Notes under the pieces: generated by a model
What the model was told of the DNA's origin: nothing
Database searches by the model: none
The model's input: the letters and a program-made list of their open reading frames with translations, nothing else
Translations under genes and position numbers: made by a program
Source: Phycisphaerales bacterium
GTDB lineage: Bacteria > Planctomycetota > Phycisphaerae > WQYP01
Assembly: GCA_027451365.1 (NCBI GenBank)
Contig: DAIDJN010000056.1
Coordinates: 64,001 to 128,000 of the forward strand
Direction of reading: 5' to 3'
Length of the DNA stretch: 64,000 nt
In this document: positions 1-64,000 of the stretch, in pieces
How positions within the stretch are numbered: the stretch's first letter is position 1
Layout of the letters: every line of letters starts with the position of its first letter

Positions 1-2045
1 ATCCGATGCAGGTAGCTGAGCGATGAATAGCCGGTTCCAAAATCATCTACATCAATCAGCACGCCCATTGAATTCAGCCGCAGAAGTGTCTGCATGGTGG
101 CGTGAGCGTCGCGCATGGCGACAGTTTCAGTTATTTCCAGACGCAAGGCCCGCGGCGGAATTTCCGCATCGGAAAGAATGCGGGTTATTTCCTCGGTAAA
201 CGTGGGCAGTGCAAACTGTTTGCTGGCCATGTTCACGCTTACCGGAAGGGCGGAATGCTGCCGATGCGCTTCCACCCAAGCCTTCAACTGGTGGCAGGCC
301 CGCCGCAGAACCCAGCGGCCCAGTCGGACAATAAGATCAGATTCTTCCGCTGCCGGAATAAATGCGTCCGGTGCCAGAAGGCCGCGCGTCGGATGCTGCC
401 AGCGAACCAGCGCTTCCATACAGGCGAGCGATCCATCCGCGGCAATCACAGGCTGGTAATGCAGAACAAGCTGGTCCTTTTCAATCGCCTGGCGCAGTTC
501 CGTTTCGGTTCGCCATTGCAACATGGCGCGGTCGTGCATGTCGGGGTCAAAAATGCGGGTGCAGTTTCGCCCGCCCCCTTTGGCCTGGTAAAGTGCCGTG
601 TCCGCGTCGCGCAGAATCTCCGTGACGCTGCCATAACTTTCCTCGGCCACCGCGATGCCGATGCTTACCCCCGTGCAGATTTCATGTTCATCTATGACGA
701 ATGGCTCACTTAATGCGGTGTGAAGGCGATCCGCCACATGCAGCACATCGGAATCATGATGCACGTTCTGCACCAGAAGCACGAATTCATCGCCGCCGAT
801 GCGCGCCACATCGTCGCGGCACGAACGGGCCAGCGTATCGCCGCTGCGGACAAATCCGGAAAGACGGCGCGCGATTTCCACCAGGAATTTGTCTCCTACC
901 AGATGCCCCAGGCTGTCATTGATGACTTTAAACCGGTCCAGGTCCATAAACATCACGGCAAAGCGCTGCGTCGGATCGCGCTTCAGTCGGCACAGTGCAT
1001 CACCGATTCGGTCCGACAGCTTTACCCGGTTCGCCAGTCCGGTCAGGGCATCGTGCATCGCTTCAAAGCGAAGCTGGTCTTCAGCCATTTTGCGTTCGGT
1101 AATGTCCGTGAACGAGCCTGCGGCGCGCACGGCGCGTCCGGCCTGGTCGCGCTGGGCGACACCACGAATCAGCATCCACCGGTATTGTCCATCCCGATGC
1201 AGCACCCGGCATTCGGCGCGAAACTGGTCCGAGGTGCCGGAAAAGTGATCGGAGCGGAGTTTTTCCGTCCCGTCCCGGTCGTCCGGATGAACCCGGCCAA
1301 TCCATTCGGATGGTGAATCCGTTATTTCAGCCTCGGCAAAGCCGAGCATCGCTTTCCACCGGGTGGAATAATAAATGCGATCCGCGATCAGATCCCAATC
1401 CCACAGGCCGTCATTGGCACCGGTTTCCGCAAGGCGATAGCGGTCCTCGGCCGCACGATGCTGCTGAATCTCCTGCATCAGTTTCTGGTTGGTCGTTTCC
1501 AGTTGTTGAGTCTGTTCATCGACCATACCCTTTAACTGATTGAGTTTCAGATGGGCATGCCGCGCCAGGTGCCATTTTTTGGAAAGAGCCGAAGCCAACT
1601 GACAGACTTCAATCGTGTCATAAGGCTTTTTGAGAATCAGCAGCCGATCCGCCGATCCAAAGCGGGCGTTTATTTCCTCCCAGGAATAATCACTGTAGGC
1701 GGTGCAGATCACCATCTGAATTTCGCTGTCCACCTGCCATATTTTCTCAATGGTTTCCAGGCCGTCCCAGCCCGGTGGCATGCGCATATCCACAAACGCC
1801 AGGGCATAGCGCTGACCGTTCTGCATTGATTTCACCACCATTTCCAGCGCTTCCTGGCCCTGAAAAGCCGAATCCATGTCGTAGGTTTCGCGGACGGCCT
1901 TGGGTTTGGCGTCGCCAAACAGTGCGCTTTCCATCGCGTCGAGTCCATCCGGATTCTCAGGCGGAGTCAGGATTTTCCGGAAATCATCGTGTATGGCGCG
2001 GTTGTCATCCACGATCAGAATGCGTTGATTCATCTGCTGGTTCAT
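1..2045 (-). CDS. Response regulator with REC-PAS-GGDEF-EAL domains (diguanylate cyclase/phosphodiesterase); 3' end runs off the window
   Basis: Missing from the ORF track because it has no stop inside the window. Manual translation from ATG 2045 (ATGA overlap with the kinase stop) gives MNQQMNQRILIVDDNRAIHDDF...FVDMRMPPGWDG (REC), GANDGLWDW (PAS), VARIGGDEFVLL, CMEALVRWQHP and VDDFGTGYSSLSYLHR. Confidence 0.93.
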   Translation of the reverse strand, partial: MNQQMNQRILIVDDNRAIHDDFRKILTPPENPDGLDAMESALFGDAKPKAVRETYDMDSAFQGQEALEMVVKSMQNGQRYALAFVDMRMPPGWDGLETIEKIWQVDSEIQMVICTAYSDYSWEEINARFGSADRLLILKKPYDTIEVCQLASALSKKWHLARHAHLKLNQLKGMVDEQTQQLETTNQKLMQEIQQHRAAEDRYRLAETGANDGLWDWDLIADRIYYSTRWKAMLGFAEAEITDSPSEWIGRVHPDDRDGTEKLRSDHFSGTSDQFRAECRVLHRDGQYRWMLIRGVAQRDQAGRAVRAAGSFTDITERKMAEDQLRFEAMHDALTGLANRVKLSDRIGDALCRLKRDPTQRFAVMFMDLDRFKVINDSLGHLVGDKFLVEIARRLSGFVRSGDTLARSCRDDVARIGGDEFVLLVQNVHHDSDVLHVADRLHTALSEPFVIDEHEICTGVSIGIAVAEESYGSVTEILRDADTALYQAKGGGRNCTRIFDPDMHDRAMLQWRTETELRQAIEKDQLVLHYQPVIAADGSLACMEALVRWQHPTRGLLAPDAFIPAAEESDLIVRLGRWVLRRACHQLKAWVEAHRQHSALPVSVNMASKQFALPTFTEEITRILSDAEIPPRALRLEITETVAMRDAHATMQTLLRLNSMGVLIDVDDFGTGYSSLSYLHR

Positions 2046-3490
2046 GCGGCCCTCCAGGTCTGGTCCGTCTGTGCCGCCACCGCAAGCGGTATATCAAGAA
2101 TAAACATGGCACCCATGCCCAGCCCTTCGCTCCGGGCGGTCAGTGAACCACCCATTTGTTTTGCCGCCAGCGCGGAAGTATGCAGGCCGAAGCCGTGGCC
2201 GTCCGTTCGCGTGGTAAAACCATGCGAAAAAATGCGCGTTAAATTTTCTGTGGCAATGCCCGTGCCGGTGTCCCGGACCTCAAAAATAAGCCGCGACGGG
2301 TCCGCGGTCAGCGCACCGGCCCGCAGTGTCAGTACCCGTTCACCCGCGCAGCAGCGCATCGCATGTTTGGCGTTGCTGATCAGATTCACCAGAATCTGCA
2401 AAACCTGATGCTTGTCGATTTTCAGCGGCGGCAGCGCACTGATTTCCTTTACAATTTTTACGCGATGGCGTTCCAGGGATTCCAGATTAATACGAATGGC
2501 ATCCTCCACAATTTCCGCAAGACTTGCCGCCTCCTGTACACCCGACGACCGGGCGTAATTCTGCTGGCTTTTGACAATCTGCTTGACATGTTCAATATTG
2601 CCGACCAGGGAATTGATCTCATGCAGAATATCGCGCTGCTCGGTGGATAAATGGTCGGCCAGTTTGCACAGGTAATCACCAAGCTGCCGCCCTTTTTCGT
2701 CGGTGGTCAGAAAGGTGGCCAGATCCGGCTTGTGTTCCTGAAACATGGCGGCTACGCGGGTCAGACCGGACAACCGGCTGGAACGAAGCCTTTCGGCCGC
2801 CACGGATGCGGACACGTTAATGCTGTTAAGTACATTGCCCACATTGTGCAGCACGCCTGTGGCAATTTCCGCCATCCCAGCCTGGCGTGAAATACCCACA
2901 AGTTTGGAGGCAAGGGCCTCGCGTTCGGCCTCGGCGGCTTTGCGAATGGTAATATCCCGCAGCGTGCCCTCCAGATAACTGATGGCGCCCGTCTGGTCTT
3001 TCACCTGATGAATCGTTTCACTGATCCAGATCAATTGTCCATCTCGCCGGCGCACCATGGATTCCCAGTTATTGACTGAACCGTGACGGGCTACTTCATC
3101 AAAAATTTCCTTATAGCGACGGGGATCCACATAAATCTGCCGCCCCACATCCACCACGGCATCTTTAAGATCACCAGGTGTCAGATAACCCAGAATTCTG
3201 GCCATGGCCGGGTTAACGGAAAGATAACCGCCGGAAAGGGTCACCTGAAAAATTCCTTCGGTGACATTTTCAAAGATTGCGCGATATTTCAGTTCCGCGC
3301 GGGCCAGTTCGTCATTGCGTGCCAGCAATTCGCGCGAGCTTAATTCCATCGATCGTTCAATGAGTTCACGGTCTGTGTCGGCCTGGGAATACGCGCCGTC
3401 GACCATATTGCAGAATCGCTGGAATTCAGGTGTGGGCGGATCCATTCCGCCAAAGCACTTTTTTATTTGCCGGACAAGCAGGGGATGCAT
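2042..3490 (-). CDS. PAS-domain sensor histidine kinase
   Basis: H-box IATGVLHNVGNVLNS, N-box NLISNAKHAM, G1 DTGTG, G2 GHGFGL, and a PAS domain. Start placed at ATG 3490 (MHPLLVRQIKK), right after the FIST gene stop. Confidence 0.93.
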   Translation of the reverse strand: MHPLLVRQIKKCFGGMDPPTPEFQRFCNMVDGAYSQADTDRELIERSMELSSRELLARNDELARAELKYRAIFENVTEGIFQVTLSGGYLSVNPAMARILGYLTPGDLKDAVVDVGRQIYVDPRRYKEIFDEVARHGSVNNWESMVRRRDGQLIWISETIHQVKDQTGAISYLEGTLRDITIRKAAEAEREALASKLVGISRQAGMAEIATGVLHNVGNVLNSINVSASVAAERLRSSRLSGLTRVAAMFQEHKPDLATFLTTDEKGRQLGDYLCKLADHLSTEQRDILHEINSLVGNIEHVKQIVKSQQNYARSSGVQEAASLAEIVEDAIRINLESLERHRVKIVKEISALPPLKIDKHQVLQILVNLISNAKHAMRCCAGERVLTLRAGALTADPSRLIFEVRDTGTGIATENLTRIFSHGFTTRTDGHGFGLHTSALAAKQMGGSLTARSEGLGMGAMFILDIPLAVAAQTDQTWRAA

Positions 3491-3491
3491 G

Positions 3492-4634
3492 TTAAACCTC
3501 GCCAAAAGTGGTGATGGTCATGGTCTGATTGTGCAGAGCACATCGGGCGTCGGTATGGGCCGGTGATATCTCTCCATAGGAATAAAACCCGGTCGTGACC
3601 GCGCCGGGACCCAGCACATCACACACCGCTTCAACTTCCTCTTCCACGCGCTGTTGAAGCACCAGTTTGCGTCCAACACAACTGATTAAAATGGCCAATT
3701 GTGCCGTTCCGTCGTCAATGCGCCGCTGGCTGGCCTCCGCCGCGCCATGCGCACCGTCCACCAGCCGGTCGAAATTCGCCCGCATCAGGCGGGCCATGGA
3801 TCCCTCGGCAATGTCGCCGGCGAAGGTCATGCTCTGTTCCTTTTCATCCACCGCCAGAATGGTGCGTACCAGCGTTTCATCTCCACGCGGCTGACGCACG
3901 GTCAGCGGGAATAACAGACCGCTGGAAGGAAGGCGCGCCGCATGTTGCCCTAGATATTCCTTATAGAGCCCCAGTGCGCTGTGGCCATCAAGTTCATAAA
4001 GCACGTTGCCTCGCGAACGTGTCACCCGGCGTTCCGGACCGAAGGAATCCCATCCACCCATCGACCCATAGCCTACCCGCAGATTTTGCCCGTAAAAGCC
4101 CAGCAGAACCACACGCCCGCGGCCGCTGGTTCCCCCGGCGCATACATACGTTTCCGCGAACCGAGATCCATCTCCCGAAAGGCCTCCGGTGACCGCCACT
4201 TTGGCCGGCAGCCCGCTGCTCAGTCCCATGGCAAGCTGCGCACCGTTGACACTTAACCCGTCCGACAGCACAAACGCATGAACCAGCCCCTCCTTCGGAA
4301 GGCGATCGGCCAGTTCCTGACCGGTCTGGAAACTGTTCAGCGGATTGGTGATGGTGCCATCCACGGCACGAATGACGGACGATTCGAATTCCACGGCCGT
4401 GGCCGTGACGCTGTCATCCAGAACATGGGTTCCGGCAATTTCGCCCGCGGTAGAACATCCGCATATATAGGCATGTGGATGCAACGCCCGTATGTCCTCA
4501 AGCTTGTCGGCGTTGGACAGATGTTGTGTGGCACCGAATACCAGCACAAGGTCCGCCGCTGATTTATCTCCGACAGCTCCGGACCCATGTTGCCAGCCGT
4601 TGTCACAAGTCCACACCGATCGGGTTGCCTTCAT
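3492..4634 (-). CDS. FIST-domain sensor protein (NosP-like)
   Basis: GCSTAGEI, VTGGLSGDG, LYELDGHSAL, ISCVGRK, GFYSYGEISP and LHNQTMT are FIST_N/FIST_C motifs. ATG 4634 is preceded by AAAGGTGA. Confidence 0.9.
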   Translation of the reverse strand: MKATRSVWTCDNGWQHGSGAVGDKSAADLVLVFGATQHLSNADKLEDIRALHPHAYICGCSTAGEIAGTHVLDDSVTATAVEFESSVIRAVDGTITNPLNSFQTGQELADRLPKEGLVHAFVLSDGLSVNGAQLAMGLSSGLPAKVAVTGGLSGDGSRFAETYVCAGGTSGRGRVVLLGFYGQNLRVGYGSMGGWDSFGPERRVTRSRGNVLYELDGHSALGLYKEYLGQHAARLPSSGLLFPLTVRQPRGDETLVRTILAVDEKEQSMTFAGDIAEGSMARLMRANFDRLVDGAHGAAEASQRRIDDGTAQLAILISCVGRKLVLQQRVEEEVEAVCDVLGPGAVTTGFYSYGEISPAHTDARCALHNQTMTITTFGEV

Positions 4635-5000
4635 GGGATCACCTTTATGCAACGGGCCAATAAAACAGACCGGCGCGGAACAAATCCGCGCCAGAAATAT
4701 GGCTTCCCTGGGGCTTCTCCCGGTAGCCGCAGTTTTCTCGCTTGATCTCAACCCGCCGGATGATGCCCGCGCCCGGCACGGAGCCGGTCACCATCGGTGC
4801 AGCAAACTGATTATCGGCACATGTATTGATTGGCTTGAATATGAATGAACACAGATTGCTCGCGCACCGGCTTGGGCTCGCGGAATCGGCCAAACATCCC
4901 TTTTCAGGCTGGATAAGACCGATAATGTCCGCATCGGCGGATAAAATATTCGGCCGGTCTACAGGTACACCGGCCTAGCCTGTCGCGAGTCGGAAATCAA

Positions 5001-6584
5001 TCAGCGGGCGCGCGGCCGATGGCGATGTGGCGCGTTAAGCAGAAAGATAAGCGGTATGCAGCAGGCGCAAAATACCGCCAGCATGCGGAAATCGTCCACA
5101 TACGCCCAGACACCCGCCTGCCTTTTCACCGCCTGATAGGCCAGAGCGAGGCTCTGTTCATGCACGGTCAACGCCGGGCCGGTGTGTGCCAGCGCGGTGT
5201 TAAAATGGGCCACGACCGCGCGCCATTGCGGGTTTCCCGGATTGGCATGGGCAATCAGAAGATTCTGCCGTGCCTGACTGGTGCGGGAAAGCATCGTGGT
5301 GGTAATGGATATGCCAATGGCACCGCCCATGTTGCGCATCAGATTATAAATGCTGCTGCCGTTGCCGATCTGTTCATTGCGCAGTGTCCCCATGGTGGTG
5401 GTGGTCAGGGGAATAAACAGCAGACTGGTGGCAAACCCATTGATAATAATGGGCCATGTTACCGTGAACATTCCCACCTGAAGCGTGATGTTGCCCAGTA
5501 GTGCGCTGGACCAGCCCAGCGCCACCAGCGCCAGAATCATGAAAAGACGTGCGTCAATGACTCCCAGCAGTCGGCTTGCCAGCAAAATTCCCGCAATTGA
5601 CCCAAGGCCGCGCGGACTTACCGCCAGACCGCTTTGCAGCGCCGGATAACCCATTAAAGTCTGCAAAAAAAGCGGCAATAACGCCGTGGTGCTGTAAAGC
5701 ACCATGGCCACGACCGTCATTATCATGGTACCGGCGGCAAAATTCCGGTCCGTCAGAATTCGCAAATCCACCAGCGGTTCGGCGGCGGTTAATTCCCAAG
5801 CAATAAATGCCAGAAAGCCCAGAACGGCTAAAGCCGTCAGGGTGCAAATGAGCCGGGAACTGAACCAGTCGGCGTCCTGACCTTTATCCAATACCACTTG
5901 CAGGCACGCGACCCACAGGGAAAGCAGCCCGAAGCCGACCAGATCAATTTTGGTCTTGACCGCGTTGCGGATATACGGAGGGTCTTCCACAAACGCATCT
6001 ATCATAAGAAATGCGAAAATGCCGATCGGGATATTGATGAAAAAAATCCAGCGCCAACTGAATGAATCGGTGATCCATCCGCCCAGAGTCGGCCCGATGA
6101 CCGGCGCAAATACCACGCCGAACGTATAAAACGACATCGCGGCGCTCCGTTTTTCAACCGGAAAGCTTTCCAGAAGAATCGACTGGGCGCTGGGTTGCAG
6201 AGCTCCGCCCCCGATCCCCTGCACCACCAGCGCCATAATCAACATTCCGATATTCGGTGCCAGACCGCACGCCAGCGATGCGACCACAAATATCACAATG
6301 CACCAGAGCAGAAACCGTTTGCGGCCGAACTGGCGGCTTAGCCAGCCCGTGGCAGTAAGCACAATTGCATTGGAAATCAGATAACTGGTCAGCACCCATG
6401 TCGCCTGATGGGCGGTAATGGACATGGAACCGGCTATGTGCGGCAGCGCCACGTTGGCAATGGATGTATCCATCACCTCCATGAAGGTTCCCAGCATCAC
6501 CGATACGGCGATCAGCCATTTGTTGGACCGCGGCACCCATACACCGCCCGGCATTCCAACCTGCTTGCCCGCGATTGCACTCAC
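5001..6584 (-). CDS. emrB: DHA2 family MFS multidrug efflux permease (EmrB/QacA type)
   Basis: MEVMDTSIANVALPHI, WVLTSYL, GPTLGGWITD..SWRWIFFINIPIG; about 14 hydrophobic segments. Confidence 0.9.
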   Translation of the reverse strand: MSAIAGKQVGMPGGVWVPRSNKWLIAVSVMLGTFMEVMDTSIANVALPHIAGSMSITAHQATWVLTSYLISNAIVLTATGWLSRQFGRKRFLLWCIVIFVVASLACGLAPNIGMLIMALVVQGIGGGALQPSAQSILLESFPVEKRSAAMSFYTFGVVFAPVIGPTLGGWITDSFSWRWIFFINIPIGIFAFLMIDAFVEDPPYIRNAVKTKIDLVGFGLLSLWVACLQVVLDKGQDADWFSSRLICTLTALAVLGFLAFIAWELTAAEPLVDLRILTDRNFAAGTMIMTVVAMVLYSTTALLPLFLQTLMGYPALQSGLAVSPRGLGSIAGILLASRLLGVIDARLFMILALVALGWSSALLGNITLQVGMFTVTWPIIINGFATSLLFIPLTTTTMGTLRNEQIGNGSSIYNLMRNMGGAIGISITTTMLSRTSQARQNLLIAHANPGNPQWRAVVAHFNTALAHTGPALTVHEQSLALAYQAVKRQAGVWAYVDDFRMLAVFCACCIPLIFLLNAPHRHRPRAR

Positions 6585-7213
6585 AAGATTCTTTCCTTAT
6601 TCAGTCCGATGCCTGTTGGCATTTTGCGGTTTTGGCGGGCCAGCGGTTTGGCACCCGCCTTTTTTTTGCGCACACCGCGGGCGACAGTTCCGCTGGTCAG
6701 CTTTTCTTGAGTCAAGTGTTCCAAAAGCCGGATCAGGCTGGCGTTCAGGAGTTGCAGTTGTTTTCGGCCCAGCGGGTGGGTGAAGGAATAGAGAAGTTCG
6801 TAATAACCTGGCAAAACCTTGGACAGCCTCTGCTGACCCTTGGGGCTGATATGCGCCTGGCTCATCCGCCGATCCGATTTGTGCGGGACACGGTGAATCA
6901 GGCCACTGCGGTCAAGCCCGCGCAACAGCCCGGTCATGGTCGCACGGGTCACGCCGCACTGATGCGCCAGCGCTGCGGCATTCATTCCATTACCGGCACG
7001 GCTTCGCAATATCATCAGCACCGCCAGCCGCCCGCGGGACAAACGGCCCGTGGCGAGCTGGCGCTCGACCCGTCCGACCAGCTCATGCACGATGCGCAGC
7101 AGAAGAAGGTAAAGCTGAACTTCCAGCAGGTCGGCGCGCGGATAGTCCGGCAGAAGCCGGCGGACCGTCTGATCGCGCGGTGATTCCCGTAAATATATAA
7201 TCGGTTCAGCCAT
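6581..7213 (-). CDS. MarR family transcriptional regulator
   Basis: Winged HTH pattern LAHQCGVTRATMTGLLRGL...GLIHRVPHKSDRR...ISPKG. Overlaps the emrB start. Start chosen at ATG 7213. Confidence 0.85.
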   Translation of the reverse strand: MAEPIIYLRESPRDQTVRRLLPDYPRADLLEVQLYLLLLRIVHELVGRVERQLATGRLSRGRLAVLMILRSRAGNGMNAAALAHQCGVTRATMTGLLRGLDRSGLIHRVPHKSDRRMSQAHISPKGQQRLSKVLPGYYELLYSFTHPLGRKQLQLLNASLIRLLEHLTQEKLTSGTVARGVRKKKAGAKPLARQNRKMPTGIGLNKERIL

Positions 7214-7219
7214 GGTTAT

Positions 7220-7249
7220 ATTGTAAGGCACCTAACTACTTTCAGCCAA
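7220..7249 (-). promoter_or_regulatory. Putative sigma70 promoter for marR-emrB with overlapping imperfect palindrome (candidate MarR operator)
   Basis: Minus strand TTGGCT-18 nt-TACAAT-6 nt-ATG. Imperfect inverted repeat GTAAGG-CA-CCTAAC at 7223-7236. Confidence 0.55.
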
Positions 7250-7305
7250 GCCTTGGAATTTTCGGCCCCGATAGGGTAACATTTCCAATTTCACCGGAGA
7301 CGCTT

Positions 7306-8133
7306 ATGCCGGATCAGCCAGTTTCAGCACTTCGCCGCCGGGTGGGTTGCGTCTCTTACCTGAATTCGAAGCCATTGATTGAACCGCTGGTCGGACGGTC
7401 TGACATTTATGTGGAATTTGCCGTCCCTTCAGCCCTTTCGGGCCTGCTTGTGACTGGCGCGGTGGATACCGCCCTGTTGCCGATCGTGGATTACCAGACC
7501 TGCCCGATGGAACTGCTTCTGGTGCCAGCCGGATGCATTGGTTGTCATGGCCATACCCTGACGGTCCGGATTTTTTCGCGCGTGCCGCCTGGTGAAATCA
7601 CCCGCCTTTTTGCGGATACGGACAGCCATACCAGCGTTATTCTCGCGCAGGTTATTCTGCGTGAGTTTTATCAGTCTTCGCCTGAAATCCTGCCGCTGCC
7701 CGAGGCCCGGGGCGATCCGGTGTGGGATGCAATGGAATCCGTCCTTCTGATAGGCGATAAAGTCATCAACGCCGCGCCGCCGCCCGGCCATTACCCATGG
7801 CAACTGGACCTTGGTGACCAGTGGACAAGAAACACCGGTCTTCCATTTGTATTTGCCATGTGGATGATGCCGACAAGCCGACCGGACGCAGCGCTGGCCC
7901 GGCTGCTGGCTGCGGCCCGTCTGGCCGGTGCCGCCATGACTGATGAGCTTGTGGCCCGCTATGCCGAGTCGCGGGGCTGGCCTCCCGATTTACTGCATCG
8001 ATATTACCGGCATTATCTCGATTATCAGGTCAAGCCCGCCAGCCGGGAAGGGATTGAGCGGTTTTACCAACTGGCCGCCAGCCACAATCTGCTGGCGGTG
8101 CATCGACCGATTCGATATCTGGATATGGTATGA
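7306..8133 (+). CDS. mqnA: Chorismate dehydratase (futalosine menaquinone pathway)
   Basis: VGCVSYLNSKPL, SHTSVIL, LLIGD, DLGDQWTRNTGLPFVFAMW. Confidence 0.88.
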   Translation: MPDQPVSALRRRVGCVSYLNSKPLIEPLVGRSDIYVEFAVPSALSGLLVTGAVDTALLPIVDYQTCPMELLLVPAGCIGCHGHTLTVRIFSRVPPGEITRLFADTDSHTSVILAQVILREFYQSSPEILPLPEARGDPVWDAMESVLLIGDKVINAAPPPGHYPWQLDLGDQWTRNTGLPFVFAMWMMPTSRPDAALARLLAAARLAGAAMTDELVARYAESRGWPPDLLHRYYRHYLDYQVKPASREGIERFYQLAASHNLLAVHRPIRYLDMV

Positions 8134-8183
8134 ATGAATGGCGACGCGGCCACCCTGACTTTGCCTGCAGAATGGCCTATTAA

Positions 8184-8268
8184 TGCCCGGGGCGGGAATC
8201 GAACCCGCACGACCCTAACGGGTCACAGGATTTTAAATCCTGAGCGTCTGCCGTTCCGCCACCCGGGC
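8184..8268 (-). tRNA. tRNA-Leu (UAA)
   Basis: GCCCGGG acceptor stem, anticodon arm CAGGA-TTTAAAA-TCCTG, long variable arm, GGTTCGATTCC T-loop. CCA not encoded. Confidence 0.96.
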
Positions 8269-8499
8269 TGCTTTGGGCAGCCTTAGTATTGTCGGCATTA
8301 CCGGCCGCTTGGCAACCGGCCGCAGGGGAAGTTTCATTTTGGCCGGTGTGACTTGCTCTGGCCGCCCGTCCAAGTTACTTTAATAGGGTGCCGCACTGGC
8401 CTGCGGCTTATAGTCCGGCTAGAATACCGCCCACGTGCGCCCGCATCGGTTCTGATGTGGCTCGCTGCGGCGGCCTGAACAGCGGAGGCTTGAATCATT

Positions 8500-9153
8500 A
8501 TGCGTAAACAAACCCTGCGTGGCGCGTTTTTTGGCAGCGCAATGCTGCTGGCATCGGTAGCGGGTGCTTTTCTGGCTGTTCCAGCCGGGCTGGCCCATCA
8601 TTTGGCTCCCCGGCCATCATTGGTTGCCAGAAGTTGGCAGATTGATTTTCAACATTCGGCGCCTCACCGCCTGATTGTGGTGCGCGGCAACGGTGCGGCG
8701 CAACATGTTATTAAATATTGGTTTATGACCTATACCGTGGTCAACAATACTCATAAGGACCTGTTTTTCAATCCGCAAGTGGAATTGATCGCCGACAACG
8801 GCAAAATCATCGCACCGGTGGCGGCTGTGGCACCGCATCTGTTTAAGAAAATCAAGGCTGTATCCGCCAGTCCGTTTCTTATAAACCCCATGCTTATCGC
8901 CGGCCGTCTGCTGCAGGGGGCGGACAACGCCAAGCAGAGCGTGGCGGTTTTCACCAACCTGCCGCCGATGGCCCGTGGTTTTAGGGTATTCGTCAGCGGA
9001 CTTTCCGGCGAAACCGCGGTCCAGAAGGATCCGATTACCGGCAAAAATATTGTGCTCCACAAGACGCTGGTTCTGCATTACTGGATACCTGGCCACGCTA
9101 TTCACATGACACCCAAACCGATGTTGTTAAGCCACAAATGGGTCATGAAGTAG
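8500..9153 (+). CDS. Secreted hypothetical protein
   Basis: GGAGG RBS, signal-peptide-like N terminus, beta-rich mature part (YWFMTYTVVNNT, FVSGLSGE). No family recognised. Confidence 0.75.
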   Translation: MRKQTLRGAFFGSAMLLASVAGAFLAVPAGLAHHLAPRPSLVARSWQIDFQHSAPHRLIVVRGNGAAQHVIKYWFMTYTVVNNTHKDLFFNPQVELIADNGKIIAPVAAVAPHLFKKIKAVSASPFLINPMLIAGRLLQGADNAKQSVAVFTNLPPMARGFRVFVSGLSGETAVQKDPITGKNIVLHKTLVLHYWIPGHAIHMTPKPMLLSHKWVMK

Positions 9154-9406
9154 TCAGTCGATGCAGCTTGAATCGCCTGTAAAGGATGGCGGTCCGCGCA
9201 AAAATAGAACCGTAGCCGCCGGTTTGAATGATGACCGCATCGGATGTCGATAAACCTGGCCAGCCACCATTTTTTTCCAGTTGCAACACAACATAGACTT
9301 GACTTGTGTGTTGTGTATTATAGTGTCCGCCCGGCCACCATATGCGGACTCAGGCCGGCCGGTCGATTTTGCATTAAAACGTCCGCATTTCAGATGGAGT
9401 CCAATC

Positions 9407-9583
9407 ATGTGGTGGATACTTGGTCTGTTGTATCTGGTTATCAGCATTGTCATGATTCTGGAAATTGTGAAAGCTGAAGTGCCGAATTCCACTAAGATAA
9501 TCTGGATTGTTGTGATACTGGTGCTTCCGTATGTGGGCATCCTTGCCTATTACTTCATTGGCCGGCCCAAAATGATGGGCTGA
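9407..9583 (+). CDS. Small membrane protein, PLDc_N (cardiolipin synthase N-terminal-like)
   Basis: 58 aa with two TM helices and the motif KIIWIVVILVLPYVGILAYYFIGR. GGAG RBS before ATG 9407. Confidence 0.8.
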   Translation: MWWILGLLYLVISIVMILEIVKAEVPNSTKIIWIVVILVLPYVGILAYYFIGRPKMMG

Positions 9584-9738
9584 ATGCGGATATCGCGGCT
9601 GTTCTGACCGCATAAAAAGAGATTTTCGGTGTCGCTGAATATCGGGTGCCATCATGCGAAAGGCCGCGGTTGCAATAAAACGGTGGCGGTGCGTCCGCAG
9701 CAATTCCGTGTGATTCTTTGCGGAAAGGAATTCAGCTC

Positions 9739-11325
9739 ATGCCTGTCGCCATTTCGGAAGCAACCAGGGTATTTATTTCAGACCTGCAACGTCGCGCTGG
9801 CCGAAGCCGAAACGATGTGTCTGACAGTTGTCGACGGCGGAAATTTTGGCAGCCGCGCAGCTTGCCATCGGGCGGAATCATTCTTGCAGTATTGCTGCTG
9901 GGTGTCGGCCTGGTGAATTTTCCTCTGGCGGCCAAAACCACGGCGAACCAGGGGTTTAATGTCACGCTGACCGCAACCGGTACCAAGCCCGTGCCATCAT
10001 CGGCCGCTCTGCAGGATGCGACGCAAATTCTGACCACAAAATTTCATGCCAAATACAAAAAGTTGACCCCGAATAATTCCGAATTATTCGCCACTTCGCT
10101 GGTGGACAAATTTTCAACCGATTCCACACGCCCCGTATTGCAATATGCGGCATTGGACTTGGCCGTCAAACTGGCCGGAAATGCCGGTGACCCGCGACTG
10201 GGGCTTTCGGCAGTCCAGGCGATACTCAATGAGTACAAAGCCAATCCGTACCAACTGGCCGCGGAATTATTTACCGCGCTGGCCGATTCTCCTACGCAGG
10301 TCCATCCGCGCCGCAGCTTCGCCATTCTGCGAAAACTGGAAAGCAGAGCGATGGCCAAAAATGATTTCGCCAGCACCCTGGCTCTGGCAAAAGCAGGCAT
10401 AAAACTTCGCCGGCAAAACAATTGGATTAAGCTTGGTCGAAATCAGAAGCACATATTGGAACGCGGCGAACTTGGTCTTAAGGCATGGATATTTTACAAA
10501 CCGGTTGCCGCATATTTGAAGGCGAACCCAGATGATGCGGGGGCCAATCTGGGAGCAGCCGCCTTTGCCGCCGCCGTGCATCATGACTGGTCCGCCGCGT
10601 CCGCTGATCTAACCGCGGCCAAAATCAGCCAGCCCGATCAAATGGCCACCATGGCCCAGGATCATTCCGTTTCCGGTCATCTGAAACTCGCCAACGCGTG
10701 GTGGAAACTTTCGGCCAAGGGCGGTCGGAAAGGGGCCGCTCTGATCAAGCTTGCCGCTGGCGAACAATATGCGGCGGCCATACAAACTTTGCCCAAAGCT
10801 ATGCCTTCATTGCTTTCCAGCCTTACGCGGCGTCAGCTTAGCAGATTGTTCAGACGGATCCGCACCGCCGCAAGTCGGACCGACAGTCTGCCCGCGCGTC
10901 GGCTGGCCATCCTGTTTACCAGTGGTCTGCGGCCAGCCCAAATGCTTTACCGTCAATATAAAGCCGCACATAAGGCGCTGGAGGATGGGCGTAAATCCGC
11001 CCGACGGGAATTTGCGGTCGGGGCCTACACCTGCTTTATTAAAGCGGATTGGAACGATGGACTGACGCATCTGGCCGCATCTGAAAACGGGTTTGTCGCG
11101 CGCGTGGCCACGGCCGATGCCGCCAATCCGACCAAAGCCAGACAGCTCATGGCACTCGGAAAGGCTTGGCTGCGTATCGCCCGTGAATATCCAGGTTTCA
11201 TGCGCTACAACATTGAACGCCACGCCCTGGGCTGCTTTCTGGCGGCACCAAGGCAAGACATCAGCGCCGATCAGCGGTCTGCGATCAACGCACTCCAGAG
11301 CCGTTTTGATAAGGGACTTTTTTAA
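9739..11325 (+). CDS. Membrane-anchored or secreted alpha-helical hypothetical protein with internal repeat
   Basis: Long ORF with AAGGA RBS, one hydrophobic segment near the N terminus and an Ala-rich helical body containing two related segments. Confidence 0.72.
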   Translation: MPVAISEATRVFISDLQRRAGRSRNDVSDSCRRRKFWQPRSLPSGGIILAVLLLGVGLVNFPLAAKTTANQGFNVTLTATGTKPVPSSAALQDATQILTTKFHAKYKKLTPNNSELFATSLVDKFSTDSTRPVLQYAALDLAVKLAGNAGDPRLGLSAVQAILNEYKANPYQLAAELFTALADSPTQVHPRRSFAILRKLESRAMAKNDFASTLALAKAGIKLRRQNNWIKLGRNQKHILERGELGLKAWIFYKPVAAYLKANPDDAGANLGAAAFAAAVHHDWSAASADLTAAKISQPDQMATMAQDHSVSGHLKLANAWWKLSAKGGRKGAALIKLAAGEQYAAAIQTLPKAMPSLLSSLTRRQLSRLFRRIRTAASRTDSLPARRLAILFTSGLRPAQMLYRQYKAAHKALEDGRKSARREFAVGAYTCFIKADWNDGLTHLAASENGFVARVATADAANPTKARQLMALGKAWLRIAREYPGFMRYNIERHALGCFLAAPRQDISADQRSAINALQSRFDKGLF

Positions 11326-11404
11326 AATCACCGGATTCATTCCGGCCGTCAAATTCCGATGGCCGCGCGATGCCTTTTGTGACCGTAATAAAAATAGCGG
11401 TTTT

Positions 11405-13270
11405 CTATTTCGTCGGATTCGGCGGTCGTTTGTGACTATTGACAAACGCCGCTAAATCCCAGGCTTGTTGACCGGTCAGTGTTCCACCTTTGCCCAGCGG
11501 CATGTTGGCCCGGATAAATTCCGCTGCCAGTTTCAGTTTGTGCATTCCCGCACCGCTGTTAAAGGAATGTGGCCCCCATAGCGGGGGGAATTGATAGTTT
11601 CCATTGATTAAAAGTCCCTGGCCATGATCGCCGTGGCACATCATGCAATCCACTGTGAAAAGCCGCTTGCCGCGTACCACACTGGGTGTGAATGCCGGTT
11701 TGGCCAAAGGCCGGTACCCGCGACCGGGCAGGTTAGCCCCGGTCGGCGCGCCGCGCGCCAGCCAAGATGCGTACGTCATCAGCGCAGTCATGGTTTTGCC
11801 ATTGGCCGGTGGCGCTTTGCCGTTCTCACTGTATATAAAACATTCCTGGATGCGTTTTTCCAGTGTGACAACCTGTTTTGCCTTGGCTTGGTAACGCGGA
11901 TATGCCGCAAATGCCGCCCATAGCGGCGCGGAATAAGCCATGCGTCCACTTTGCAGATGGCAGTTGATGCAACTTAATCCATCGCCAATATATCCGCTTG
12001 CATATTGCGGTGTGTGATCGAAAATGTTTTTTCCCAGCAGCGCCATTTTTCCGTAGGCGTTGGCGGGAATTTCCGCATTGGGCGGCGGCGTGAATGAAAT
12101 AACAGAGCCGTGGTTGCTTTTTAATACTCCCCAGGGAGCGCCCGGCCCGGCTGCGGATGTGGCGCTTGGGGGTGGGCCGCTACCCGTCGCTGAAGAAACC
12201 TGGGCCGATACGCCGGCAACGCCCAGCGACCGTCTTCCGGATTTGACCGGCTTAAACCCGTATTTTTCAAAAATAGCCAGAGCCGCGGGTGACTTAAGAA
12301 ATGCCAGCCATTGCCGCGCCGCCGCGACATGTGCGGCGCCCTTTACCACGGCACCCGCATAAATCGCGGTCGTGTTGTATTTTTCGGGAATGGAAATATT
12401 GGAAATGGGATGGCCGATCCGCTCCTGAAAAATTGCTTCCGACTTCCACGTTATGCCGGCGACCGCGAGGCCCTGCATCAGAAAAAGCGGAGTTTGCCGG
12501 TGGTGAATGTGGGTTAACAGGGTCTGGCCATCGGCTACTTTTGTCTGATAAACCATTTTCGCCAGAGCATCGCCTCCCGCTTTTTTCAGTGACAGTTTAA
12601 TCTGTCGCGCCACGCCTTCCCACGCCGGATTGGGCATTACCACTCGCACACCCGGCCGCCCCAGATCTCGCAGGTTTTGAATGTGGCCGGGATTTCCCCG
12701 CGGAACCATGATGGTGAGATTGTTCGTCGCATAGCTGATCACCGGGCCGGTCAGCACACCCTTTTTAACCAGAGCCGCCACTTTTAATTTGCCTGCGGCG
12801 TACACATCCGGCTTGACGGTCCATGTCATGTTGCCCACAGTAATTGTGCCGCCGGCTTTCATTTGTTCAATGAGAATGCCCGGAGGAAGCGTTTCATAAA
12901 ATAATTTTCCTCTGATCTGCGGATAAAGTTTCTCAAATGCCTGAGCCAGAGGAGCCATCGCGAAGTAATAATTCCCGCCCACAAAAATAACCAGACGGGC
13001 ATGAAACGGATCCCCGTGAAAATCCGGCAGATCATCCACCTCAGGTACCGTGAATTTAAGTCCCTTATGGATGGCCGGATCGTTGGCCTGGCCGCTCCAG
13101 GGTGGAAAAACGCCTTCCTTATAGTGCGGCGGTTCAACCGCGCCATTCCAGCTCACCGTGGCCGGTCGCGCAGCCAACAGCAGGCCACCGGCCAGCACAG
13201 TGGCCGGCAACGCCGCCAGTACAGAAATTTTCATAGCTGAAAGCCGGCTTTTAAATGTAGATAGTGTCAT
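11405..13270 (-). CDS. Fusion of a ModA-like periplasmic oxyanion-binding domain and a TsdA-type dihaem cytochrome c (thiosulfate dehydrogenase/tetrathionate reductase family)
   Basis: Sec signal. N-domain has FYETLPPG, VPRGNPGHIQNLRDL and AAARQWLAFLKSPAALAIFEKYGF. After a Ser/Pro/Ala linker, the C-domain has CINCH, RIQECFIYSENG, CMMCH, FPPLWGPHSFNSGAGM and FIRANMP. Confidence 0.88.
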   Translation of the reverse strand: MTLSTFKSRLSAMKISVLAALPATVLAGGLLLAARPATVSWNGAVEPPHYKEGVFPPWSGQANDPAIHKGLKFTVPEVDDLPDFHGDPFHARLVIFVGGNYYFAMAPLAQAFEKLYPQIRGKLFYETLPPGILIEQMKAGGTITVGNMTWTVKPDVYAAGKLKVAALVKKGVLTGPVISYATNNLTIMVPRGNPGHIQNLRDLGRPGVRVVMPNPAWEGVARQIKLSLKKAGGDALAKMVYQTKVADGQTLLTHIHHRQTPLFLMQGLAVAGITWKSEAIFQERIGHPISNISIPEKYNTTAIYAGAVVKGAAHVAAARQWLAFLKSPAALAIFEKYGFKPVKSGRRSLGVAGVSAQVSSATGSGPPPSATSAAGPGAPWGVLKSNHGSVISFTPPPNAEIPANAYGKMALLGKNIFDHTPQYASGYIGDGLSCINCHLQSGRMAYSAPLWAAFAAYPRYQAKAKQVVTLEKRIQECFIYSENGKAPPANGKTMTALMTYASWLARGAPTGANLPGRGYRPLAKPAFTPSVVRGKRLFTVDCMMCHGDHGQGLLINGNYQFPPLWGPHSFNSGAGMHKLKLAAEFIRANMPLGKGGTLTGQQAWDLAAFVNSHKRPPNPTK

Positions 13271-13330
13271 AGTTTATCCTTTATAGCGGGGCACCCCGTT
13301 GGCTAACCGGGAGGCCGGCAGGGTCGCCTT

Positions 13331-14188
13331 TTATTTGGCATACGAATAACCAGCCATGGTCAGCAACGGTAACGTCGCGACAATGCCCGGCGTCAGCACC
13401 ACGCCTGGTATCAGATGGTTGGTCAGATCTGCGGCCAGTTCCTCATGGGTTAAATGATCTGGGTTATGTCCTTTGGCCAGTAAGCCGCCGGAAAATTCCC
13501 AGATCGCATTATGGCAACCAAGAAATACCGCGCCCCGATCCATCAGCAATGGCAGGCAATTGGCGGATGGAGAGAACAGCCCCAGCGGGTCGTTGTAATC
13601 CGCGGCACTGGCGTTCCTGACTTTGGCCGGTATGTCCAGAAACGTGTTGCGTTTGAATTTGTGGCCAAGCACCGCGGGTAAATTGTATTTTTCCCAGACA
13701 TACGCATCGTACAATGCCAGATGGCATGTGCCATGGGTGGCGGAAATCGCAATAAAGTCCGCATTCCTGAACGACCAGACCTGGGCATTGATAGAGTTGC
13801 GCATCAGATTCAGCCAGGGGCTGCCGATGTCTGTATTGTCCCAGACCTGTTTGGGACTACCGCGATAGTGCAACAGCAAGTCCAGCGCCGCGCTGTCCCA
13901 TTGGTCCGGGTGGGTAAGAATCATGGGCACTTTTTTAAACTTTCTGTGACGCCGGGTTGCCGCCAGCGCAGCGGTAAGGGCTGCGAGCTTTGTCGCCCCC
14001 GTAGGTTCCAGATCTTTTCCCGCCGGAACAGCGGCAGCCGTTTGTGCATTGGCCCGCCCGATCCCGGAAAGCAGCGCCGCTCCGGCGACGGATCCGGTGG
14101 CCAGCCACGCGAGCATCTGGCGGCGTGGAATGGTATTTTCGTCCGTGAATGATGACGCGCCTGCGATCTGGTTCGATTTTTCTGACAT
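13331..14188 (-). CDS. Tat-exported DsrE-like protein, candidate Acidithiobacillus-type thiosulfate dehydrogenase
   Basis: AAGGAG RBS before ATG 14188. Twin-arginine signal PRRQMLAWLATGSVAGAALL...ANA. Motifs SATHG and RGAVFLGCHNA resemble DsrE/DsrF-like folds. The specific function is inferred. Confidence 0.65.
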   Translation of the reverse strand: MSEKSNQIAGASSFTDENTIPRRQMLAWLATGSVAGAALLSGIGRANAQTAAAVPAGKDLEPTGATKLAALTAALAATRRHRKFKKVPMILTHPDQWDSAALDLLLHYRGSPKQVWDNTDIGSPWLNLMRNSINAQVWSFRNADFIAISATHGTCHLALYDAYVWEKYNLPAVLGHKFKRNTFLDIPAKVRNASAADYNDPLGLFSPSANCLPLLMDRGAVFLGCHNAIWEFSGGLLAKGHNPDHLTHEELAADLTNHLIPGVVLTPGIVATLPLLTMAGYSYAK

Positions 14189-14302
14189 ACAGCACTCCTT
14201 ATGAAAAAGAAACTGGAAGTTAACCTGGGCCGGTTGCCCGCCATTGTTCATATCCTAGGCCGCCAACTAGTATATTGCCAATATATAATTACGATGTCAT
14301 AT

Positions 14303-14321
14303 ATAAGTAATACTTATTACT
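14303..14321. promoter_or_regulatory. Palindromic regulator-binding site (LysR-type T-N11-A) upstream of the sulfur locus
   Basis: ATAAGTA-A-TACTTAT (14303-14317) overlaps AGTAATA-CT-TATTACT (14306-14321) within an AT-rich patch. Confidence 0.5.
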
Positions 14322-14378
14322 CATGCCGGGGGGCGGTGGCCGGGCCGGCGAGGCAATTCGATCCGCCGGACCTGTTGG

Positions 14379-15200
14379 CTATTTTTTGGATCCAAGAAAC
14401 TGCTCTTCTTTAGTCTTCTCTATCCTGCGATGTTCATGATGATGAATGTGCTCTTTGCAATAGCCCAGTGAACCGGTGCAGTCCGGACAATAGCGGAAAT
14501 CCATGTGTGGGTCTGTGCGGTCCGTTATTCCGCAAACCGTGCACCGATGGAATGCGCCGTCTCGAAGCGGAGCCGCGGCTTTAGCCGCGAGTCTTTTGTG
14601 GCCATAGCGCACATGCCGGATAATCTCCGGATAAAAAAAGAGCAGAAAATTAAGGATCGAGGCCAATATCATGGCCCGAATCATCCAATCTCCGGTGATC
14701 AGGGTCATGCAGTAATACGCCCAAATCACCCACGCGATATATTTCACACGAATGGGCAGAACCATGAACAGATAGACTTGAAATTCCGGATATAGCCATG
14801 CAAATGCCAGAAATACCGATGCCATGAGAAATATATTTGTGGCGATGCTGTACGGCACAATAAAGGCCGCTGCCACCGTGGCGACGTACCCTATCAGAAG
14901 AAATAAATTATACCGCAGGTCTCCCCACTGTCTTTCCAGCGCTGAACCCAGCAGATAGAAAAAATAGAGATCGAAAAACAGCCAGATGGGACTGAACGTC
15001 GGCGGAAGAAGCATAAACGTAACTAATCGCCACCATTGGCCGGCCAGAATCTGGGATGGTATCAGAAACAGTCCCTCCACGATTTGTGGACGCGAAAGGT
15101 GCAGCACAAACATCAGGGTCTGTCCGCAAATCAGCAGAAGAGTCAAATGCCTGACCGCATATCGGTTCACCGACCGCTCGATTTTTTGTTTCCATCCCAT
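14379..15200 (-). CDS. Rhomboid/derlin-like membrane protein with C-terminal Cys/His Zn-finger
   Basis: GQWWRLVTF, LGSALERQWG and LPIRVKY; C-terminal CTVC...CPDC...YCKEH. No GxSG catalytic motif seen. Confidence 0.8.
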   Translation of the reverse strand: MGWKQKIERSVNRYAVRHLTLLLICGQTLMFVLHLSRPQIVEGLFLIPSQILAGQWWRLVTFMLLPPTFSPIWLFFDLYFFYLLGSALERQWGDLRYNLFLLIGYVATVAAAFIVPYSIATNIFLMASVFLAFAWLYPEFQVYLFMVLPIRVKYIAWVIWAYYCMTLITGDWMIRAMILASILNFLLFFYPEIIRHVRYGHKRLAAKAAAPLRDGAFHRCTVCGITDRTDPHMDFRYCPDCTGSLGYCKEHIHHHEHRRIEKTKEEQFLGSKK

Positions 15201-15325
15201 GGGCGCAACTCTCTTGGCCGTGGCGGCCTTGAATGCAAAACAATGACCTGCACCTTCCGGTTAAGCAAGGGTATCTTAATAGGAATACAGCGATTCGTCG
15301 CCACCCTGGCATTTGCCGGCAACAA

Positions 15326-17833
15326 CTACCGTTCCAGCAGCGAACTGATCGCCTTAAGCGCCCGCTCCAGCAGTTCTGGATTCGGCACCGGTATTTTCAT
15401 GTAGGGTTCACCCGTGCGTTCATCGCGGTGAATCAGCGACGGTATCACAATCGATCCGGTTCTCTGTGCAGTCGGTCGGTCGGATTCCGTCGGCGGCCGC
15501 CCCGTTTGTGCCGCTATTTGTTCCAGCAGGCCCAATCCAACCTGCAGCAACCCGGCCCATGGATTGGCACCGGTGGTATTTGTGGCTTTGGAATCGGCGA
15601 AGGTGTCGCCGGAGATGATTTGCGACGGGGCGGTGCCGTCGACACTTTCGGAAGCCGCCACACCGCCAGGAATCACTGGCTGTGAATGATGCGCATCTTC
15701 ACTGTCCGTGCCAGCGGCGGCGGGCGCTTCGGCACTATCGGCCGGACTGTCCGGAATCGCGCTGGTGGCCCGTTCCACGGTTTCAATAAATTTCTTTAAT
15801 CGCGATCCGCCGAGCATGACGGTGGATTCTCCGTTGTCCAGCGCTCCCGAAAACAGCGATTTTTTGAATTTCAGCAACGAAAGCATGCCTTCTTCAATCG
15901 TGTCCTTGGCCACAAAATTGATCACCTGCACCGGCTTGCGCTGGCCAAGCCGATGCACGCGGCCAATGCGCTGCTCAAGCACCGCCGGGTTCCACGGCAG
16001 GTCCACATTCACCACCACAGAGGCTGAATGCTGCAGATTTAATCCGACGCCCCCAGCGTCTGTGGCCAGAAAGGCCCGACATTTCTTCTCCTCACGGAAT
16101 CGGTCCACCAGAGCGCCGCGCTGGTTTCCCGGCACCCCACCATGAAAAAGAACATGGTCCCATGCCCGGTCCCTAATGCGCCGCACAAGCAATTCGTGCA
16201 TTCGAAGCCACTGACTGAAGATAACGACTTTTTCGTCCGGTTGTTCAAATAATTCATCTATCAGCGTGGTCAGCTCATCGGCCTTATATCCAAAGTCACT
16301 TTCATGGTCCAGCAGATATGTGCTGTCGCAGCTCATACGCATATTTTGCAGAGCGATCAGCAGTCGCTGGCGGTCGACCTCCGAAATATAGCGTGTTTGC
16401 CGCCATTTCAGCACTATGCGGGCCACAGTCTGCCGATTTTCCTCATGATGATTGGCCTGTTGGGGTGTCATCGGCACAAAAAAAGTTTTATCAATCCTTT
16501 CTGGTAGATCTTTGAGAACGGCGGCTTTCTTGCGCCGAATAAGAATCGGCTCAAGCGTGCGCCCAATCGTGTCAAGGTCCTTATAGCCAATCACCCGACC
16601 GGTTTCCGGGTCGTGGAGCTGATGCTTCCGCAGAAATTGAAAAGTCGGACCGAATCGATGCCGATCCACAAACTGCACCACTGAAACAAGTTCCTCGAGC
16701 CTGTTTTCCAGCGGGGTGCCGGTCAGAACAATGGCATAAGGCGATTGAATTCGCTTGACACAGCGGGCCGCAATGGTGTTCCAGTTTTTAATCCGTTGTG
16801 CCTCATCCAGAATGACCATGTCCGGCGACCATCGCTCAATAATGTCCACGTCCCGACGAATCGTGTCATAGTTCGTGATCTTGTAAAAAGTGTCCGTTTC
16901 AAAGCATTTTTCCCGACGGGCTCGCAGGCCGCCGATAACTCCGGCCGATCGCTGGCAGAATTTTTCGATTTCACGTGCCCACTGGTGTTTTAAGGAGGTC
17001 GGGCAAATAATCAGCACGCGCCGTACGCCAAAATGCCGCGCCATCATTTCCGCCGCAGCAATGGCCTGAATGGTTTTGCCCAGTCCCATTTCATCGCCAA
17101 TTAAACAGCGGCCGGCCCGCGCTGCAAACAGGGCACCCTCCTTTTGATATGGATACAGCGGCACGCGCAGCAGTTGGTTCATAGCCGGGCTGTCCGCTCC
17201 CTGTTTATACAGATTGCCAAGCACACGATCGCGCAACGCCGCATCGCGCTTTTGCGCCAGGAAATCCATGGCGTCCGGATAGCATCGCAGGTCATGCTCC
17301 GCTTGGGCCGCGGCGGCAAGCAGTTTTTCCAGATCTTCCGCGGTCCCGGGCAGCATGGCACCGGCGGCATCAAAATAATCGGCTGCGACCTGCCGAAGTT
17401 TTTCCGGACATTCCGTCCCGGCGCGAAAGCGCACTTCACGTTGCGCGCCGTAGCGAAGGTATATAGAACTGTAAGGCCGCGCAAAGCCCCGTTTAAGTGC
17501 GGCTTCGCCGCCGGGCTGCTTCCGAAGAGTCTGCAATGTGAATTCAATGTGCTTGCAGGTGCCCAACGTGTTGGTGATGAAGTCCGGGCATGAACAGAAA
17601 TTGTCGCCGAGTTGTTCCCCGCGAATGGCTACCCGATAGGTTCCATTGGTGGTGGGATTCGTCACCTGAAAATCGGAAAAGACTTTCTGACTGCCTGTAT
17701 TCCGCAGCCCGAAAATCTGTTCCTGCCCGTATTGGCGGCGCAAGGCGATCTGCCATTCTTCCAGGCCCATTTTCGCCGGTTGAACCAGGTGGGAAACCTT
17801 CGCCGGTTTGGTTTTGGCCGATTTGATCGTCAT
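15326..17833 (-). CDS. SWIM Zn-finger / SNF2-family helicase
   Basis: CSCPDF...CKH (SWIM), DEMGLGKT, ILDEAQRIKN, LTGTPLEN, GGVGLNLQ, QRIGRVHRLGQ. AAGGAG RBS before ATG 17833. Confidence 0.93.
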   Translation of the reverse strand: MTIKSAKTKPAKVSHLVQPAKMGLEEWQIALRRQYGQEQIFGLRNTGSQKVFSDFQVTNPTTNGTYRVAIRGEQLGDNFCSCPDFITNTLGTCKHIEFTLQTLRKQPGGEAALKRGFARPYSSIYLRYGAQREVRFRAGTECPEKLRQVAADYFDAAGAMLPGTAEDLEKLLAAAAQAEHDLRCYPDAMDFLAQKRDAALRDRVLGNLYKQGADSPAMNQLLRVPLYPYQKEGALFAARAGRCLIGDEMGLGKTIQAIAAAEMMARHFGVRRVLIICPTSLKHQWAREIEKFCQRSAGVIGGLRARREKCFETDTFYKITNYDTIRRDVDIIERWSPDMVILDEAQRIKNWNTIAARCVKRIQSPYAIVLTGTPLENRLEELVSVVQFVDRHRFGPTFQFLRKHQLHDPETGRVIGYKDLDTIGRTLEPILIRRKKAAVLKDLPERIDKTFFVPMTPQQANHHEENRQTVARIVLKWRQTRYISEVDRQRLLIALQNMRMSCDSTYLLDHESDFGYKADELTTLIDELFEQPDEKVVIFSQWLRMHELLVRRIRDRAWDHVLFHGGVPGNQRGALVDRFREEKKCRAFLATDAGGVGLNLQHSASVVVNVDLPWNPAVLEQRIGRVHRLGQRKPVQVINFVAKDTIEEGMLSLLKFKKSLFSGALDNGESTVMLGGSRLKKFIETVERATSAIPDSPADSAEAPAAAGTDSEDAHHSQPVIPGGVAASESVDGTAPSQIISGDTFADSKATNTTGANPWAGLLQVGLGLLEQIAAQTGRPPTESDRPTAQRTGSIVIPSLIHRDERTGEPYMKIPVPNPELLERALKAISSLLER

Positions 17834-18213
17834 CGCATCGCTCCTTGTGAAAGGGCTTCGCACAGCCCTCTACCCGCAATTCCCGCATACGGTCATATCC
17901 GTGGGCTCTGTGTCCATATTGAATGGTGGCAAGAATGCGCTAAAACGTCAACTGGCAGACGGGAAACCCGAAAAAAATGTGGCTGTTTCCGTCGGTAAAC
18001 TGAAAATAAAAAATCCGCGGATCGTCGCCCGATGGGGAAACTCATCGCTCATCGGCATCCCGGGCCGCTTTTTCCCCTTTCAGTCATCATTGACGGGCAG
18101 AAAGCAGGCCGGGACGCAAATCGTCGGCCGCCGCCAGAGAACGTGAAAGGTTATGCTTAAACGCAGGCTTGACGGAATACCGCAAATTGGAATCGCATTA
18201 AAAATGATAAATC

Positions 18214-18254
18214 AAAAAGCGGGGAGCCAACGCAAGCAGCGTAAGTCCCCGCTC
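18214..18254 (-). terminator. Putative intrinsic terminator after the prepilin gene
   Basis: Minus strand AGCGGGGA...TCCCCGCT stem followed by TTTT, about 30 nt after the stop at 18286. Confidence 0.55.
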
Positions 18255-18285
18255 CGCTTGGATTCTAGAGTCTATCAGTCGCCAA

Positions 18286-19680
18286 TCACCACGATTGTTG
18301 AACAATGACGGTTTGGGGAATAAAGTTGGCCGACCAGTTCAACTGCCAAAGCTGCGCCAGCGGAACTGTGTGTGCCGAGCCGTCGGTATTCACCACATTG
18401 ACCTGATTCAAGTGCCGGTTCACACAGAATATTCCCATATCGTCTGTGTTCGCAAGTGTGAAATTGCCCAGATTCAGATTTTGTGGAACGGTATCGGTCC
18501 ATTGGGGTGTGGCGTCTACCCAGATCGCATCGGCAAACAGCGGCTGGCCGGGCTGCATTTTTCCCTGATTGGCGCGCGGATCGAAAGACGGCGTTGGTCC
18601 TTGAATGATGGTTCCATTGCCTCGGTCCGTGAATGTGCCATTGGTCACAACCATTCCATGCAAATAATAACCGTCGTTAAAGCTGACACTTCCGGCCGCA
18701 TAGATAGATCCGTTGATACTGGTTTGCCCGTGGAATTGTACGCTGCCCAGGCAAACAATATTCATGTTGACACTTCCGCCTACATGGATGGATGGAAATT
18801 GGCCGGTCACGTCCACATTGCCGGTGACCAGCAGGGTGCCCGATCCGGTAACGGTCATCTGTCCACTGGGCGAGAAATTTCCGTTAATGATTTGCACCGG
18901 ATGGGTTGAAAAATCGAGGTTACCACTTGATGCAGGCCAGGGTTGGCTCGTTGCCTCAATCTGGGCAAACATCGTCGCCACATCAGGCGGGCTTAATCCT
19001 TGGACATTCTGGGAAACGGTTCCGGTAATTCCGGTGTTCCCGTCGGTCGTCACGGTTCCGCCTGCAAGAACATTCCCCTGAACCGTTGAACTTCCGATAC
19101 CTGTGATGTTGCTAGCCGAAATAACATTCCCCGTAAAGCTGTCAGTGCCTCCGATCGCCGCTGTTCCCATTGCCGCCAAGGCACCGCAATTGGACGCTGC
19201 GCTGACATTGTTGTTGAGTCCATAACTGGCCATCGCATTGGCCAGCCACGGATAACCGGGCGAATAGGGCGGTCCAGACATATTGATAGGTCCCCAAGCC
19301 AGAGTGGCTGTGCCCACCCCGCCGGAGGGTGTCGCCGCGTCGGGACAAATTAGTGTCTCGGGGTCATTATTGTAGTAGGACCTTAGTTCGTTAATCCATG
19401 TGCCATTGACGGTGAAACTATCGGATGGCATCGCTCCATGATTTCGCACCGCGTACTCGTTGGCCGCCAGACCAAGTTGATGCAAATTGGACAGGCAGTC
19501 CGCAATCCGCGACAGTTCCCGGGCGCGGGACAAGGATCCGATTATCAGACTCATCAGGATCACCATCGTGGCCATTACCACCAGCACCTCGCTCAAACTA
19601 AAGCCGTTTCGGCCCCGGGCCTTGCAATTTTCATGCTGCCACGGGATATGAAACCTTTTGCATGCAGAAAGTAGAAACAT
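18286..19680 (-). CDS. Prepilin-type N-terminal cleavage/methylation protein with H-X9-DG motif and large beta-rich insertion
   Basis: G|FSLSEVLVV, ARE...CLSNLHQLG, LICP, SYGLN, PLFAD, RHLNQVNVVNTDG (exact H-X9-DG). Start codon uncertain. Confidence 0.85.
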   Translation of the reverse strand: MFLLSACKRFHIPWQHENCKARGRNGFSLSEVLVVMATMVILMSLIIGSLSRARELSRIADCLSNLHQLGLAANEYAVRNHGAMPSDSFTVNGTWINELRSYYNNDPETLICPDAATPSGGVGTATLAWGPINMSGPPYSPGYPWLANAMASYGLNNNVSAASNCGALAAMGTAAIGGTDSFTGNVISASNITGIGSSTVQGNVLAGGTVTTDGNTGITGTVSQNVQGLSPPDVATMFAQIEATSQPWPASSGNLDFSTHPVQIINGNFSPSGQMTVTGSGTLLVTGNVDVTGQFPSIHVGGSVNMNIVCLGSVQFHGQTSINGSIYAAGSVSFNDGYYLHGMVVTNGTFTDRGNGTIIQGPTPSFDPRANQGKMQPGQPLFADAIWVDATPQWTDTVPQNLNLGNFTLANTDDMGIFCVNRHLNQVNVVNTDGSAHTVPLAQLWQLNWSANFIPQTVIVQQSW

Positions 19681-20183
19681 GTGAGGACTCCTGTTCTGGC
19701 GGCCTTAAAATAAATACCGCATCTCTTGGCCGAGCAGTCGAACCTCGTCTCCCAGGCCATCATGTACGGATTTACCGGACTGTCTGCCGAGACATTGCCG
19801 TGGTTGTTTCCGCAATGCGCCTATTCCAGTATTCGGTTGACCGGACTTTTCCGATAAGCCATTTCCGCCGAATTTCCCCTGATCGGTGGTTGCCGGAATC
19901 AGCGTCTTAAAAAACTGGTGCCAGCAGACTGCGCTGGCAATGGATGTGGTTATCCGACGCCGGAACTCCGGCTGTTCAGGCAGGTACGATAATGCCGCGC
20001 GTCGATCGGTCTCACCCGGTTTGGCGAGCGCCTTTATCCCGCAGCCGCCTGATGGGACCATTATAGTGGATTCCAGACACGCCGTTTCGCGGAAAGTTCC
20101 GGGCCGATAGCGGTTCGCCCATCGTGCAGTGCTTCAAGATTATCTGATCTTCCGCGCATGTAGGCTGGCGAGGGATTATGGAT

Positions 20184-21698
20184 TTACCTTCGCGCCCAAA
20201 CCGTAAAATAATTGCCCTTCCACACTTTTTTGAATTCAGCTTTTTCCCGCGCCAGTGCCGGATTGTTCCATACATTCTTACTGCCATAGGCATTCCAGGT
20301 TACCACACGCCGAGCCAGAAGAATTTCATGGCCAATGCGGCCAATCTCTAGTGGCGTGGGAATGCCCGGCTCTGGAAACCAGCTTTGCGGCATGTGCCAG
20401 TTGTGTGGCATCCAAAGTAGAAAACCATTGGAAAGCACCAGCGTCGTTTTGCCTTGTGTCGCTTTTTGCACCGCCTGCCAGTCCTGATATTGAATGGGGA
20501 AAATCCACAATCCGCCAGTTTGCTGATTGTGGCGTTTGCCCGTCCAACTCCAGACGGAAAGCACTGCATGGGTGCTTTGGCTTAAAACCGCCAGCGCGCA
20601 CAATGCCACCAGCCAGCGTCGGTTTATTTTGACCGTCGCCAGCCACGCGGCCAAAAAAAGAGTCGGCAGGTACGCATAATATTCCCAGCTTTTCACCCAG
20701 CCATAAAAGCCCAACAGGAACGCCAGCAGCATCAGGCCCATGCTGATGCATGTTTCAGTGCGGCAATCCGCCAGGCCGCGGCGAAGCCGCGGCAAAAGTC
20801 GCAGGGTCAACAGTATGGTGAATCCCGCACACAGCAGCCAGATGCCCGCCGGAGTAATCAGGTAATATGCCGCGCTATGTCTGAATGGAGACCAGAAATC
20901 AATGCCGCTGCCCAGCAGGAATCCAAAATGAGTGTCGTGATAGGTCTTCATGCCTGTCAGCGGCAATATCGTCAGCACCAGTGACCGAACTCCGAAAACG
21001 CTGGCCGTCAGTATGCTCATGGCCACGCCAACCGCCATGGCTGGCCAGGTTTCTTTCCATAAAAGCGCCACGCCGCCCCGTTTGCGCAGCACATCCCACA
21101 AGGTAAAAATCACTAGAAACAGGCCATATACATACCCCATGCTCGGCTTTACAAACAGGCATGCTGTGCAAATGGCCAGCGCCCGTCGGCGCCTTCCGGC
21201 CGCCTGTTCGCCAATCGCCCACAGCAGCAGCAACGCCTCCAGCGGATGGGTAAGCGTTAAATAGCAAGGCATTATCGCCACCGGCAACGCACAAATCAGG
21301 AAAATCCGCGGCCAGGATTCCAGCTTCATGGCGGCCGCAAATCGGGCGATGGCCATTCCCATCAGTAATTCCAGAAAGGCCGTCATAGCCAGAAAAGCCC
21401 ATGCGCTTCTGCCCAGAATGGCAAAGCCGATATGGGCAAATATCAGCGTGGCCAGGCCATGGGTATAACCAAAATCTATGGCCGGTTTCAGACCGGCGGA
21501 AATCAGTACATCTCCCTTCAGTGCGGTGCCCGGATCATAAAAACTGAAAAACGCCCAATCCGCCAGTCGCGGAAGTTGGATCAGCATCAATCCAATAAGA
21601 ATCCCGCCGTAGATGAATCCCCAGCGCACCGAGTATCGGCTTGCCGGCGCATCGGCAGTCTCTGATGAAGACGGGTCATGCGGATGGGTGTCGCTCAT
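20184..21698 (-). CDS. Polytopic membrane protein (possibly GT-C fold glycosyltransferase-like)
   Basis: About 10-12 hydrophobic segments, a loop D..DFGYTHG after TM1 and a soluble C terminus. Function is a guess. Confidence 0.65.
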   Translation of the reverse strand: MSDTHPHDPSSSETADAPASRYSVRWGFIYGGILIGLMLIQLPRLADWAFFSFYDPGTALKGDVLISAGLKPAIDFGYTHGLATLIFAHIGFAILGRSAWAFLAMTAFLELLMGMAIARFAAAMKLESWPRIFLICALPVAIMPCYLTLTHPLEALLLLWAIGEQAAGRRRRALAICTACLFVKPSMGYVYGLFLVIFTLWDVLRKRGGVALLWKETWPAMAVGVAMSILTASVFGVRSLVLTILPLTGMKTYHDTHFGFLLGSGIDFWSPFRHSAAYYLITPAGIWLLCAGFTILLTLRLLPRLRRGLADCRTETCISMGLMLLAFLLGFYGWVKSWEYYAYLPTLFLAAWLATVKINRRWLVALCALAVLSQSTHAVLSVWSWTGKRHNQQTGGLWIFPIQYQDWQAVQKATQGKTTLVLSNGFLLWMPHNWHMPQSWFPEPGIPTPLEIGRIGHEILLARRVVTWNAYGSKNVWNNPALAREKAEFKKVWKGNYFTVWARR

Positions 21699-21832
21699 GC
21701 GGCGGATTGTACTGGATTGCCGGCTCCGGCAGAACCATCAAAAAATTGGATGGGTTTGCGCAAATCGTGGCGACTTTCGATAAACGTCAGAGCATATTGC
21801 GCCCGGTTAAGTTGTAATTATTTGAAACGCCG

Positions 21833-22678
21833 CTAATCCGCGGAACCAATTGTAAAGAGCCGCAGATATTGTTCAAATCGATAGCACCGATTCCGACGCT
21901 GGCCCGTAAATTCAATCAGCAACCCCGATAATTCGAACAATTTTATGATTTGATTCGCTGAGGTAAACGAGCATTTCAATCCCGTTTGGACCGTTGCAAC
22001 ACTGATAATCGGCTTTTCAAAAATCAGGTCGAGTACGCGATACGCGGCCTTTGAATTCGAAGCATTTGCCAACTGCTGGCGGGTCGATTCGCGCAAGTCG
22101 ACTATTTGTTTTGCCGTTGCGGCGGCCGATTCGCTTACTTCGGCCACCCCGCGCAGGAAAAAGCGCAGCCAGCCCTCCCAATCTCCGTTAGTCCGTATGG
22201 CCATGAGCCGATCATAGTATTCGGTGCGGTGCCTTTTGAGATAAACGGACAGATATAGAAGCGGCCGCTTGAGAATTTTTCGCTCACATAGAAAAAGCGT
22301 TATAATCAGCCTTCCCACGCGCCCATTGCCGTCCAAAAATGGATGAATGGTTTCAAACTGCCCATGTGCCAGGCCAATTTGAACAAGCGACGGCAACACA
22401 TCACGCTGATTCATGAATTTCCTTGATCAGTCGTGCGGACAGAGGAAGACCGTCGAGTCTTTTGATGCCAAAAATAAATCCGGATTTGGCAGAATTGAGG
22501 CCACGCCGTCAAGTCGGCCAAGCCCTTGGTCCGCCTTGGACAACAATTGGGATAGATCACCCTAAAGGTCAATCGGCGGTGATGGGGGGAGTTCCGCCGG
22601 AATAACGGCGCTATAGCCATTTAACTGTCGGACAAATGCTCCGGCTCTTCGCGAATGATCGGGCTGGGCATTCGTCAT
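21833..22678 (-). pseudogene. Fic family protein, disrupted
   Basis: From ATG 22678 the frame reads MTNAQPDHSRRAGAFVRQLNGYSAVIPAELPPSPPIDL*GDLSQLLSKADQGLGRLDG...LPNPDLFLA, with an in-frame TAG at 22562-22564. A shifted fragment GIKRLDGLPLSARLIKEIH follows, then the ORF carrying HPFLDGNGRVGR. Confidence 0.88.
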
Positions 22679-22687
22679 CCAAAATCC

Positions 22688-22764
22688 TTATTTCAAATTA
22701 TTGAAATAAAACCCTTGGCAGCCATTTGTTATTTCAAATAATCGCATAAAAATGAAATAACAAA
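22688..22764. promoter_or_regulatory. Two related inverted repeats upstream of the fic pseudogene
   Basis: TTATTTCAA-ATTA-TTGAAATAA (22688-22709) and TTTGTTATTTCA-16 nt-TGAAATAACAAA (22725-22764). Confidence 0.6.
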
Positions 22765-22839
22765 ACCAATCACAGCCCTATATACACTATAGCGAAAATA
22801 ATAGTCGTCAAAATATTGTTTTTGGCGATATTTAATTAT

Positions 22840-23778
22840 TTATTTTTGCAAGCAGTCAACCAGGGCTGGCAATAGATCGGGAAATTCAAACCTGAAGCCA
22901 GATTCCTGCAATCGCTGCGGAACGGCCCGGCAGCCGGTCAGTGCAAGTTCGCCATCTATGCCCATAATTGCCGACCCGATTCGCACGGCGAAAGCTGGCG
23001 CTGGCGGCGACCACGGGCGATGCAGTACCTTGCGCAGTGCCGCCATGAAATCTCGATTGGTTGCCGGCGTTGGCGCGGTTCCGTTATAGGTGTTTGTGGC
23101 ATCGGCGTGATCGGCAAGCCATTCCACCATTCGCACAATATCTCGCAGATGAACCCAACTCATCCATTGGCGGCCGCTGCCCACCGCACCGCCCAGGCCG
23201 GCGCGGGTCAATTTCGCCACCGGTGTCAGCATGCCGCCCTGTGGTGCCAGTACCAGGCCGATGCGCAAAATTGCCAGTCGTGTGCCGGGAATTGCGGCAG
23301 AATGAAGTGCCGCTTCCCATGCCGTGCAGGTTTCCGCCAGAAAACCGGTGCCCGCCGGGAATTGTTCGGTACAAATGGTATCGCCAGAATTCCCATAAAA
23401 TCCGGTTGCACTGGCCTGAATATAGCACGCCGGCGGCACGCGCAATTGCTGTATCGCGGCGGTAATTGCGTTTACCGAATCCACACGACTTTTAAGAATG
23501 GCCCGCCGATTTTCAGGCGTGTGACGGCAACTGATGCTTTTCCCGGTCAGGTTCACCACAACCGCCGCATTTTCCAACTCGTCCGCCCATGGCCCCACAC
23601 GGACCGCATCCCATTGCAAGTCACGAATGTTGCCCGACCCGGTCGGTACCGTGCCATCGCCGATAGCCGAGCGGGTCAGTACCACGACATTCCACCCGCG
23701 ATCGACGGCGTAATACCGCGCCAGATTCCGACCGATAAGACCTGATCCACCCGCAATAATTATTTTATTTTCCGGCAT
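22840..23778 (-). CDS. TIGR01777 family NAD-dependent epimerase/SDR
   Basis: IAGGSGLIG, VVNLTG, SRVDS, ASATGFYG, LRIGLVL, GSGRQWMSWVH, GFRFEFP. Confidence 0.92.
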   Translation of the reverse strand: MPENKIIIAGGSGLIGRNLARYYAVDRGWNVVVLTRSAIGDGTVPTGSGNIRDLQWDAVRVGPWADELENAAVVVNLTGKSISCRHTPENRRAILKSRVDSVNAITAAIQQLRVPPACYIQASATGFYGNSGDTICTEQFPAGTGFLAETCTAWEAALHSAAIPGTRLAILRIGLVLAPQGGMLTPVAKLTRAGLGGAVGSGRQWMSWVHLRDIVRMVEWLADHADATNTYNGTAPTPATNRDFMAALRKVLHRPWSPPAPAFAVRIGSAIMGIDGELALTGCRAVPQRLQESGFRFEFPDLLPALVDCLQK

Positions 23779-23879
23779 TTTGCCACCTTTCAGAAGTATT
23801 CCAGAGGCATTATATGCTGAAAAAACAGAGAGGCCGCCGTGACCGCGGCCCGTGCCGGACGGGCGTATGTGAAGAATCC

Positions 23880-24893
23880 CTAAAAATGCACCCCAAAGCC
23901 GGTGAAACCCACCACAATATTCCGATGGCCGCCGGTGCCGATAAATTGCGAAGTGCGAATCAGCGAATGAGCCAGCAGGCTGTAATACTGAAAGCCCGCG
24001 TCAAAATGCCACGCGCCGAATTTCCGCGGAATAAATGTCAGCGGGAATGTTGCCGTCAGACCCGTGGTGAAAACACCCGCATGGCTCAGTCCGCCCCAGA
24101 AATCCGGCGGCCCAACCGTCACCCAGGTTGGCATCGTCAGCGTAACGGCCACCCCCGCCGGCTTTAAATGCGCTGTGGGCGAAAGCCCCAGCAGCAGGTA
24201 GTCGTCATGTCGGGCAAATCGCATATCCATAAATGGATGAATCGAAACGGGCTTAAGCCATCGGCTGTCGTCCAGCGCCAGGCCGATCTGCGTCTGGTCA
24301 ATGGTCTGGAAATTATTATAGACGCTGTAAAATTCCTTGTATTTTACATTGCCAACCAGACAATTCAGAAACCGGACATACACACCGGCAAATGGTTCAA
24401 GTTCATTCACGCCGTCGATATATGGCTTCTGCTGAGTCTGCCCGTTGATATAGGTGATTAATCCCGCGGCAAGGTAAATGCGATTGATCGGCGCGCGGCT
24501 GCCGCCACGATACAGGTCAAAATCGGCGGCCAGCGTCTGACCAATGGTGATGCCCTTATCCGCAATGACCAGCCCGTAAGGCGTCACGTGCGCGCTTTTG
24601 AACCATGAGGCGTAAATTGGATGGAAAAAGGATGGAAATAAATTGTTGCCAGAATCCGTCGGTGCGAACTGCGAATCCAGATCGGGTGTCGGGCTGCCCG
24701 CGGGCACGGAAAGCCGCGGGAGTAAATCATCGGAAAACGGGCACGGTGAATCTTCCAAAACCAGCTTGCCGGCCGGTGCGGGCGCAAACGCATGATCGAC
24801 CGGCGGTGGAGTGTCGGCAAAAAGCGGCACGGAAGTCAGGCAGAGTACGGCCAAGGCGGCCCATAGCGTCACTGGCGAGGTGTGATTTTTCAT
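23880..24893 (-). CDS. Putative outer-membrane beta-barrel protein
   Basis: Signal peptide, amphipathic beta-strand pattern and C-terminal beta signal VGFTGFGVHF. Confidence 0.65.
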   Translation of the reverse strand: MKNHTSPVTLWAALAVLCLTSVPLFADTPPPVDHAFAPAPAGKLVLEDSPCPFSDDLLPRLSVPAGSPTPDLDSQFAPTDSGNNLFPSFFHPIYASWFKSAHVTPYGLVIADKGITIGQTLAADFDLYRGGSRAPINRIYLAAGLITYINGQTQQKPYIDGVNELEPFAGVYVRFLNCLVGNVKYKEFYSVYNNFQTIDQTQIGLALDDSRWLKPVSIHPFMDMRFARHDDYLLLGLSPTAHLKPAGVAVTLTMPTWVTVGPPDFWGGLSHAGVFTTGLTATFPLTFIPRKFGAWHFDAGFQYYSLLAHSLIRTSQFIGTGGHRNIVVGFTGFGVHF

Positions 24894-24968
24894 GCGAGCA
24901 TTGTAATGGCTGCTCGTTCAAGAGCAATTCGCGTCTGCCTTCAACACCCCGGAAAGCGACTGACTTCC

Positions 24969-26021
24969 TTAAATTGACGTGGTTTGCCAGCCATGTTCGG
25001 CAATCGATTCCATGATGCGGGTGGCCACATCCACGGCGAAGCAGCCATCTTCGCCGGTGACCGGTGGCTGGCTTCCGGTGCGCACGGCGTGAATGAAGGA
25101 TTCGATTTCCAGCTTCAACGGTTCGTTGTCATGTACCTGCAACTGTTCGTAATTCACCAGTTCGGTGTAATTCAAATCCGTGAGTTCGGCCACTTCGCCG
25201 GCGGCCACTTTCTGCTGCACCAAGGCAAGCTGTTCCTGATTGGCCGTGCGGCGAATAATCACGCCGGCCTTTTTGTGGTAATCCACGCTCACATACGCGG
25301 TGGGTGAAAACAGCCGCATTTTACGTTCAGTTTTCAGGGCCAGACGTGAGGCCGTCAGGTTGGCAACGCAGCCATTGGCGAACACGATGCGGGCGTTGGC
25401 GACATCCTCAAATTTACCAATCACATTGACGCCGACCGCCGCGACCGATTTTACGGGCGAGCGGACAAAATGGTGGACAATATCAATATCGTGAATCATC
25501 AAATCCAACACCACGCCGACATCAATGCTGCGGAAAGTCATCGGACTGATGCGATGGACCTCCACAAATTGCGGGGCAAGCTTATGGGCATTCAGCGCCT
25601 GAACCACCGGGTTGAAGCGTTCTGAATGGCCGACCTGCAGCACGCAGCCATGTGCCGCCGCCAGATTTACAATGGCTCGCGCATCTTCCAGGGTGGGTGC
25701 CAGTGGCTTTTCAATAAGCAGGCTCACACCGTGCGGCAGCAGGCTTTGGGCCAGCGCGCGGTGGTGGATGGTGGGCGCGGCGATGGTAACGGCAACCGGT
25801 GCGACCGGACCGGCCAGCAGTTCAGCGATGGTGGAAAATGCGGAGCAATTAAAATCGAGTGCCAGTTGTCTGGCCCGCGCGATATCCGGATCCACAATGC
25901 CGACCAGCCGCACATCTGGCATGCCGGAATAAATGCGGGCATGGTGGCGTCCCATGCGGCCGGCACCGGCCAGAGCAACGGTTATCAGGCCATCTTTTTC
26001 GGGTAGTCTGGTCATTGCCAC
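24969..26021 (-). CDS. Gfo/Idh/MocA oxidoreductase, GnnA-like (UDP-GlcNAc 3-dehydrogenase)
   Basis: GAGRMG, IEKPLA, GHSERFNP, DVGVVLDLMIHDID, TASR; directly downstream of lpxA. Confidence 0.85.
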   Translation of the reverse strand: MAMTRLPEKDGLITVALAGAGRMGRHHARIYSGMPDVRLVGIVDPDIARARQLALDFNCSAFSTIAELLAGPVAPVAVTIAAPTIHHRALAQSLLPHGVSLLIEKPLAPTLEDARAIVNLAAAHGCVLQVGHSERFNPVVQALNAHKLAPQFVEVHRISPMTFRSIDVGVVLDLMIHDIDIVHHFVRSPVKSVAAVGVNVIGKFEDVANARIVFANGCVANLTASRLALKTERKMRLFSPTAYVSVDYHKKAGVIIRRTANQEQLALVQQKVAAGEVAELTDLNYTELVNYEQLQVHDNEPLKLEIESFIHAVRTGSQPPVTGEDGCFAVDVATRIMESIAEHGWQTTSI

Positions 26022-26039
26022 ATTCCATTTCGCGATGCT

Positions 26040-26879
26040 TTAATTCTCATTGCCCGAGTCTTCTCCGTCGGGGGCCATTTTACCGCGGAGGGACTCGCGG
26101 TAGCGTCCAAATTTACCTTCGCCGGTTCGCTGGATAAAGCGAAGCAGCAGATGAATTTCCTCGGCGTCGGGATACATCTGAACCAGCTTCTGGGCCTGCT
26201 GGGCCAGCGGCGCGGCGTCTTTATAAAGCAGACGCCACGCGGTTTTAAGGCGGTTCACCTGGTCTTCGCCGCAACCCTTGCGGCGCATGCCGACGCGGTT
26301 AAATCCGCGAACTTCTGCGGGCTGGCCGTTGACCATCATAAAGGGGGGCACATCATGCACCACGGCGGAAATGCCGCCGATGAAGGAATATTGTCCCACG
26401 GTAACGAAATGGTGCAGAGCCGCACCGCCGGAAATAACGCAGCCATCCTCCAGCACAACGTGGCCGGCCAGCAGAACATTGTTGGCCAGAATGCAGCCAT
26501 TGGCGACCAGGCAGTCATGGGCCACATGTGCGCCAACCATCAGCAGATTGTCATTGCCGATGCGGGTTTCCCCGCCGCCATCTTCCGTGCCGATGTGGAC
26601 GGTGCAGTTTTCGCGGAAACGGTTGTTGGCACCGATCATGACGCGGCAATTCCCGCCGCGGTATTTAAGGTCCTGGGAAACGCAACCGATGCTGGAATGG
26701 GGAAAAAATTCATTGCCTTCTCCGGCGGTGGTGTGCCCTTCAATGGACGCGTGGTGATGCACCTGACAGCCGGGGCCAAGGGTGACGTTGGGCCCAATAT
26801 AGGCAAACGGTCCCACGACCACGTCCGCGGCCAGCGCGGCGCCTTTTTCAACGAGTGCCATGGGATGTATCTGTGGCAT
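26040..26879 (-). CDS. lpxA: Acyl-ACP--UDP-N-acetylglucosamine O-acyltransferase
   Basis: IHPMALV, QDLKY, RENCTVH, AHVAHDC, LAGHV, hexapeptide repeats. Confidence 0.96.
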   Translation of the reverse strand: MPQIHPMALVEKGAALAADVVVGPFAYIGPNVTLGPGCQVHHHASIEGHTTAGEGNEFFPHSSIGCVSQDLKYRGGNCRVMIGANNRFRENCTVHIGTEDGGGETRIGNDNLLMVGAHVAHDCLVANGCILANNVLLAGHVVLEDGCVISGGAALHHFVTVGQYSFIGGISAVVHDVPPFMMVNGQPAEVRGFNRVGMRRKGCGEDQVNRLKTAWRLLYKDAAPLAQQAQKLVQMYPDAEEIHLLLRFIQRTGEGKFGRYRESLRGKMAPDGEDSGNEN

Positions 26880-26905
26880 AAACCTTTCTCAAAATGGATG
26901 CGGCG

Positions 26906-28213
26906 CTAGGCGGGTTCATCCACCAGCATGAACTTGATAATGGCTTCAGCGGCCAGTTGATCGCCAACCATGGCGCGGCAGCGGACATGACCGGTTCGCG
27001 CTTTGACGCGAATATTTTCCGCCTCCAGAATCAGTTGATCACCGGGAGTTACAGCGCGGCGCAACTTCACTTTATCCATGGAAAGCAACAGCGGCGTTTT
27101 GCCGGAATGTTCCAGTTTGCGCGACATCAGCAGGCCGGAAAGCTGGGCCATCGCTTCGACAATAAGCACGCCGGGCATGACCGGCATTCCAGGATAATGG
27201 CCCTGAAAAAATGGTTCATTCATCGTCACATTTTTTATACCCACGGCGCGCCGGTCGCCATCAAGTTCTATCACGCGGTCCACCAGCAGCATCGGAAAGC
27301 GATGGGGCAGCACCTTGGAAATCTGGCGGCTGTCCATGACCGGTTCGGCAATGCTTTGCACGCGCCGCCGCTGGGCCAGAAGCATGGAACCAAGTTTGCG
27401 CACCAGCGCATGATTGAGCGAATGACCGGATTTGTAAGCGATTATTTTTCCGCGAACGGTGCAACCCAGCAGATACAGATCGCCAATCAGGTCCAGAATT
27501 TTGTGTCGCACGCATTCATCGGGGAACCGGTAGGTTGTGCCCAGGGGGCCACTCTGATCCAGAACCAGCACATCTCCCGGTTGAAGGTGCAGGCCCAGAC
27601 CGCGCTGCCGGAGCATTTCAGCTTCCTGCTTCAGCACAAAGGTTCGGCACGGGGCAATTTGCTGCGCAAAATCCGGGCCAAGGGTATAGGAAAACAACTG
27701 GTGCCCCACGGGTGTTCCCGGGCCGTAGTCCAGGTCGTAAATGATCTGAAAATCGTCCGTGTCGGATGGAGACGCGATCAGCGTGGCCCCGGCGTCCGAC
27801 ACTTCCACGGGTTCGCTTATACGGAGAAACTGTTTCTCCGCTGCCTGCTCGGTAAAGCCGGCGGCCTGCAGGGTTTCCACATAAGGCAGGCACGAGCCAT
27901 CCACGCCAGGCAATTCACCGCCGGCGATATTGATTTCCAGGTTGTCCAGTCCCAGGCCATGAATGGCGGACATACAATGTTCAATCGTTTCAATGGAATC
28001 CGCGCCGTGACGCAGGGTGCTGCGGCGGGATCGCTTTGTGATATGTTCAACGAGCGCCGGAATGCGAACGGGGCGCCCCAGGTCGGTGCGGACAAACACA
28101 ATGCCATGTCCCGCGGGGGCGGGTTTGAATGTAACTGTGGATGATTCACCGGTAAAAAGCCCGCGTCCGGCGATGGTTGCCTCATGGCTGATCGTTTTTT
28201 GTGCTGGATTCAA
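26906..28213 (-). CDS. lpxC-fabZ: Bifunctional LpxC deacetylase / FabZ dehydratase
   Basis: Lpx[27 protein letters not shown]. Fab[34 protein letters not shown]. Confidence 0.96.
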
Positions 28214-29240
28214 GCTTGGTTATCCGTTCTTCCAGTTGACGCACGGTTTGGAGCATCGCGGGCAACCGGTGCGTGGCTCGCAATTCGCTGAAAAATTCTT
28301 TGCCGGGCCGTGCCGGGCTGCCGACCACTCGACTACCAGATGGCAGATCATTGACCACTGCGGCATGGCCCGCAACCTGCACACCCTGCCCAAGGGTCTG
28401 ATGATCGGAAATCATCGCGCCGCCGCCAACGACCAGGTAATCTCCGGCCTGCACTGACCCGCCGACGGCCACGTGGGCCACCAGCACGCAGTGGTTTCCA
28501 AGCGCAACATTATGGCCGACCTGAACCAGATTATCCAGTTTGCAGCCGTTGCCGATGAGCGTATTGGAGAATTTGCCCCGGTCCACAGTCGTATTGGCGC
28601 CTAATTCGCAATCATGGCCGATGCGTACGCCGCCAATCTGTGGGATTTTAATATGACGCCCCTGGTCGAAGCGGTATCCGAAGCCATCCGCCCCAATCAC
28701 GCAGCCGGGGTGAAGCACCACCCGGTCGCCAAGTTCACTGCCATCGCGCACCACAACTTGCGGCCAAAGGACACAATTTTCGCCAATTTTAACGCCCGGC
28801 CCGACATAACACTGCGCCATCAGAATCGAACCAATGCCAATTTCGGCGTCGGCATCAATCACGACCATTGGCCCGATGCACACGCCGCCGCCAATGCGCG
28901 CGGTTGGATGCACGCAGGCCGAAGGATGAATTCCCACTGGTGGAAATGGGGGCGGGGGAGCGAGTTTTTCAAGAATTTTAGCGACGGCCAGATCGGCATT
29001 TTCCACACGAATCAGCACTTGGTCGGGCCGAGGAGAAACCTCCAGGCCGGCGCGGCACAGTGCGCCGCCGGCGGAACTTTTGGCCAGTCGCGGCGCATAG
29101 ACGGCATGACCGATGAAAGTAAGCTGGGTTGGTCCGGCCCGGTCCAGAGTGTCCATACCGTCGAATTGGTAATCGGCGGCATCGGCTGTTTCCAGGCGGC
29201 CATCGCACCATTCGGCCGCCTGGCGGGCGCTGAACCTCAT
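28182..29240 (-). CDS. lpxD: UDP-3-O-acylglucosamine N-acyltransferase
   Basis: IGADGFGY, KIPQIG, TVDRG, KLDNLVQVGHNV. ACAGGAG RBS before ATG 29240. Confidence 0.96.
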   Translation of the reverse strand: MRFSARQAAEWCDGRLETADAADYQFDGMDTLDRAGPTQLTFIGHAVYAPRLAKSSAGGALCRAGLEVSPRPDQVLIRVENADLAVAKILEKLAPPPPFPPVGIHPSACVHPTARIGGGVCIGPMVVIDADAEIGIGSILMAQCYVGPGVKIGENCVLWPQVVVRDGSELGDRVVLHPGCVIGADGFGYRFDQGRHIKIPQIGGVRIGHDCELGANTTVDRGKFSNTLIGNGCKLDNLVQVGHNVALGNHCVLVAHVAVGGSVQAGDYLVVGGGAMISDHQTLGQGVQVAGHAAVVNDLPSGSRVVGSPARPGKEFFSELRATHRLPAMLQTVRQLEERITKLESSTKNDQP

Positions 29241-29286
29241 GCGGGGACTCCTGTGAATTGTGCATCCGCCGGCTTGGGCCGGTCGA

Positions 29287-29931
29287 TCACTGGCCATGCT
29301 TTTTCTGATATGCGCGGTTCATCAGGCGAACGATATTGTTGGTTATATCCAGCGAACCAGCGGCAAAAAGCACTTTCCTGGTGGCGACTTCAGCAATAAG
29401 CTGCGAACCTTTTTCAAAATTGTAATGCGGCGCATCGGCCGCCAGTACCAGCGAAATATGGTGGGCGTTGGCATATTCGGCGATGGCGTTGTTGATCTGG
29501 CGGTAGGTCTTTTCGCCATCCATGCGCTGCTGTTCGCGAAGGCGAAGTTGGTGATACTGCTGAAAAACCTGAAGCGCGACTGAAGCCTTCAGAAGTTTCT
29601 TGCGCTGGGCATTGTATTCTTCCGACCCAACTTTGAAAGAAATGGTGGAATCCGGATTCAGCGGTTCTTCAATGGAGCGGAGTTCCTTGCGTTTGGCTTT
29701 GATCTGGGCCTGCAGAGATTTAAGCTCCGTGGTGAATTTCCTGTGAATCGCCACTTCCTCGTCCAAGTGCTGGGTAATTTGCGCCAGGTCCACGGTGGCG
29801 ATCTGCGGGCCAGACCCCTGTGGGGCCGCGCCAGCGCCAACCGCTAAAGCGCCACCAAGGACCATGGCCACGCCCGCCATCAGAAGCGAACCGGTATTGA
29901 TTGTTCTTGAACCAATCGTCACGAATTTCAT
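29287..29931 (-). CDS. skp: OmpH/Skp periplasmic chaperone
   Basis: Signal peptide, IATVDL, coiled coil, LDITNNIV; located between bamA and lpxD. Confidence 0.85.
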   Translation of the reverse strand: MKFVTIGSRTINTGSLLMAGVAMVLGGALAVGAGAAPQGSGPQIATVDLAQITQHLDEEVAIHRKFTTELKSLQAQIKAKRKELRSIEEPLNPDSTISFKVGSEEYNAQRKKLLKASVALQVFQQYHQLRLREQQRMDGEKTYRQINNAIAEYANAHHISLVLAADAPHYNFEKGSQLIAEVATRKVLFAAGSLDITNNIVRLMNRAYQKKHGQ

Positions 29932-30062
29932 GGGGTAACTCCAAAAATCTGTCTATGCCGCGCCACCGAGCGCGGAAGCCGGATAACTTGTTTCGCGGCG
30001 GATTTTACCCGCCGTTTTCACCCCGTCAGCGGCCGCACGCGCGGCCCAGTTCTACGGGGCGA

Positions 30063-32522
30063 TTACATCGGCAGCCCAAAGGCGAAGCTGATGTATTCCA
30101 CATGGTCATTGTGGCCGCGCTGTATCGGATACGCAAGGTCTATGCCCAGCGGCAGGCGGCCAAGGAATGGAATGATCACGCGAACACCGACGCCGGCGTC
30201 AATGCGTATAATTCCAAGGTGCATATTCGGCTCGACATCGCCAGCATCAATAAAGGCGACGCCTCGCAGAATATTTTCGTAAATGGGCGTATTAATTTCG
30301 GCGGTTGATACGGTCATAAAGTTGCCGCCCACACCATCCAGCAGCACGCCAGAGCGGGGGGTTACGCCTTCATAAGTAAAACCGCGAAGGGATCCAATAC
30401 CGCCGGCGTAAAAGCGTTCAAAGAAAACCGAATTGCCGAGTGGAATGAATCCCAGTTGACTGCGGAACATGAAAATGGTTTTGCGGTTAAATAAATCGCG
30501 GTAGATGGTGCGGTAATATGTAAACGACGCGTTGATTTTGGAAAAGTCGTACTGCCCGCCCAGGGCACCATATTGCTCCCACGACGCACCGACATCAATT
30601 CCATGGGATGGGAAAATGGCGCTGTCCGTATTATTAAATTCGATACCCGGCGTGACACTGGTCAGCGGGTGAGTGCCCTGCTGGGCAACAATTTCCGGCG
30701 CGGCCACATCGGTCGGTCCGTAATTAATAATACTGTTGACGTTGACCTCTTCACCGCGAAGCGTCAAGGATACCGACAGGTGATTCGTAATCCGACGGCC
30801 GAAGGTGATGCGGTCGCCGAGGCGATTCAAATTATAGCTGTTGTAGGCCTCGGTAAAATAGTATGCGCTGTTGCGGAAGCTGTAGGGCGAATCCCACAGG
30901 TATGGTTCAGCGAAGGTGACTTTATACAACTGGTAAACGGTACCGGGTTCCAGCAGAATCTGGAAATACTGGCCGTTGCCCTTGAACGATTGTCCGCGGA
31001 GGAATTCGCCCAGCGAATGCGGCGGTGCGCCAATATCAAAATTGCGTTGCGAAAGGCTGATCTGCCCGATCAGGCCGGCATCGGTTGAAACGCCGGCCCC
31101 GATCAGGAAGCGGCCGGTCTGGCCCTGATCCAGATTCACCAGCGCGTCGCGGCTGTCGGGCTTATGGCCGATCGGCGTAATGGACGCATGCGAAAAGAGG
31201 CCCAAGTCCTGAAGATGTTTGACAGAGCGCCGCACGGCCACGGTATCGTAAAGATGGCCGGGATACAGGCGAATCGCCCGGCGAGCCACATGGTCCTGCA
31301 CGTCTGCATTGCCGCGGATGATGATCTGCCCGACGCGGAAGGATTTTCCTTCCATGACGTTAAACGTCAGGTTTACAACGCCCGGTCTGGCGGAAAAGGC
31401 ATACGTTGGTGTGACCTTGCTGTACACATAGCCGGCTTTGCCGTAGTCGTCAGCCAGAATTTTCTGGCCGGCCTGAATCAGTGACTGATCATAGTACATT
31501 CCTGATTTAATCTTGATTTTCGGCAGCAGCACAGTGGAAGGGAATACATGATTGCCCTTCACCGCGACCGCGCCAATGCGATATCGCACACCGGAATGGA
31601 TGATGAACTGCACGATCACACGGGAAAAGTCCGGTTTGTATTTAAGAATGTACGACGTGCGGCAGTCCAGGTAACCTTTTTTGATCCACAGGCGGCGCAA
31701 TTCGCCCAGGTCGGCATTAATGTCTGAATGGCTCAGGACGCCCTGGCGGATGGGGATAAGCCAGAAGAGTTTCCAGCGGGACTTGGTTTCCAGCTTAAAA
31801 TGCAGATACCATTCCGGGTAAAGGTTGTCTCCTACGAAGGTCACGTTGCTTATATAGGTTCGCGGACCTTCCACAATGTTGTATTCCACTGTGCCGGATG
31901 CCAGCAGTTTTTTATCCAGCACAACGGAGCAGAACTGAAAGCCACGGTCGTGGTAGAGCCGCCGGATAGCCTTGATATCCGTCCGGAAAATAAAAGGGTC
32001 TTCCGCTCCGCCGACGCGCGCCAGCACAAGGCGGCGCAGGGTGCGGTCTCGCACATGGCGGTTTCCCTTGATGACGAGGCTAGTGATGGTGCCACGTTCC
32101 TTCACGACATACCGGACAATAACCTGGTGATTGGCGGTGGGAATGATATCAGCGCGGACGGATGAAAATTTACCCAGCGATGCAATGGATCGCACATCCA
32201 CATCCACCTGGGCGCGCGAATAATCTTCACCGGGGATTACACGTATCTGATTCAGTATCAGTGTGCGGTCCGCCGGATTATTGCCCACCAGTTCCACCCG
32301 GGCAATCGGTTCGCCGGCCAGCGGGCCGTTGGGTTCATTATGTGATAGTTGTTTGGCGGTTGGCACGGTTCCGTGGGCCGGCGCATTGGCGGGCGGAGGA
32401 GGGGCCACGGTGGAGGCGGCATAACCCGGCACCGCGGTCAGCAACGCGGCCGCCAGGCTCAGGGCCGTCAGGTACCGCGGCGATGCCGAGGGAAGGGAAA
32501 GCCTGAAGTCAGTTGGTACCAT
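30063..32522 (-). CDS. bamA: Outer-membrane protein assembly factor BamA
   Basis: POTRA repeats (I.I.GN), FYAGGIGSLRGF, GGN, FIDAGDV, GIDLAYPI; conserved bamA-skp-lpxD order. Confidence 0.95.
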   Translation of the reverse strand: MVPTDFRLSLPSASPRYLTALSLAAALLTAVPGYAASTVAPPPPANAPAHGTVPTAKQLSHNEPNGPLAGEPIARVELVGNNPADRTLILNQIRVIPGEDYSRAQVDVDVRSIASLGKFSSVRADIIPTANHQVIVRYVVKERGTITSLVIKGNRHVRDRTLRRLVLARVGGAEDPFIFRTDIKAIRRLYHDRGFQFCSVVLDKKLLASGTVEYNIVEGPRTYISNVTFVGDNLYPEWYLHFKLETKSRWKLFWLIPIRQGVLSHSDINADLGELRRLWIKKGYLDCRTSYILKYKPDFSRVIVQFIIHSGVRYRIGAVAVKGNHVFPSTVLLPKIKIKSGMYYDQSLIQAGQKILADDYGKAGYVYSKVTPTYAFSARPGVVNLTFNVMEGKSFRVGQIIIRGNADVQDHVARRAIRLYPGHLYDTVAVRRSVKHLQDLGLFSHASITPIGHKPDSRDALVNLDQGQTGRFLIGAGVSTDAGLIGQISLSQRNFDIGAPPHSLGEFLRGQSFKGNGQYFQILLEPGTVYQLYKVTFAEPYLWDSPYSFRNSAYYFTEAYNSYNLNRLGDRITFGRRITNHLSVSLTLRGEEVNVNSIINYGPTDVAAPEIVAQQGTHPLTSVTPGIEFNNTDSAIFPSHGIDVGASWEQYGALGGQYDFSKINASFTYYRTIYRDLFNRKTIFMFRSQLGFIPLGNSVFFERFYAGGIGSLRGFTYEGVTPRSGVLLDGVGGNFMTVSTAEINTPIYENILRGVAFIDAGDVEPNMHLGIIRIDAGVGVRVIIPFLGRLPLGIDLAYPIQRGHNDHVEYISFAFGLPM

Positions 32523-33068
32523 GACATTTCCTGCAGACTGCGGGCCGCGTCACCCGAATTTACCGCGCCATGCCCGAACGCCAGACGCGAACCAAACGCG
32601 ACAATCAGTCCGGGGCAACCAAAGTTCCGCGTAGTCTAGCCGCATACGCTCCGGTTGTGAACCCGCCGGGGCCGGAATCCGCAAGTTTTTCTTCTGAAGC
32701 GCTTGTCGGCCTCCAGCACGGGCACGGCCAGTTGGGCGAAAGTGGATGTAATAAGGTCAGCCATATCAAGGCAGGCAGAAGGACTTGACGGGAATTGGGC
32801 TTGCGGGTGGTCGGTGGGCGTTTTACCGGCTTTAACTGTTGCCTTCAGACCTCGGTGACCAGCTTCAACTGCCAAGGAACGACGAAGGATCGTTCTGTGC
32901 GGCAATTTTCAATGAGATCATCAGGCCTCAGTGTTGTCAAGAAGTAGAAATGTCACCCTGTTAGCTGAAATGCGTTTCGATTTTCTGGCCTCTATCCTTA
33001 ACCCATTTTGCGGGCCGGCTTTAGGCATTAAATCGCCCTGAATCACGTTGTTGCGATTGAATGCCTAC

Positions 33069-33142
33069 TGGGCGTTGAGGGGCTCGAACCCCCGACCTTA
33101 CGGGTGTGATCCGTACGCTCTAACCAACTGAGCTAAACGCCC
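33069..33142 (-). tRNA. tRNA-Val (CAC)
   Basis: GGGCGTT acceptor, TAGCTCAGTTGGTTAGAGC D arm, TACGG-ATCACAC-CCGTA anticodon arm, GGTTCGAGCCC T arm. CCA not encoded. Confidence 0.94.
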
Positions 33143-33474
33143 GGCGAATCAGCGGCATATCGTACCAAAACCAGCGGCCAATGGCCAGTCTACAAGTTGC
33201 TTATCCGCGCTTAATCGCCGGCACACCCTTCGGCCGAGAGCCTGCCTGCGTGTGGCGATCAGCGCGCACTTGAATATCAAGTTTCCGTTCATTCACATCG
33301 AAACAGGCAAATGTCTTATGCGCAACCCAATCATTCCCGGAAGCAATCAGGGCGGTTGCGGAATTTCGCTCCGGAACATTCCCGGCACCAATTCGACCGA
33401 TGCTGACTGGCGGCCAAACTAAAAGACTGTTCTGTGGACTGTATATTTCCGTTTCTTTTGATTGCAAACTGTGT

Positions 33475-33990
33475 TCAATCGTGCGGGTGCTCGACCATGA
33501 TGGCCATTTTAGCCGGATCCCGGCAGTCAATGTGCACACTGAATACTTCCGCCAAGCCGCCAAGATTTACAGAATGCTTCCGTACCAGTGGCCATATTAT
33601 TTGGCGATCGGTATCTGGAATTGCTTTAGAATTCACAGCATCCGGAAGCACCCATTCCAATCGGCCTTCCGCAATTACAGTTTCCGGCAGTTCAATGATT
33701 TTCAAGGATTCAAAGCAGAACATCAGCCAATGCCCGCGGCCTTCATACGAGCGTTCCGATACAATTCCGCATAAGCGAATGTCTGCTACGGTCAGGCTTG
33801 CACCGGTTTCTTCTAAAACCTCGCGCACCGCACACTGATACGGCGACTCGCCAACCGCTTGTTCCAGCTTGCCACCCACCGGAGAGTAAAGGTGCTGATT
33901 GGGCGGTTTAATTCTGTGCAGAAGCAGCAATTGGCCGCGGGAATTAAAAATATAAACCAGCGTGGCGATTTTATAGGGCAGATCACCCAC
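33475..33990 (-). CDS. NUDIX hydrolase
   Basis: Nudix box GGKLEQAVGESPYQCAVREVLEETG. Start moved to GTG 33990 (GGAGA upstream) because the longer ORF runs through tRNA-Ser. Confidence 0.88.
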   Translation of the reverse strand: MGDLPYKIATLVYIFNSRGQLLLLHRIKPPNQHLYSPVGGKLEQAVGESPYQCAVREVLEETGASLTVADIRLCGIVSERSYEGRGHWLMFCFESLKIIELPETVIAEGRLEWVLPDAVNSKAIPDTDRQIIWPLVRKHSVNLGGLAEVFSVHIDCRDPAKMAIMVEHPHD

Positions 33991-34053
33991 AATTTTCTCC
34001 GGGTTGGCAATCCGATGGACTATTCCATCGGAACTGCCGCAGAGCAAAACAAA

Positions 34054-34140
34054 CGGAGGCGGAGGGATTCGAACCCCCGGACGAGTTTCCCCGTCACCGG
34101 TTTTCAAGACCGGCGCATTAAACCGCTCTGCCACACCTCC
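34054..34140 (-). tRNA. tRNA-Ser (UGA)
   Basis: GGAGGTG acceptor, CCGGT-CTTGAAA-ACCGG anticodon arm, long variable arm, GGTTCGAATCC, discriminator G. Confidence 0.96.
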
Positions 34141-34351
34141 GAACCGTTGGTTCCACTACTTTACCCGCAGCCGTGAATTCTTCCAATACCGGTGCGGGAC
34201 TGGCCTGCTGTGGCTGCCTGTCCGCACATTATTAATGGCCGTCGGCGCGCCGCCCGGCATGTGGGCTGCATCATGTTTTGCCAAAGTGCCAAAGGCGTGT
34301 TGAACCGATACAGCCGGTCATCCGATTATTGGCGAACTGCGGCGGCGGGAA

Positions 34352-35698
34352 TTACCGCCGCCGGCGGGTGGGAAATTTTCCAGAAATAGGTCGGGTGGAT
34401 TGCGTATTGGCCGGAATTGAAAAGCCGGTGGGCGAATATTCGTTTACCGGCGGAAGCGGCGCGGCAACCGGGTATGCGCTCTGTGCGGGCTGGCCATCGG
34501 CACCGGATGCCGCATCGCGATGGAGTCCGCGACCTGGTTCGGGCGAGGGAGTGAATCCGGGAATGCGGTATTCTTCCATCAGATGATTGGTGAGTTTTTC
34601 GATTTCCGTCTGCAGTTGTCCTTGGTCGCGCGCCACAAAGGTAAACGCCCGACCGGTGGCACCCATACGGGCCGTTCGACCCACGCGGTGCACGTAGGCC
34701 TCCGGGTCATCGGGTACATCGTAATTAATCACATGGGTAATTTCATGCACGTCAATACCGCGGCTGGCGAGGTCGGTGGCGACTAGAACATTTATTTTTC
34801 CCGTCCGGAAGCCGCGCATCACCCGTTCTCGCTTCTGCTGGACAAGGTCACCATGAATGGGGGACGCATTAATGCCGCGTTCTTCCAGGGCGTGGGCGAC
34901 TTTGTCCACGCTGCGCTTGGTGCGGCAGAAAATGATGGCCAACTTCGGCTTTTCATCCGCGATAAGGGCGCGGAGTGCCCGCAGTTTATCCCATGGCTGC
35001 ACACCAACCACGAATTGCCGCGCATCTGGCGCGGTAAGTTTGTCATCCGGTTTGGCGGTAAATATCCGGGCCACATTTTTTTTCATGTGGCGTTCCACCA
35101 GGCGTTCAATCTCGTCGTTAATGGTTGCGGACACAAACATGGTCTGATGTTCCGCGGTGCATGATGCCAGAATTTTTCGCACATCATCACGGAAGCCGAT
35201 ATCAAACATGCGGTCCACTTCATCGCAGACTACAAATTTCATGCGGCTAAGCGTAAGCACGCCGCGCTCCTGAAGATCAATAATGCGGCCGGGGGTACCC
35301 ACAATGACGTGGGGCTGGCGTTCCATTGCCTTAATATCGTGTGGTACTTTGGTGCCGCCATAAACCACCGCGATGCGCAGCATTTTATGCTTGGCAAAGC
35401 GCACCATTTCCGCATGAACCTGCACCGCGAGTTCGCGGGTAGGCACGACGATAATGGCCTGAAAGCTTTCATCAGGGTTAATCAGTTGAAGAATCGGCAG
35501 TCCGAAGGCGGCGGTCTTACCGGTTCCGGTTCGCGCCTGGCCCAGAATGTCCACACCTGTCAGGGCGGGGGGGATGACCAGTCTCTGAATCTCGGACGGT
35601 TCAACAAAGTGAATTTCGGCCAGAGCCGTCAAAATAGCTGGTTCAAGTCCGAGCACTTCAAAGGCTTTAGGCAATCCCAAATGTGAATGATCCATCAT
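34352..35698 (-). CDS. DEAD-box RNA helicase
   Basis: Q motif, ARTGTGKT, PTRELA, TPGR, DEVD, SAT, SRGIDV, HRVGRTAR. Confidence 0.96.
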   Translation of the reverse strand: MMDHSHLGLPKAFEVLGLEPAILTALAEIHFVEPSEIQRLVIPPALTGVDILGQARTGTGKTAAFGLPILQLINPDESFQAIIVVPTRELAVQVHAEMVRFAKHKMLRIAVVYGGTKVPHDIKAMERQPHVIVGTPGRIIDLQERGVLTLSRMKFVVCDEVDRMFDIGFRDDVRKILASCTAEHQTMFVSATINDEIERLVERHMKKNVARIFTAKPDDKLTAPDARQFVVGVQPWDKLRALRALIADEKPKLAIIFCRTKRSVDKVAHALEERGINASPIHGDLVQQKRERVMRGFRTGKINVLVATDLASRGIDVHEITHVINYDVPDDPEAYVHRVGRTARMGATGRAFTFVARDQGQLQTEIEKLTNHLMEEYRIPGFTPSPEPGRGLHRDAASGADGQPAQSAYPVAAPLPPVNEYSPTGFSIPANTQSTRPISGKFPTRRRR

Positions 35699-36078
35699 AT
35701 TTCTTTAAAACAAACTAAAAATGTAACCACAAACTCATTATTTCTACGGAAACTATCATAAGGTATCGGTAGAAAGGGTCAAGGTGGACGCCGACGGCGC
35801 GCATCGGCCAGTTTCAAACCGGAAAAGGCGGACTCTTGATGCGCTTGGTTCATGGTCAGCAATACGCGATAGGTCGCGCCAGGCCCCAACTGACGCTATC
35901 CTGAATCTCTATTGGTTTTGTGCGAGTCTTTTCTGGTCTGTCCTGTATTGCGTTGGCGATGGGCGCAGCGTTTTTTGGCGGCTTTATCTGGTGAAATAAA
36001 GCCGCCTCTGCTATGATGCCCCTCTGTTATAATGCCTTTTGCTCTGGCATTATTTATATGATTAAAGGACAGTATTGA

Positions 36079-36846
36079 ATGAAAACACGCATTATTCCGA
36101 CCGTTGGGGCCGTGGCACTCCTGATTTTGCTGGCGGCATGTTCAAAATCGCCTAAAGCGAATTCGGGTTCGTCATCTCCACAAACCGTTGGTTCGACCGC
36201 GGCGCCCGCCGCTGCAGCGACCACAAGTATGCCAGCGATGCCTGGAACGGCCCCAAGCAGTGACGCGGCAGCCGTGGTCGCCGATCTTGGCAGCGCGTTA
36301 AAATCGGGCAATGTGACGCAAATTGAAAATGCTTTTGTCACAACCTCGCCTGCCCAGGCTCAGGCGGTGGCCGCGGTGGCAAAACTGGATAGCGTCAAGG
36401 CGCAGGTAGTTCAACTGGCGACTCAAAAGCTTGGTTCACAGGCCTCTGGATTAGGCGCGCTGGTTGAAAAAATTGCCCCCAGCGGCGGTATTTTTCCCAC
36501 ACTGGCTTCTCTGAAAACCAACCCGCTGGTTATTAGCGGAGAAACAGCCGTGTTGAATCAGGGAAAAAATCTCGCAAAAGTTTATTTTGCGCAGGAAGCG
36601 GGTACCTGGAAAGTGGATTTGCAGAAAACACTGGGCAGCTACTACCCGGACGCCGCAACTGCGGCAAGCAAGCTTTCAGCGATGACGGGCGGTTTTGGCC
36701 AAGCTTCAACGTTTCTAAAACAGGTGGAATCCGGGCTGAATGACGGTTCGGTTAAATCGTTTGGTGATATTCAGACCCTGGCGGCCAAATTTGAGGCGGG
36801 CAGCGTTCCAGGTGTGAACAATGTGAAGAATCTTTTGCATTTTTAA
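36079..36846 (+). CDS. Hypothetical lipoprotein
   Basis: AAAGGA RBS, lipobox LAA|C, Ser/Ala/Pro/Thr linker. Confidence 0.8.
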   Translation: MKTRIIPTVGAVALLILLAACSKSPKANSGSSSPQTVGSTAAPAAAATTSMPAMPGTAPSSDAAAVVADLGSALKSGNVTQIENAFVTTSPAQAQAVAAVAKLDSVKAQVVQLATQKLGSQASGLGALVEKIAPSGGIFPTLASLKTNPLVISGETAVLNQGKNLAKVYFAQEAGTWKVDLQKTLGSYYPDAATAASKLSAMTGGFGQASTFLKQVESGLNDGSVKSFGDIQTLAAKFEAGSVPGVNNVKNLLHF

Positions 36847-36978
36847 GATGGTCTGCGGGGCCAGTGCGTTGCGGCAAACGTGAGCCGCATTTGACGGGCC
36901 AAGCCATTTCACGGTTCTGTTTCACGGCTCAGTTCACAGTCCGGCTGCCTTGGGGCGGCCAGGCTTCGCGGGCGGAGT

Positions 36979-37006
36979 TTGACTCTGTTCAGACCGCCCG
37001 TATACT
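36979..37006 (+). promoter_or_regulatory. Putative sigma70 promoter for ppdK
   Basis: TTGACT-16 nt-TATACT, about 100 nt upstream of the ATG. Confidence 0.55.
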
Positions 37007-37105
37007 TTCCGTCTTTGATTCGCGGACCGCGCTGTGGTTGGCGGCGCGGGTCTGGCTTTTGTTTCCCGCCACATGTCGTGCGGATTTTCCCGGAGGTAAC
37101 GTACC

Positions 37106-39772
37106 ATGGCAGATAAACTTGTTTACTTTTTTGGCAATGGCAAGGCTGAAGGCTCCGCCAAAGACAAAGTATTGCTTGGCGGCAAGGGCGCGAATCTGGC
37201 GGAAATGACCAATATTGGTCTGCCTGTGCCGCCTGGCTTCACGATTTCCACCGAATGTTGTGCGGCCTATTACAAGGCCGGACAAAAATTTCCGGAAGGC
37301 CTGACCGCCCAGATTGACGCGAATATCGCCCTGTTGGAATCCTCCTTAGGCAAAAAGCTGGGCGATGCGAAAAATCCGCTGCTGGTTTCCTGCCGCAGTG
37401 GCGCGGCGGTATCCATGCCGGGTATGATGGACACCGTCCTGAACATCGGTCTGACCGAAAAAATGGTCGGCCCGCTGGCCGCATCAAGTGGTAATCCACG
37501 ATTTGTTTGGGATGCGTGGCGGCGCCTGATCAACATGTTTGGCGATACCGTGATGGGTGTTGACCACCATTATTTTGAACATGAACTTTCCGCGGTTAAG
37601 GCCAAACGCAAGGTCAAGCTGGATACCGATCTGGATGTGGAGGGCCTGCAGGAAGTATGCGCCCGTTATCTGAAGGTGTATGAAAAGCAGACCAAGGAAA
37701 AATTCCCGTCTGATCCGCGCGACCAGATTCTGAAGTCTGTACAGGCGGTTTTCCAGTCCTGGATGAGTCCGCGTGCCATTAAATATCGCCAGATTAACGA
37801 AATCAGTGGCCTGGCCGGCACCGCCGTCAATGTGCAGGCCATGGTGTTCGGCAACATGGGTGATGATTGTGCCACCGGCGTCTGTTTCACCCGCGACCCG
37901 TCCACCGGCGAAAACGTTTTCTATGGCGAATTCCTGGTCAATGCCCAGGGAGAAGATGTGGTGGCGGGTATTCGCACGCCGCTGGAAATTGTAAAAATGG
38001 GTGAGTTTCTGCCCGATGCATACGCCGAACTGCTGCGTGTGAAAGACATCCTGGAAAAGCATTTCCGCGACGTCCAGGATATGGAATTCACCGTGGAACA
38101 CAACACGTTCTATATGCTTCAGACGCGCAACGGCAAACGCACCGCGCAGGCCGCGGTGCGTTGTGCGGTTGAAATGGTGCAGGAAAAACTGATTGACCAG
38201 AATACCGCCATTCTGCGGGTGGATCCGGCCAGTCTGGACCAGCTTCTGCATCCTTCGCTGGACCCCAAGGCCCTCCGCGATCAGGTGGCCAAGGGACTGC
38301 CGGCGTCGCCGGGTGCGGCTGTGGGCACACTGGCGTTTACCGCTGAAGAGGCGGAAGCACGCCATGCCAATGGGGAAAAAGTTATTCTGGTACGCAAAGA
38401 AACGTCGCCGGAAGACATTGGCGGCATGCAGACTGCGGTGGGTATTCTGACCAGCACCGGCGGCATGACCAGCCACGCGGCTGTGGTGGCGCGGGGCATG
38501 GGTAAGCCATGCGTGGCCGGGTGCGGGGCGCTGGATATAGATGCCAAAGCGGGTACGATCACCGTGATTTCCGCCGATGGCAAGAAACGAAAATTTACGC
38601 GAAAGGATACACTTTCGCTGGATGGCAGCACCGGGGCGGTTTTTGCGGGTGCGGTACCCACCGTTAAACCGGCGGTATCGGGCGATTTTGCCAAGCTTAT
38701 GGGCTGGGCGGATGCAACCCGCAAACTGCTGGTACGAACCAACGCCGATACCCCCAACGATGCCCGTGTCGCCCGCGAATTTGGTGCCCAGGGAATCGGT
38801 CTATGCCGGACGGAACACATGTTCTTTGAAGGAGACCGGATTATCGCGGTGCGTGAAATGATTCTGGCTGACAATGAAAAAGATCGCCGCGCGGCGCTCA
38901 AAAAACTTTTACCGTATCAGAAGAAGGATTTTGTCGGCATTTTCAAGGCGATGGATGGCCTGCCGGTGACCATTCGCCTGCTGGATCCTCCATTGCATGA
39001 GTTCCTGCCCCACGAGGAAAAGAACCAGCGTCAGATGGCCCGACAGATGAAAATACCGTTGGAAAAAGTGAAGCGTCGCGTGGCCGAACTGCATGAAGCC
39101 AATCCGATGCTCGGATTCCGCGGCTGTCGGCTCGCGGTGGTTTTCCCCGAAATTCAGGAAATGCAGGTGCGGGCCATTTTCCAGGCGGCGGTGGAAGTTG
39201 CCGGCAAGGGCGTGAAGGTGCTGCCGGAAATCATGATTCCGATCGTCAACACCGTGAAGGAACTGGAATTTCTTCTGCCCAAAGTGCATGACGTGGCCAA
39301 GGAAGTTTTCGCCAAGGCTGGCCGAAAGGTGGATTACAAAGTCGGCACCATGATCGAAATTCCGCGAGCCGCGATTACCGCCGAAAAAATTGCCAAAGAG
39401 GCCGAATTCTTCAGCTTTGGCACCAACGATCTGACCCAGTTGACATTTGGTTTTTCGCGCGACGATGTGGCCTCTTTTGTGCCGCGCTACGTGGAACTGG
39501 AAATTCTGCCCAAAGACCCGTTCAATTCGCTTGACCAGGAAGGCGTGGGCGAATTGATTAAGATGGCCGTGGCCAAAGGCCGTGGTGCCCGACCGGACTT
39601 GAAGGTGGGTATTTGCGGCGAACATGGCGGCGACCCATCATCGGTGGAATTCTGCCACCGTGTAGGGCTGAATTATGTCAGTTGCTCGCCCTATCGGGTG
39701 CCGATTGCCCGTCTTGCCGCAGCGCAGGCGGCGGTGAAGGAAAACACCGGTGCCAGCTACAGCACGAAATAA
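37106..39772 (+). CDS. ppdK: Pyruvate, phosphate dikinase
   Basis: LGGKGANLAEM, SMPGMMDT, GGMTSHAAVVARG (phospho-His), GTNDLTQ, GICGEHGG; GGAGG RBS. Confidence 0.98.
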   Translation: MADKLVYFFGNGKAEGSAKDKVLLGGKGANLAEMTNIGLPVPPGFTISTECCAAYYKAGQKFPEGLTAQIDANIALLESSLGKKLGDAKNPLLVSCRSGAAVSMPGMMDTVLNIGLTEKMVGPLAASSGNPRFVWDAWRRLINMFGDTVMGVDHHYFEHELSAVKAKRKVKLDTDLDVEGLQEVCARYLKVYEKQTKEKFPSDPRDQILKSVQAVFQSWMSPRAIKYRQINEISGLAGTAVNVQAMVFGNMGDDCATGVCFTRDPSTGENVFYGEFLVNAQGEDVVAGIRTPLEIVKMGEFLPDAYAELLRVKDILEKHFRDVQDMEFTVEHNTFYMLQTRNGKRTAQAAVRCAVEMVQEKLIDQNTAILRVDPASLDQLLHPSLDPKALRDQVAKGLPASPGAAVGTLAFTAEEAEARHANGEKVILVRKETSPEDIGGMQTAVGILTSTGGMTSHAAVVARGMGKPCVAGCGALDIDAKAGTITVISADGKKRKFTRKDTLSLDGSTGAVFAGAVPTVKPAVSGDFAKLMGWADATRKLLVRTNADTPNDARVAREFGAQGIGLCRTEHMFFEGDRIIAVREMILADNEKDRRAALKKLLPYQKKDFVGIFKAMDGLPVTIRLLDPPLHEFLPHEEKNQRQMARQMKIPLEKVKRRVAELHEANPMLGFRGCRLAVVFPEIQEMQVRAIFQAAVEVAGKGVKVLPEIMIPIVNTVKELEFLLPKVHDVAKEVFAKAGRKVDYKVGTMIEIPRAAITAEKIAKEAEFFSFGTNDLTQLTFGFSRDDVASFVPRYVELEILPKDPFNSLDQEGVGELIKMAVAKGRGARPDLKVGICGEHGGDPSSVEFCHRVGLNYVSCSPYRVPIARLAAAQAAVKENTGASYSTK

Positions 39773-39829
39773 AATTCGGCTGAATTTCGGTGGACTGGCA
39801 GATTCGCCGTCCGATAAATTAAACGTTTC

Positions 39830-39871
39830 AAAAGACCCTGAAGGCCTGTCGCTTTCCGGGTCTTTTTTTTT
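39830..39871 (+). terminator. Intrinsic terminator after ppdK
   Basis: AAAGACCC...GGGTCTTT stem followed by a long T run. Confidence 0.8.
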
Positions 39872-39982
39872 GGCCTATGCGACGCCAAATGGCGGCCCAC
39901 GCGGCTTTTGGTCAAGATTCCCGCCCTTCGGGCCGATTCAAACAACAGGCCGCGCGTGCATCCGGTGCCAGGAGTTTACGAT

Positions 39983-41491
39983 ATGCCAGGAACGCCGAAC
40001 ATGTTCAATCGAAAGCACTCATTCCGAAAATTAATTGCTGTGTTGTTCGCATTTAGCGCAATTTTGACGGCCATGGATCTGGTCTGGGTCAGCCATCGGC
40101 GAACGATAACTGTTTCAACCGGCACAACGCGCATCATGGGACCACTGTCTGCGAACGGAACAGTGAATTACCGCCAGGCTATTGATCGCCACGCGGCGCT
40201 GGGCGTGACGCCGACTAACAACGCCGCGGTTGATCTTGTTCGAGCGCTTGGGCCGGCCGCGGTCGGCAAGGGAATTGTCGGACTTAATGCGATGAATCGC
40301 ATCGGCATGAAAATGCTTCCGGCCAAGGGTGACTATTATGTTACATATAAACAATGTTACAGTTGGGCACATCCGAGCGATGTCCACGGCGATAAAATTG
40401 CGCGTCCGCGCGGGACGCTGGGGAGGCATCCGTTTTCCGCCGCCGACCATCCGGTAACCGCCGCGTGGTTGAAGGCCAATGCGGTTCCCCTGCATTTCGC
40501 GCGTCTGGCGGCGGAGCAAAGCCGGTTTTTTATTCCGCTTCCCCGGCGAAGTCTGGGCTGGTATGCGCTGCCCAACGCCCCGATGCCATATCTGGCGAAA
40601 GTGGATGAAATTCAGGAGGCGCTGCTTCAGCAGGGTATGCTGGCGCTGCATGGCGGTGATGATGCCTTATGCACCCATGACCTGCTGGCGGCGCATCGAC
40701 TGGCGGGCCTGATTGGACAGGGGCCGTTGCTTTCGCAGGCGATCGTGGCGCGGAACATGGATCTTCGCGCCAGTCAGGCGGACTGGACATTTTTGCGGTC
40801 CAAACAGATAACGGCGGCAACGGCGGACGCGTATGCGACGGCGATTGCATTGTTGCCGTCTTTGCGGCCACTGTCGAAGGATGTGGATCACTTTTCACGT
40901 TGGGCGGAACTGGACTACGTACAATGGCAGGCGGAAGACTGGTGGGGACGTTCGGTGGGTGTGCATCAGGCGGGTTTTCCAATACGTGTTTCCGCACTTT
41001 TGCCGCCAAACTATACGGTGCGCATGATGCGGATAAACCGGTGGTATGACCGGTTTACAAAGGTGTTTCAGGCCAAGGGTGCCGGTGCCCGGCGCAAAGA
41101 GCTGGCGATAGTGGAGCTGCAACTTAATACACCGCCGGGCGGCACAAGAATGTCCAGGCAGCGGCTTTATCTGAGTCTGATGGGTGAGAATTATAATTCG
41201 CTGATCGCCCTTTCGGCACGGGTAAAAAGTGCGCGGCGCATTACCCGCACACTGCTGGCATTGCGGCGCTTTCGGATGGATCACGGGGCGTATCCGCGAA
41301 GCCTTGGGGACCTGGTGCCGAATTATCTTCCGCAGTTACCGCTGGATGCGTTTACCGGCAAGCCGATTCTGCTGGTCCGGGGCCGCGGGACCTATTCGCT
41401 TGTAATGGCCGCTTCATTTGACAGTCTGAGTCCCGCCGGACAGGTGCCGCTGGCGGATGGTCAGATGGTGGTGAATTTGTCATTGCATTGA
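39983..41491 (+). CDS. Hypothetical membrane-anchored protein with GspG-like C-terminal motif
   Basis: AGGAG RBS, N-terminal TM, and C-terminal ALRRFRMDHGAYPRSLGDLVPNYLPQLPLDAFTGKP. Confidence 0.75.
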   Translation: MPGTPNMFNRKHSFRKLIAVLFAFSAILTAMDLVWVSHRRTITVSTGTTRIMGPLSANGTVNYRQAIDRHAALGVTPTNNAAVDLVRALGPAAVGKGIVGLNAMNRIGMKMLPAKGDYYVTYKQCYSWAHPSDVHGDKIARPRGTLGRHPFSAADHPVTAAWLKANAVPLHFARLAAEQSRFFIPLPRRSLGWYALPNAPMPYLAKVDEIQEALLQQGMLALHGGDDALCTHDLLAAHRLAGLIGQGPLLSQAIVARNMDLRASQADWTFLRSKQITAATADAYATAIALLPSLRPLSKDVDHFSRWAELDYVQWQAEDWWGRSVGVHQAGFPIRVSALLPPNYTVRMMRINRWYDRFTKVFQAKGAGARRKELAIVELQLNTPPGGTRMSRQRLYLSLMGENYNSLIALSARVKSARRITRTLLALRRFRMDHGAYPRSLGDLVPNYLPQLPLDAFTGKPILLVRGRGTYSLVMAASFDSLSPAGQVPLADGQMVVNLSLH

Positions 41492-41535
41492 GAGACCGGA
41501 TTTACAGTCATGGGTGGTGGCGGCGCATTGCACAA

Positions 41536-43998
41536 TCACTGCAACTGCCACTTGCGGCGAAGTATCCATTCAATAGTAATACCAGCCACAAAAAGCAGAA
41601 AAAAGAGCGTGTTGTTGTACAGGGGAAAACTGCTGCGCTCCACGCGGTTGTTCGCTGGCTGGGCCGCCAGAATGCGCCGTCCCAAAGAACTGATGCCGCC
41701 AAGTTCGCTGAAGGCCCCACCGGTCTCGGAAGCAATTTGCTGCAAAATGCGTGGCTCAGCCGCCAGCTTGTCCATTTCGCCAATGGGGGCGATGACGTAA
41801 AAATCGCTGCTGTCGGCCCCGAGTTTTTTTCCGCCCTTGAACGCGGTGAAAACAGCATGGTATTTGCCCGGCAGGGAAGGCACGATGTTGCGCTGGTAAC
41901 TGCCTGGTGCGCGATGTGACGCGTGCATGCGCAGGCGGCGGACTTTGCCGTCCGGATAAGCGACGCTGACAAAACCATGCGCGTAGGCGGTGGATTGCCC
42001 GTGCATATCAGTAACCGCCATTTTCAGCCGCACGGGCTGGCCGTTTTCATAGCGTTCACGGCGGATCATGGCGGTAACGGATGGGCCGTGTGCGGTTTTG
42101 ACCTTGCTTTCACCAGCCAGCCAGCGGACCAACTGTCCCCAGAATCGATGGTAAGGGGATCTTGCCCCCATGGTGCCCAGCAGCAGATTCCAGCGATATG
42201 TGGTGTCGCCGGCAAAGGCGGCGGTGCGGCCTTTGCCATAATGTTCCGTGGCCAGCACAATCGCGGGCTTGCCATGAACGTTGGCCCGCGGATTTACGAG
42301 CAATACACTGGCCCCGGGCTTGGGGCCCGCGAAGGCGACGCAGCCAGCCAGATTTGGCAGTTCCGCGGCACCGGCCTGACCAGCGGGTGAAATAAACCAT
42401 TGGGCAATACCTTGAAAAATTGGATTCTGCTGGCCAAATGCGGTTAATTCCGGCACAAACGGCGTGTTCAATTGCGCGGGACTTGTCGGTTCCAGCGATA
42501 CTGGAAATACCGCCGCCAAATCGGTATTGCCCCAGGACCCGGCGGCAAAATTCTGCTGGCCACCAATCATCATGAACCCAATGCCATGGCTGATGGCCTG
42601 GCGCAACTGGGCCTGCTGGACCGGGGAGAGGAAATTGCTTTTGACGTCTCCGAGGATGACCACTTTGAATTTTTCCCATTGTGCCAGCGTGGTTGGAATA
42701 GCGGTAACGCCGTTTTGTGCGCCACGCACCATAAAATAGCCGGGCCGCGTTTCAATCAGACTCACCAGACTGATATTTGGGTCCATGGCCAGAGTGGTTT
42801 CCAGGGGGCCAACTTCCGGCCGCACGCGCCCTTCCAGATACAGCACGGATATTCGCGGATTGGTGATAAGCATAGGGAACTGCTGTTTATTGCCCGCGGT
42901 GGATCGTTCCTGCGGGTCGATGGGAATACTGGCGAGCAGCACCATTCGGCCCACTTTTTTCGGCGTGAATTTGAATTTGACCTGCTGGGGAATCGGGCCG
43001 CTTTCCAGAACCAGCCGGTGCGAGGCGAGTTCTTTTTTGCCGTGCATAAGCGAGACGCGCACGGTGCGGTCGTTAAGCGCGGTGGATCGAATTAACGCCG
43101 TCAGTGTGACTTCGCTGCCAACGGGTGCGGACTGCGGCCCGTTGATTCGCACAATTTCAATTTCCGGAACCGCTTTGGCCAAAGTTGAAGTGCTGCCGAC
43201 GCGCACAGTGTAAACCGGAACGCCGAGTTGCGCTAGGCTGCGAATTTTGGTCGGGCCGTTTTGAATGCCATCGCTGAAAAGCACAATCTGTTTGCAGCCC
43301 GCGTTATAGGCCAGCTTGATGGCTGTGGGCAGATCCGTCTCTTTGCCGTCAGGCGCAATGGCGGACAAAGCACCAGCTGTGGTCAGCGGAGCGTTGTGAA
43401 CGCCGTCATAAGCGAAATAAAGCAGCTTGAAATGGTGCTTCAACTGGCGTTCAAGTATTTGTGCCCCCAGCACGCTTTGCAGATACCGACTCGGTTCATT
43501 GGGCTGGTCGCTGACACTCATGGATCCGGACGCGTCCAGAACAATGCCAAGCGTACTGACGTGATGGGGAATGTTGACCCAGGCGATTACCGGCTTAAAC
43601 AACAGCAGCACCAGAAATACAATGCTCACAACCCGCAGCGTAAACAGGGAAACCATTCGTCCGCGGCCCAGAAACTGGTAGACCCGTTGATAAAATAGCC
43701 AAATGGCCCCGGCGGCCAGCAGGCTGGTAAGAACAATGGCCAGCCACGGGTTACGCATGGGCGGAATTAAGCCGGCGCACGTGGCGTAAAATATTGCGGC
43801 GCCTCCGAGGATCAGTGGAATCCATGGCATTTTCGGACGTGTCGTCGCGGTCGGGGTCAGACTGTTTGCCGCAGCCGGGCGCATTTGCAGAAAGCTGTAG
43901 ACCAGAAGAGCCGCCCCCAGCACGCCCATTACCACCGCCCACCAGGCAAAACCATGCTTGCCCAGGAAATCCATGCTGACGCTGGCCAGTGGATGCAT
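41536..43998 (-). CDS. Membrane protein with VWA, Ig-like and glutamine amidotransferase-like domains
   Basis: MIDAS motif LDASGSM, FSDG, GFMMIGG...FAAG, YGKGR, FWGQLVRWLA, C-terminal EWILRRKW. Confidence 0.85.
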   Translation of the reverse strand: MHPLASVSMDFLGKHGFAWWAVVMGVLGAALLVYSFLQMRPAAANSLTPTATTRPKMPWIPLILGGAAIFYATCAGLIPPMRNPWLAIVLTSLLAAGAIWLFYQRVYQFLGRGRMVSLFTLRVVSIVFLVLLLFKPVIAWVNIPHHVSTLGIVLDASGSMSVSDQPNEPSRYLQSVLGAQILERQLKHHFKLLYFAYDGVHNAPLTTAGALSAIAPDGKETDLPTAIKLAYNAGCKQIVLFSDGIQNGPTKIRSLAQLGVPVYTVRVGSTSTLAKAVPEIEIVRINGPQSAPVGSEVTLTALIRSTALNDRTVRVSLMHGKKELASHRLVLESGPIPQQVKFKFTPKKVGRMVLLASIPIDPQERSTAGNKQQFPMLITNPRISVLYLEGRVRPEVGPLETTLAMDPNISLVSLIETRPGYFMVRGAQNGVTAIPTTLAQWEKFKVVILGDVKSNFLSPVQQAQLRQAISHGIGFMMIGGQQNFAAGSWGNTDLAAVFPVSLEPTSPAQLNTPFVPELTAFGQQNPIFQGIAQWFISPAGQAGAAELPNLAGCVAFAGPKPGASVLLVNPRANVHGKPAIVLATEHYGKGRTAAFAGDTTYRWNLLLGTMGARSPYHRFWGQLVRWLAGESKVKTAHGPSVTAMIRRERYENGQPVRLKMAVTDMHGQSTAYAHGFVSVAYPDGKVRRLRMHASHRAPGSYQRNIVPSLPGKYHAVFTAFKGGKKLGADSSDFYVIAPIGEMDKLAAEPRILQQIASETGGAFSELGGISSLGRRILAAQPANNRVERSSFPLYNNTLFFLLFVAGITIEWILRRKWQLQ

Positions 43999-44167
43999 GA
44001 ATCCTCGCCTTCTGAAGCAATTTTCCGGCCGCTCTGGCGGCGTGAATCTGAACAACCCGGTCGGTCAATTCCCCGTCGGTTTCAGCATGTGCTGGAACAG
44101 ACGGCTTCCGTTGCTGGAAATAATAACGCACGAATCGAATATTTGTTGGGTTTGGCGGACTAATTTC

Positions 44168-44752
44168 TTACCGCTGCGGCCCGCGGGGTGGTGAATCAGG
44201 CCAGGGTGGCTGTCGCAACGCGATGGGCGGGGCAAGCAATTCAGAAATCAGATAGACCGTGCGGGTATTTTGCGGGCTGGCCAGTACACGTCGGATAACC
44301 TGGCGCAACTCACGATCTTTCGCGGAACGCACAACGCCGGGTTGCGGCGCTTTTTTCGGAACACTTTGCGCAGGCGCGGACGGTGCCCCCTGCGGCGGCG
44401 CTCCGGTGCGTGCAGGCGGTGACTTCGCGGGGGTTGGGTTGGCTCGAACGGGCACAGCGGGTTTGCGAACCGGCACCGTCGGACGCGCGGAGGATGGTAC
44501 GGGTTTAAGATTCACCGGGCGGTTGGGTGGTGTGGCCTTGCGCGTGGGCGGGGGGTATGGTCCGGTTGACGGCCGCGTGGTCGCAGGCGGCCGGGGTTGC
44601 GGGTTGCCGGTTTTTTCGGCATTGGTAACGTTTGCAGAATTAGCCTGGGCGGCTCTGCGCCGCGCCTGCTCGCGCGCCAGGTCCTGAATGGAAACGCGGC
44701 CCGCCAGAATTTCCTGGGCAAGCAGTCGGGGGTCATTGGGCAAGTCAGGCAT
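44168..44752 (-). CDS. Pro-rich hypothetical protein, YqfB-like partner of FloA
   Basis: Low-complexity Pro/Ala/Arg body and C-terminal YLISELLAPPIALR; directly downstream of floA. Confidence 0.65.
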   Translation of the reverse strand: MPDLPNDPRLLAQEILAGRVSIQDLAREQARRRAAQANSANVTNAEKTGNPQPRPPATTRPSTGPYPPPTRKATPPNRPVNLKPVPSSARPTVPVRKPAVPVRANPTPAKSPPARTGAPPQGAPSAPAQSVPKKAPQPGVVRSAKDRELRQVIRRVLASPQNTRTVYLISELLAPPIALRQPPWPDSPPRGPQR

Positions 44753-44811
44753 CTTAATGTATCCAGGCAATTCAAACACCACGGCGGTGGATCAGGCTTC
44801 CATAACGATGA

Positions 44812-45912
44812 TTATTGCGGTTCAGTGGCGGGCTTATCAGATGAGCCGGTCCCGCCGCCGATCGATTCGCGCATTTGGGTATCGGCCTGAATATTCTTCA
44901 TTTTATAATAATCCATAATTCCGAGATTTCCGCTGCGAAAAGCCTCGGCCATCGCCAGGGGAATTTGCGCTTCGGCCTCAATTAGTTTGGCACGGTTGAA
45001 CTGGGCCAGTGCGCGGTTCTCCTGATCCAGCGCAACCGCCAGCGCGCGGCGCTTTTCCGCTTCGGCCTGGGCAAGCTGTTTGGCGGCTTCGGCTTGCACG
45101 ATCTGAAGTTTTGCGCCGACATTTTCACTGACATCCACATCTGCAATATCAATGGAAAGAATCTGAAAAGACGTGCCGGCGTCCAGCCCGTTGGCCAACA
45201 CAGCGCGGCTGATCATGTCCGGGCGCTCCAGCACATGTTTATAGGTTTCGGCGGAGCCGATGGCCGCCACTATGCCCTGACCGACACGGGCGACAATGGT
45301 TTCCTCTCCGGCACCGCTGACAAGCTGGCGCATGTTGGTTCGTACTGTGACGCGCGCCTTAACGCGCAATTGAATGCCATCTTTGGCTACGCCATCATGG
45401 GTCTGGGCACCGCTGTTGGCGTTGGGAACATCAATCACGCGCGGGTTGACGCTGGTTTGCACCGCGTCCAATACGTCGCGTCCCGCCAGATCAATGGCGG
45501 CGGCCTGGTCCCAAGGCAGATCGATGGCGGCGCGGTGCGCGGCGATCATGGCCCGGACCACATTGGGCACGCGGCCCTGGGACATATAGTGCGATTCAAG
45601 CTGCTTGGTTTCAATGCTGATACCGGCCTGCGTGAGCGTGATTTTGGCTTTGACAATAACAGCGGCATCCACCGGACGGAATCGCATGCCGATGAGTGTG
45701 AAAATGCTGATATCCGCTCCAGCGGATAGCGCTTGAATCCACAACCCGAAAACCTTGGCGATGGTAATGAAGATCAGAATAAACACGATCACCACAACCG
45801 CCAGAACCGCCAGCAGCAGGATGCTGCCGATACTGTCCGCGGCCAGCGGCATCTGCCACTGTTTCAGTGATGAAGCCATTGCCAAAGCCATGGCGCTGTT
45901 CATAAGATTCAT
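44812..45912 (-). CDS. floA: Flotillin-like protein FloA (YqfA family)
   Basis: [57 protein letters not shown]. Start uncertain. Confidence 0.93.
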
Positions 45913-46073
45913 AAATACCAACCCCCAAAAAGTGACTTCCGGCAGATGCTGATTCCGATGAACTAAACAATAGACCTGTGACTGTGGTCTGTCAAACTGG
46001 AACATTCCGGGAGCATGACAAAACCTGTGGCCGAATGCATTGAACCACTGCCCGCCCGCGGCTTTGCGGCTTT

Positions 46074-47498
46074 CTACGAATTAATCGTGCGGCCATCCAC
46101 CGCCAGGGCGGCTTCGCGAATCGCTTCGGGCAGTGTCGGGTGGGCATGGCACGTGCGGGCAATATCTTCGCTGCTGGCACCAAGTTCCATAGCCATGACA
46201 GCTTCGGCAACCAGACTGGAGGCTTGCGCCCCAAGAATGTGCACGCCCAGCACCATGTCGGTATGCGCGTCGGCAAGAATTTTGACCAGCCCCTGGGTTT
46301 CATCCATGCAAAGGGCGCGGGAATTGGCGGAAAACCTGAATTTTCCGGTTTTGTACACAATATTGGCCGCCTTGAGTTCCTCTTCTGTTTTGCCCACCCA
46401 CGCCAGTTCCGGCGCGGTATAGACCACAAATGGAATGGTGTCATAATTCACATGACCCGCCAGGCCGTTCATGCGTTCCACAGCGGCTACACCCTCGTCT
46501 TCCGCCTTATGGGCCAGCATCGGGCCGACAATGACATCGCCGATGGCATAAATATGGGGTACCGACGTTTCCCAATGTTTGCCGACGGTAATTCGCCCGC
46601 GGTTGTCGGTGGCGATGCCCGCTTTGGCCAGGTCCAGCCCGGCGGTATAGGCCCGGCGACCCACCGCCACCAGTACAAGGTCCGCGGAAAGGGTCTGGGT
46701 GGCTTGGTCGGGCTTGGCGTCTTTGGCTTTGTAAGAAATGGTGATCTGGCCATTTTCCTCTTTTACGCCGCTGGCAACAGAGGCGAATATAAACTCAATA
46801 CCCTGCGCCTTGAGTGACCGTTCCATGAGGCGGCCCATTTCGTCATCAGATCCGGGCAGGGTGGTGTGATGAATTTCCAGCACAGTTACATCCGCACCCA
46901 GACGCCGCCAGACAGAGGAAAGTTCCAGCCCGATCGCACCGGCTCCGATCACCACCAGTTTCCTGGGCACGGCGGAGAGCGCAATAGCCTGGTCGGAGCT
47001 GATCACCCGTTTGCCATTAAAGGGTATGTTGGGCAGTTCGATTGGTTCACTGCCGGTGGCAATTAGAAAGCGGCGCGCAGTGATGGTCTGTTCGCCATCG
47101 GCAGAGGCAATTTTAACGGCGGTGGGGCTGGTAAAGCTGGCCGTGCCGGTGAGGCGGGTAATTTTGTTTTTTTTGAACAATCCGCTGATGCCTGTGGCCA
47201 GTGTGTCGACCACTTTATTCTTGCGGGCCATTAGAATGGGCAGGTCCATGGTCACTTTTTCGCACTGAATGCCGAGGTGGCTGAAATGTTCGCGGGCGAG
47301 AAAATATTTTTCGGTTGCTTCCAGCAGCGTTTTGCTGGGAATACAGCCGACCCGCAGGCAGGTGCCACCAAGTTTCGGTTCCTTTTCGACGCAGGCGACG
47401 CGCATCCCAAGCTGTGCGGCCCGAATTGCGGCCACATAGCCGCCGGGGCCCGCACCAATTACCAGAAGGTCAAAATCCGCATGAGTTCCTGTAGCCAT
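46074..47498 (-). CDS. lpdA: Dihydrolipoyl dehydrogenase
   Basis: [41 protein letters not shown]. Confidence 0.97.
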
Positions 47499-47697
47499 TG
47501 TGTAACCTTTATCCAATTCAGGGCCTGTTTCCATTGTACGCGCGGCTGCATCTAAAATGCGGGGCGGCGCCAAACGGCAGACTATATCGCGCTGGCGGCC
47601 ACAATGCCAAAAGCGCTTTGCAATGGTGCCAGCGACGGATGTGCACAGACGGTGTCAGGTCCTATATCTGTGAAATAAGGAAAATTGAAAAATAAAT

Positions 47698-47745
47698 TTG
47701 ACAAGGCTTGTCTGGCGCATTAGAATCGCCAATGAAACAGTTGCA
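47698..47745 (+). promoter_or_regulatory. Sigma70 promoter with downstream LacI-type operator
   Basis: TTGACA-17 nt-TAGAAT (47698-47726), then TGAAAC-A-GTTGCA (47733-47745) at the expected transcription start. Confidence 0.75.
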
Positions 47746-47995
47746 CTATTTGTTGTAGTGCTGAACTGTAAGAGGTTTGTGCCATGCCGGTAGACTGTCT
47801 TGGCATGTTTTTTTAGTTTGCTATTCCGGTATGATGCTATTCAGGTATGCGAATCTGGTGTCATGGCCCGGCAGACTTGCTCTGTCATGCTACTGCGGTG
47901 CCTGAACCGTATACCTGAATATCCGCTTCGCCGGTCTTTTCAGGTCGGCTCTTCTGTTCGGATATGTCTGGAATACCGGTAACTTTTGGAGTCCC

Positions 47996-49015
47996 ATGGC
48001 TTCTGTTCGTGAAATAGCCAAACAGCTCGGTGTCTCCGCGGCCACCGTGTCCCGTGCCATGAACAATCATCCGTTGGTGGCCGAAGATGTGCGGCAACGC
48101 GTCATTGTGGCCATGAATCGCAGTCGCTATGTGCCCACGGTCGGTCGGCGCGAAACTATGAACATCGCTTTTGCGTATACTGGTGTTGCCTCCATCGGCA
48201 GCCCGTTCGACGCCGCCCTGATGCAAGGCATGAGCGACCGCATGGAACAGTGCGGATTCGACCTGATGGTTCTTGACCTCCGCCGCGCCATGTTGCCCCG
48301 GGAAAACTATACCCAGATGTTTCTTCGGAAGGGCATTCGTGCAGCGGTTTTGCGTACCACGGCGGACACTATGGATATCTGTCGGCAGATTGCCGCGGAG
48401 CGCTTTCCGGCAATGGTGGTGGGGTATCATTTTGACGAACCGGAAGTGAATTACATTTACAGCAACTCTTATGCCGGCAGTTGCGAAGCGATGAGCCACC
48501 TGGTGGACCTTGGCCATACGCGTATCGCCATTTCCCTGCACGTGGTAGACGATTCCGACCACACCGATCGTCTGAACGCATGGAAATATGTCATGAAGCA
48601 GAATAAGCTCACGATGCCGGATAAATTCATCATTCGCGCCCCGGCCAGCCTGGAGGGCGGTGCCCAGTTAATTCGCCGCATTGCCGGCATGGTTCCACGG
48701 CCCACCGCTGTATATATTGCCGACCCGCTGGTGGCGGTGGGGGCAATGGCCGAGGCTCGCCAGATGGGCTGGGAAATTCCGCGCGATCTGTCCATCGTTG
48801 GATTTGACGACAGTGAACTGCGTTATATGGTCTATCCCAAACTGACCGCGGTCTGTCAGGATGCTCGCGCCGTCGGGCAGGAAGCCTTTGAATTAATTAA
48901 TCGACTGCTGGGCGTCAGCGGAGATCAGGCGACCGAAACCGTGTTTCGCCGCACTTTGGCGACCCATTTTGAAGTAAACGGTTCTACGGCTGCACCGGGG
49001 AAATCGTCTTTGTAA
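47996..49015 (+). CDS. LacI family transcriptional regulator
   Basis: SVREIAKQLGVSAATVSRAMN, HLVDLGHTRIA, IPRDLSIVGFDD, PKLTAV. Confidence 0.95.
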   Translation: MASVREIAKQLGVSAATVSRAMNNHPLVAEDVRQRVIVAMNRSRYVPTVGRRETMNIAFAYTGVASIGSPFDAALMQGMSDRMEQCGFDLMVLDLRRAMLPRENYTQMFLRKGIRAAVLRTTADTMDICRQIAAERFPAMVVGYHFDEPEVNYIYSNSYAGSCEAMSHLVDLGHTRIAISLHVVDDSDHTDRLNAWKYVMKQNKLTMPDKFIIRAPASLEGGAQLIRRIAGMVPRPTAVYIADPLVAVGAMAEARQMGWEIPRDLSIVGFDDSELRYMVYPKLTAVCQDARAVGQEAFELINRLLGVSGDQATETVFRRTLATHFEVNGSTAAPGKSSL

Positions 49016-49087
49016 ATAAGCGTATATGTGCAACGTACCTGTGTCGGGTGCGTGGCAATTCTATAGGTTGGTCTATCGTCGAAGGAG

Positions 49088-49822
49088 ATGCAGATGACTG
49101 AGAAATTTGGAAATAACGCAAAACAGGCAATTCATGGAGGATTGGGTTTGTCGCTGGCTGTCGCGGCAGTGCTGGCGATCGGTGCCGGTGCGGGCGCGGC
49201 GAAGGCGGGCACGATAACTTACGGCCTGCAGTTCGCACCCAGCGGTGATGGAACATTCGAAAGCTGGTCAACTTACGGTTCCAACATAACCGGCGTGGAG
49301 GCCAACAATCCGCCCACGTTCAATTCGTCGGATAACGGAGTGACCTTCACACTCGGAACAGCTACCCTTAAATTTACGGGCGGCCAAAATTACAGCACCG
49401 GTTCGGCATTGAACCAGTCATTTTACTATATGACGTCCAGTACTTCAGTACTTGCTGCCGATTTTACAGGCTTGAATGCCGGGGACACAATTGATTTTCA
49501 ATTTCTTGAGAGCTTGCAGCCTTTTTCGCCAACTGTCAAGGTAGTCGGCTCCACTTCCGGGTCATTGTCTAAATCCATCGCGTCGAGCCCGCATGGAAGC
49601 GCTTTTGTTGATTTAGGCTCCTTAACAGGCAACAACAGCTATACGATTACATCGTCGCTTAACCCCGGTGGCGGGGAGGGTGACGTTTCTGCTGCCCTTA
49701 TCACCATTACAAGCGGATCGATTTCCGCCGTGCCGCAACCCGCTTCCATGGGCCTGCTTGGGCTTGGTGGCTTGGGATGTATCGCCCTGGGCTTGATTGC
49801 CCGGCGGCGGATGAGACTTTGA
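49088..49822 (+). CDS. PEP-CTERM-type sorted surface protein (VPQP variant)
   Basis: AAGGAG RBS, signal peptide, Ser/Gly/Thr-rich body, and C-terminal VPQPASMGLLGLGGLG + TM + RRRMR. Confidence 0.88.
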   Translation: MQMTEKFGNNAKQAIHGGLGLSLAVAAVLAIGAGAGAAKAGTITYGLQFAPSGDGTFESWSTYGSNITGVEANNPPTFNSSDNGVTFTLGTATLKFTGGQNYSTGSALNQSFYYMTSSTSVLAADFTGLNAGDTIDFQFLESLQPFSPTVKVVGSTSGSLSKSIASSPHGSAFVDLGSLTGNNSYTITSSLNPGGGEGDVSAALITITSGSISAVPQPASMGLLGLGGLGCIALGLIARRRMRL

Positions 49823-50029
49823 ACGAATTGCTGAAACGAGCGGCGCCAGTAAGCGGCCGTCTCTTTCCCGGGTGAGGGAGAAGTATGGATGCGTACCCGC
49901 CCACATTACCGCGCTTTCCCAATCACCATGGGTGAAGCCGGGATAACCTGTTGAAAACGGGTGCGGCGGTGTTCGCCGCACTTTATCCGCCATTTGTTCC
50001 GGCGGATCATTGTAAATCAGGAGATATAT

Positions 50030-50731
50030 ATGAATTTCCATGCTTCTATTCGTGTGGCAGCCGTTCCGATGATCGGATTGGCGGCGATTTTCGCTCTGGC
50101 CGGGACCGCGACGGCCACGCCGGTGACTTACGGCCTGCAGTTCGCACCGACCAATTACACGGCCTACACAGGTTGGGCGTCCGGTGTGACGGTGGCGCCG
50201 TTTACGCCGCCGCCATTCAACGGCGTGGCGACCACGACCTATGCACTCGGATCGGCTTCCTTTGCCATCACTGGCAACAACTATAACATTCAGAATGGCA
50301 TAACGGGCGGTACGCCAACCACTGATATTTCCTGGTTGAACCGCGCCTTCTTTTTTGGCAATGGGGGCACCCCTTTAACCGCCACACTTTCCGGCCTTTC
50401 CGCCGGTGATACGGTGGATATGCAGTTCATTGAAAGCTTTCAGACGGGCAATGAACCGCAGGTGGCCATTTCGCCCGCATCCGGAAACACCCAGCCAACG
50501 GCCATTGCGACCGATACCAGCTTCACGGATGCAGGCACTTATACCGGCGCGACAAGCTACAATCTGACTTTTACCAATGCCGCTGGCGGTGCTGGCGAAT
50601 TCGATCTTTCCGGCGCGCTGATCACCATTACGCCCGCGGCAGCGCCCGAACCGGCTTCGCTGGGATTGTTCGCATTGGCGGCAACGGGCCTGCTGTTGCT
50701 GAAACGTCGGCAGACCGGCTCCGCAAGGTAA
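50030..50731 (+). CDS. PEP-CTERM sorted surface protein, paralog of the preceding gene
   Basis: AGGAG RBS, signal peptide, C-terminal APEPASLGLFALAATGLLLLKRR. Confidence 0.9.
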   Translation: MNFHASIRVAAVPMIGLAAIFALAGTATATPVTYGLQFAPTNYTAYTGWASGVTVAPFTPPPFNGVATTTYALGSASFAITGNNYNIQNGITGGTPTTDISWLNRAFFFGNGGTPLTATLSGLSAGDTVDMQFIESFQTGNEPQVAISPASGNTQPTAIATDTSFTDAGTYTGATSYNLTFTNAAGGAGEFDLSGALITITPAAAPEPASLGLFALAATGLLLLKRRQTGSAR

Positions 50732-50812
50732 GGGTGCCGGTGCGCCGTGGCGGAAACCAGACTGAATCGGAAATAAAAGGCGGTCGGGGCGGAACGTCCC
50801 AAGGAGTCTGTC

Positions 50813-51577
50813 ATGCGGAAGCAAGCCTTTACTCTTGTGGAACTGCTTGTGGTGATTTCCATCATTGCGATCCTGATTTCGCTGCTGCTGCCGGCGCTTA
50901 GCCGGGCGCGCATGGCGGCGGACAGTATCGCCTGTGAATCCAATCTGCGGCAGATACAGGTCGGCGTGATGGAGTACGCCAATGCCTTTTCCGGACATTT
51001 GCCGTCAACGTTTTTTGGTCCGCAGGGCTGGCAAGACGCTGTCTTCGCCTATTTGTATAACAAAGGGACGCTGGTGCCGCGCAACAGTTTGTCGCCCACG
51101 CTGGAATCGCAGTTTGAACAGGCCTTCTGGTGTCCATCAAGAAATGTCAATATGACAAATCCATGGGGACTCAATTATGCGGCCAATCTGGTGGTGTTCC
51201 CGGTGCCCGGCACGGTTGGCCCGGCGCGCGGCCTTCTGCCACTGGTTAATGATCCATCCGAGGTGATCGCGGTCGGAGATGCCAATCAGGCGTTTCCGGA
51301 TGGCGGCGCCTGGTACACGTTTGACTGGGCGGTGTGGAACAATCCGGCAGTTTATGCGCCCACAACCAATGTCCCGATCGGGGGATATTACGGAACCGGT
51401 AATACCGATACATTCAACGGCAACACGATCGGTTCCACTGGCCTTCGATACCGCCATTTTTCAACCGGCGTAAACAATGGTTTTGCCAATGTGGTCTTTT
51501 TTGATGGCCACGTGCAGTCGATTGCGGCATCGGGGAATTCCACAGGGCTTTTTGTTTATAACATTGTTCCAAACTAG
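50813..51577 (+). CDS. Prepilin-type cleavage/methylation protein (DUF1559 / H-X9-DG type)
   Basis: A|FTLVELLVVISIIAILISLLLPALSRAR, C.SNLRQI, FWCPS, RYRH...ANVVFFDGHV. Confidence 0.93.
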   Translation: MRKQAFTLVELLVVISIIAILISLLLPALSRARMAADSIACESNLRQIQVGVMEYANAFSGHLPSTFFGPQGWQDAVFAYLYNKGTLVPRNSLSPTLESQFEQAFWCPSRNVNMTNPWGLNYAANLVVFPVPGTVGPARGLLPLVNDPSEVIAVGDANQAFPDGGAWYTFDWAVWNNPAVYAPTTNVPIGGYYGTGNTDTFNGNTIGSTGLRYRHFSTGVNNGFANVVFFDGHVQSIAASGNSTGLFVYNIVPN

Positions 51578-51661
51578 CCGATTTTCATTGTGGCACAGGT
51601 ACCCTTTTGGCCCGGCTGTGTTCGCCGGTGATTGACAGGAACTATTTTTCTGAGGTTTTTA

Positions 51662-53458
51662 ATGTTGAATCTGAAATGTGTCCTCCGGACGGTGTCTGGT
51701 CTCTTCCTGGCTGGTCTGCTGGCGGCGCCGGTTGCCGCGGCGCCGGTCAAGGTGCAACTGGTAAAATCGGGCAATGGCTTTGAACTGTTGCGCGGCGGTA
51801 AGCCCTATTTTGTGAAGGGTGCCGGCGGCGGCTTTTCTTTGGCCGCACTTCACGCCGCTGGTGGCAATTCCGGACGCACCTGGGGTGCAGATGGCATTCA
51901 GAACCAGCTTGATACGGCCGCGAAACTCCACATGACCATGCTGGTCGGCTTCTGGCTGGGACATCCGGGAGATGGTTTTAACTATCACAATGCCGTTGCA
52001 GTGCGGGCGCAATATGAACAATGCAAAAAATATGTGCTGGAATACCGCAACGATCCCGCCGTGCTGGCCTGGGGCATTGGCAACGAAATGGAAAATGGTT
52101 ATGACCATAAAATTCTTTGGAAGGCTGTGGAACAAATTGCCAAAATGTGTCATCGCCTGGATCCCAACCATCCCACAGTGACGGTGGTGGCGGAAATTGG
52201 CGGCCACAAAGTTCAGAAAATAAATAAATATTGCCCCGATATTGATATAATCGGAATTAACAGTTATGGCGGGGGGGCTTCGCTTTACCAGCGCTATCTG
52301 AAGGCTGGTGGTGTCAAGCCGTATCTGATTACCGAATTCGGACCTCCGGGAACGTGGGAAATCGGTCGTGATAATATTGGTCTGCCGGTGGAGGAAACCA
52401 GCTCGCAAAAAGCGCTTGCGTACGCGGCGACCTATCAGCACAGCGTGCTGAACACCCACGGGATGTGTTTAGGTTCTTATGCATTTACATGGGGCTGGAA
52501 GGTGGAAGCAACGCCCACCTGGTACGGGTTGATTCTGCCCGATGGCCGACGGCTGGGCGGGGTGGATTACCTCCAGCATTTCTGGACCGGCCACTGGCCT
52601 GCCCACCTGTGTCCGGTCATAAAATCCATCACAATGGATGGCGGCGACAAACTGGCACCCGGCAGTGTGCTGCACGCCCGCGTGGTGGCTGTCCAGCCCG
52701 GAGGCGGCGCACTAAGTTATCATTGGATATTGCGACGCGATATTTCCAATCTGAATATTGCCGGCGGCCTTGGGGGGGCCATGCCGACGGCATATAAAAA
52801 AGCCATCGCGCAAAACGGAGCGGATCATGTCTCCGTTAAGATGCCGCAAAACGGGGGCTATTATCGATTGTTTTGTTATGTATATAACACACACAATGGC
52901 GCAGCGGTGGGTAACCTGCCCCTTCAGGACACCGCCAAACAGCGTCCCATGCGCTCTCCGGTCGCGAAAATCCCCCTGGTTCTGTTGGGCAATGGGGCCA
53001 ATTCACCCTTCGTCCCGGCCGGCTGGATGGGCGATTATTCCGCCATCGGATATGACGGCAATTGCCCGACAGATCCGCATTCGGGAAAATCCTGCGTGAA
53101 GATTTCATTCAAACAATCCAACGGCTGGGGCGGCATCGCCTGGCAGGATCCCGCCAACGACTGGGGTAAAACCTATGGCGGCTTGAATTTGAAGAAGGCT
53201 AAAGCACTAAGCTTCTGGGCGCGGGGGAAAGTCGGCGGTGAATCGGTGACATTCGGCGTGGGATTAATCGGCTCTGACCAGCCATACCATGATACCGTCC
53301 ATGTGTCCCGCAAAGTCACACTTGGCACGCACTGGAAGAAGTATACTATTGATCTGAAAGGTAAAAACTTGTCCCGCGTCATCACCGGCTTTTACTGGAC
53401 CGGTGGGGCCAATGGTGCCCCATTTGCTTTTTATCTTTCGAATATCAAGTATCAGTAA
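51662..53458 (+). CDS. Secreted clan GH-A (GH2 TIM-barrel-like) glycoside hydrolase with C-terminal carbohydrate-binding module
   Basis: GGNSGRTWG, WGIGNE (acid/base), GINSYG, ITEFGP (nucleophile); C-terminal PAGWMGD...WGGIAWQDPANDWG...LSFWARG. Confidence 0.85.
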   Translation: MLNLKCVLRTVSGLFLAGLLAAPVAAAPVKVQLVKSGNGFELLRGGKPYFVKGAGGGFSLAALHAAGGNSGRTWGADGIQNQLDTAAKLHMTMLVGFWLGHPGDGFNYHNAVAVRAQYEQCKKYVLEYRNDPAVLAWGIGNEMENGYDHKILWKAVEQIAKMCHRLDPNHPTVTVVAEIGGHKVQKINKYCPDIDIIGINSYGGGASLYQRYLKAGGVKPYLITEFGPPGTWEIGRDNIGLPVEETSSQKALAYAATYQHSVLNTHGMCLGSYAFTWGWKVEATPTWYGLILPDGRRLGGVDYLQHFWTGHWPAHLCPVIKSITMDGGDKLAPGSVLHARVVAVQPGGGALSYHWILRRDISNLNIAGGLGGAMPTAYKKAIAQNGADHVSVKMPQNGGYYRLFCYVYNTHNGAAVGNLPLQDTAKQRPMRSPVAKIPLVLLGNGANSPFVPAGWMGDYSAIGYDGNCPTDPHSGKSCVKISFKQSNGWGGIAWQDPANDWGKTYGGLNLKKAKALSFWARGKVGGESVTFGVGLIGSDQPYHDTVHVSRKVTLGTHWKKYTIDLKGKNLSRVITGFYWTGGANGAPFAFYLSNIKYQ

Positions 53459-53528
53459 GGCCGCGGATTATGCCGCATCGGTACGTCGAATGTCCGGATC
53501 GTGAACTGGCTTGTATAAGGACGCAATC

Positions 53529-54161
53529 ATGTTGAGAACTATTTCCAATCAAATTTGTGGCGGTCTTTGGCTGCTGATTCTGCTGGTGGCAATCGTTTGT
53601 GCGATGGGCAACCATCGGGTTGCCATCGCGGCCGATGCCACGCCGTCAGGTGCTGCCAAAGCCGCATTGCCACTGGTGATTTACAGCGACGGCAACGGGA
53701 ATTCGGGCTACATACCCAGCGGCTGGATGGGCGATACCGGTAACATTCATTACAAGGGGCATTGCACCACCGCCAACCCACCCAAGGGAACCAACTGTAT
53801 CCGCATTAAATATGCCTCCGGCACCGGCTGGGGCGGCATTGTATGGCAAAATCCGGCCAACAACTGGGGCGATGCCCAGGGCGGCTTCGACCTGACCGGT
53901 GCCAAAACGCTTTCCTTCTGGGCAAAAGCCAAACATGCGGGCCTGAAGGTGACTTTCGGTTTTGGTGTTATCGGTGCCGGGAAAACCTACAGCGACTCTT
54001 CGAAGGGGTCCAGAAAAATCACCCTGACAACAAAATGGAAAAAATACACTATCCGGCTTAAGGGAAAAGATCTGACCCGCATCGTTACCGGATTTTTCTT
54101 TTCAGCCGGTGCCCCAGGCAAGCCCTTTACGTTTTATCTGGACAATATTGAATACAAATAA
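53529..54161 (+). CDS. Stand-alone secreted carbohydrate-binding module (CBM11-like/galactose-binding fold)
   Basis: PSGWMGD...WGGIVWQNPANNWG...LSFWAKA...WKKYTI, colinear with the C-terminal domain of the upstream hydrolase. Confidence 0.8.
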   Translation: MLRTISNQICGGLWLLILLVAIVCAMGNHRVAIAADATPSGAAKAALPLVIYSDGNGNSGYIPSGWMGDTGNIHYKGHCTTANPPKGTNCIRIKYASGTGWGGIVWQNPANNWGDAQGGFDLTGAKTLSFWAKAKHAGLKVTFGFGVIGAGKTYSDSSKGSRKITLTTKWKKYTIRLKGKDLTRIVTGFFFSAGAPGKPFTFYLDNIEYK

Positions 54162-54280
54162 CCGGCGAATTTCCAGCGCATGGTATGCATCATTTCCCCA
54201 CGGAAAAGGCCGTCGGGGTGAACTTCCCGTTTAAGAGGATGCCGCGGGAAAAAGAGCCTTCCGAAGCGACAGGAGTCCGT

Positions 54281-55888
54281 ATGCGTCAATATCTGCGAAA
54301 TCTGATGGTGTCGGCGGGGGCGATGGCCCTGGGGCTGATTCTGACGGCGGGGAATTCCACCGCGGCGCACATCGCGCATGGTAAACTGCTTTTTAAATTG
54401 AATTTCACTGGGCCGATTGGCTCTCTTCCATCGCAAAAGATATGGAAATATGACACGGGCTGGGACCCCAATTGCGGCACGTATTACATAGACTCGGCTA
54501 AAACCATGGGAGTGGTGGCTGACTCGCACGCCCAGAGCGGCAAGGCTCTGGCGATTCGCGTGGTGCCTTATCCCGGCAAGCCGGGCGCATTCCTTTCGGC
54601 GCGCATTACCACGTTTGCCAATCCTGCGTATCATGTCAAATATGGATATATAGAGGCACGTATAAAGGTTCCTGGCGGACCTGATGGTGCCGGTTCAGGA
54701 TCGTGGCCGGCATTCTGGCTTCTGGGGACGAATTTTCCAAAAGTCGGCTGGCCCCAGTGCGGCGAGATTGACACCATGGAAAGCGCCGGCAATCGGCCCG
54801 GCACCGTTACCGGCACCATACACGGTCCGGGCACAGGTGCTGGCGGCCCTTATTCCCTGCCCGCGGGAAAGGAATTCTGGCAGCATTACCATACATTCGC
54901 CGTTCAGTGGAGTCCGCTGGAAATTGAGTTCCTTTGCGATGGTCATGTGTATGCCCTTTTTACCCCGGCGGACCAGAACAAGAATAGCTGGGTGTTTGAC
55001 CATCCATTTTATATTATTCTCAATGTGGCCGAGGGCGGGGCGTATGGCGGCGCTCCCAATGGAAATGCCATTTATCCGCAGACCATGCTCGTGGACTGGA
55101 TTAAGGCCTATGCGTGGAAACTTGCTGTTCCCACCGCTGTTCACGCACGCGCGATTGGCAATGGTGGCGTTCATGTGTCGTGGATGGATACGGCCTTTGA
55201 TGAAAGCGGTTTTGTTCTGCAGCGATCGACATCGCGCGATTTTAGCGAGGGTGTTCATACTCGGAAGCTTTCCGCATTGGCGGCCGGTTATACCGATTCG
55301 GCGCTGCCAGCAGATCAGAAGTGTTACTATCGAATAGCCGCAGTGGAAGGAAAGACACGGTCCGCATGGTCCGCAGTCGCGGCCGTCAATCCAGTTGCGG
55401 GAACTCCGTCAGCGGGCGGTCAGGTTTCCGATCATCCGGTTCTGGCTATTAATTGCGGCGGCCCGGCGGGAGATGGATTTATAGCGGATCGTTATCACTC
55501 AAAATCGGCGCACGACGCGCCCGATAACCATCCGATTGCGCTGGCGCATGGCCTGCCAGCCATTCCGCAAAGCGTGTATCAATCCAATCGGTACGGTGGC
55601 TTTACGTACAGACTGCCCCACTTAAAGCCGCACGGCCATTATGTTCTGGAACTGAATTTTTCGGAAGGCTATTGGCGGGCACCACGTAAGCGGCTTTTTG
55701 CGGTATTCGCCAATGGCGTCCCGATTTTAAATGACTTTGACATTTATGCCGCCGCCGGCGGACGGTTCAAGGCGGTGAATCGCAGGTTTCATCTGCGAGC
55801 CAATGCGCAGGGGCAGATTGATTTGCGGTTTGTATCGCAGCGCGACAATGCCCAAGTCAATGGCATTGAAGTGTATGCGGTTAAATAG
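54281..55888 (+). CDS. GH16 glycoside hydrolase (laminarinase-like) with Fn3 and malectin domains
   Basis: WPAFWLLG, WPQCGEIDTME (ExDxxE), FDHPFYIILNVA; Fn3 WMD...ESGF; malectin AINCGG...FSE...RLF...NGIEV. AGGAG RBS. Confidence 0.92.
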   Translation: MRQYLRNLMVSAGAMALGLILTAGNSTAAHIAHGKLLFKLNFTGPIGSLPSQKIWKYDTGWDPNCGTYYIDSAKTMGVVADSHAQSGKALAIRVVPYPGKPGAFLSARITTFANPAYHVKYGYIEARIKVPGGPDGAGSGSWPAFWLLGTNFPKVGWPQCGEIDTMESAGNRPGTVTGTIHGPGTGAGGPYSLPAGKEFWQHYHTFAVQWSPLEIEFLCDGHVYALFTPADQNKNSWVFDHPFYIILNVAEGGAYGGAPNGNAIYPQTMLVDWIKAYAWKLAVPTAVHARAIGNGGVHVSWMDTAFDESGFVLQRSTSRDFSEGVHTRKLSALAAGYTDSALPADQKCYYRIAAVEGKTRSAWSAVAAVNPVAGTPSAGGQVSDHPVLAINCGGPAGDGFIADRYHSKSAHDAPDNHPIALAHGLPAIPQSVYQSNRYGGFTYRLPHLKPHGHYVLELNFSEGYWRAPRKRLFAVFANGVPILNDFDIYAAAGGRFKAVNRRFHLRANAQGQIDLRFVSQRDNAQVNGIEVYAVK

Positions 55889-56137
55889 GGCGGATTGCCA
55901 GCTTCCTTCAGGTGCTATCCGACCACTCGCCAAAGACCCCCTGAGCGTTGTATGGAATGTCGGCGCGGTCATTGTCGCGGCAAAGCAATCGGCTTTTGGG
56001 AAAGCTTGCCCGCCGGAATTCCTTCCATTTAATCAATTTGTGCGCTATGTTTTTCATTTCCGATCAAAACCGGCGCACCCTTGAATCTTGTGAATTTATT
56101 ATGCGGTTGACGCCTGATAACGGGCGCGTTACACCTT

Positions 56138-57364
56138 TTGTTTATGGAAAATATACATGAAAAGCTGGCGGTCTGGCGAACCGGGCGGCATCTGCCCGGT
56201 CGCTGGAGCGGGATTGGCATTGCGGTCGTTTTGGTTCTTTTAATCGGTTGTCCGCGGCGCGGCGGAGCGGCTGTTCCCCAGAAAATCGCTGTGATACCAG
56301 CCGCAAAGACTGTGGCCAATATATCCGCCAGACGGGCCGAGTGGTGGAAAATCTGGCACGAAAAGATGATGATCGATTATGAATTGCAGCGGCGCTTGGG
56401 GCCGGGGCAGCGGGCGCTGTTGTCCGCGGCATCCAGGCGGCGGGTGGCCGCCAAGGTCATTCCCATGACCTGGCGAGCTTACAAACTGAATCTTCAATTA
56501 CTTAAGATCAGTTCTTCCCAACAGCGTCCGTTTGTACACGTTCTTCTACGGGAAGACCTGCTGATATTGAGCGTGCTTGGTGATGCAAAGGCCAAGGCGA
56601 TATTGAACATAAATGCCGCATCGGCCAATCCTGCCAAAGCACAGGACGGGCGCGTGGTGCTTCTAATTTATCAATTGTATCTGGCCTGGCATCATGAAAA
56701 GAAGGTCTTCGCGATTTTGCGGGAATTTGAAAAGCTCGCCCTTGCACATCCAACAAGCGTTGATATCAGCACTACTCTTTCTTCCATTACCAACAGCCCG
56801 CCGCGATTGCCCACGCAGGCTGAAAGGCGATTTGTGCGGCACGTGCTTTTGAATGTGATGCCGAAAACTCTCGCGGCCCGCATGCTGGCGCAAGACAATG
56901 CCTCGCGGCAAAAGCTGCTGGCCATGGTGGGTAAGCCTTTGAATCTGCAAACCCGATCGTTGACGGGTGACCGGTTGAATACCGCCCGCTGGCGCGGCAG
57001 AGTGCTGGTCGTATGCGTCTGGTTTCGCCTGAACCAGCTTGTCGCGATGCAGCCTTTTTACGATAAATTTCATGCCCGCGGATTGTCCATGGTCGGCATT
57101 CCAATGTGGCAGAATTTTGAACAGATCGGGCAGACCATGATGACCCATCCGCATATAACCTGGCTTCAGACGCGCATTATCCATAAGGTCGCAGGTGACG
57201 GACTGCTATTCGGTGCGATTCCATTTGTGAATGTCGGTAATCGTTGGCAGGACTATGAAATAATTTGCGACAGGCGAGGCATCGTACGATTTGTGGTTTT
57301 CCACGGCAGCGGCGGTATGCCTGCGGAGGACATAAAGAAACTGCTGGCGGACAGGCCGCATTGA
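56138..57364 (+). CDS. Exported protein with degenerate TlpA/thioredoxin-like C-terminal domain
   Basis: VGKPLNL...WRGRVLVV...YDKFHARGLSMVGI...DRRGIVR follows the TlpA pattern but has no CxxC. Confidence 0.6.
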   Translation: MFMENIHEKLAVWRTGRHLPGRWSGIGIAVVLVLLIGCPRRGGAAVPQKIAVIPAAKTVANISARRAEWWKIWHEKMMIDYELQRRLGPGQRALLSAASRRRVAAKVIPMTWRAYKLNLQLLKISSSQQRPFVHVLLREDLLILSVLGDAKAKAILNINAASANPAKAQDGRVVLLIYQLYLAWHHEKKVFAILREFEKLALAHPTSVDISTTLSSITNSPPRLPTQAERRFVRHVLLNVMPKTLAARMLAQDNASRQKLLAMVGKPLNLQTRSLTGDRLNTARWRGRVLVVCVWFRLNQLVAMQPFYDKFHARGLSMVGIPMWQNFEQIGQTMMTHPHITWLQTRIIHKVAGDGLLFGAIPFVNVGNRWQDYEIICDRRGIVRFVVFHGSGGMPAEDIKKLLADRPH

Positions 57365-57800
57365 TACGGCATCCCTGACTTTCGGGACCATCTGGACAGG
57401 GTCCGGCATAGCGCAGTCCGATATCACTGCCGCCTTTTGCAATTTTTTAAATAGCGTTGTGGGCCTTGGTGGATTCAACTGATTCCATCACATCCACAGT
57501 AGATTGACTTGGGGCCGAATGTCCCGCGCGTCATGCGCCATGCCGCAACTTGCCAACGTTCAGTATTGTTCCATTTTATACCACGACCGATAAATCCGGC
57601 TTCTTCCTTGGATTTGCCCAGCGGTTGACCGGCTCAGGCGGATAAATTCACGTCCGATTTTGGGCCGACCGATAAACAGGACGGGTGGTATCTCGTTATA
57701 GAGACTGCCTGATACGTATCGCTGGTGCGCCGCCCTGGCGGATTCAGTGTCAAAGCCGAATGAAAGGGGATAATTCGGCTGGCCAAACAGGAGCAGTTGC

Positions 57801-58748
57801 ATGCCGACGAAATTAAAATCTGCGGAATGGCGCACACCCTGGCGCAATACTTGGGGCGTTGCCCCTTCTATGCGTGCCTTGGGCCCGCGGCGTGTTCAGG
57901 GTCGTGGTTTTACCCTGGTGGAACTTCTTGTGGTGATTTCCATCATTGCTCTTTTAATAGCCATCCTCTTACCTGCGCTGGCCAGAGCCAAAGCATTGGC
58001 GTATAGCATTCAATGTTCCGCGAATCTTCGTGCCATCGGTCAGATCAATGCCGAGTATGTGAGCACATACAGCGGCAGTCTGCCTTTTGGCATGGATACC
58101 TACGGTCCCGGACCGAATGAATATGATTCACTGCTTTTCAGTTATTATATTGATGTTCAACCGAACATCTTCTGGAACAACAGGGGGTCCAATAAGGACT
58201 GGGAACAAAAATATGTCGCGTTCTTCTGGTGTCCATCTCGCGTATTGGCCATGCAGAATCCTTGGGGCATGAATTATGCGTGCAACCCAAATTATTTTGT
58301 TGCCAACAAAGGCGGAAATACCACTTTTCGCGATTCCGATGTGGCTGACCCGGCTGAAGCCGCAGGCGTAGGAGATGCAAATCAGGCCTTCGGAGATGGT
58401 GGATCCTGGATGACGTTTGACTGGCAGCAGACCGGAGCAGCGTCACCATATATTAATGATCAGAGCTATCTTGTTCCGCCGAATGGCCTTTCAGGCGGTG
58501 ATACGGCCAATGTGGATGCGGGACCCAATTTTGTATTTGGCACGGGGCTTCGTTATCGCCACAATCTATTTGCGGCGAACAGTGGGAATGGAAATGTCGT
58601 GTTCCTGGACGATCACGTGGAAAGTCTGAATTTTAATGACAACACCCCAGGCGCGCCCGTAGGAGCCGCAGGTACGATCGGTAATGATTTAACATTAACT
58701 ATTCAAAACATTTACAATCCATTGTTGCCTGCCAGCACGCAACAGTGA
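57801..58748 (+). CDS. Prepilin-type cleavage/methylation protein, paralog of 50813-51577
   Basis: G|FTLVELLVVISIIALLIAILLPALARAK, FWCPSR, GDANQAF, GLRYRH, NVVFLDDHV. AGGAG RBS. Confidence 0.92.
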   Translation: MPTKLKSAEWRTPWRNTWGVAPSMRALGPRRVQGRGFTLVELLVVISIIALLIAILLPALARAKALAYSIQCSANLRAIGQINAEYVSTYSGSLPFGMDTYGPGPNEYDSLLFSYYIDVQPNIFWNNRGSNKDWEQKYVAFFWCPSRVLAMQNPWGMNYACNPNYFVANKGGNTTFRDSDVADPAEAAGVGDANQAFGDGGSWMTFDWQQTGAASPYINDQSYLVPPNGLSGGDTANVDAGPNFVFGTGLRYRHNLFAANSGNGNVVFLDDHVESLNFNDNTPGAPVGAAGTIGNDLTLTIQNIYNPLLPASTQQ

Positions 58749-58810
58749 TCTGACACCACATCGTTCCGCCCGGTGAAGTGAATGGTTAAATGGCTCATTG
58801 GCAACGCCGC

Positions 58811-59473
58811 TTATTTGCGCACAATAAACTTGCCGTACATGCCGGCCTTGGCGTGGGCGGGCATTTGACACAGGTAATAATACGTGCCGGCCTTCTTGCA
58901 GGTGAATGTAACGGTGGAAACCCAATAGCTGGATTGTTTTATATTGCTTCCAGTGCGCGGCATCATCAGCGGAATGCTGGTCAGTTGCCCGGGCAGCGGA
59001 AGCGTCATGACGCCGCCGTAAGGTGGGGCCTTTGTACCAATGGCGATTCCGTGAATCATGCCCGGGCCGTAGTCCATATTCACCAGAGTAAGTCGGATCA
59101 CCGAGCCTGCCGGCACGCTTATCGTTGGGTCCACCAGCTTGTGGACTTCATACGTGGTATCCGGAAAGCCTGGTTCCACGGCCACAAAAACCAGGTGTAT
59201 TTTCCGGCCCGTGAACGTGACCAATTTTGCGGACTTATTCGCCGTTCCGGTGGTATCGTCATGCTTCACCAGCGGAGCGACCTTGGCCCAAGGTAACAAA
59301 ACCTGTCCTTCGGTCGGCTTGACCTTCATATGCATGCCCGGCATGTTGCCCATTCCGGGCATGTTTCCCATGCCGCCCCGCACCTGCGATGGCGCGGCGA
59401 ATTGAATGCCGACAGCGAACAACAGGGCGGCGAGGCCAGCGGATAAGATTGCGGGTTGAGAAATGCGCTTCAT
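58811..59473 (-). CDS. Rusticyanin-like type-1 blue copper protein with Met-rich N terminus
   Basis: Signal peptide; AVEPGFP..YEVH...PTISVPAG, H (MIHG), KAPPY, GTYYYLCQMPAHAKAGMYGKFIV (C-x4-H-x4-M). Confidence 0.88.
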   Translation of the reverse strand: MKRISQPAILSAGLAALLFAVGIQFAAPSQVRGGMGNMPGMGNMPGMHMKVKPTEGQVLLPWAKVAPLVKHDDTTGTANKSAKLVTFTGRKIHLVFVAVEPGFPDTTYEVHKLVDPTISVPAGSVIRLTLVNMDYGPGMIHGIAIGTKAPPYGGVMTLPLPGQLTSIPLMMPRTGSNIKQSSYWVSTVTFTCKKAGTYYYLCQMPAHAKAGMYGKFIVRK

Positions 59474-59537
59474 GACATGACTCCAGTACGGGTTCTTACG
59501 ACAAACCACCACAATGTTGCAGAAAAATCCCATGCAT

Positions 59538-60998
59538 TTAATACTCCGGTTTCGCGGCCGGGCTTGACGGGCCGGGAATGGGAACCGGCGTCTGGCCGGG
59601 ATTGATACCGTCGCGCTGCATGTTGGCGGCGGTGGCGTTTAATGCCAGTTCACCGGGTGGATTCTGATACCAGCCGGGATCATTGTAGGTTGTAATGCCA
59701 TCCCGAACTTTAAGAATCGTGAACATGCCGCCCATATCAATCAGGCCGTGCGGGCCTTTTCCACCCAGCATGGGCGTGCTGTTGGGTATGCTGGGCATAC
59801 CCATGGTCATGCCCATGCCATTCTGCCCCATGGTCATGTAATCGGGCAGAAGCTTTCGCATTTTATGGCCCAGGGTTCCCGGTTTTACACCAATCATGTT
59901 GGGGAAGTTATGGCCCATCTGCGTCATGGCATGGTGTGTCATGTGGCAGTGCATGGCCCAGTCCCCCGGATTACTGGCCACAAATTCCACCGTTCGCGTG
60001 GTACCTACCGGTACCAGAACGGTGGTGGCCGGCTGCCAGGCGCTGCGCGGATATTCGCCGCCATCACTGGCCACAATTTGAAACGAATAGTTATGAAGAT
60101 GAATTGGGTGATGATCCATGGGGCCAAGATTTCCCAGGCGGATGCGTACCCGCTGGCCAGTGCGAACCACCAGCGGATGCGTCGCCGGAAAGGATTTTGC
60201 GTTCATGGTAAATACGTTAAAATCCGTCATTTCCAGCGGGTTCGGCCGGTAAGCGCCCGGGTCAATCCGCCATTCATGAAGCATGATTGCGAAATCCCGG
60301 TCTACCGCACGGTCCGGGGCCGGCGTGCGCGGATGAATAATAAACAGCCCCGTCATGCCCAGGCCGATCTGCGTCATTTCATCAAAATGGGAATGAAACA
60401 TTTTGGTGCCATGGTCCACCAGATTAAATTCATACATATATGTTTCACCCGGCGGAATGGCCTTTTGTGTCAGCCCGGCCATGCCGTCCATGCCGCAGGG
60501 CACATACACGCCGTGCCAGTGTGTGGTGGTGGCCTCCGGAAGCCGATTGGTGACATAGATTCGCACCCGTTCACCCTGCACCGCTTCAAGTACCGGATGA
60601 ATCATGCCATTGTATCCCCAGCATAAAGCCTTAAGCCCGGGGCAGAATTCATTCCACACTTCCATGGCCACCAGATGAAACACTTTCACACCATTTACAA
60701 TTTTCCATGGAATGGTGCCGGAATTGGGGGATTCCACTGGTATATAATCCCGGCCCGGCAGGCCGGGCGCAAGAGGCCTGGCGTAGAGAGCTTTACGCAA
60801 ATCTGCTGTGTCCGGCAGGCCGGTGGAATGATCCGGCGAGTCGGCGTGTGCCGCTTCAACTGCCGCGCCAGCGGTCTGGCCACCGGTGCCCGAACCCAGC
60901 ATGGCTGCGGCGGCACCAGCCGCCACTCCGGATGCCAGCAGATTGCGACGGGATAATCCAGAACGTATGGAAGTTGTGTGGGACATATCTTGTGGCAT
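59538..60998 (-). CDS. Tat-exported two-domain multicopper oxidase
   Basis: SRRNLL Tat signal; HWHG, FHSH, HPIHLH, MHCHMTHHAMTQM; Met-rich C-terminal segment. Confidence 0.93.
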   Translation of the reverse strand: MPQDMSHTTSIRSGLSRRNLLASGVAAGAAAAMLGSGTGGQTAGAAVEAAHADSPDHSTGLPDTADLRKALYARPLAPGLPGRDYIPVESPNSGTIPWKIVNGVKVFHLVAMEVWNEFCPGLKALCWGYNGMIHPVLEAVQGERVRIYVTNRLPEATTTHWHGVYVPCGMDGMAGLTQKAIPPGETYMYEFNLVDHGTKMFHSHFDEMTQIGLGMTGLFIIHPRTPAPDRAVDRDFAIMLHEWRIDPGAYRPNPLEMTDFNVFTMNAKSFPATHPLVVRTGQRVRIRLGNLGPMDHHPIHLHNYSFQIVASDGGEYPRSAWQPATTVLVPVGTTRTVEFVASNPGDWAMHCHMTHHAMTQMGHNFPNMIGVKPGTLGHKMRKLLPDYMTMGQNGMGMTMGMPSIPNSTPMLGGKGPHGLIDMGGMFTILKVRDGITTYNDPGWYQNPPGELALNATAANMQRDGINPGQTPVPIPGPSSPAAKPEY

Positions 60999-61009
60999 AT
61001 ACGGTTTCC

Positions 61010-62506
61010 TTATTCACGAGATTTGGTTGTCTTGGTTCCGATCGGTTTGTGTGTCTGGGGCAATTTAAGGATTTGCGCGGCTGCCGGAAGCCGCCCGCCA
61101 ATGGCGCTTTCCAATGCTGCTCTGGCCATCCAATACTGGCCGGCCGCCTGCACGGCCTTGTGCTCTGCCCGAATTTCATTTTGCCGGGCCAGCAGCAATG
61201 GATATGGCCCGGCGTACATGCCGTTGTAGGACAGTTGGGTTTCTTGCAATATTCTCTGGCGCAGCGGCACCAGAATATTGCGGAAAAAAATGGCGGTATG
61301 ACGGGCCGCGACCAATTTCACCCAACGGCGGCGCACGGTTGCCCGCACGTTGACAGCTATTGCGTCAATTTTTCTGCAATCAGCCAGAAATCTGGCCCGC
61401 GCGCGGGCAATGGCCGGCTGGCCCTGATTAAATATGGGCAGCGGAATGGAAATGGCCGGCCCTAGGGTGCCTGCCACATCGGGATCGCGCACATAATTTA
61501 AGCCTACTGTTGCGCCAGACATGACGCCGGCGGCACCCGCCATTTTCAGCGTGCTCGCCGCCGCAAGCAGTCGGAAACGGGCTGCGCGAATCGCCAGACT
61601 TTGCCGAATAGCCAATGATTCCAGTCCGGCCAACTTCGGATCAACCATGGGCACCGGTGGCAGTTGCGGCTTTATCCGCCAGGAGTCCCGCGGTCCCCAC
61701 AGGCCCATCAGTGCCGTTAGCGTCTGGCGATCTTCCAGCATTCTGGCGCCGGCATTGGCGTATGCGAGCCGGGCCTCCTGGTATACATCCAGCTTCTGGT
61801 CGTAGGGAAGTTGTGCAATATTCCCGGCCTCCCGCAGATGGCGGGCAAATATCGCGCTGTCGTGCGCAGCGGCCCTGACCTGCTTATCCAATTGCCACAG
61901 TTGCTCGTCCATCTGTACCTGATAAAAGGCGGCTTTTACTTTGGCCGCCAGTTGCATGACATCCGCGGCCACGTCAGCTTTTTGTGCGGCAAATGCCGCT
62001 TTGGCAATGCGCTTCCGCGCGCTTAGGAACAGCAGGTCAAGAAATGTCTGGTCTACACTTGCGTCCCACCCGTGGTAAGGTCGCGCCGGAAACCGAAGGT
62101 CGAAAGAAAACACCGGATTTTTCAACAGGCCTGCCTGTACCAGATTTGCTTCGGAAACGCCCAGCTTCTGGTAATCCGCCTGCAATGCCGGACTGTTGAG
62201 CAGGGCGATTTGCACCGCCGCCCCCGCCGAGAGGTTGTGGGACAACAGCCCGGTGACCGCGGCACGAATCTTCTTATCCGCCCGGGCACTGTCATTCCAG
62301 ATAACCTGCCGACCCGTGCGATGGCGTATCGCGCTGGCCAGTGAATGAAATCCCGGTCGCGGTGGCACCGTTGCGCAGCCCGCCAGCAGCAGCCCGCTGA
62401 TAGCCATGGCTGCCTGCGTGATGCGCCGCCCGTGCCGGCGAGGCCATTGCCTGGCGGCTTTGCATATCGTGGTCAGTAAAAATGACGAATTGGATTGTGT
62501 TATCAC
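61010..62506 (-). CDS. TolC family outer-membrane lipoprotein (copper-operon type)
   Basis: Lipobox LAG|C, AVQIALLNSP.LQA, QAGLLKNP, LPIFNQGQ; upstream of the multicopper oxidase. Confidence 0.92.
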   Translation of the reverse strand: MITQSNSSFLLTTICKAARQWPRRHGRRITQAAMAISGLLLAGCATVPPRPGFHSLASAIRHRTGRQVIWNDSARADKKIRAAVTGLLSHNLSAGAAVQIALLNSPALQADYQKLGVSEANLVQAGLLKNPVFSFDLRFPARPYHGWDASVDQTFLDLLFLSARKRIAKAAFAAQKADVAADVMQLAAKVKAAFYQVQMDEQLWQLDKQVRAAAHDSAIFARHLREAGNIAQLPYDQKLDVYQEARLAYANAGARMLEDRQTLTALMGLWGPRDSWRIKPQLPPVPMVDPKLAGLESLAIRQSLAIRAARFRLLAAASTLKMAGAAGVMSGATVGLNYVRDPDVAGTLGPAISIPLPIFNQGQPAIARARARFLADCRKIDAIAVNVRATVRRRWVKLVAARHTAIFFRNILVPLRQRILQETQLSYNGMYAGPYPLLLARQNEIRAEHKAVQAAGQYWMARAALESAIGGRLPAAAQILKLPQTHKPIGTKTTKSRE

Positions 62507-62862
62507 TGAGGGCCTCCCTTCATGTTCATGCCCGGCATGGAACCGATATTCATTTGGGGCGTGGATGTGATGTTTCCGGGCTGTCCGGCTTTTGTCGGTA
62601 CGCCAGAAGTCTTGCCGGCCGCGGACGGAGGTTTTTGTAAAATAGCCACCGGTGGCTCAGCAATTTGCTTATTGGGATGTGCCACATTCAGGAAACCCGT
62701 CGCCGGAATTGCCGGACCGGGCGTGGCCTGCGGATCAGCCGGACCTGCCAAAGCCGCTCTTTCCGTATTGCTTAAGTGGTTGTCGCCTCCCGATTGACTA
62801 CAGCCTGTCACCGGCAGACATGCGGCGCACAAAAGTGCTGGAATAATATACCGTGATTGCAT
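62503..62862 (-). CDS. Small lipoprotein with Met-rich C terminus
   Basis: Lipobox VTG|C, Pro/Ala-rich, ends MNIGSMPGMNMKGGPQ; stop overlaps the TolC start. Confidence 0.7.
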   Translation of the reverse strand: MQSRYIIPALLCAACLPVTGCSQSGGDNHLSNTERAALAGPADPQATPGPAIPATGFLNVAHPNKQIAEPPVAILQKPPSAAGKTSGVPTKAGQPGNITSTPQMNIGSMPGMNMKGGPQ

Positions 62863-62950
62863 ACAGCCTCGCGGAAAAACTGCGGAAAAAAATGCGTTAC
62901 AGTCGCCGGCGCGAACCGGCGGAAAAAACAAAGTGTGCGCCCCGAATGTA

Positions 62951-63388
62951 TCAGATAATCAGTGCGCAGTGCTGCGACAACAGCGATTGCCGCTGGCGAG
63001 CGGTCAATGGAAGCGCGGGAGTCGCCCCACGCGCTTGTGAAATGGCAGAAATGTTTTTCAAGCGGTCATGGGTCAGCCACGTCAAAAGACTCGGCGCGGT
63101 CGGAGGGGCAATTTCAATTTTGCGGATGGACAGTGTGCGCGCAACCAGTTGATGGCAATCACAGTCTGGAACGCCGCTGCGCCATGCCGGGATTGACCCG
63201 ACAGTTGAATTGCCAGCGATTATTTCATGGTTGGAACGGGCGACCGAAGCGTGGCAGCGGCAGCGATTGAACCCAAGTCCAAACGACAGGCACAATGCCG
63301 TGATCAGAATGTATTTAAGCGCAGCGCACATGAAGAAAGTGTAGAAACGGCGCTGTGGATTGTCAAATTTATCGCGGCGCATATTCAT
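62951..63388 (-). CDS. Hypothetical Cys/His-containing protein heading the copper operon
   Basis: One hydrophobic segment, CRCH and CDCH motifs, C-terminal LLSQHCALII. Start uncertain (63331 would avoid the overlap). Confidence 0.55.
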   Translation of the reverse strand: MNMRRDKFDNPQRRFYTFFMCAALKYILITALCLSFGLGFNRCRCHASVARSNHEIIAGNSTVGSIPAWRSGVPDCDCHQLVARTLSIRKIEIAPPTAPSLLTWLTHDRLKNISAISQARGATPALPLTARQRQSLLSQHCALII

Positions 63389-64000
63389 TGCGAAGACAGC
63401 GAACCTTACCCTGTTTATTTATCACCAGATGCGCTATCTGGATATAAGACCGGCGGCCGAATTGGGTGAAATAAAACAGCACGCATTGTCCCTTTTGCGT
63501 GATGACCGCCGGATGGTGTCCTGGTGCGTTATCCAGCGTTCGCCTTCCGGTGGCGCCAGCCAGCACGGTGGCGTTGTATACCCAGTGTCCGGTGCCGGAT
63601 TTTGATCGGTAAACTCGCAGGCCACGACCCGCGTCGGTAATCAGCCAGTAGGCATGATGCCATCGCCATACAAAGGGCGCTTCCTGACTGGGCCACGCCA
63701 CAACCTGCCGGTCATCATGCCAGTGATTCAGATGATCTGATTCCGCCATCCAGATGTGTGATCCATGATGTTCGTCCTTGTACCACATGTACCATTTTCC
63801 ATGAATTTTCCACAATGTGGGGTCAATACAACGGGCCGAAGACAGCGGCACTGTGGAAATAAATTTCCAGTCGATGCCGTTTTTGCTGGCAAAATGTTCA
63901 ATCGTGGCACGGCCCGTCCAGCTGGTAAAAATGCCGTGCACTTTCACCACAAACATTTGCAGTACTCCCTTTTGCCAGGCAAAACAGGGGGCCCACCACG
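63369..64000 (-). CDS. GH43-like five-bladed beta-propeller glycoside hydrolase, 5' end outside the window
   Basis: Frame is open to the window edge (WWAPCFAW...); WAP, IDP, WYMWYKDE, EAPFVW and HPAV motifs. Confidence 0.75.
   Translation of the reverse strand, partial: WWAPCFAWQKGVLQMFVVKVHGIFTSWTGRATIEHFASKNGIDWKFISTVPLSSARCIDPTLWKIHGKWYMWYKDEHHGSHIWMAESDHLNHWHDDRQVVAWPSQEAPFVWRWHHAYWLITDAGRGLRVYRSKSGTGHWVYNATVLAGATGRRTLDNAPGHHPAVITQKGQCVLFYFTQFGRRSYIQIAHLVINKQGKVRCLRNEYAPR

Follow-up and report, generated by a model that had tools for sequence, protein, structure and literature searches.

A transporter-less anion-binding protein fused to a dihaem TsdA-type domain, encoded behind a haem-free thiosulfate dehydrogenase gene in Phycisphaerae

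A 64,000 bp stretch of the genome of a Phycisphaerales bacterium (accession: GCA_027451365.1, DAIDJN010000056.1, 64,001 bp–128,000 bp), referred to here as the window, encoded a genuine single protein in which an anion-binding domain that has no transporter is linked to an intact dihaem TsdA. All of its parts are known or annotated, and the fusion is already present in databases under an automatic name, 'ABC-type molybdate transport system substrate-binding protein'. In full-text literature searches, neither the fusion nor the gene module that it shares with other lineages was found described, and no DsrE fold was found reported for Tsd, the product of the adjacent gene. We propose, with moderate confidence, that thiosulfate would be oxidised to tetrathionate in the periplasm: the N-terminal domain would bind it for use by TsdA in the same polypeptide, and the electrons would pass to a cytochrome c chain and oxygen.

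Results

The fusion gene and its distribution

The fusion gene (11,405 bp–13,270 bp, minus strand, as are all features described here) was an open reading frame of 621 amino acids with an AAGGA ribosome-binding site immediately 5′ of its start, and encoded a signal peptide, an AFE_0043-type oxyanion-binding domain, a linker and TsdA. The predicted Sec signal peptide (approximately amino acids 1–34; 13,169 bp–13,270 bp), identified by reading the sequence, had a basic N-end, a hydrophobic stretch and no twin arginine. It was followed by a conserved N-terminal arm (amino acids 41–92; 12,995 bp–13,150 bp) carrying FPPW and TVPEVDDLPDFHG motifs, which lay outside the Pfam SBP_bac_11 match, and by the binding-protein domain itself (amino acids 93–340; 12,251 bp–12,994 bp; SBP_bac_11, E 8e-48), with FEKYGF at amino acids 334–339. 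A Ser/Pro/Ala/Gly-rich linker (amino acids 341–390; 12,101 bp–12,250 bp; 63% S/P/A/G) connected this to the TsdA dihaem domain (amino acids 391–621; 11,405 bp–12,100 bp), in which Pfam matched SoxA-TsdA at amino acids 431–509 and cytochrome c at amino acids 532–613. This domain contained the haem 1 CxxCH (C434, C437 and H438, amino acids 434–438; 11,957 bp–11,971 bp), the active-site segment R473-C477-S481 (11,828 bp–11,854 bp), the haem 2 CxxCH (C542, C545 and H546, amino acids 542–546; 11,633 bp–11,647 bp) and ANMP at amino acids 588–591. Amino acids 473–484 read RIQECFIYSENG. N589-M590-P591 (11,498 bp–11,506 bp) supplied the putative haem 2 distal Met, with Asn replacing the Lys of A. vinosum TsdA. 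The earlier note on this DNA had reported a 621 amino acid ORF with two CxxCH sites, FEKYGF and ANMP, and each motif was present where it had placed it. Promoter and terminator scans at the locus gave results at chance level.

A protein search in which 8000 candidates of 341–1087 amino acids were scored showed the same fusion in at least 25 protein clusters (59–100% identity, 92–100% coverage) among the best 120 of 412 matches. Strong matches to the fusion were found in 23 of the 45 genomes of its Phycisphaerae family; in 21 of the 45 both domains were in a single open frame, while the other two of the 23 were broken by contig ends. The fusion was therefore retained in 21/21 family genomes that had both halves on one contig, and these represented seven genera. 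The earlier note had asked for continuity of reads over the linker region (12,100 bp–12,260 bp); this region was bridged by contigs of 4/4 mine-drainage runs from one study, with 0 indels in the ORF. Eleven ORF variants among the table rows listed were translated with 0 stops. A frameshift or mis-assembly was excluded by the clusters, the family genomes, the bridging contigs and the stop-free variants.

The linker varied among homologues both in sequence and in length (approximately 18 to 53 residues). An AlphaFold model of the full fusion, built from a 25-row alignment, was of low confidence (pLDDT 49.8, pTM 0.34); a fold search with this low-confidence model again matched TsdA, Sbp and ModA.

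The TsdA domain

The best solved relatives of the C-terminal domain were TsdBA of M. purpuratum (5LO9; E 8e-64) and TsdA of A. vinosum (E 5e-50), and amino acids 391–616 of the fusion aligned with residues 6–235 of the latter, which represents whole-length homology. TsdA enzymes have been characterised by a Cys distal to haem 1 together with invariant Arg119 and Ser127 (PMC4423706) and, at haem 2, by a distal Met preceded by Lys or Asn (PMC5146829). Alignment placed K463, R473, C477 and S481 of the fusion at A. vinosum Arg109, Arg119, Cys123 and Ser127, G575 at Gly221 and N589-M590 at the Lys/Met pair. Both CxxCH sites and all seven of these residues were invariant in 25/25 fusion clusters, each of which thus had the haem 1 Cys, the Arg119 and Ser127 equivalents and the haem 2 Asn-Met. 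Lys in place of Arg109 is reported for some TsdAs (PMC4423706; PMC5146829). Against the SoxA family the domain reached 50.8 bits where 110 are needed, and it possessed the Ser127 equivalent; SoxY, the Sox partner that TsdA enzymes do without, was not found in the genome (93% complete). By every TsdA sequence test applied the C-terminal domain is a TsdA, and its chemistry is very probably that of TsdA. The dihaem TsdA-type identity claimed in the earlier note was upheld, as all of the ligand and substrate residues checked were kept.

The binding-protein domain

The binding domain scored below the cut-offs of ModA (36.7 vs 62.5 bits), Sbp (32.4 vs 155.5 bits) and CysP (24 vs 308 bits). It was nearly equidistant from a ModA-like (E 1e-10) and an Sbp-like protein (E 8e-9), labels which were given from sequence and adjacent permeases, and further from a WtpA-like protein (E 4e-5). 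One of its loops read WEGVAR, compared to the SGGAR ligand loop of Sbp and CysP. Alignments placed the invariant residues E218, H256-H257-R258 and W275 at ligand-loop positions, based on the residues of Sbp, ModA and WtpA that we take to contact the ligand. At the position of Glu218 Sbp has Ser, the ModA-like protein Val and the WtpA-like protein Asp, and the alignment with this Asp makes metal oxyanions or a protonated ligand possible.

Close relatives of the domain (60–71% identity) occurred as stand-alone proteins in Acidithiobacillus, Thiomonas, Sulfuriferula, acetobacters and Gemmatimonadota. Because of synteny and 70% identity with the Sbp of the A. ferruginosus locus described below, the N-terminal domain is identified as an orthologue of the AFE_0043-type orphan Sbp of the Acidithiobacillus tsd-sbp-doxDA cluster, orthology to AFE_0043 itself being judged through the A. 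ferruginosus copy and the published gene order. The description 'ModA-like', used in the earlier note, is valid at the level of the fold and fails at the level of the family; by the family scores the domain is no true ModA. Full-text literature searches found no report of a ligand for the AFE_0043-type subfamily. AFE_1498, the characterised ModA/WtpA of A. ferrooxidans, was excluded as AFE_0043, being encoded at a separate locus.

The upstream tsd gene

Upstream of the fusion, with 60 bp between its end and the fusion start, was tsd (13,331 bp–14,188 bp), encoding an AFE_0042-type haem-free thiosulfate dehydrogenase. The likely start was the ATG at 14,188 bp, behind AAGGAG; the longest ORF began at 14,251 bp. 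Tsd scored above the NCBIfam NF052225 cut-off (349.8 vs 300 bits), had the twin-arginine motif PRRQML and no CxxCH. Of the 45 family genomes, exactly those 23 that had the binding domain also had tsd, and it lay directly upstream of the fusion in those where the contig extended far enough. The earlier note omitted this adjacent gene, which belongs to the system of the fusion.

The AlphaFold model of Tsd had a pLDDT of about 90 or above between amino acids 80 and 306. Its nine best structural matches were all DsrE/DsrF/TusBCD chains (top match: Z 12.3, rmsd 1.4 Å, 105/108 residues) and the next, unrelated match had Z 4.8; Foldseek also ranked DsrE/DsrF/TusBCD first (E 0.03). Cys246 (13,514 bp–13,516 bp), invariant in 56/56 sequences, aligned weakly with the cysteine of a group of exported DsrE proteins (profile E 0.002, probability 14%). 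A Pfam search gave no DsrE match for Tsd, a PDB sequence search gave no match and an ESM Atlas search recovered its own family only. On the basis of the model, Tsd is predicted to fold like the DsrE sulfur carriers, and it has a single invariant cysteine.

Gene neighbourhood in other lineages

Gene neighbourhoods were analysed for the best 79 of 366 confirmed genome-contig matches to the binding protein; these loci are related and do not represent independent samples. Directly upstream of the binding protein there was Tsd only in 44, an exported DsrE only in 26, both in one and neither in eight, two of which had a divergently placed DsrE-family gene. TsdA was found in 31 of these 79 loci, TsdB in 24 and DoxDA in 33, so that the most constant neighbour was Tsd or DsrE (71/79) rather than TsdA (31/79). 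The earlier note missed this, as well as the identity of the domain with the orphan Sbp.

The binding protein was a separate gene in 70 of the best 79 loci. tsdA, tsdB or doxDA was present in 48 of the 70, and none of the three was found in the fetched flank of the remaining 22, many of which were from Thiomonas and some of which were cut by contig ends. Unfused TsdA was paired with TsdB in 22/22 loci and four doxDA loci also contained a cytochrome bd subunit gene. In loci L021, L031, L032 and L039 the binding protein had no module gene directly adjoining it. The A. ferruginosus locus had the order SLAC1-tsd-sbp-doxDA-rhodanese-redoxin-doxDA-sbp-tsd, a gene set that corresponds to the thiosulfate cluster published in a review (PMC6335251, Fig. 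6). AFE_0041-0044 share this order and are reported to be up-regulated on sulfur, AFE_0043 included (PMC2754497).

Queries that matched control loci recovered no ModB/CysT-type permease from loci L001-L102, in agreement with the earlier note, which had reported no transporter nearby. An ABC ATPase near four fusion loci was ruled out as a partner, as it was convergent and of the haem/cobalamin/siderophore type. In L001 there was a second ABC ATPase match, 700 bp upstream of tsd.

The host genome and other Planctomycetota

In the host genome (93% complete), genes for ACIII subunits preceded those for cytochrome c oxidase (CoxA/CoxB); it also encoded cytochrome bd, cytochrome c assembly proteins, a menaquinone biosynthesis gene and a separate WtpA-like and ModB-ModC molybdate system. 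No doxD, soxY, Pfam DsrE, RuBisCO, YeeE or tsdB was found in it. Additionally, it gave no match to an A. ferruginosus query protein which we take, from its position and its propeller matches, to be a tetrathionate hydrolase.

When 400 other Planctomycetota genomes were sampled, nine had a TsdA-like protein that stood alone and kept the active-site cysteine, with no AFE_0043-type binding protein nearby in any of the nine. The peculiarity of the family is therefore the fusion and its module, not TsdA.

Origin of the fusion

Domain trees were built with FastTree and rooted at the midpoint, nine duplicate loci and identical sequences being left out. The Phycisphaerae fusions formed one clade in both the TsdA tree (support 0.998) and the binding-domain tree (support 0.984). 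P0027, a single 802 amino acid Sbp-TsdB-TsdA protein from one contig, lay among unfused proteins in both. The simplest history is that the fusion arose once in the family, probably from tsd-sbp-tsdB-tsdA by loss of tsdB, and that P0027 represents a second, apparently independent event. A metagenome scan with P0027 revealed no further Sbp-TsdB-TsdA single ORF in the best 21 of 80 loci. In P0044 the same binding protein was fused to an unrelated domain, and searches with this C-terminal part gave no assignment.

Discussion

Proposed function and alternatives

We propose that Tsd and the fusion would act as one periplasmic unit for the oxidation of thiosulfate, with tetrathionate as the product. 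Thiosulfate would be captured by the binding domain of the fusion and held near the TsdA active site instead of being fed to a transporter. By analogy with characterised TsdA enzymes, thiosulfate would become attached to the haem 1 cysteine C477, a second thiosulfate would release tetrathionate and two electrons would leave via haem 2. These may pass to the ACIII (alternative complex III) cytochromes, cytochrome c oxidase and then oxygen; searches of the genome gave no tsdB, so the acceptor in this proposal is a guess. The oxidation may be a source of extra energy for a probable heterotroph, with tetrathionate released, and Tsd may contribute by way of its DsrE-type cysteine.

The neighbours of the binding domain, which are sulfur enzymes in many lineages, and the lack of a permease in the loci searched suggest that it takes part in thiosulfate oxidation; the part in thiosulfate or tetrathionate chemistry that the earlier note gave to this domain draws support from the same gene context. 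The oxidative direction is favoured because unfused TsdAs pair with TsdB, the electron acceptor of TsdA (PMC6879331), and because cytochrome bd accompanies doxDA in four loci. C. jejuni TsdA is reported to be half-saturated at 280 µM thiosulfate (PMC5146829), so that a tighter binder could help at low thiosulfate. The domain could plausibly pass its substrate straight to the tethered haem, as the earlier note had proposed; the variable length of the linker argues against a fixed docking geometry. Weighing against thiosulfate feeding are the 22/70 loci lacking a gene for electron exit in the fetched flank, the lone binding proteins, the position of Tsd or DsrE as the commonest neighbour and the presence of Glu218.

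In the main alternative arrangement, the binding domain would serve Tsd, TsdA would be the redox partner of Tsd and Cys246 would carry a Cys-S-thiosulfonate in the manner of SoxY or DsrE3A. Electrons would leave this relay of three parts through TsdA or, in other lineages, DoxDA, the two being interchangeable. Consistent with it are the predicted DsrE fold, the invariance of Cys246 and the alternation of Tsd with exported DsrE upstream of the binding protein in the best 79 of 366 loci. DsrE3A is reported to form Cys-S-thiosulfonate with tetrathionate (PMC4175335), Tsd failed, according to a review, to reduce either ubiquinone or horse cytochrome c (PMC6335251) and a pathway legend marks its electron acceptor with '?' (PMC10859504). 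However, the same review reports Tsd to be active by itself (PMC6335251), TsdA does not need a carrier to form tetrathionate, the profile match between Tsd and DsrE is weak and a shared fold is not proof of function. We regard this arrangement as possible but rather unlikely. Its more general form, a widespread periplasmic thiosulfate relay composed of an exported DsrE-fold carrier, a transporter-less binding protein and an exchangeable electron exit (TsdA or TsdBA to cytochromes, or DoxDA to quinone), we put forward as a tentative suggestion. If true, it would be a SoxYZ-SoxAX-like system made from other parts, with the haem-free Tsd of Acidithiobacillus as its carrier subunit.

The fusion could also work in reverse as a tetrathionate reductase in anaerobic respiration, a basic pocket capturing tetrathionate and electrons coming from menaquinol via ACIII. 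TsdA enzymes are bidirectional, with a direction that cannot be told from sequence (PMC6879331), and C. jejuni TsdA, which has the same Asn-Met at haem 2, reduces tetrathionate (PMC5146829). The host genome has ACIII and the menaquinone biosynthesis gene, while tsdB, soxY, doxD and a tetrathionate hydrolase-like gene were not found in it. Tetrathionate is, moreover, more acid-stable than thiosulfate. In contrast, related modules all have the oxidation-associated partners TsdB, DoxDA or Tsd. The alignment also showed Asn-Met at haem 2 of the thiosulfate dehydrogenase TsdBA of M. purpuratum, and K208N is reported to leave the directionality of A. vinosum TsdA unaltered (PMC6879331). We consider a reductase unlikely.

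It is decidedly improbable that the fusion merely couples expression or export of its two halves, with the domain buffering or removing sulfite, sulfate or tetrathionate, or regulating, and no hand-over taking place. A variable, low-complexity linker, the separate binding protein in 70 of the best 79 loci and the unrelated partner domain of P0044 would all be expected to fit such a loose association, whereas the retention of the fusion in 21/21 same-contig genomes from seven genera and the apparently independent second fusion to TsdBA (a single sequence) speak against it. Very unlikely indeed is an N-terminal domain serving as the molybdate/tungstate or sulfate receptor of an unlinked ABC transporter with an incidental link to TsdA: the SBP_bac_11 match, the fold similarity to ModA and Sbp, the molybdate label in databases and the alignment of Glu218 with the WtpA-like Asp are outweighed by family scores that fall short of ModA, Sbp and CysP, the sulfur enzymes neighbouring it in many lineages, the 102 loci without a permease and the WtpA-like receptor that the only clear ModB-like permease of the host already has.

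Significance

If the proposed capture of thiosulfate for TsdA is true, the fold would here be put to an uncommon use, as a binding protein tethered to a soluble redox enzyme rather than serving a transporter, and an orphan binding protein that bioleaching bacteria have long been known to carry would be accounted for. One soluble protein pair could be used to address both the ligand of AFE_0043 and the electron route of the haem-free Tsd. The fusion also links TSD, TsdA and DoxDA, which appear as separate routes in a review (PMC6335251) where Acidithiobacillus is described as being without TsdA and TSD and TsdA are handled as separate systems. The distribution of the fusion suggests a capacity to interconvert thiosulfate and tetrathionate in about half of the genomes of this family of mine-drainage planctomycetes. 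An AMD genome paper that includes Phycisphaerae MAGs judged sulfur oxidation by dsr and sox only (PMC8357290); such a capacity would escape surveys based on sox and dsr.

Comparison with known systems

The C-terminal domain of the fusion showed 38–45% identity to TsdA of Allochromatium vinosum and Campylobacter jejuni and the TsdBA fusion of Marichromatium purpuratum (PDB 4WQ7, 4V2K and 5LO9), with which it shares the putative His/Cys haem 1, His/Met haem 2 and thiosulfate-binding residues. It differs from TsdBA in that the N-terminal partner is a binding protein and not the dihaem TsdB, and from A. vinosum TsdA in that Lys replaces Arg109 and Arg224. Unlike these systems, the fusion gene lies behind that of a haem-free Tsd, in a genome where no tsdB was found.

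Compared to ModA, Sbp/CysP and WtpA receptors, the binding domain has the same fold class and aligned ligand loops, Trp275 corresponding to the Trp in the AWENE loop of Sbp. Identity to these receptors was approximately 20–30%, below all cut-offs, and the domain is set apart by the conserved 50-residue N-terminal arm, by the His-His-Arg and Glu in its ligand loops and by the lack of a transporter.

Tsd shares its predicted fold and a cysteine in the context G-x-x-F/V-x-x-C with DsrE/DsrF/TusBCD carriers such as Metallosphaera DsrE3A. In contrast to these it has a twin-arginine motif for export, is larger (about 230 amino acids when mature), has no Pfam DsrE match and is annotated as an enzyme, not a carrier.

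The closest counterpart of the locus as a whole was the tsd-sbp-doxDA-rhd cluster of A. ferrooxidans (AFE_0041-0050), which has the same order of tsd then sbp and also no ABC permease; Tsd and Sbp were 58% and 70% identical, respectively, to the A. ferruginosus copies. Whereas the Acidithiobacillus cluster includes DoxDA, rhodanese, ResA and SLAC1, the Phycisphaerae locus is without these and has TsdA fused to Sbp.

Start codon of tsd

Three of the four mine-drainage sequencing runs, all from one study, carried a 28-nt insertion at window position 14228. This insertion falls upstream of the ATG at 14188 and fits a tsd start at that codon rather than at 14251.

Genomic setting

Elsewhere in the same genome, outside the window, a WtpA-like receptor gene preceded a single 543-aa ORF that fuses a ModB-like permease with an ATPase (L122:1165–2796 and 2721–3734). 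This genome also encoded alternative complex III, followed directly by cytochrome c oxidase genes (L121; C59:28000–46000), among which CoxB contained two CxxCH motifs. Within the window, 7306–8133 encoded a menaquinone biosynthesis gene of the futalosine pathway (PF02621). As read from sequence, consecutive cupredoxin-like, multicopper-oxidase-like and outer-membrane efflux-like genes (58811–62506) probably represent copper resistance, and 47996–55888 would encode a LacI-type regulator, two PEP-CTERM-like proteins, a prepilin-type protein and glycoside-hydrolase-like genes.

Other binding-protein loci and stand-alone TsdA-like proteins

In seven DsrE-type modules (L029, L037, L042, L051, L061, L068 and L070) a shorter, second SBP_bac_11 gene immediately followed that of the binding protein. 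Two further binding-protein loci adjoined homologues of genes from a presumed tetH (tetrathionate hydrolase) cluster: at L011 (6000–7343) a homologue of the gene that follows tetH, and at L028 (6681–7532) a TetH-like fragment.

Stand-alone TsdA-like proteins were found in 9 of 400 other Planctomycetota sampled (loci L112–L120). These contained the motif RxLNCFMRS, and the haem 2 segment was VAMP in five. At L117, a DsrE-domain gene adjoined the TsdA-like gene.

Other fusions of the binding domain

P0044 from Ca. Hydrogenisulfobacillus filiaventi (826 aa) joined the same binding domain to a 480-aa second domain, which had no Pfam match and no clear match in the ESM Atlas. P0027 (802 aa) combined the binding domain, TsdB and TsdA in one chain; this protein, which is known from a single contig, and the planctomycete fusion were phylogenetically apart.

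What the first reader, a model, noticed from the sequence alone, without database searches (positions are those of the whole stretch)
11405..14321. Two-gene periplasmic sulfur module pairing a Tat DsrE-like protein with the SBP-TsdA fusion
Seen: a Tat-signal protein (SATHG, GAVFLGCHNA) lies 60 nt upstream of the fusion on the same strand, behind an AT-rich palindromic region. Recalled and needing confirmation: the Acidithiobacillus ferrooxidans doxDA cluster has a Tat protein reported as a tetrathionate-forming thiosulfate dehydrogenase (AFE_0042) next to a ModA-like binding protein (AFE_0043), and the two N-terminal components here resemble that pair. Inference: TsdA has taken the place of DoxDA in the module. 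That would suggest the Tat protein and binding protein are a generic thiosulfate capture or sulfur-carrier unit that plugs into different oxidoreductases, and would hint at sulfur-supported mixotrophy in a planctomycete.
Basis: partly seen in the sequence, partly recalled or inferred. Interest (0 to 1): 0.8.

Follow-up and report, generated by a model that had tools for sequence, protein, structure and literature searches.

The report
Plug-in thiosulfate cassette with swappable enzyme
Two adjacent genes in a planctomycete encode an exported cysteine protein and an anion-binding protein fused to a haem thiosulfate dehydrogenase; in other bacteria the same pair sits beside either of two unrelated thiosulfate-oxidising enzymes, so it is likely a shared substrate-handling front end, and the Acidithiobacillus "thiosulfate dehydrogenase" TSD is likely a sulfur carrier rather than a stand-alone enzyme.

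Summary
Observation confirmed, except that the palindrome is not above chance. The Tat protein (13331-14188, minus strand) passes the NCBIfam cut-off for the Acidithiobacillus TSD family (NF052225). It and the binding domain are reciprocal best hits of the Acidithiobacillus tsd1/sbp1 pair (55%/66%). Its confident model has a DsrE fold (Z 12.4) with an invariant Cys225. The fused TsdA keeps all haem and catalytic ligands.

Two surveys show a three-slot cassette: DsrE-fold protein, permease-less binding protein, oxidoreductase. In 80 TSD-anchored loci, 72 have the binding protein next, 46 have TsdA-like genes, 12 DoxDA, none both. In 80 binding-protein-anchored loci, 67 have TSD or an ordinary DsrE beside it, 36 DoxDA, 24 TsdA, none both. 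The partner changes at least 7 times on the tree, so which replaced which is not shown.

No Sox, SQR, TetH, DoxDA or RuBisCO was found in the genome (93% complete), but a caa3 oxidase is present. This points to thiosulfate-to-tetrathionate energy top-up, not shown mixotrophy. Binding, expression and activity are untested. The scan noted this module before in another genome (e1-912557). My searches found no paper on it.

The parts
14266..14325 (.). AT-rich upstream tract (23% GC), likely promoter/regulatory region; imperfect inverted repeats not above chance
   Evidence: similar AT-rich tracts upstream of the gene in most Planctomycetota relatives, judged by eye
14195..14200 (-). Shine-Dalgarno-like AAGGAG, 6 nt before the ATG at 14188
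   Evidence: sequence; same spacing in relatives
13331..14188 (-). TSD-family gene (AFE_0042-like), 285 aa, Tat signal, DsrE/F fold with insertions
   Evidence: NCBIfam NF052225 350 bits, cut-off 300; 55% to A. ferruginosus Tsd1; model pLDDT 95-99 over residues 61-285; VIA Z 12.4 to 2pd2
14045..14188 (-). Twin-arginine signal peptide (about residues 1-48; cleavage site estimated by eye)
   Evidence: R22-R23 nearly invariant in 91 homologues; TatC present in genome
13514..13516 (-). Cys225 of the CHN motif, at the end of the strand where DsrE proteins carry their active cysteine
   Evidence: invariant in 91 of 91 and 65 of 65 aligned homologues; strand 221-225 then helix 226-238 in the model; lines up with the VCNNS cysteine of an ordinary DsrE in a weak 21-column match
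13271..13330 (-). 60-nt intergenic spacer with AAGGA before the next ATG; no terminator-like site found in it
11405..13270 (-). Binding-protein-TsdA fusion gene, 621 aa, with a Sec-type N-terminal signal (by eye)
   Evidence: 25 full-length fusions aligned
12236..13135 (-). Oxyanion-binding domain (sulfate/molybdate-binding superfamily), no permease nearby
   Evidence: PF13531 E 8e-48; below NCBIfam cut-offs for ModA, Sbp and CysP; 66% to A. ferruginosus Sbp1; profile hits SubI, ModA and Sbp at E 1e-9 to 1e-8
12116..12235 (-). Ser/Gly/Ala/Pro-rich linker of about 40 residues
   Evidence: sequence; unconserved in alignment A5
11408..12115 (-). TsdA dihaem domain: C434xxC437H438, Arg473, Cys477 (11840-11842), C542xxC545H546, Asn589-Met590
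   Evidence: alignment to 5lo9 and 4wqc; the two CXXCH motifs, Arg473, Cys477 and Met590 are invariant in 38 homologues and Asn589 nearly so; ligand roles from PMC5146829 passages

Best explanation
The two genes encode a TSD-family DsrE-fold protein and an oxyanion-binding protein fused to an intact TsdA, and they likely form a periplasmic unit that oxidises thiosulfate to tetrathionate, with the first two parts likely serving as a substrate-handling front end for whichever oxidoreductase follows. Shown: the anatomy, the families, the conserved residues, and the either/or linkage to TsdA or DoxDA. Inferred, step 1: the permease-less binding domain captures thiosulfate and hands it across a 40-residue linker to haem 1/Cys477 of TsdA. 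Step 2: TsdA couples two thiosulfates to tetrathionate (established for the family) and passes electrons through haem 2 (His/Met590) to a c-type cytochrome and the genome's caa3 oxidase, since no TsdB was found. Step 3: the Tat-exported TSD protein carries thiosulfonate or sulfane sulfur covalently on Cys225, as Metallosphaera DsrE3A does, loading or unloading the unit rather than moving electrons itself. The cell would gain a small respiratory supplement while living heterotrophically, with tetrathionate as end product.
For: TSD-anchored survey, best 80 of 124 confirmed loci: binding protein next in 72, fused TsdA in 18, separate TsdA-like gene in 28, DoxDA in 12, both in 0. Binding-protein-anchored survey, best 80 of 438: TSD directly upstream in 53, ordinary DsrE beside it in 14 more (8 by tblastn, 6 by Pfam), DoxDA in 36, TsdA-like in 24, both in 0, ModB-type permease in 0. 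DoxDA versus TsdA changes at least 7 times on the binding-protein tree and 8 on the TSD tree, and a single DoxDA clade is rejected (p-AU 1e-4); TSD and binding-protein distances correlate at r 0.73. A second, independent fusion exists: binding protein-TsdB-TsdA, P0298, not of the planctomycete clade (p-AU 0.006). Of 22 TSD genomes whose locus had no clear, complete partner, 19 encode a TsdA-like protein or DoxDA somewhere. Among 61 genomes (own plus relatives) TSD and TsdA occur in exactly the same 18. DsrE fold: Z 12.4, 11.1, 9.1 against 4.7 for the first unrelated chain. DsrE3A forms Cys-S-thiosulfonate with tetrathionate (PMC4175335 abstract). Purified TSD reduced neither ubiquinone nor cytochrome c (review PMC6335251). 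13 loci carry cytochrome oxidase subunits I and II right after the TsdA gene. The own genome has an alternative complex III-caa3 cluster, haem c assembly genes and TatC.
Against: No activity, binding or expression data exist for these proteins. TSD of A. ferrooxidans was reported as an enzyme on its own (review only; the primary paper was not held). TsdA enzymes work as purified proteins without such partners (PMC5146829), so the front end is accessory. 8 of 80 TSD loci lack the binding protein, and 6 of those 8 genomes have no close homologue of it. 13 of 80 binding-protein loci show no DsrE-fold neighbour (about half are cut by contig ends), and some sit among unrelated genes. The ligand of the binding domain is not determined: it resembles sulfate- and molybdate-binding proteins about equally. 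Asn589-Met590 matches the tetrathionate-reducing C. jejuni TsdA pattern, and the paper shows this residue alone does not fix direction. Both surveys keep only the best 80 hits, and kin are not independent.
Confidence: 0.62

Rival explanations
1. Two parallel thiosulfate dehydrogenases share one binding protein. TSD is a true cofactor-free dehydrogenase, as reported for AFE_0042, whose cysteine is re-oxidised by the partner, so TsdA (or DoxDA) serves mainly as TSD's missing electron acceptor.
For: Member of NF052225 above cut-off; review reports tetrathionate-forming activity with no known physiological acceptor; TSD is nearly always accompanied by a redox partner.
Against: An ordinary DsrE with no reported dehydrogenase activity fills the same slot in 14 of 80 loci and in two more. 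The TsdA domain keeps its own catalytic Cys477 and Arg473. The DsrE fold has no redox cofactor site (family knowledge).
Confidence: 0.2
2. The unit runs backwards as a tetrathionate reductase: the binding domain captures tetrathionate and TsdA reduces it with electrons from menaquinol through alternative complex III when oxygen is short.
For: All TsdA enzymes are bifunctional and the couple lies at +198 mV (PMC5146829); Asn-Met at haem 2 as in C. jejuni TsdA; a menaquinone biosynthesis gene lies in the window at 7306-8133; no tetrathionate hydrolase found to use the product.
Against: The same front end sits with DoxDA in a sulfur-induced operon of a thiosulfate oxidiser and with TsdB and a cytochrome oxidase in 13 loci; the same Asn-Met occurs in 5lo9 and nearly all homologues.
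Confidence: 0.12
3. The cassette is protective rather than energetic: it removes reactive sulfur species (thiosulfate, polythionates, polysulfide) from the periplasm in mine water, with the DsrE-fold cysteine as a trap.
For: Several homologous loci also carry SQR, persulfide-dioxygenase-like, TauE, YeeE and peroxiredoxin genes; no downstream sulfur-oxidation pathway found in the own genome.
Against: None of those genes flanks the operon here, and SQR, TauE and YeeE were not found in the genome; dedicated cytochrome oxidase genes in 13 loci point to energy conservation.
Confidence: 0.06

Closest known systems
Acidithiobacillus ferrooxidans thiosulfate cluster tsd (AFE_0042)-sbp (AFE_0043)-doxDA (AFE_0044), duplicated (PMC6335251 section 11 read; PMC2754497 passages read)
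   Same: Same first two genes in the same order: 55% and 66% identity, reciprocal best hits with the A. ferruginosus CF3 copy; no ABC permease.
   Different: The third slot holds a dihaem TsdA fused to the binding protein instead of membrane DoxDA; single copy; no rhodanese or ResA gene beside it; host has no TetH and no RuBisCO found. The review treats TSD and TsdA as separate systems of different organisms and TSD as typical of iron-oxidising Acidithiobacillus.
TsdA / TsdBA thiosulfate dehydrogenase-tetrathionate reductase (PDB 4wq7 series, 5lo9; CjTsdA, PMC5146829 passages read)
   Same: Two CXXCH motifs, haem 1 distal Cys, haem 2 Met, active-site Arg, PPLWG and NMP motifs.
   Different: N-terminal partner is a substrate-binding protein, not the electron acceptor TsdB; no TsdB found in the genome; co-encoded with a DsrE-fold protein.
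DsrE/F-fold sulfurtransferases (ST0148 2pd2, MTH1491 1l1s, YchN 1jx7, DsrEFH 2hy5; M. cuprina DsrE3A, PMC4175335 abstract and section 21 read)
   Same: Same fold over about 105 residues at 1.3-2.0 A rmsd, with a conserved cysteine at the end of the third strand.
   Different: About twice the size, with an N-terminal extension and a long insertion; Tat-exported; not detected by Pfam DsrE. Some database entries of homologues are already auto-named DsrE/DsrF family.
Sulfate/thiosulfate (Sbp, CysP) and molybdate (ModA) ABC binding proteins
   Same: Same superfamily (PF13531; PDB hits SubI, Sbp, ModA).
   Different: Below all NCBIfam cut-offs for these families; no permease found at 160 loci with the query used; far more conserved within its own clade (58-75%). 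The genome's other PF13531 gene has its own permease-ATPase-like gene beside it.

Membership tests
TSD (AFE_0042 family, NCBIfam NF052225) | Score above the curated equivalog cut-off | tested here: met
   350 bits against 300 over profile positions 1-259; Acidithiobacillus copies score 416 and 407
TSD (AFE_0042 family, NCBIfam NF052225) | Tat signal and position directly before the binding-protein gene | tested here: met
TSD (AFE_0042 family, NCBIfam NF052225) | Tetrathionate-forming activity at low pH | not testable with these tools
   reported for A. ferrooxidans per review; primary paper not held
TsdA | Two CXXCH motifs, haem 1 His/Cys, haem 2 His/Met (Lys or Asn before Met) | tested here: met
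   C434/C437/H438, C477, C542/C545/H546, N589-M590
TsdA | Closer to TsdA than to SoxA, and independent of SoxXYZ | tested here: met
   174-219 bits to TsdA/TsdBA chains, 50.8 bits to SoxA with cut-off 110; no sox genes found by tblastn
TsdA | Thiosulfate oxidation or tetrathionate reduction activity and its direction | not testable with these tools
   needs purified protein
DsrE/F sulfurtransferase superfamily | DsrE fold | tested here: met
   top 9 VIA matches are DsrE/F/TusBCD-type chains, Z 7.3-12.4; Foldseek ranks the same chains first but at E above 0.001
DsrE/F sulfurtransferase superfamily | Sequence match to Pfam DsrE (PF02635) | tested here: not met
   0 families; no match in the genome. 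This lowers 'member of PF02635', not 'works like DsrE'
DsrE/F sulfurtransferase superfamily | Active cysteine at the DsrE position that binds sulfur | tested here: inconclusive
   Cys225 invariant and at the matching strand end; the profile match to an ordinary DsrE is weak (probability 9%); sulfur loading untested
ModA / Sbp / CysP ABC-transport binding proteins | Family cut-off and an adjacent permease and ATPase | tested here: not met
   below cut-offs; no ModB-type permease found near the gene in either survey with the query used
S4-intermediate pathway (DoxDA or TSD plus TetH) | Tetrathionate hydrolase to process the product | tested here: inconclusive
   No tblastn hit with the presumed A. 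ferruginosus TetH (identified by position and beta-propeller hits); genome 93% complete

The most novel reading that the evidence does not exclude
TSD, listed since 2013 as a third kind of thiosulfate dehydrogenase, is not an independent enzyme but the DsrE-fold sulfur-carrier slot of a widespread three-slot periplasmic cassette (DsrE-fold cysteine protein, transporter-less thiosulfate-binding protein, and either TsdA or DoxDA). The binding protein channels substrate directly to the enzyme, and it has fused to TsdA at least twice. This joins three systems treated as separate into one machine and adds a family of mine-drainage planctomycetes to the thiosulfate oxidisers.
Probability: 0.45. Interest if true: 0.8.

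Novelty: new variant of a known kind. Interest (0 to 1): 0.64.

Why it matters
A 2019 review lists the structure and mechanism of TSD, and the distribution of TSD against TsdA, as open questions. The DsrE fold, the invariant cysteine and the either/or pairing with TsdA or DoxDA give a concrete answer to test. This two-gene version is a small, likely soluble form of the cassette, so it can be expressed and reconstituted without a membrane enzyme; cultured carriers of the unfused form (Methylobacterium, Acidocella, Acidithiobacillus records) allow genetics. A binding protein used to feed an enzyme instead of a transporter is unusual. The operon also marks an overlooked sulfur reaction in mine-drainage Phycisphaerae: one survey describes such a genome with only its oxidases and credits a different genome alone with thiosulfate oxidation genes (PMC8357290 passages).

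Tried and rejected
Complex prediction of TSD with the binding domain was not available, so physical binding is untested. The model of the whole fusion was poor (mean pLDDT 49.8, pTM 0.34) and was not used or searched. Sequencing runs: no RNA holder listed; no reads were laid. A 599-aa database protein joining TSD and binding protein (P0393, one sequence on a 1,973-nt contig) was rejected as fusion evidence: the conserved TSD C-terminus is replaced by unrelated residues running into a second signal peptide, which looks like a frameshift. Upstream palindrome: not above shuffles; promoter and terminator scan at chance level. AFE_1498, the characterised ModA/WtpA of A. ferrooxidans, is a different gene and says nothing on AFE_0043. 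Sequence search of the PDB with the TSD protein or profile found nothing meaningful. Molybdate or sulfate transport was rejected for lack of a permease. Methylobacterium oryzae CBMB20 is described as oxidising thiosulfate without tetrathionate (PMC4161386 passages); it is a different strain from the one in locus L025, so it was not counted either way. Kikumoto 2013 and Brito 2015 were not held. No supplementary files were read. Nine literature searches listed no paper on a tsd-sbp-tsdA link, the fusion or the fold of TSD; subscription papers are not covered. Carbon fixation routes other than RuBisCO were not searched.
Full report
WHAT IS THERE. The window holds two minus-strand genes 60 nt apart: 13331-14188 (285 aa from the ATG behind AAGGAG; the longest frame begins at 14251) and 11405-13270 (621 aa). 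The neighbours are unrelated: a rhomboid-like gene upstream and a convergent gene of no family downstream. The first protein has a twin-arginine signal, no Pfam match, and scores 350 bits against a cut-off of 300 on NCBIfam NF052225 'thiosulfate dehydrogenase'. The second is an oxyanion-binding domain (PF13531), a 40-residue low-complexity linker and a TsdA domain. The upstream 60 nt are 23% GC, but their inverted repeats were matched in about 9% of 300 shuffles.

LINK TO ACIDITHIOBACILLUS. Passages of PMC2754497 list AFE_0042 as a Tat protein, AFE_0043 as a solute-binding protein and AFE_0044 as doxDA, in one sulfur-induced operon. Section 11 of PMC6335251 names AFE_0042 as TSD, says it reduced neither ubiquinone nor cytochrome c, and shows a duplicated tsd-sbp-doxDA cluster. 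Locus L052 (A. ferruginosus CF3) has that layout. Its Tsd1 and Sbp1 are 55% and 66% identical to the window's proteins, and their only tblastn hits in the own genome are these genes. I could not read the primary TSD paper.

FOLD OF THE TAT PROTEIN. AlphaFold2 on 91 homologues gives pLDDT 95-99 over residues 61-285. The nine best VIA matches among 48,161 chains are all DsrE/F/TusBCD-type (2pd2 Z 12.4, rmsd 1.3 over 105 residues; 1l1s 11.1; YchN 9.1; DsrEFH 8.3), and the next is at 4.7. Foldseek ranks the same chains first, though above E 0.001. Cys225 ends the third strand and is invariant in 91 of 91 and 65 of 65 aligned homologues, whereas Cys155 and Cys211 are not conserved. Some database homologues already carry an automatic DsrE/DsrF name.

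THE TSDA DOMAIN is intact: both CXXCH motifs, Arg473, Cys477 and Met590 are invariant in 38 aligned homologues and Asn589 nearly so. PMC5146829 passages identify the matching Cys and Met as haem ligands and show that the Asn/Lys position alone does not set direction.

SURVEY ANCHORED ON TSD. Of 124 confirmed loci in GTDB genomes the best 80 were returned. The binding-protein gene follows in 72 of 80. All 21 Planctomycetota loci have it; 18 are fused to TsdA and 3 are cut by contig ends. A separate TsdA-like gene lies in 28 loci (including one without binding protein, one about 4 kb upstream and one SoxA-like fragment), a TsdB-like gene in 21, DoxDA in 12, and TsdA with DoxDA in 0. Thirteen loci add cytochrome oxidase subunits I and II and a CtaG-like gene. 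Others add SQR, TauE, YeeE, SoxB-like or sox genes. For 22 loci without a clear, complete partner I searched the genomes: 17 have a TsdA-like protein, 5 DoxDA, 19 one or the other. Against the pairing: 8 of 80 loci lack the binding protein, and only 2 of those 8 genomes have a close homologue elsewhere. In those two it lies beside DoxDA and an ordinary exported DsrE.

SURVEY ANCHORED ON THE BINDING PROTEIN. The best 80 of 438 metagenome loci were returned. TSD is directly upstream in 53; an ordinary DsrE-like gene was found in 8 more by tblastn; DoxDA in 36, TsdA-like in 24, both in 0; a ModB-type permease in 0. A Pfam scan of 35 ORFs picked from 13 of the 19 remaining loci found DsrE in 6 more. 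So 67 of 80 have a DsrE-fold neighbour. Of the other 13, about six are cut close to the gene and the rest are real exceptions or were missed by my queries.

TREES. I used 70 rows: 69 loci and the window, leaving out 8 loci without binding protein and 3 with a truncated one; 14 rows without a clear partner were unlabelled. The planctomycete fusions form one clade (SH-aLRT 100). DoxDA versus TsdA changes at least 7 times on the binding-protein tree and 8 on the TSD tree, one DoxDA clade is rejected (p-AU 0.0001), and distances in the two trees correlate at r 0.73, or 0.67 without the fusions. The trees are unrooted quick searches and kin are not independent, so I claim repeated exchange, not a direction. 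A single database protein, P0298, is binding protein-TsdB-TsdA and does not group with the planctomycete fusions (p-AU 0.006, long branch): a probable second fusion.

HOST. The closest relatives are records titled Planctomycetota or Phycisphaerae. TSD and TsdA occur in the same 17 of 36 genomes of the family, in 0 of 24 from other families of the class, and TSD in 0 of 300 other genomes sampled across the phylum. The three RNA runs offered from the same study are labelled mine drainage metagenome and held next to none of the sequence. In the own genome (93% complete) tblastn found no SoxABCDXYZ, SQR, TsdB, DoxDA, YeeE, TauE or SorAB with the queries used, no DoxD by profile, no hit to a presumed TetH and no RuBisCO. 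Three rhodanese domains exist elsewhere. Present are an alternative complex III-caa3 oxidase cluster with extra c-type haems, a monohaem cytochrome c on another contig, haem c assembly genes, TatC and a menaquinone gene in the window. With the thiosulfate/tetrathionate couple at +198 mV, a cytochrome-linked TsdA suits a menaquinone user better than a quinone-reducing DoxDA would; this is inference, and the low potential of menaquinone is recalled.

HOW IT LIKELY WORKS. The binding domain captures thiosulfate and passes it to TsdA, which forms tetrathionate and feeds electrons to the caa3 oxidase. The TSD protein holds thiosulfonate or sulfane sulfur on Cys225, as DsrE3A does with tetrathionate (abstract of PMC4175335), and loads or unloads the unit. 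That an ordinary DsrE can fill the slot argues for a carrier over a dedicated dehydrogenase. None of these steps is tested. The rivals are TSD as a true enzyme using the partner as acceptor, reverse operation as tetrathionate reductase, and detoxification.

NOVELTY. Each part belongs to a known family and the tsd-sbp pair is described in Acidithiobacillus. Nine searches of open literature (mostly listings, with passages read from the papers cited above and from PMC10859504, PMC11582611, PMC11350598, PMC6397845, PMC9371685) showed no description of its pairing with TsdA, the fusion, or the either/or rule. This scan noted the same two-gene module in another genome (e1-912557) and a four-gene relative (e1-4073627); these are unchecked notes, seen after I had stated my reading, and are not counted as support. 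Verdict: new variant of a known kind, interest 0.64.

Noticed in passing
L024:7926-15551 and 12 similar loci (Methylobacterium, Acetobacteraceae, Lichenibacterium records): tsd-sbp-tsdB-tsdA is followed by cytochrome oxidase subunits II and I, an SCO-like gene in those checked and a CtaG-like gene: a complete thiosulfate-to-oxygen chain in one cluster, in cultured plant-associated bacteria.
   Followed up: partly
L104, L117, L121, L122, L132 (metagenome loci); L026, L029, L031: Multi-haem proteins of about 690 aa with a C-terminal TsdA domain lie beside the same binding protein, with either TSD or an ordinary DsrE as third gene.
   Followed up: partly
P0315 (826 aa, named Candidatus Hydrogenisulfobacillus filiaventi): The same binding protein is fused to a 490-residue C-terminal region with no Pfam match: a possible fourth kind of partner.
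   Followed up: no
L067:1945-3987: A di-haem cytochrome c peroxidase (MauG-like) domain fused to a TsdA-like domain, upstream of tsd-sbp, in a locus that also has SoxB-like genes, a DsrE and a multihaem cytochrome.
   Followed up: no
L083 (G000:C59:28000-47000): Alternative complex III genes run straight into a caa3 oxidase whose subunit II carries two CXXCH motifs.
   Followed up: partly
L084:3888-9375 (G000:C41): Two small c-type cytochromes and two proteins without Pfam match lie before Ahb/NirJ-type radical SAM haem synthesis genes; one cytochrome weakly matches cytochrome 579. A candidate electron acceptor for the TsdA domain.
   Followed up: no
G000:C58:137571-146032: ORFs that look by eye like a NiFe hydrogenase small subunit and HypF, suggesting a second inorganic energy source in this genome.
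   Followed up: no
window 7306-8133 (+): Menaquinone biosynthesis gene (PF02621), indicating menaquinone as respiratory quinone.
   Followed up: partly
L001-L021 flanks: The genes flanking the operon differ between planctomycete genera (DNA methylases, transporters, housekeeping genes) although the proteins form one clade; presence within genera is patchy, suggesting relocation and repeated loss.
   Followed up: no
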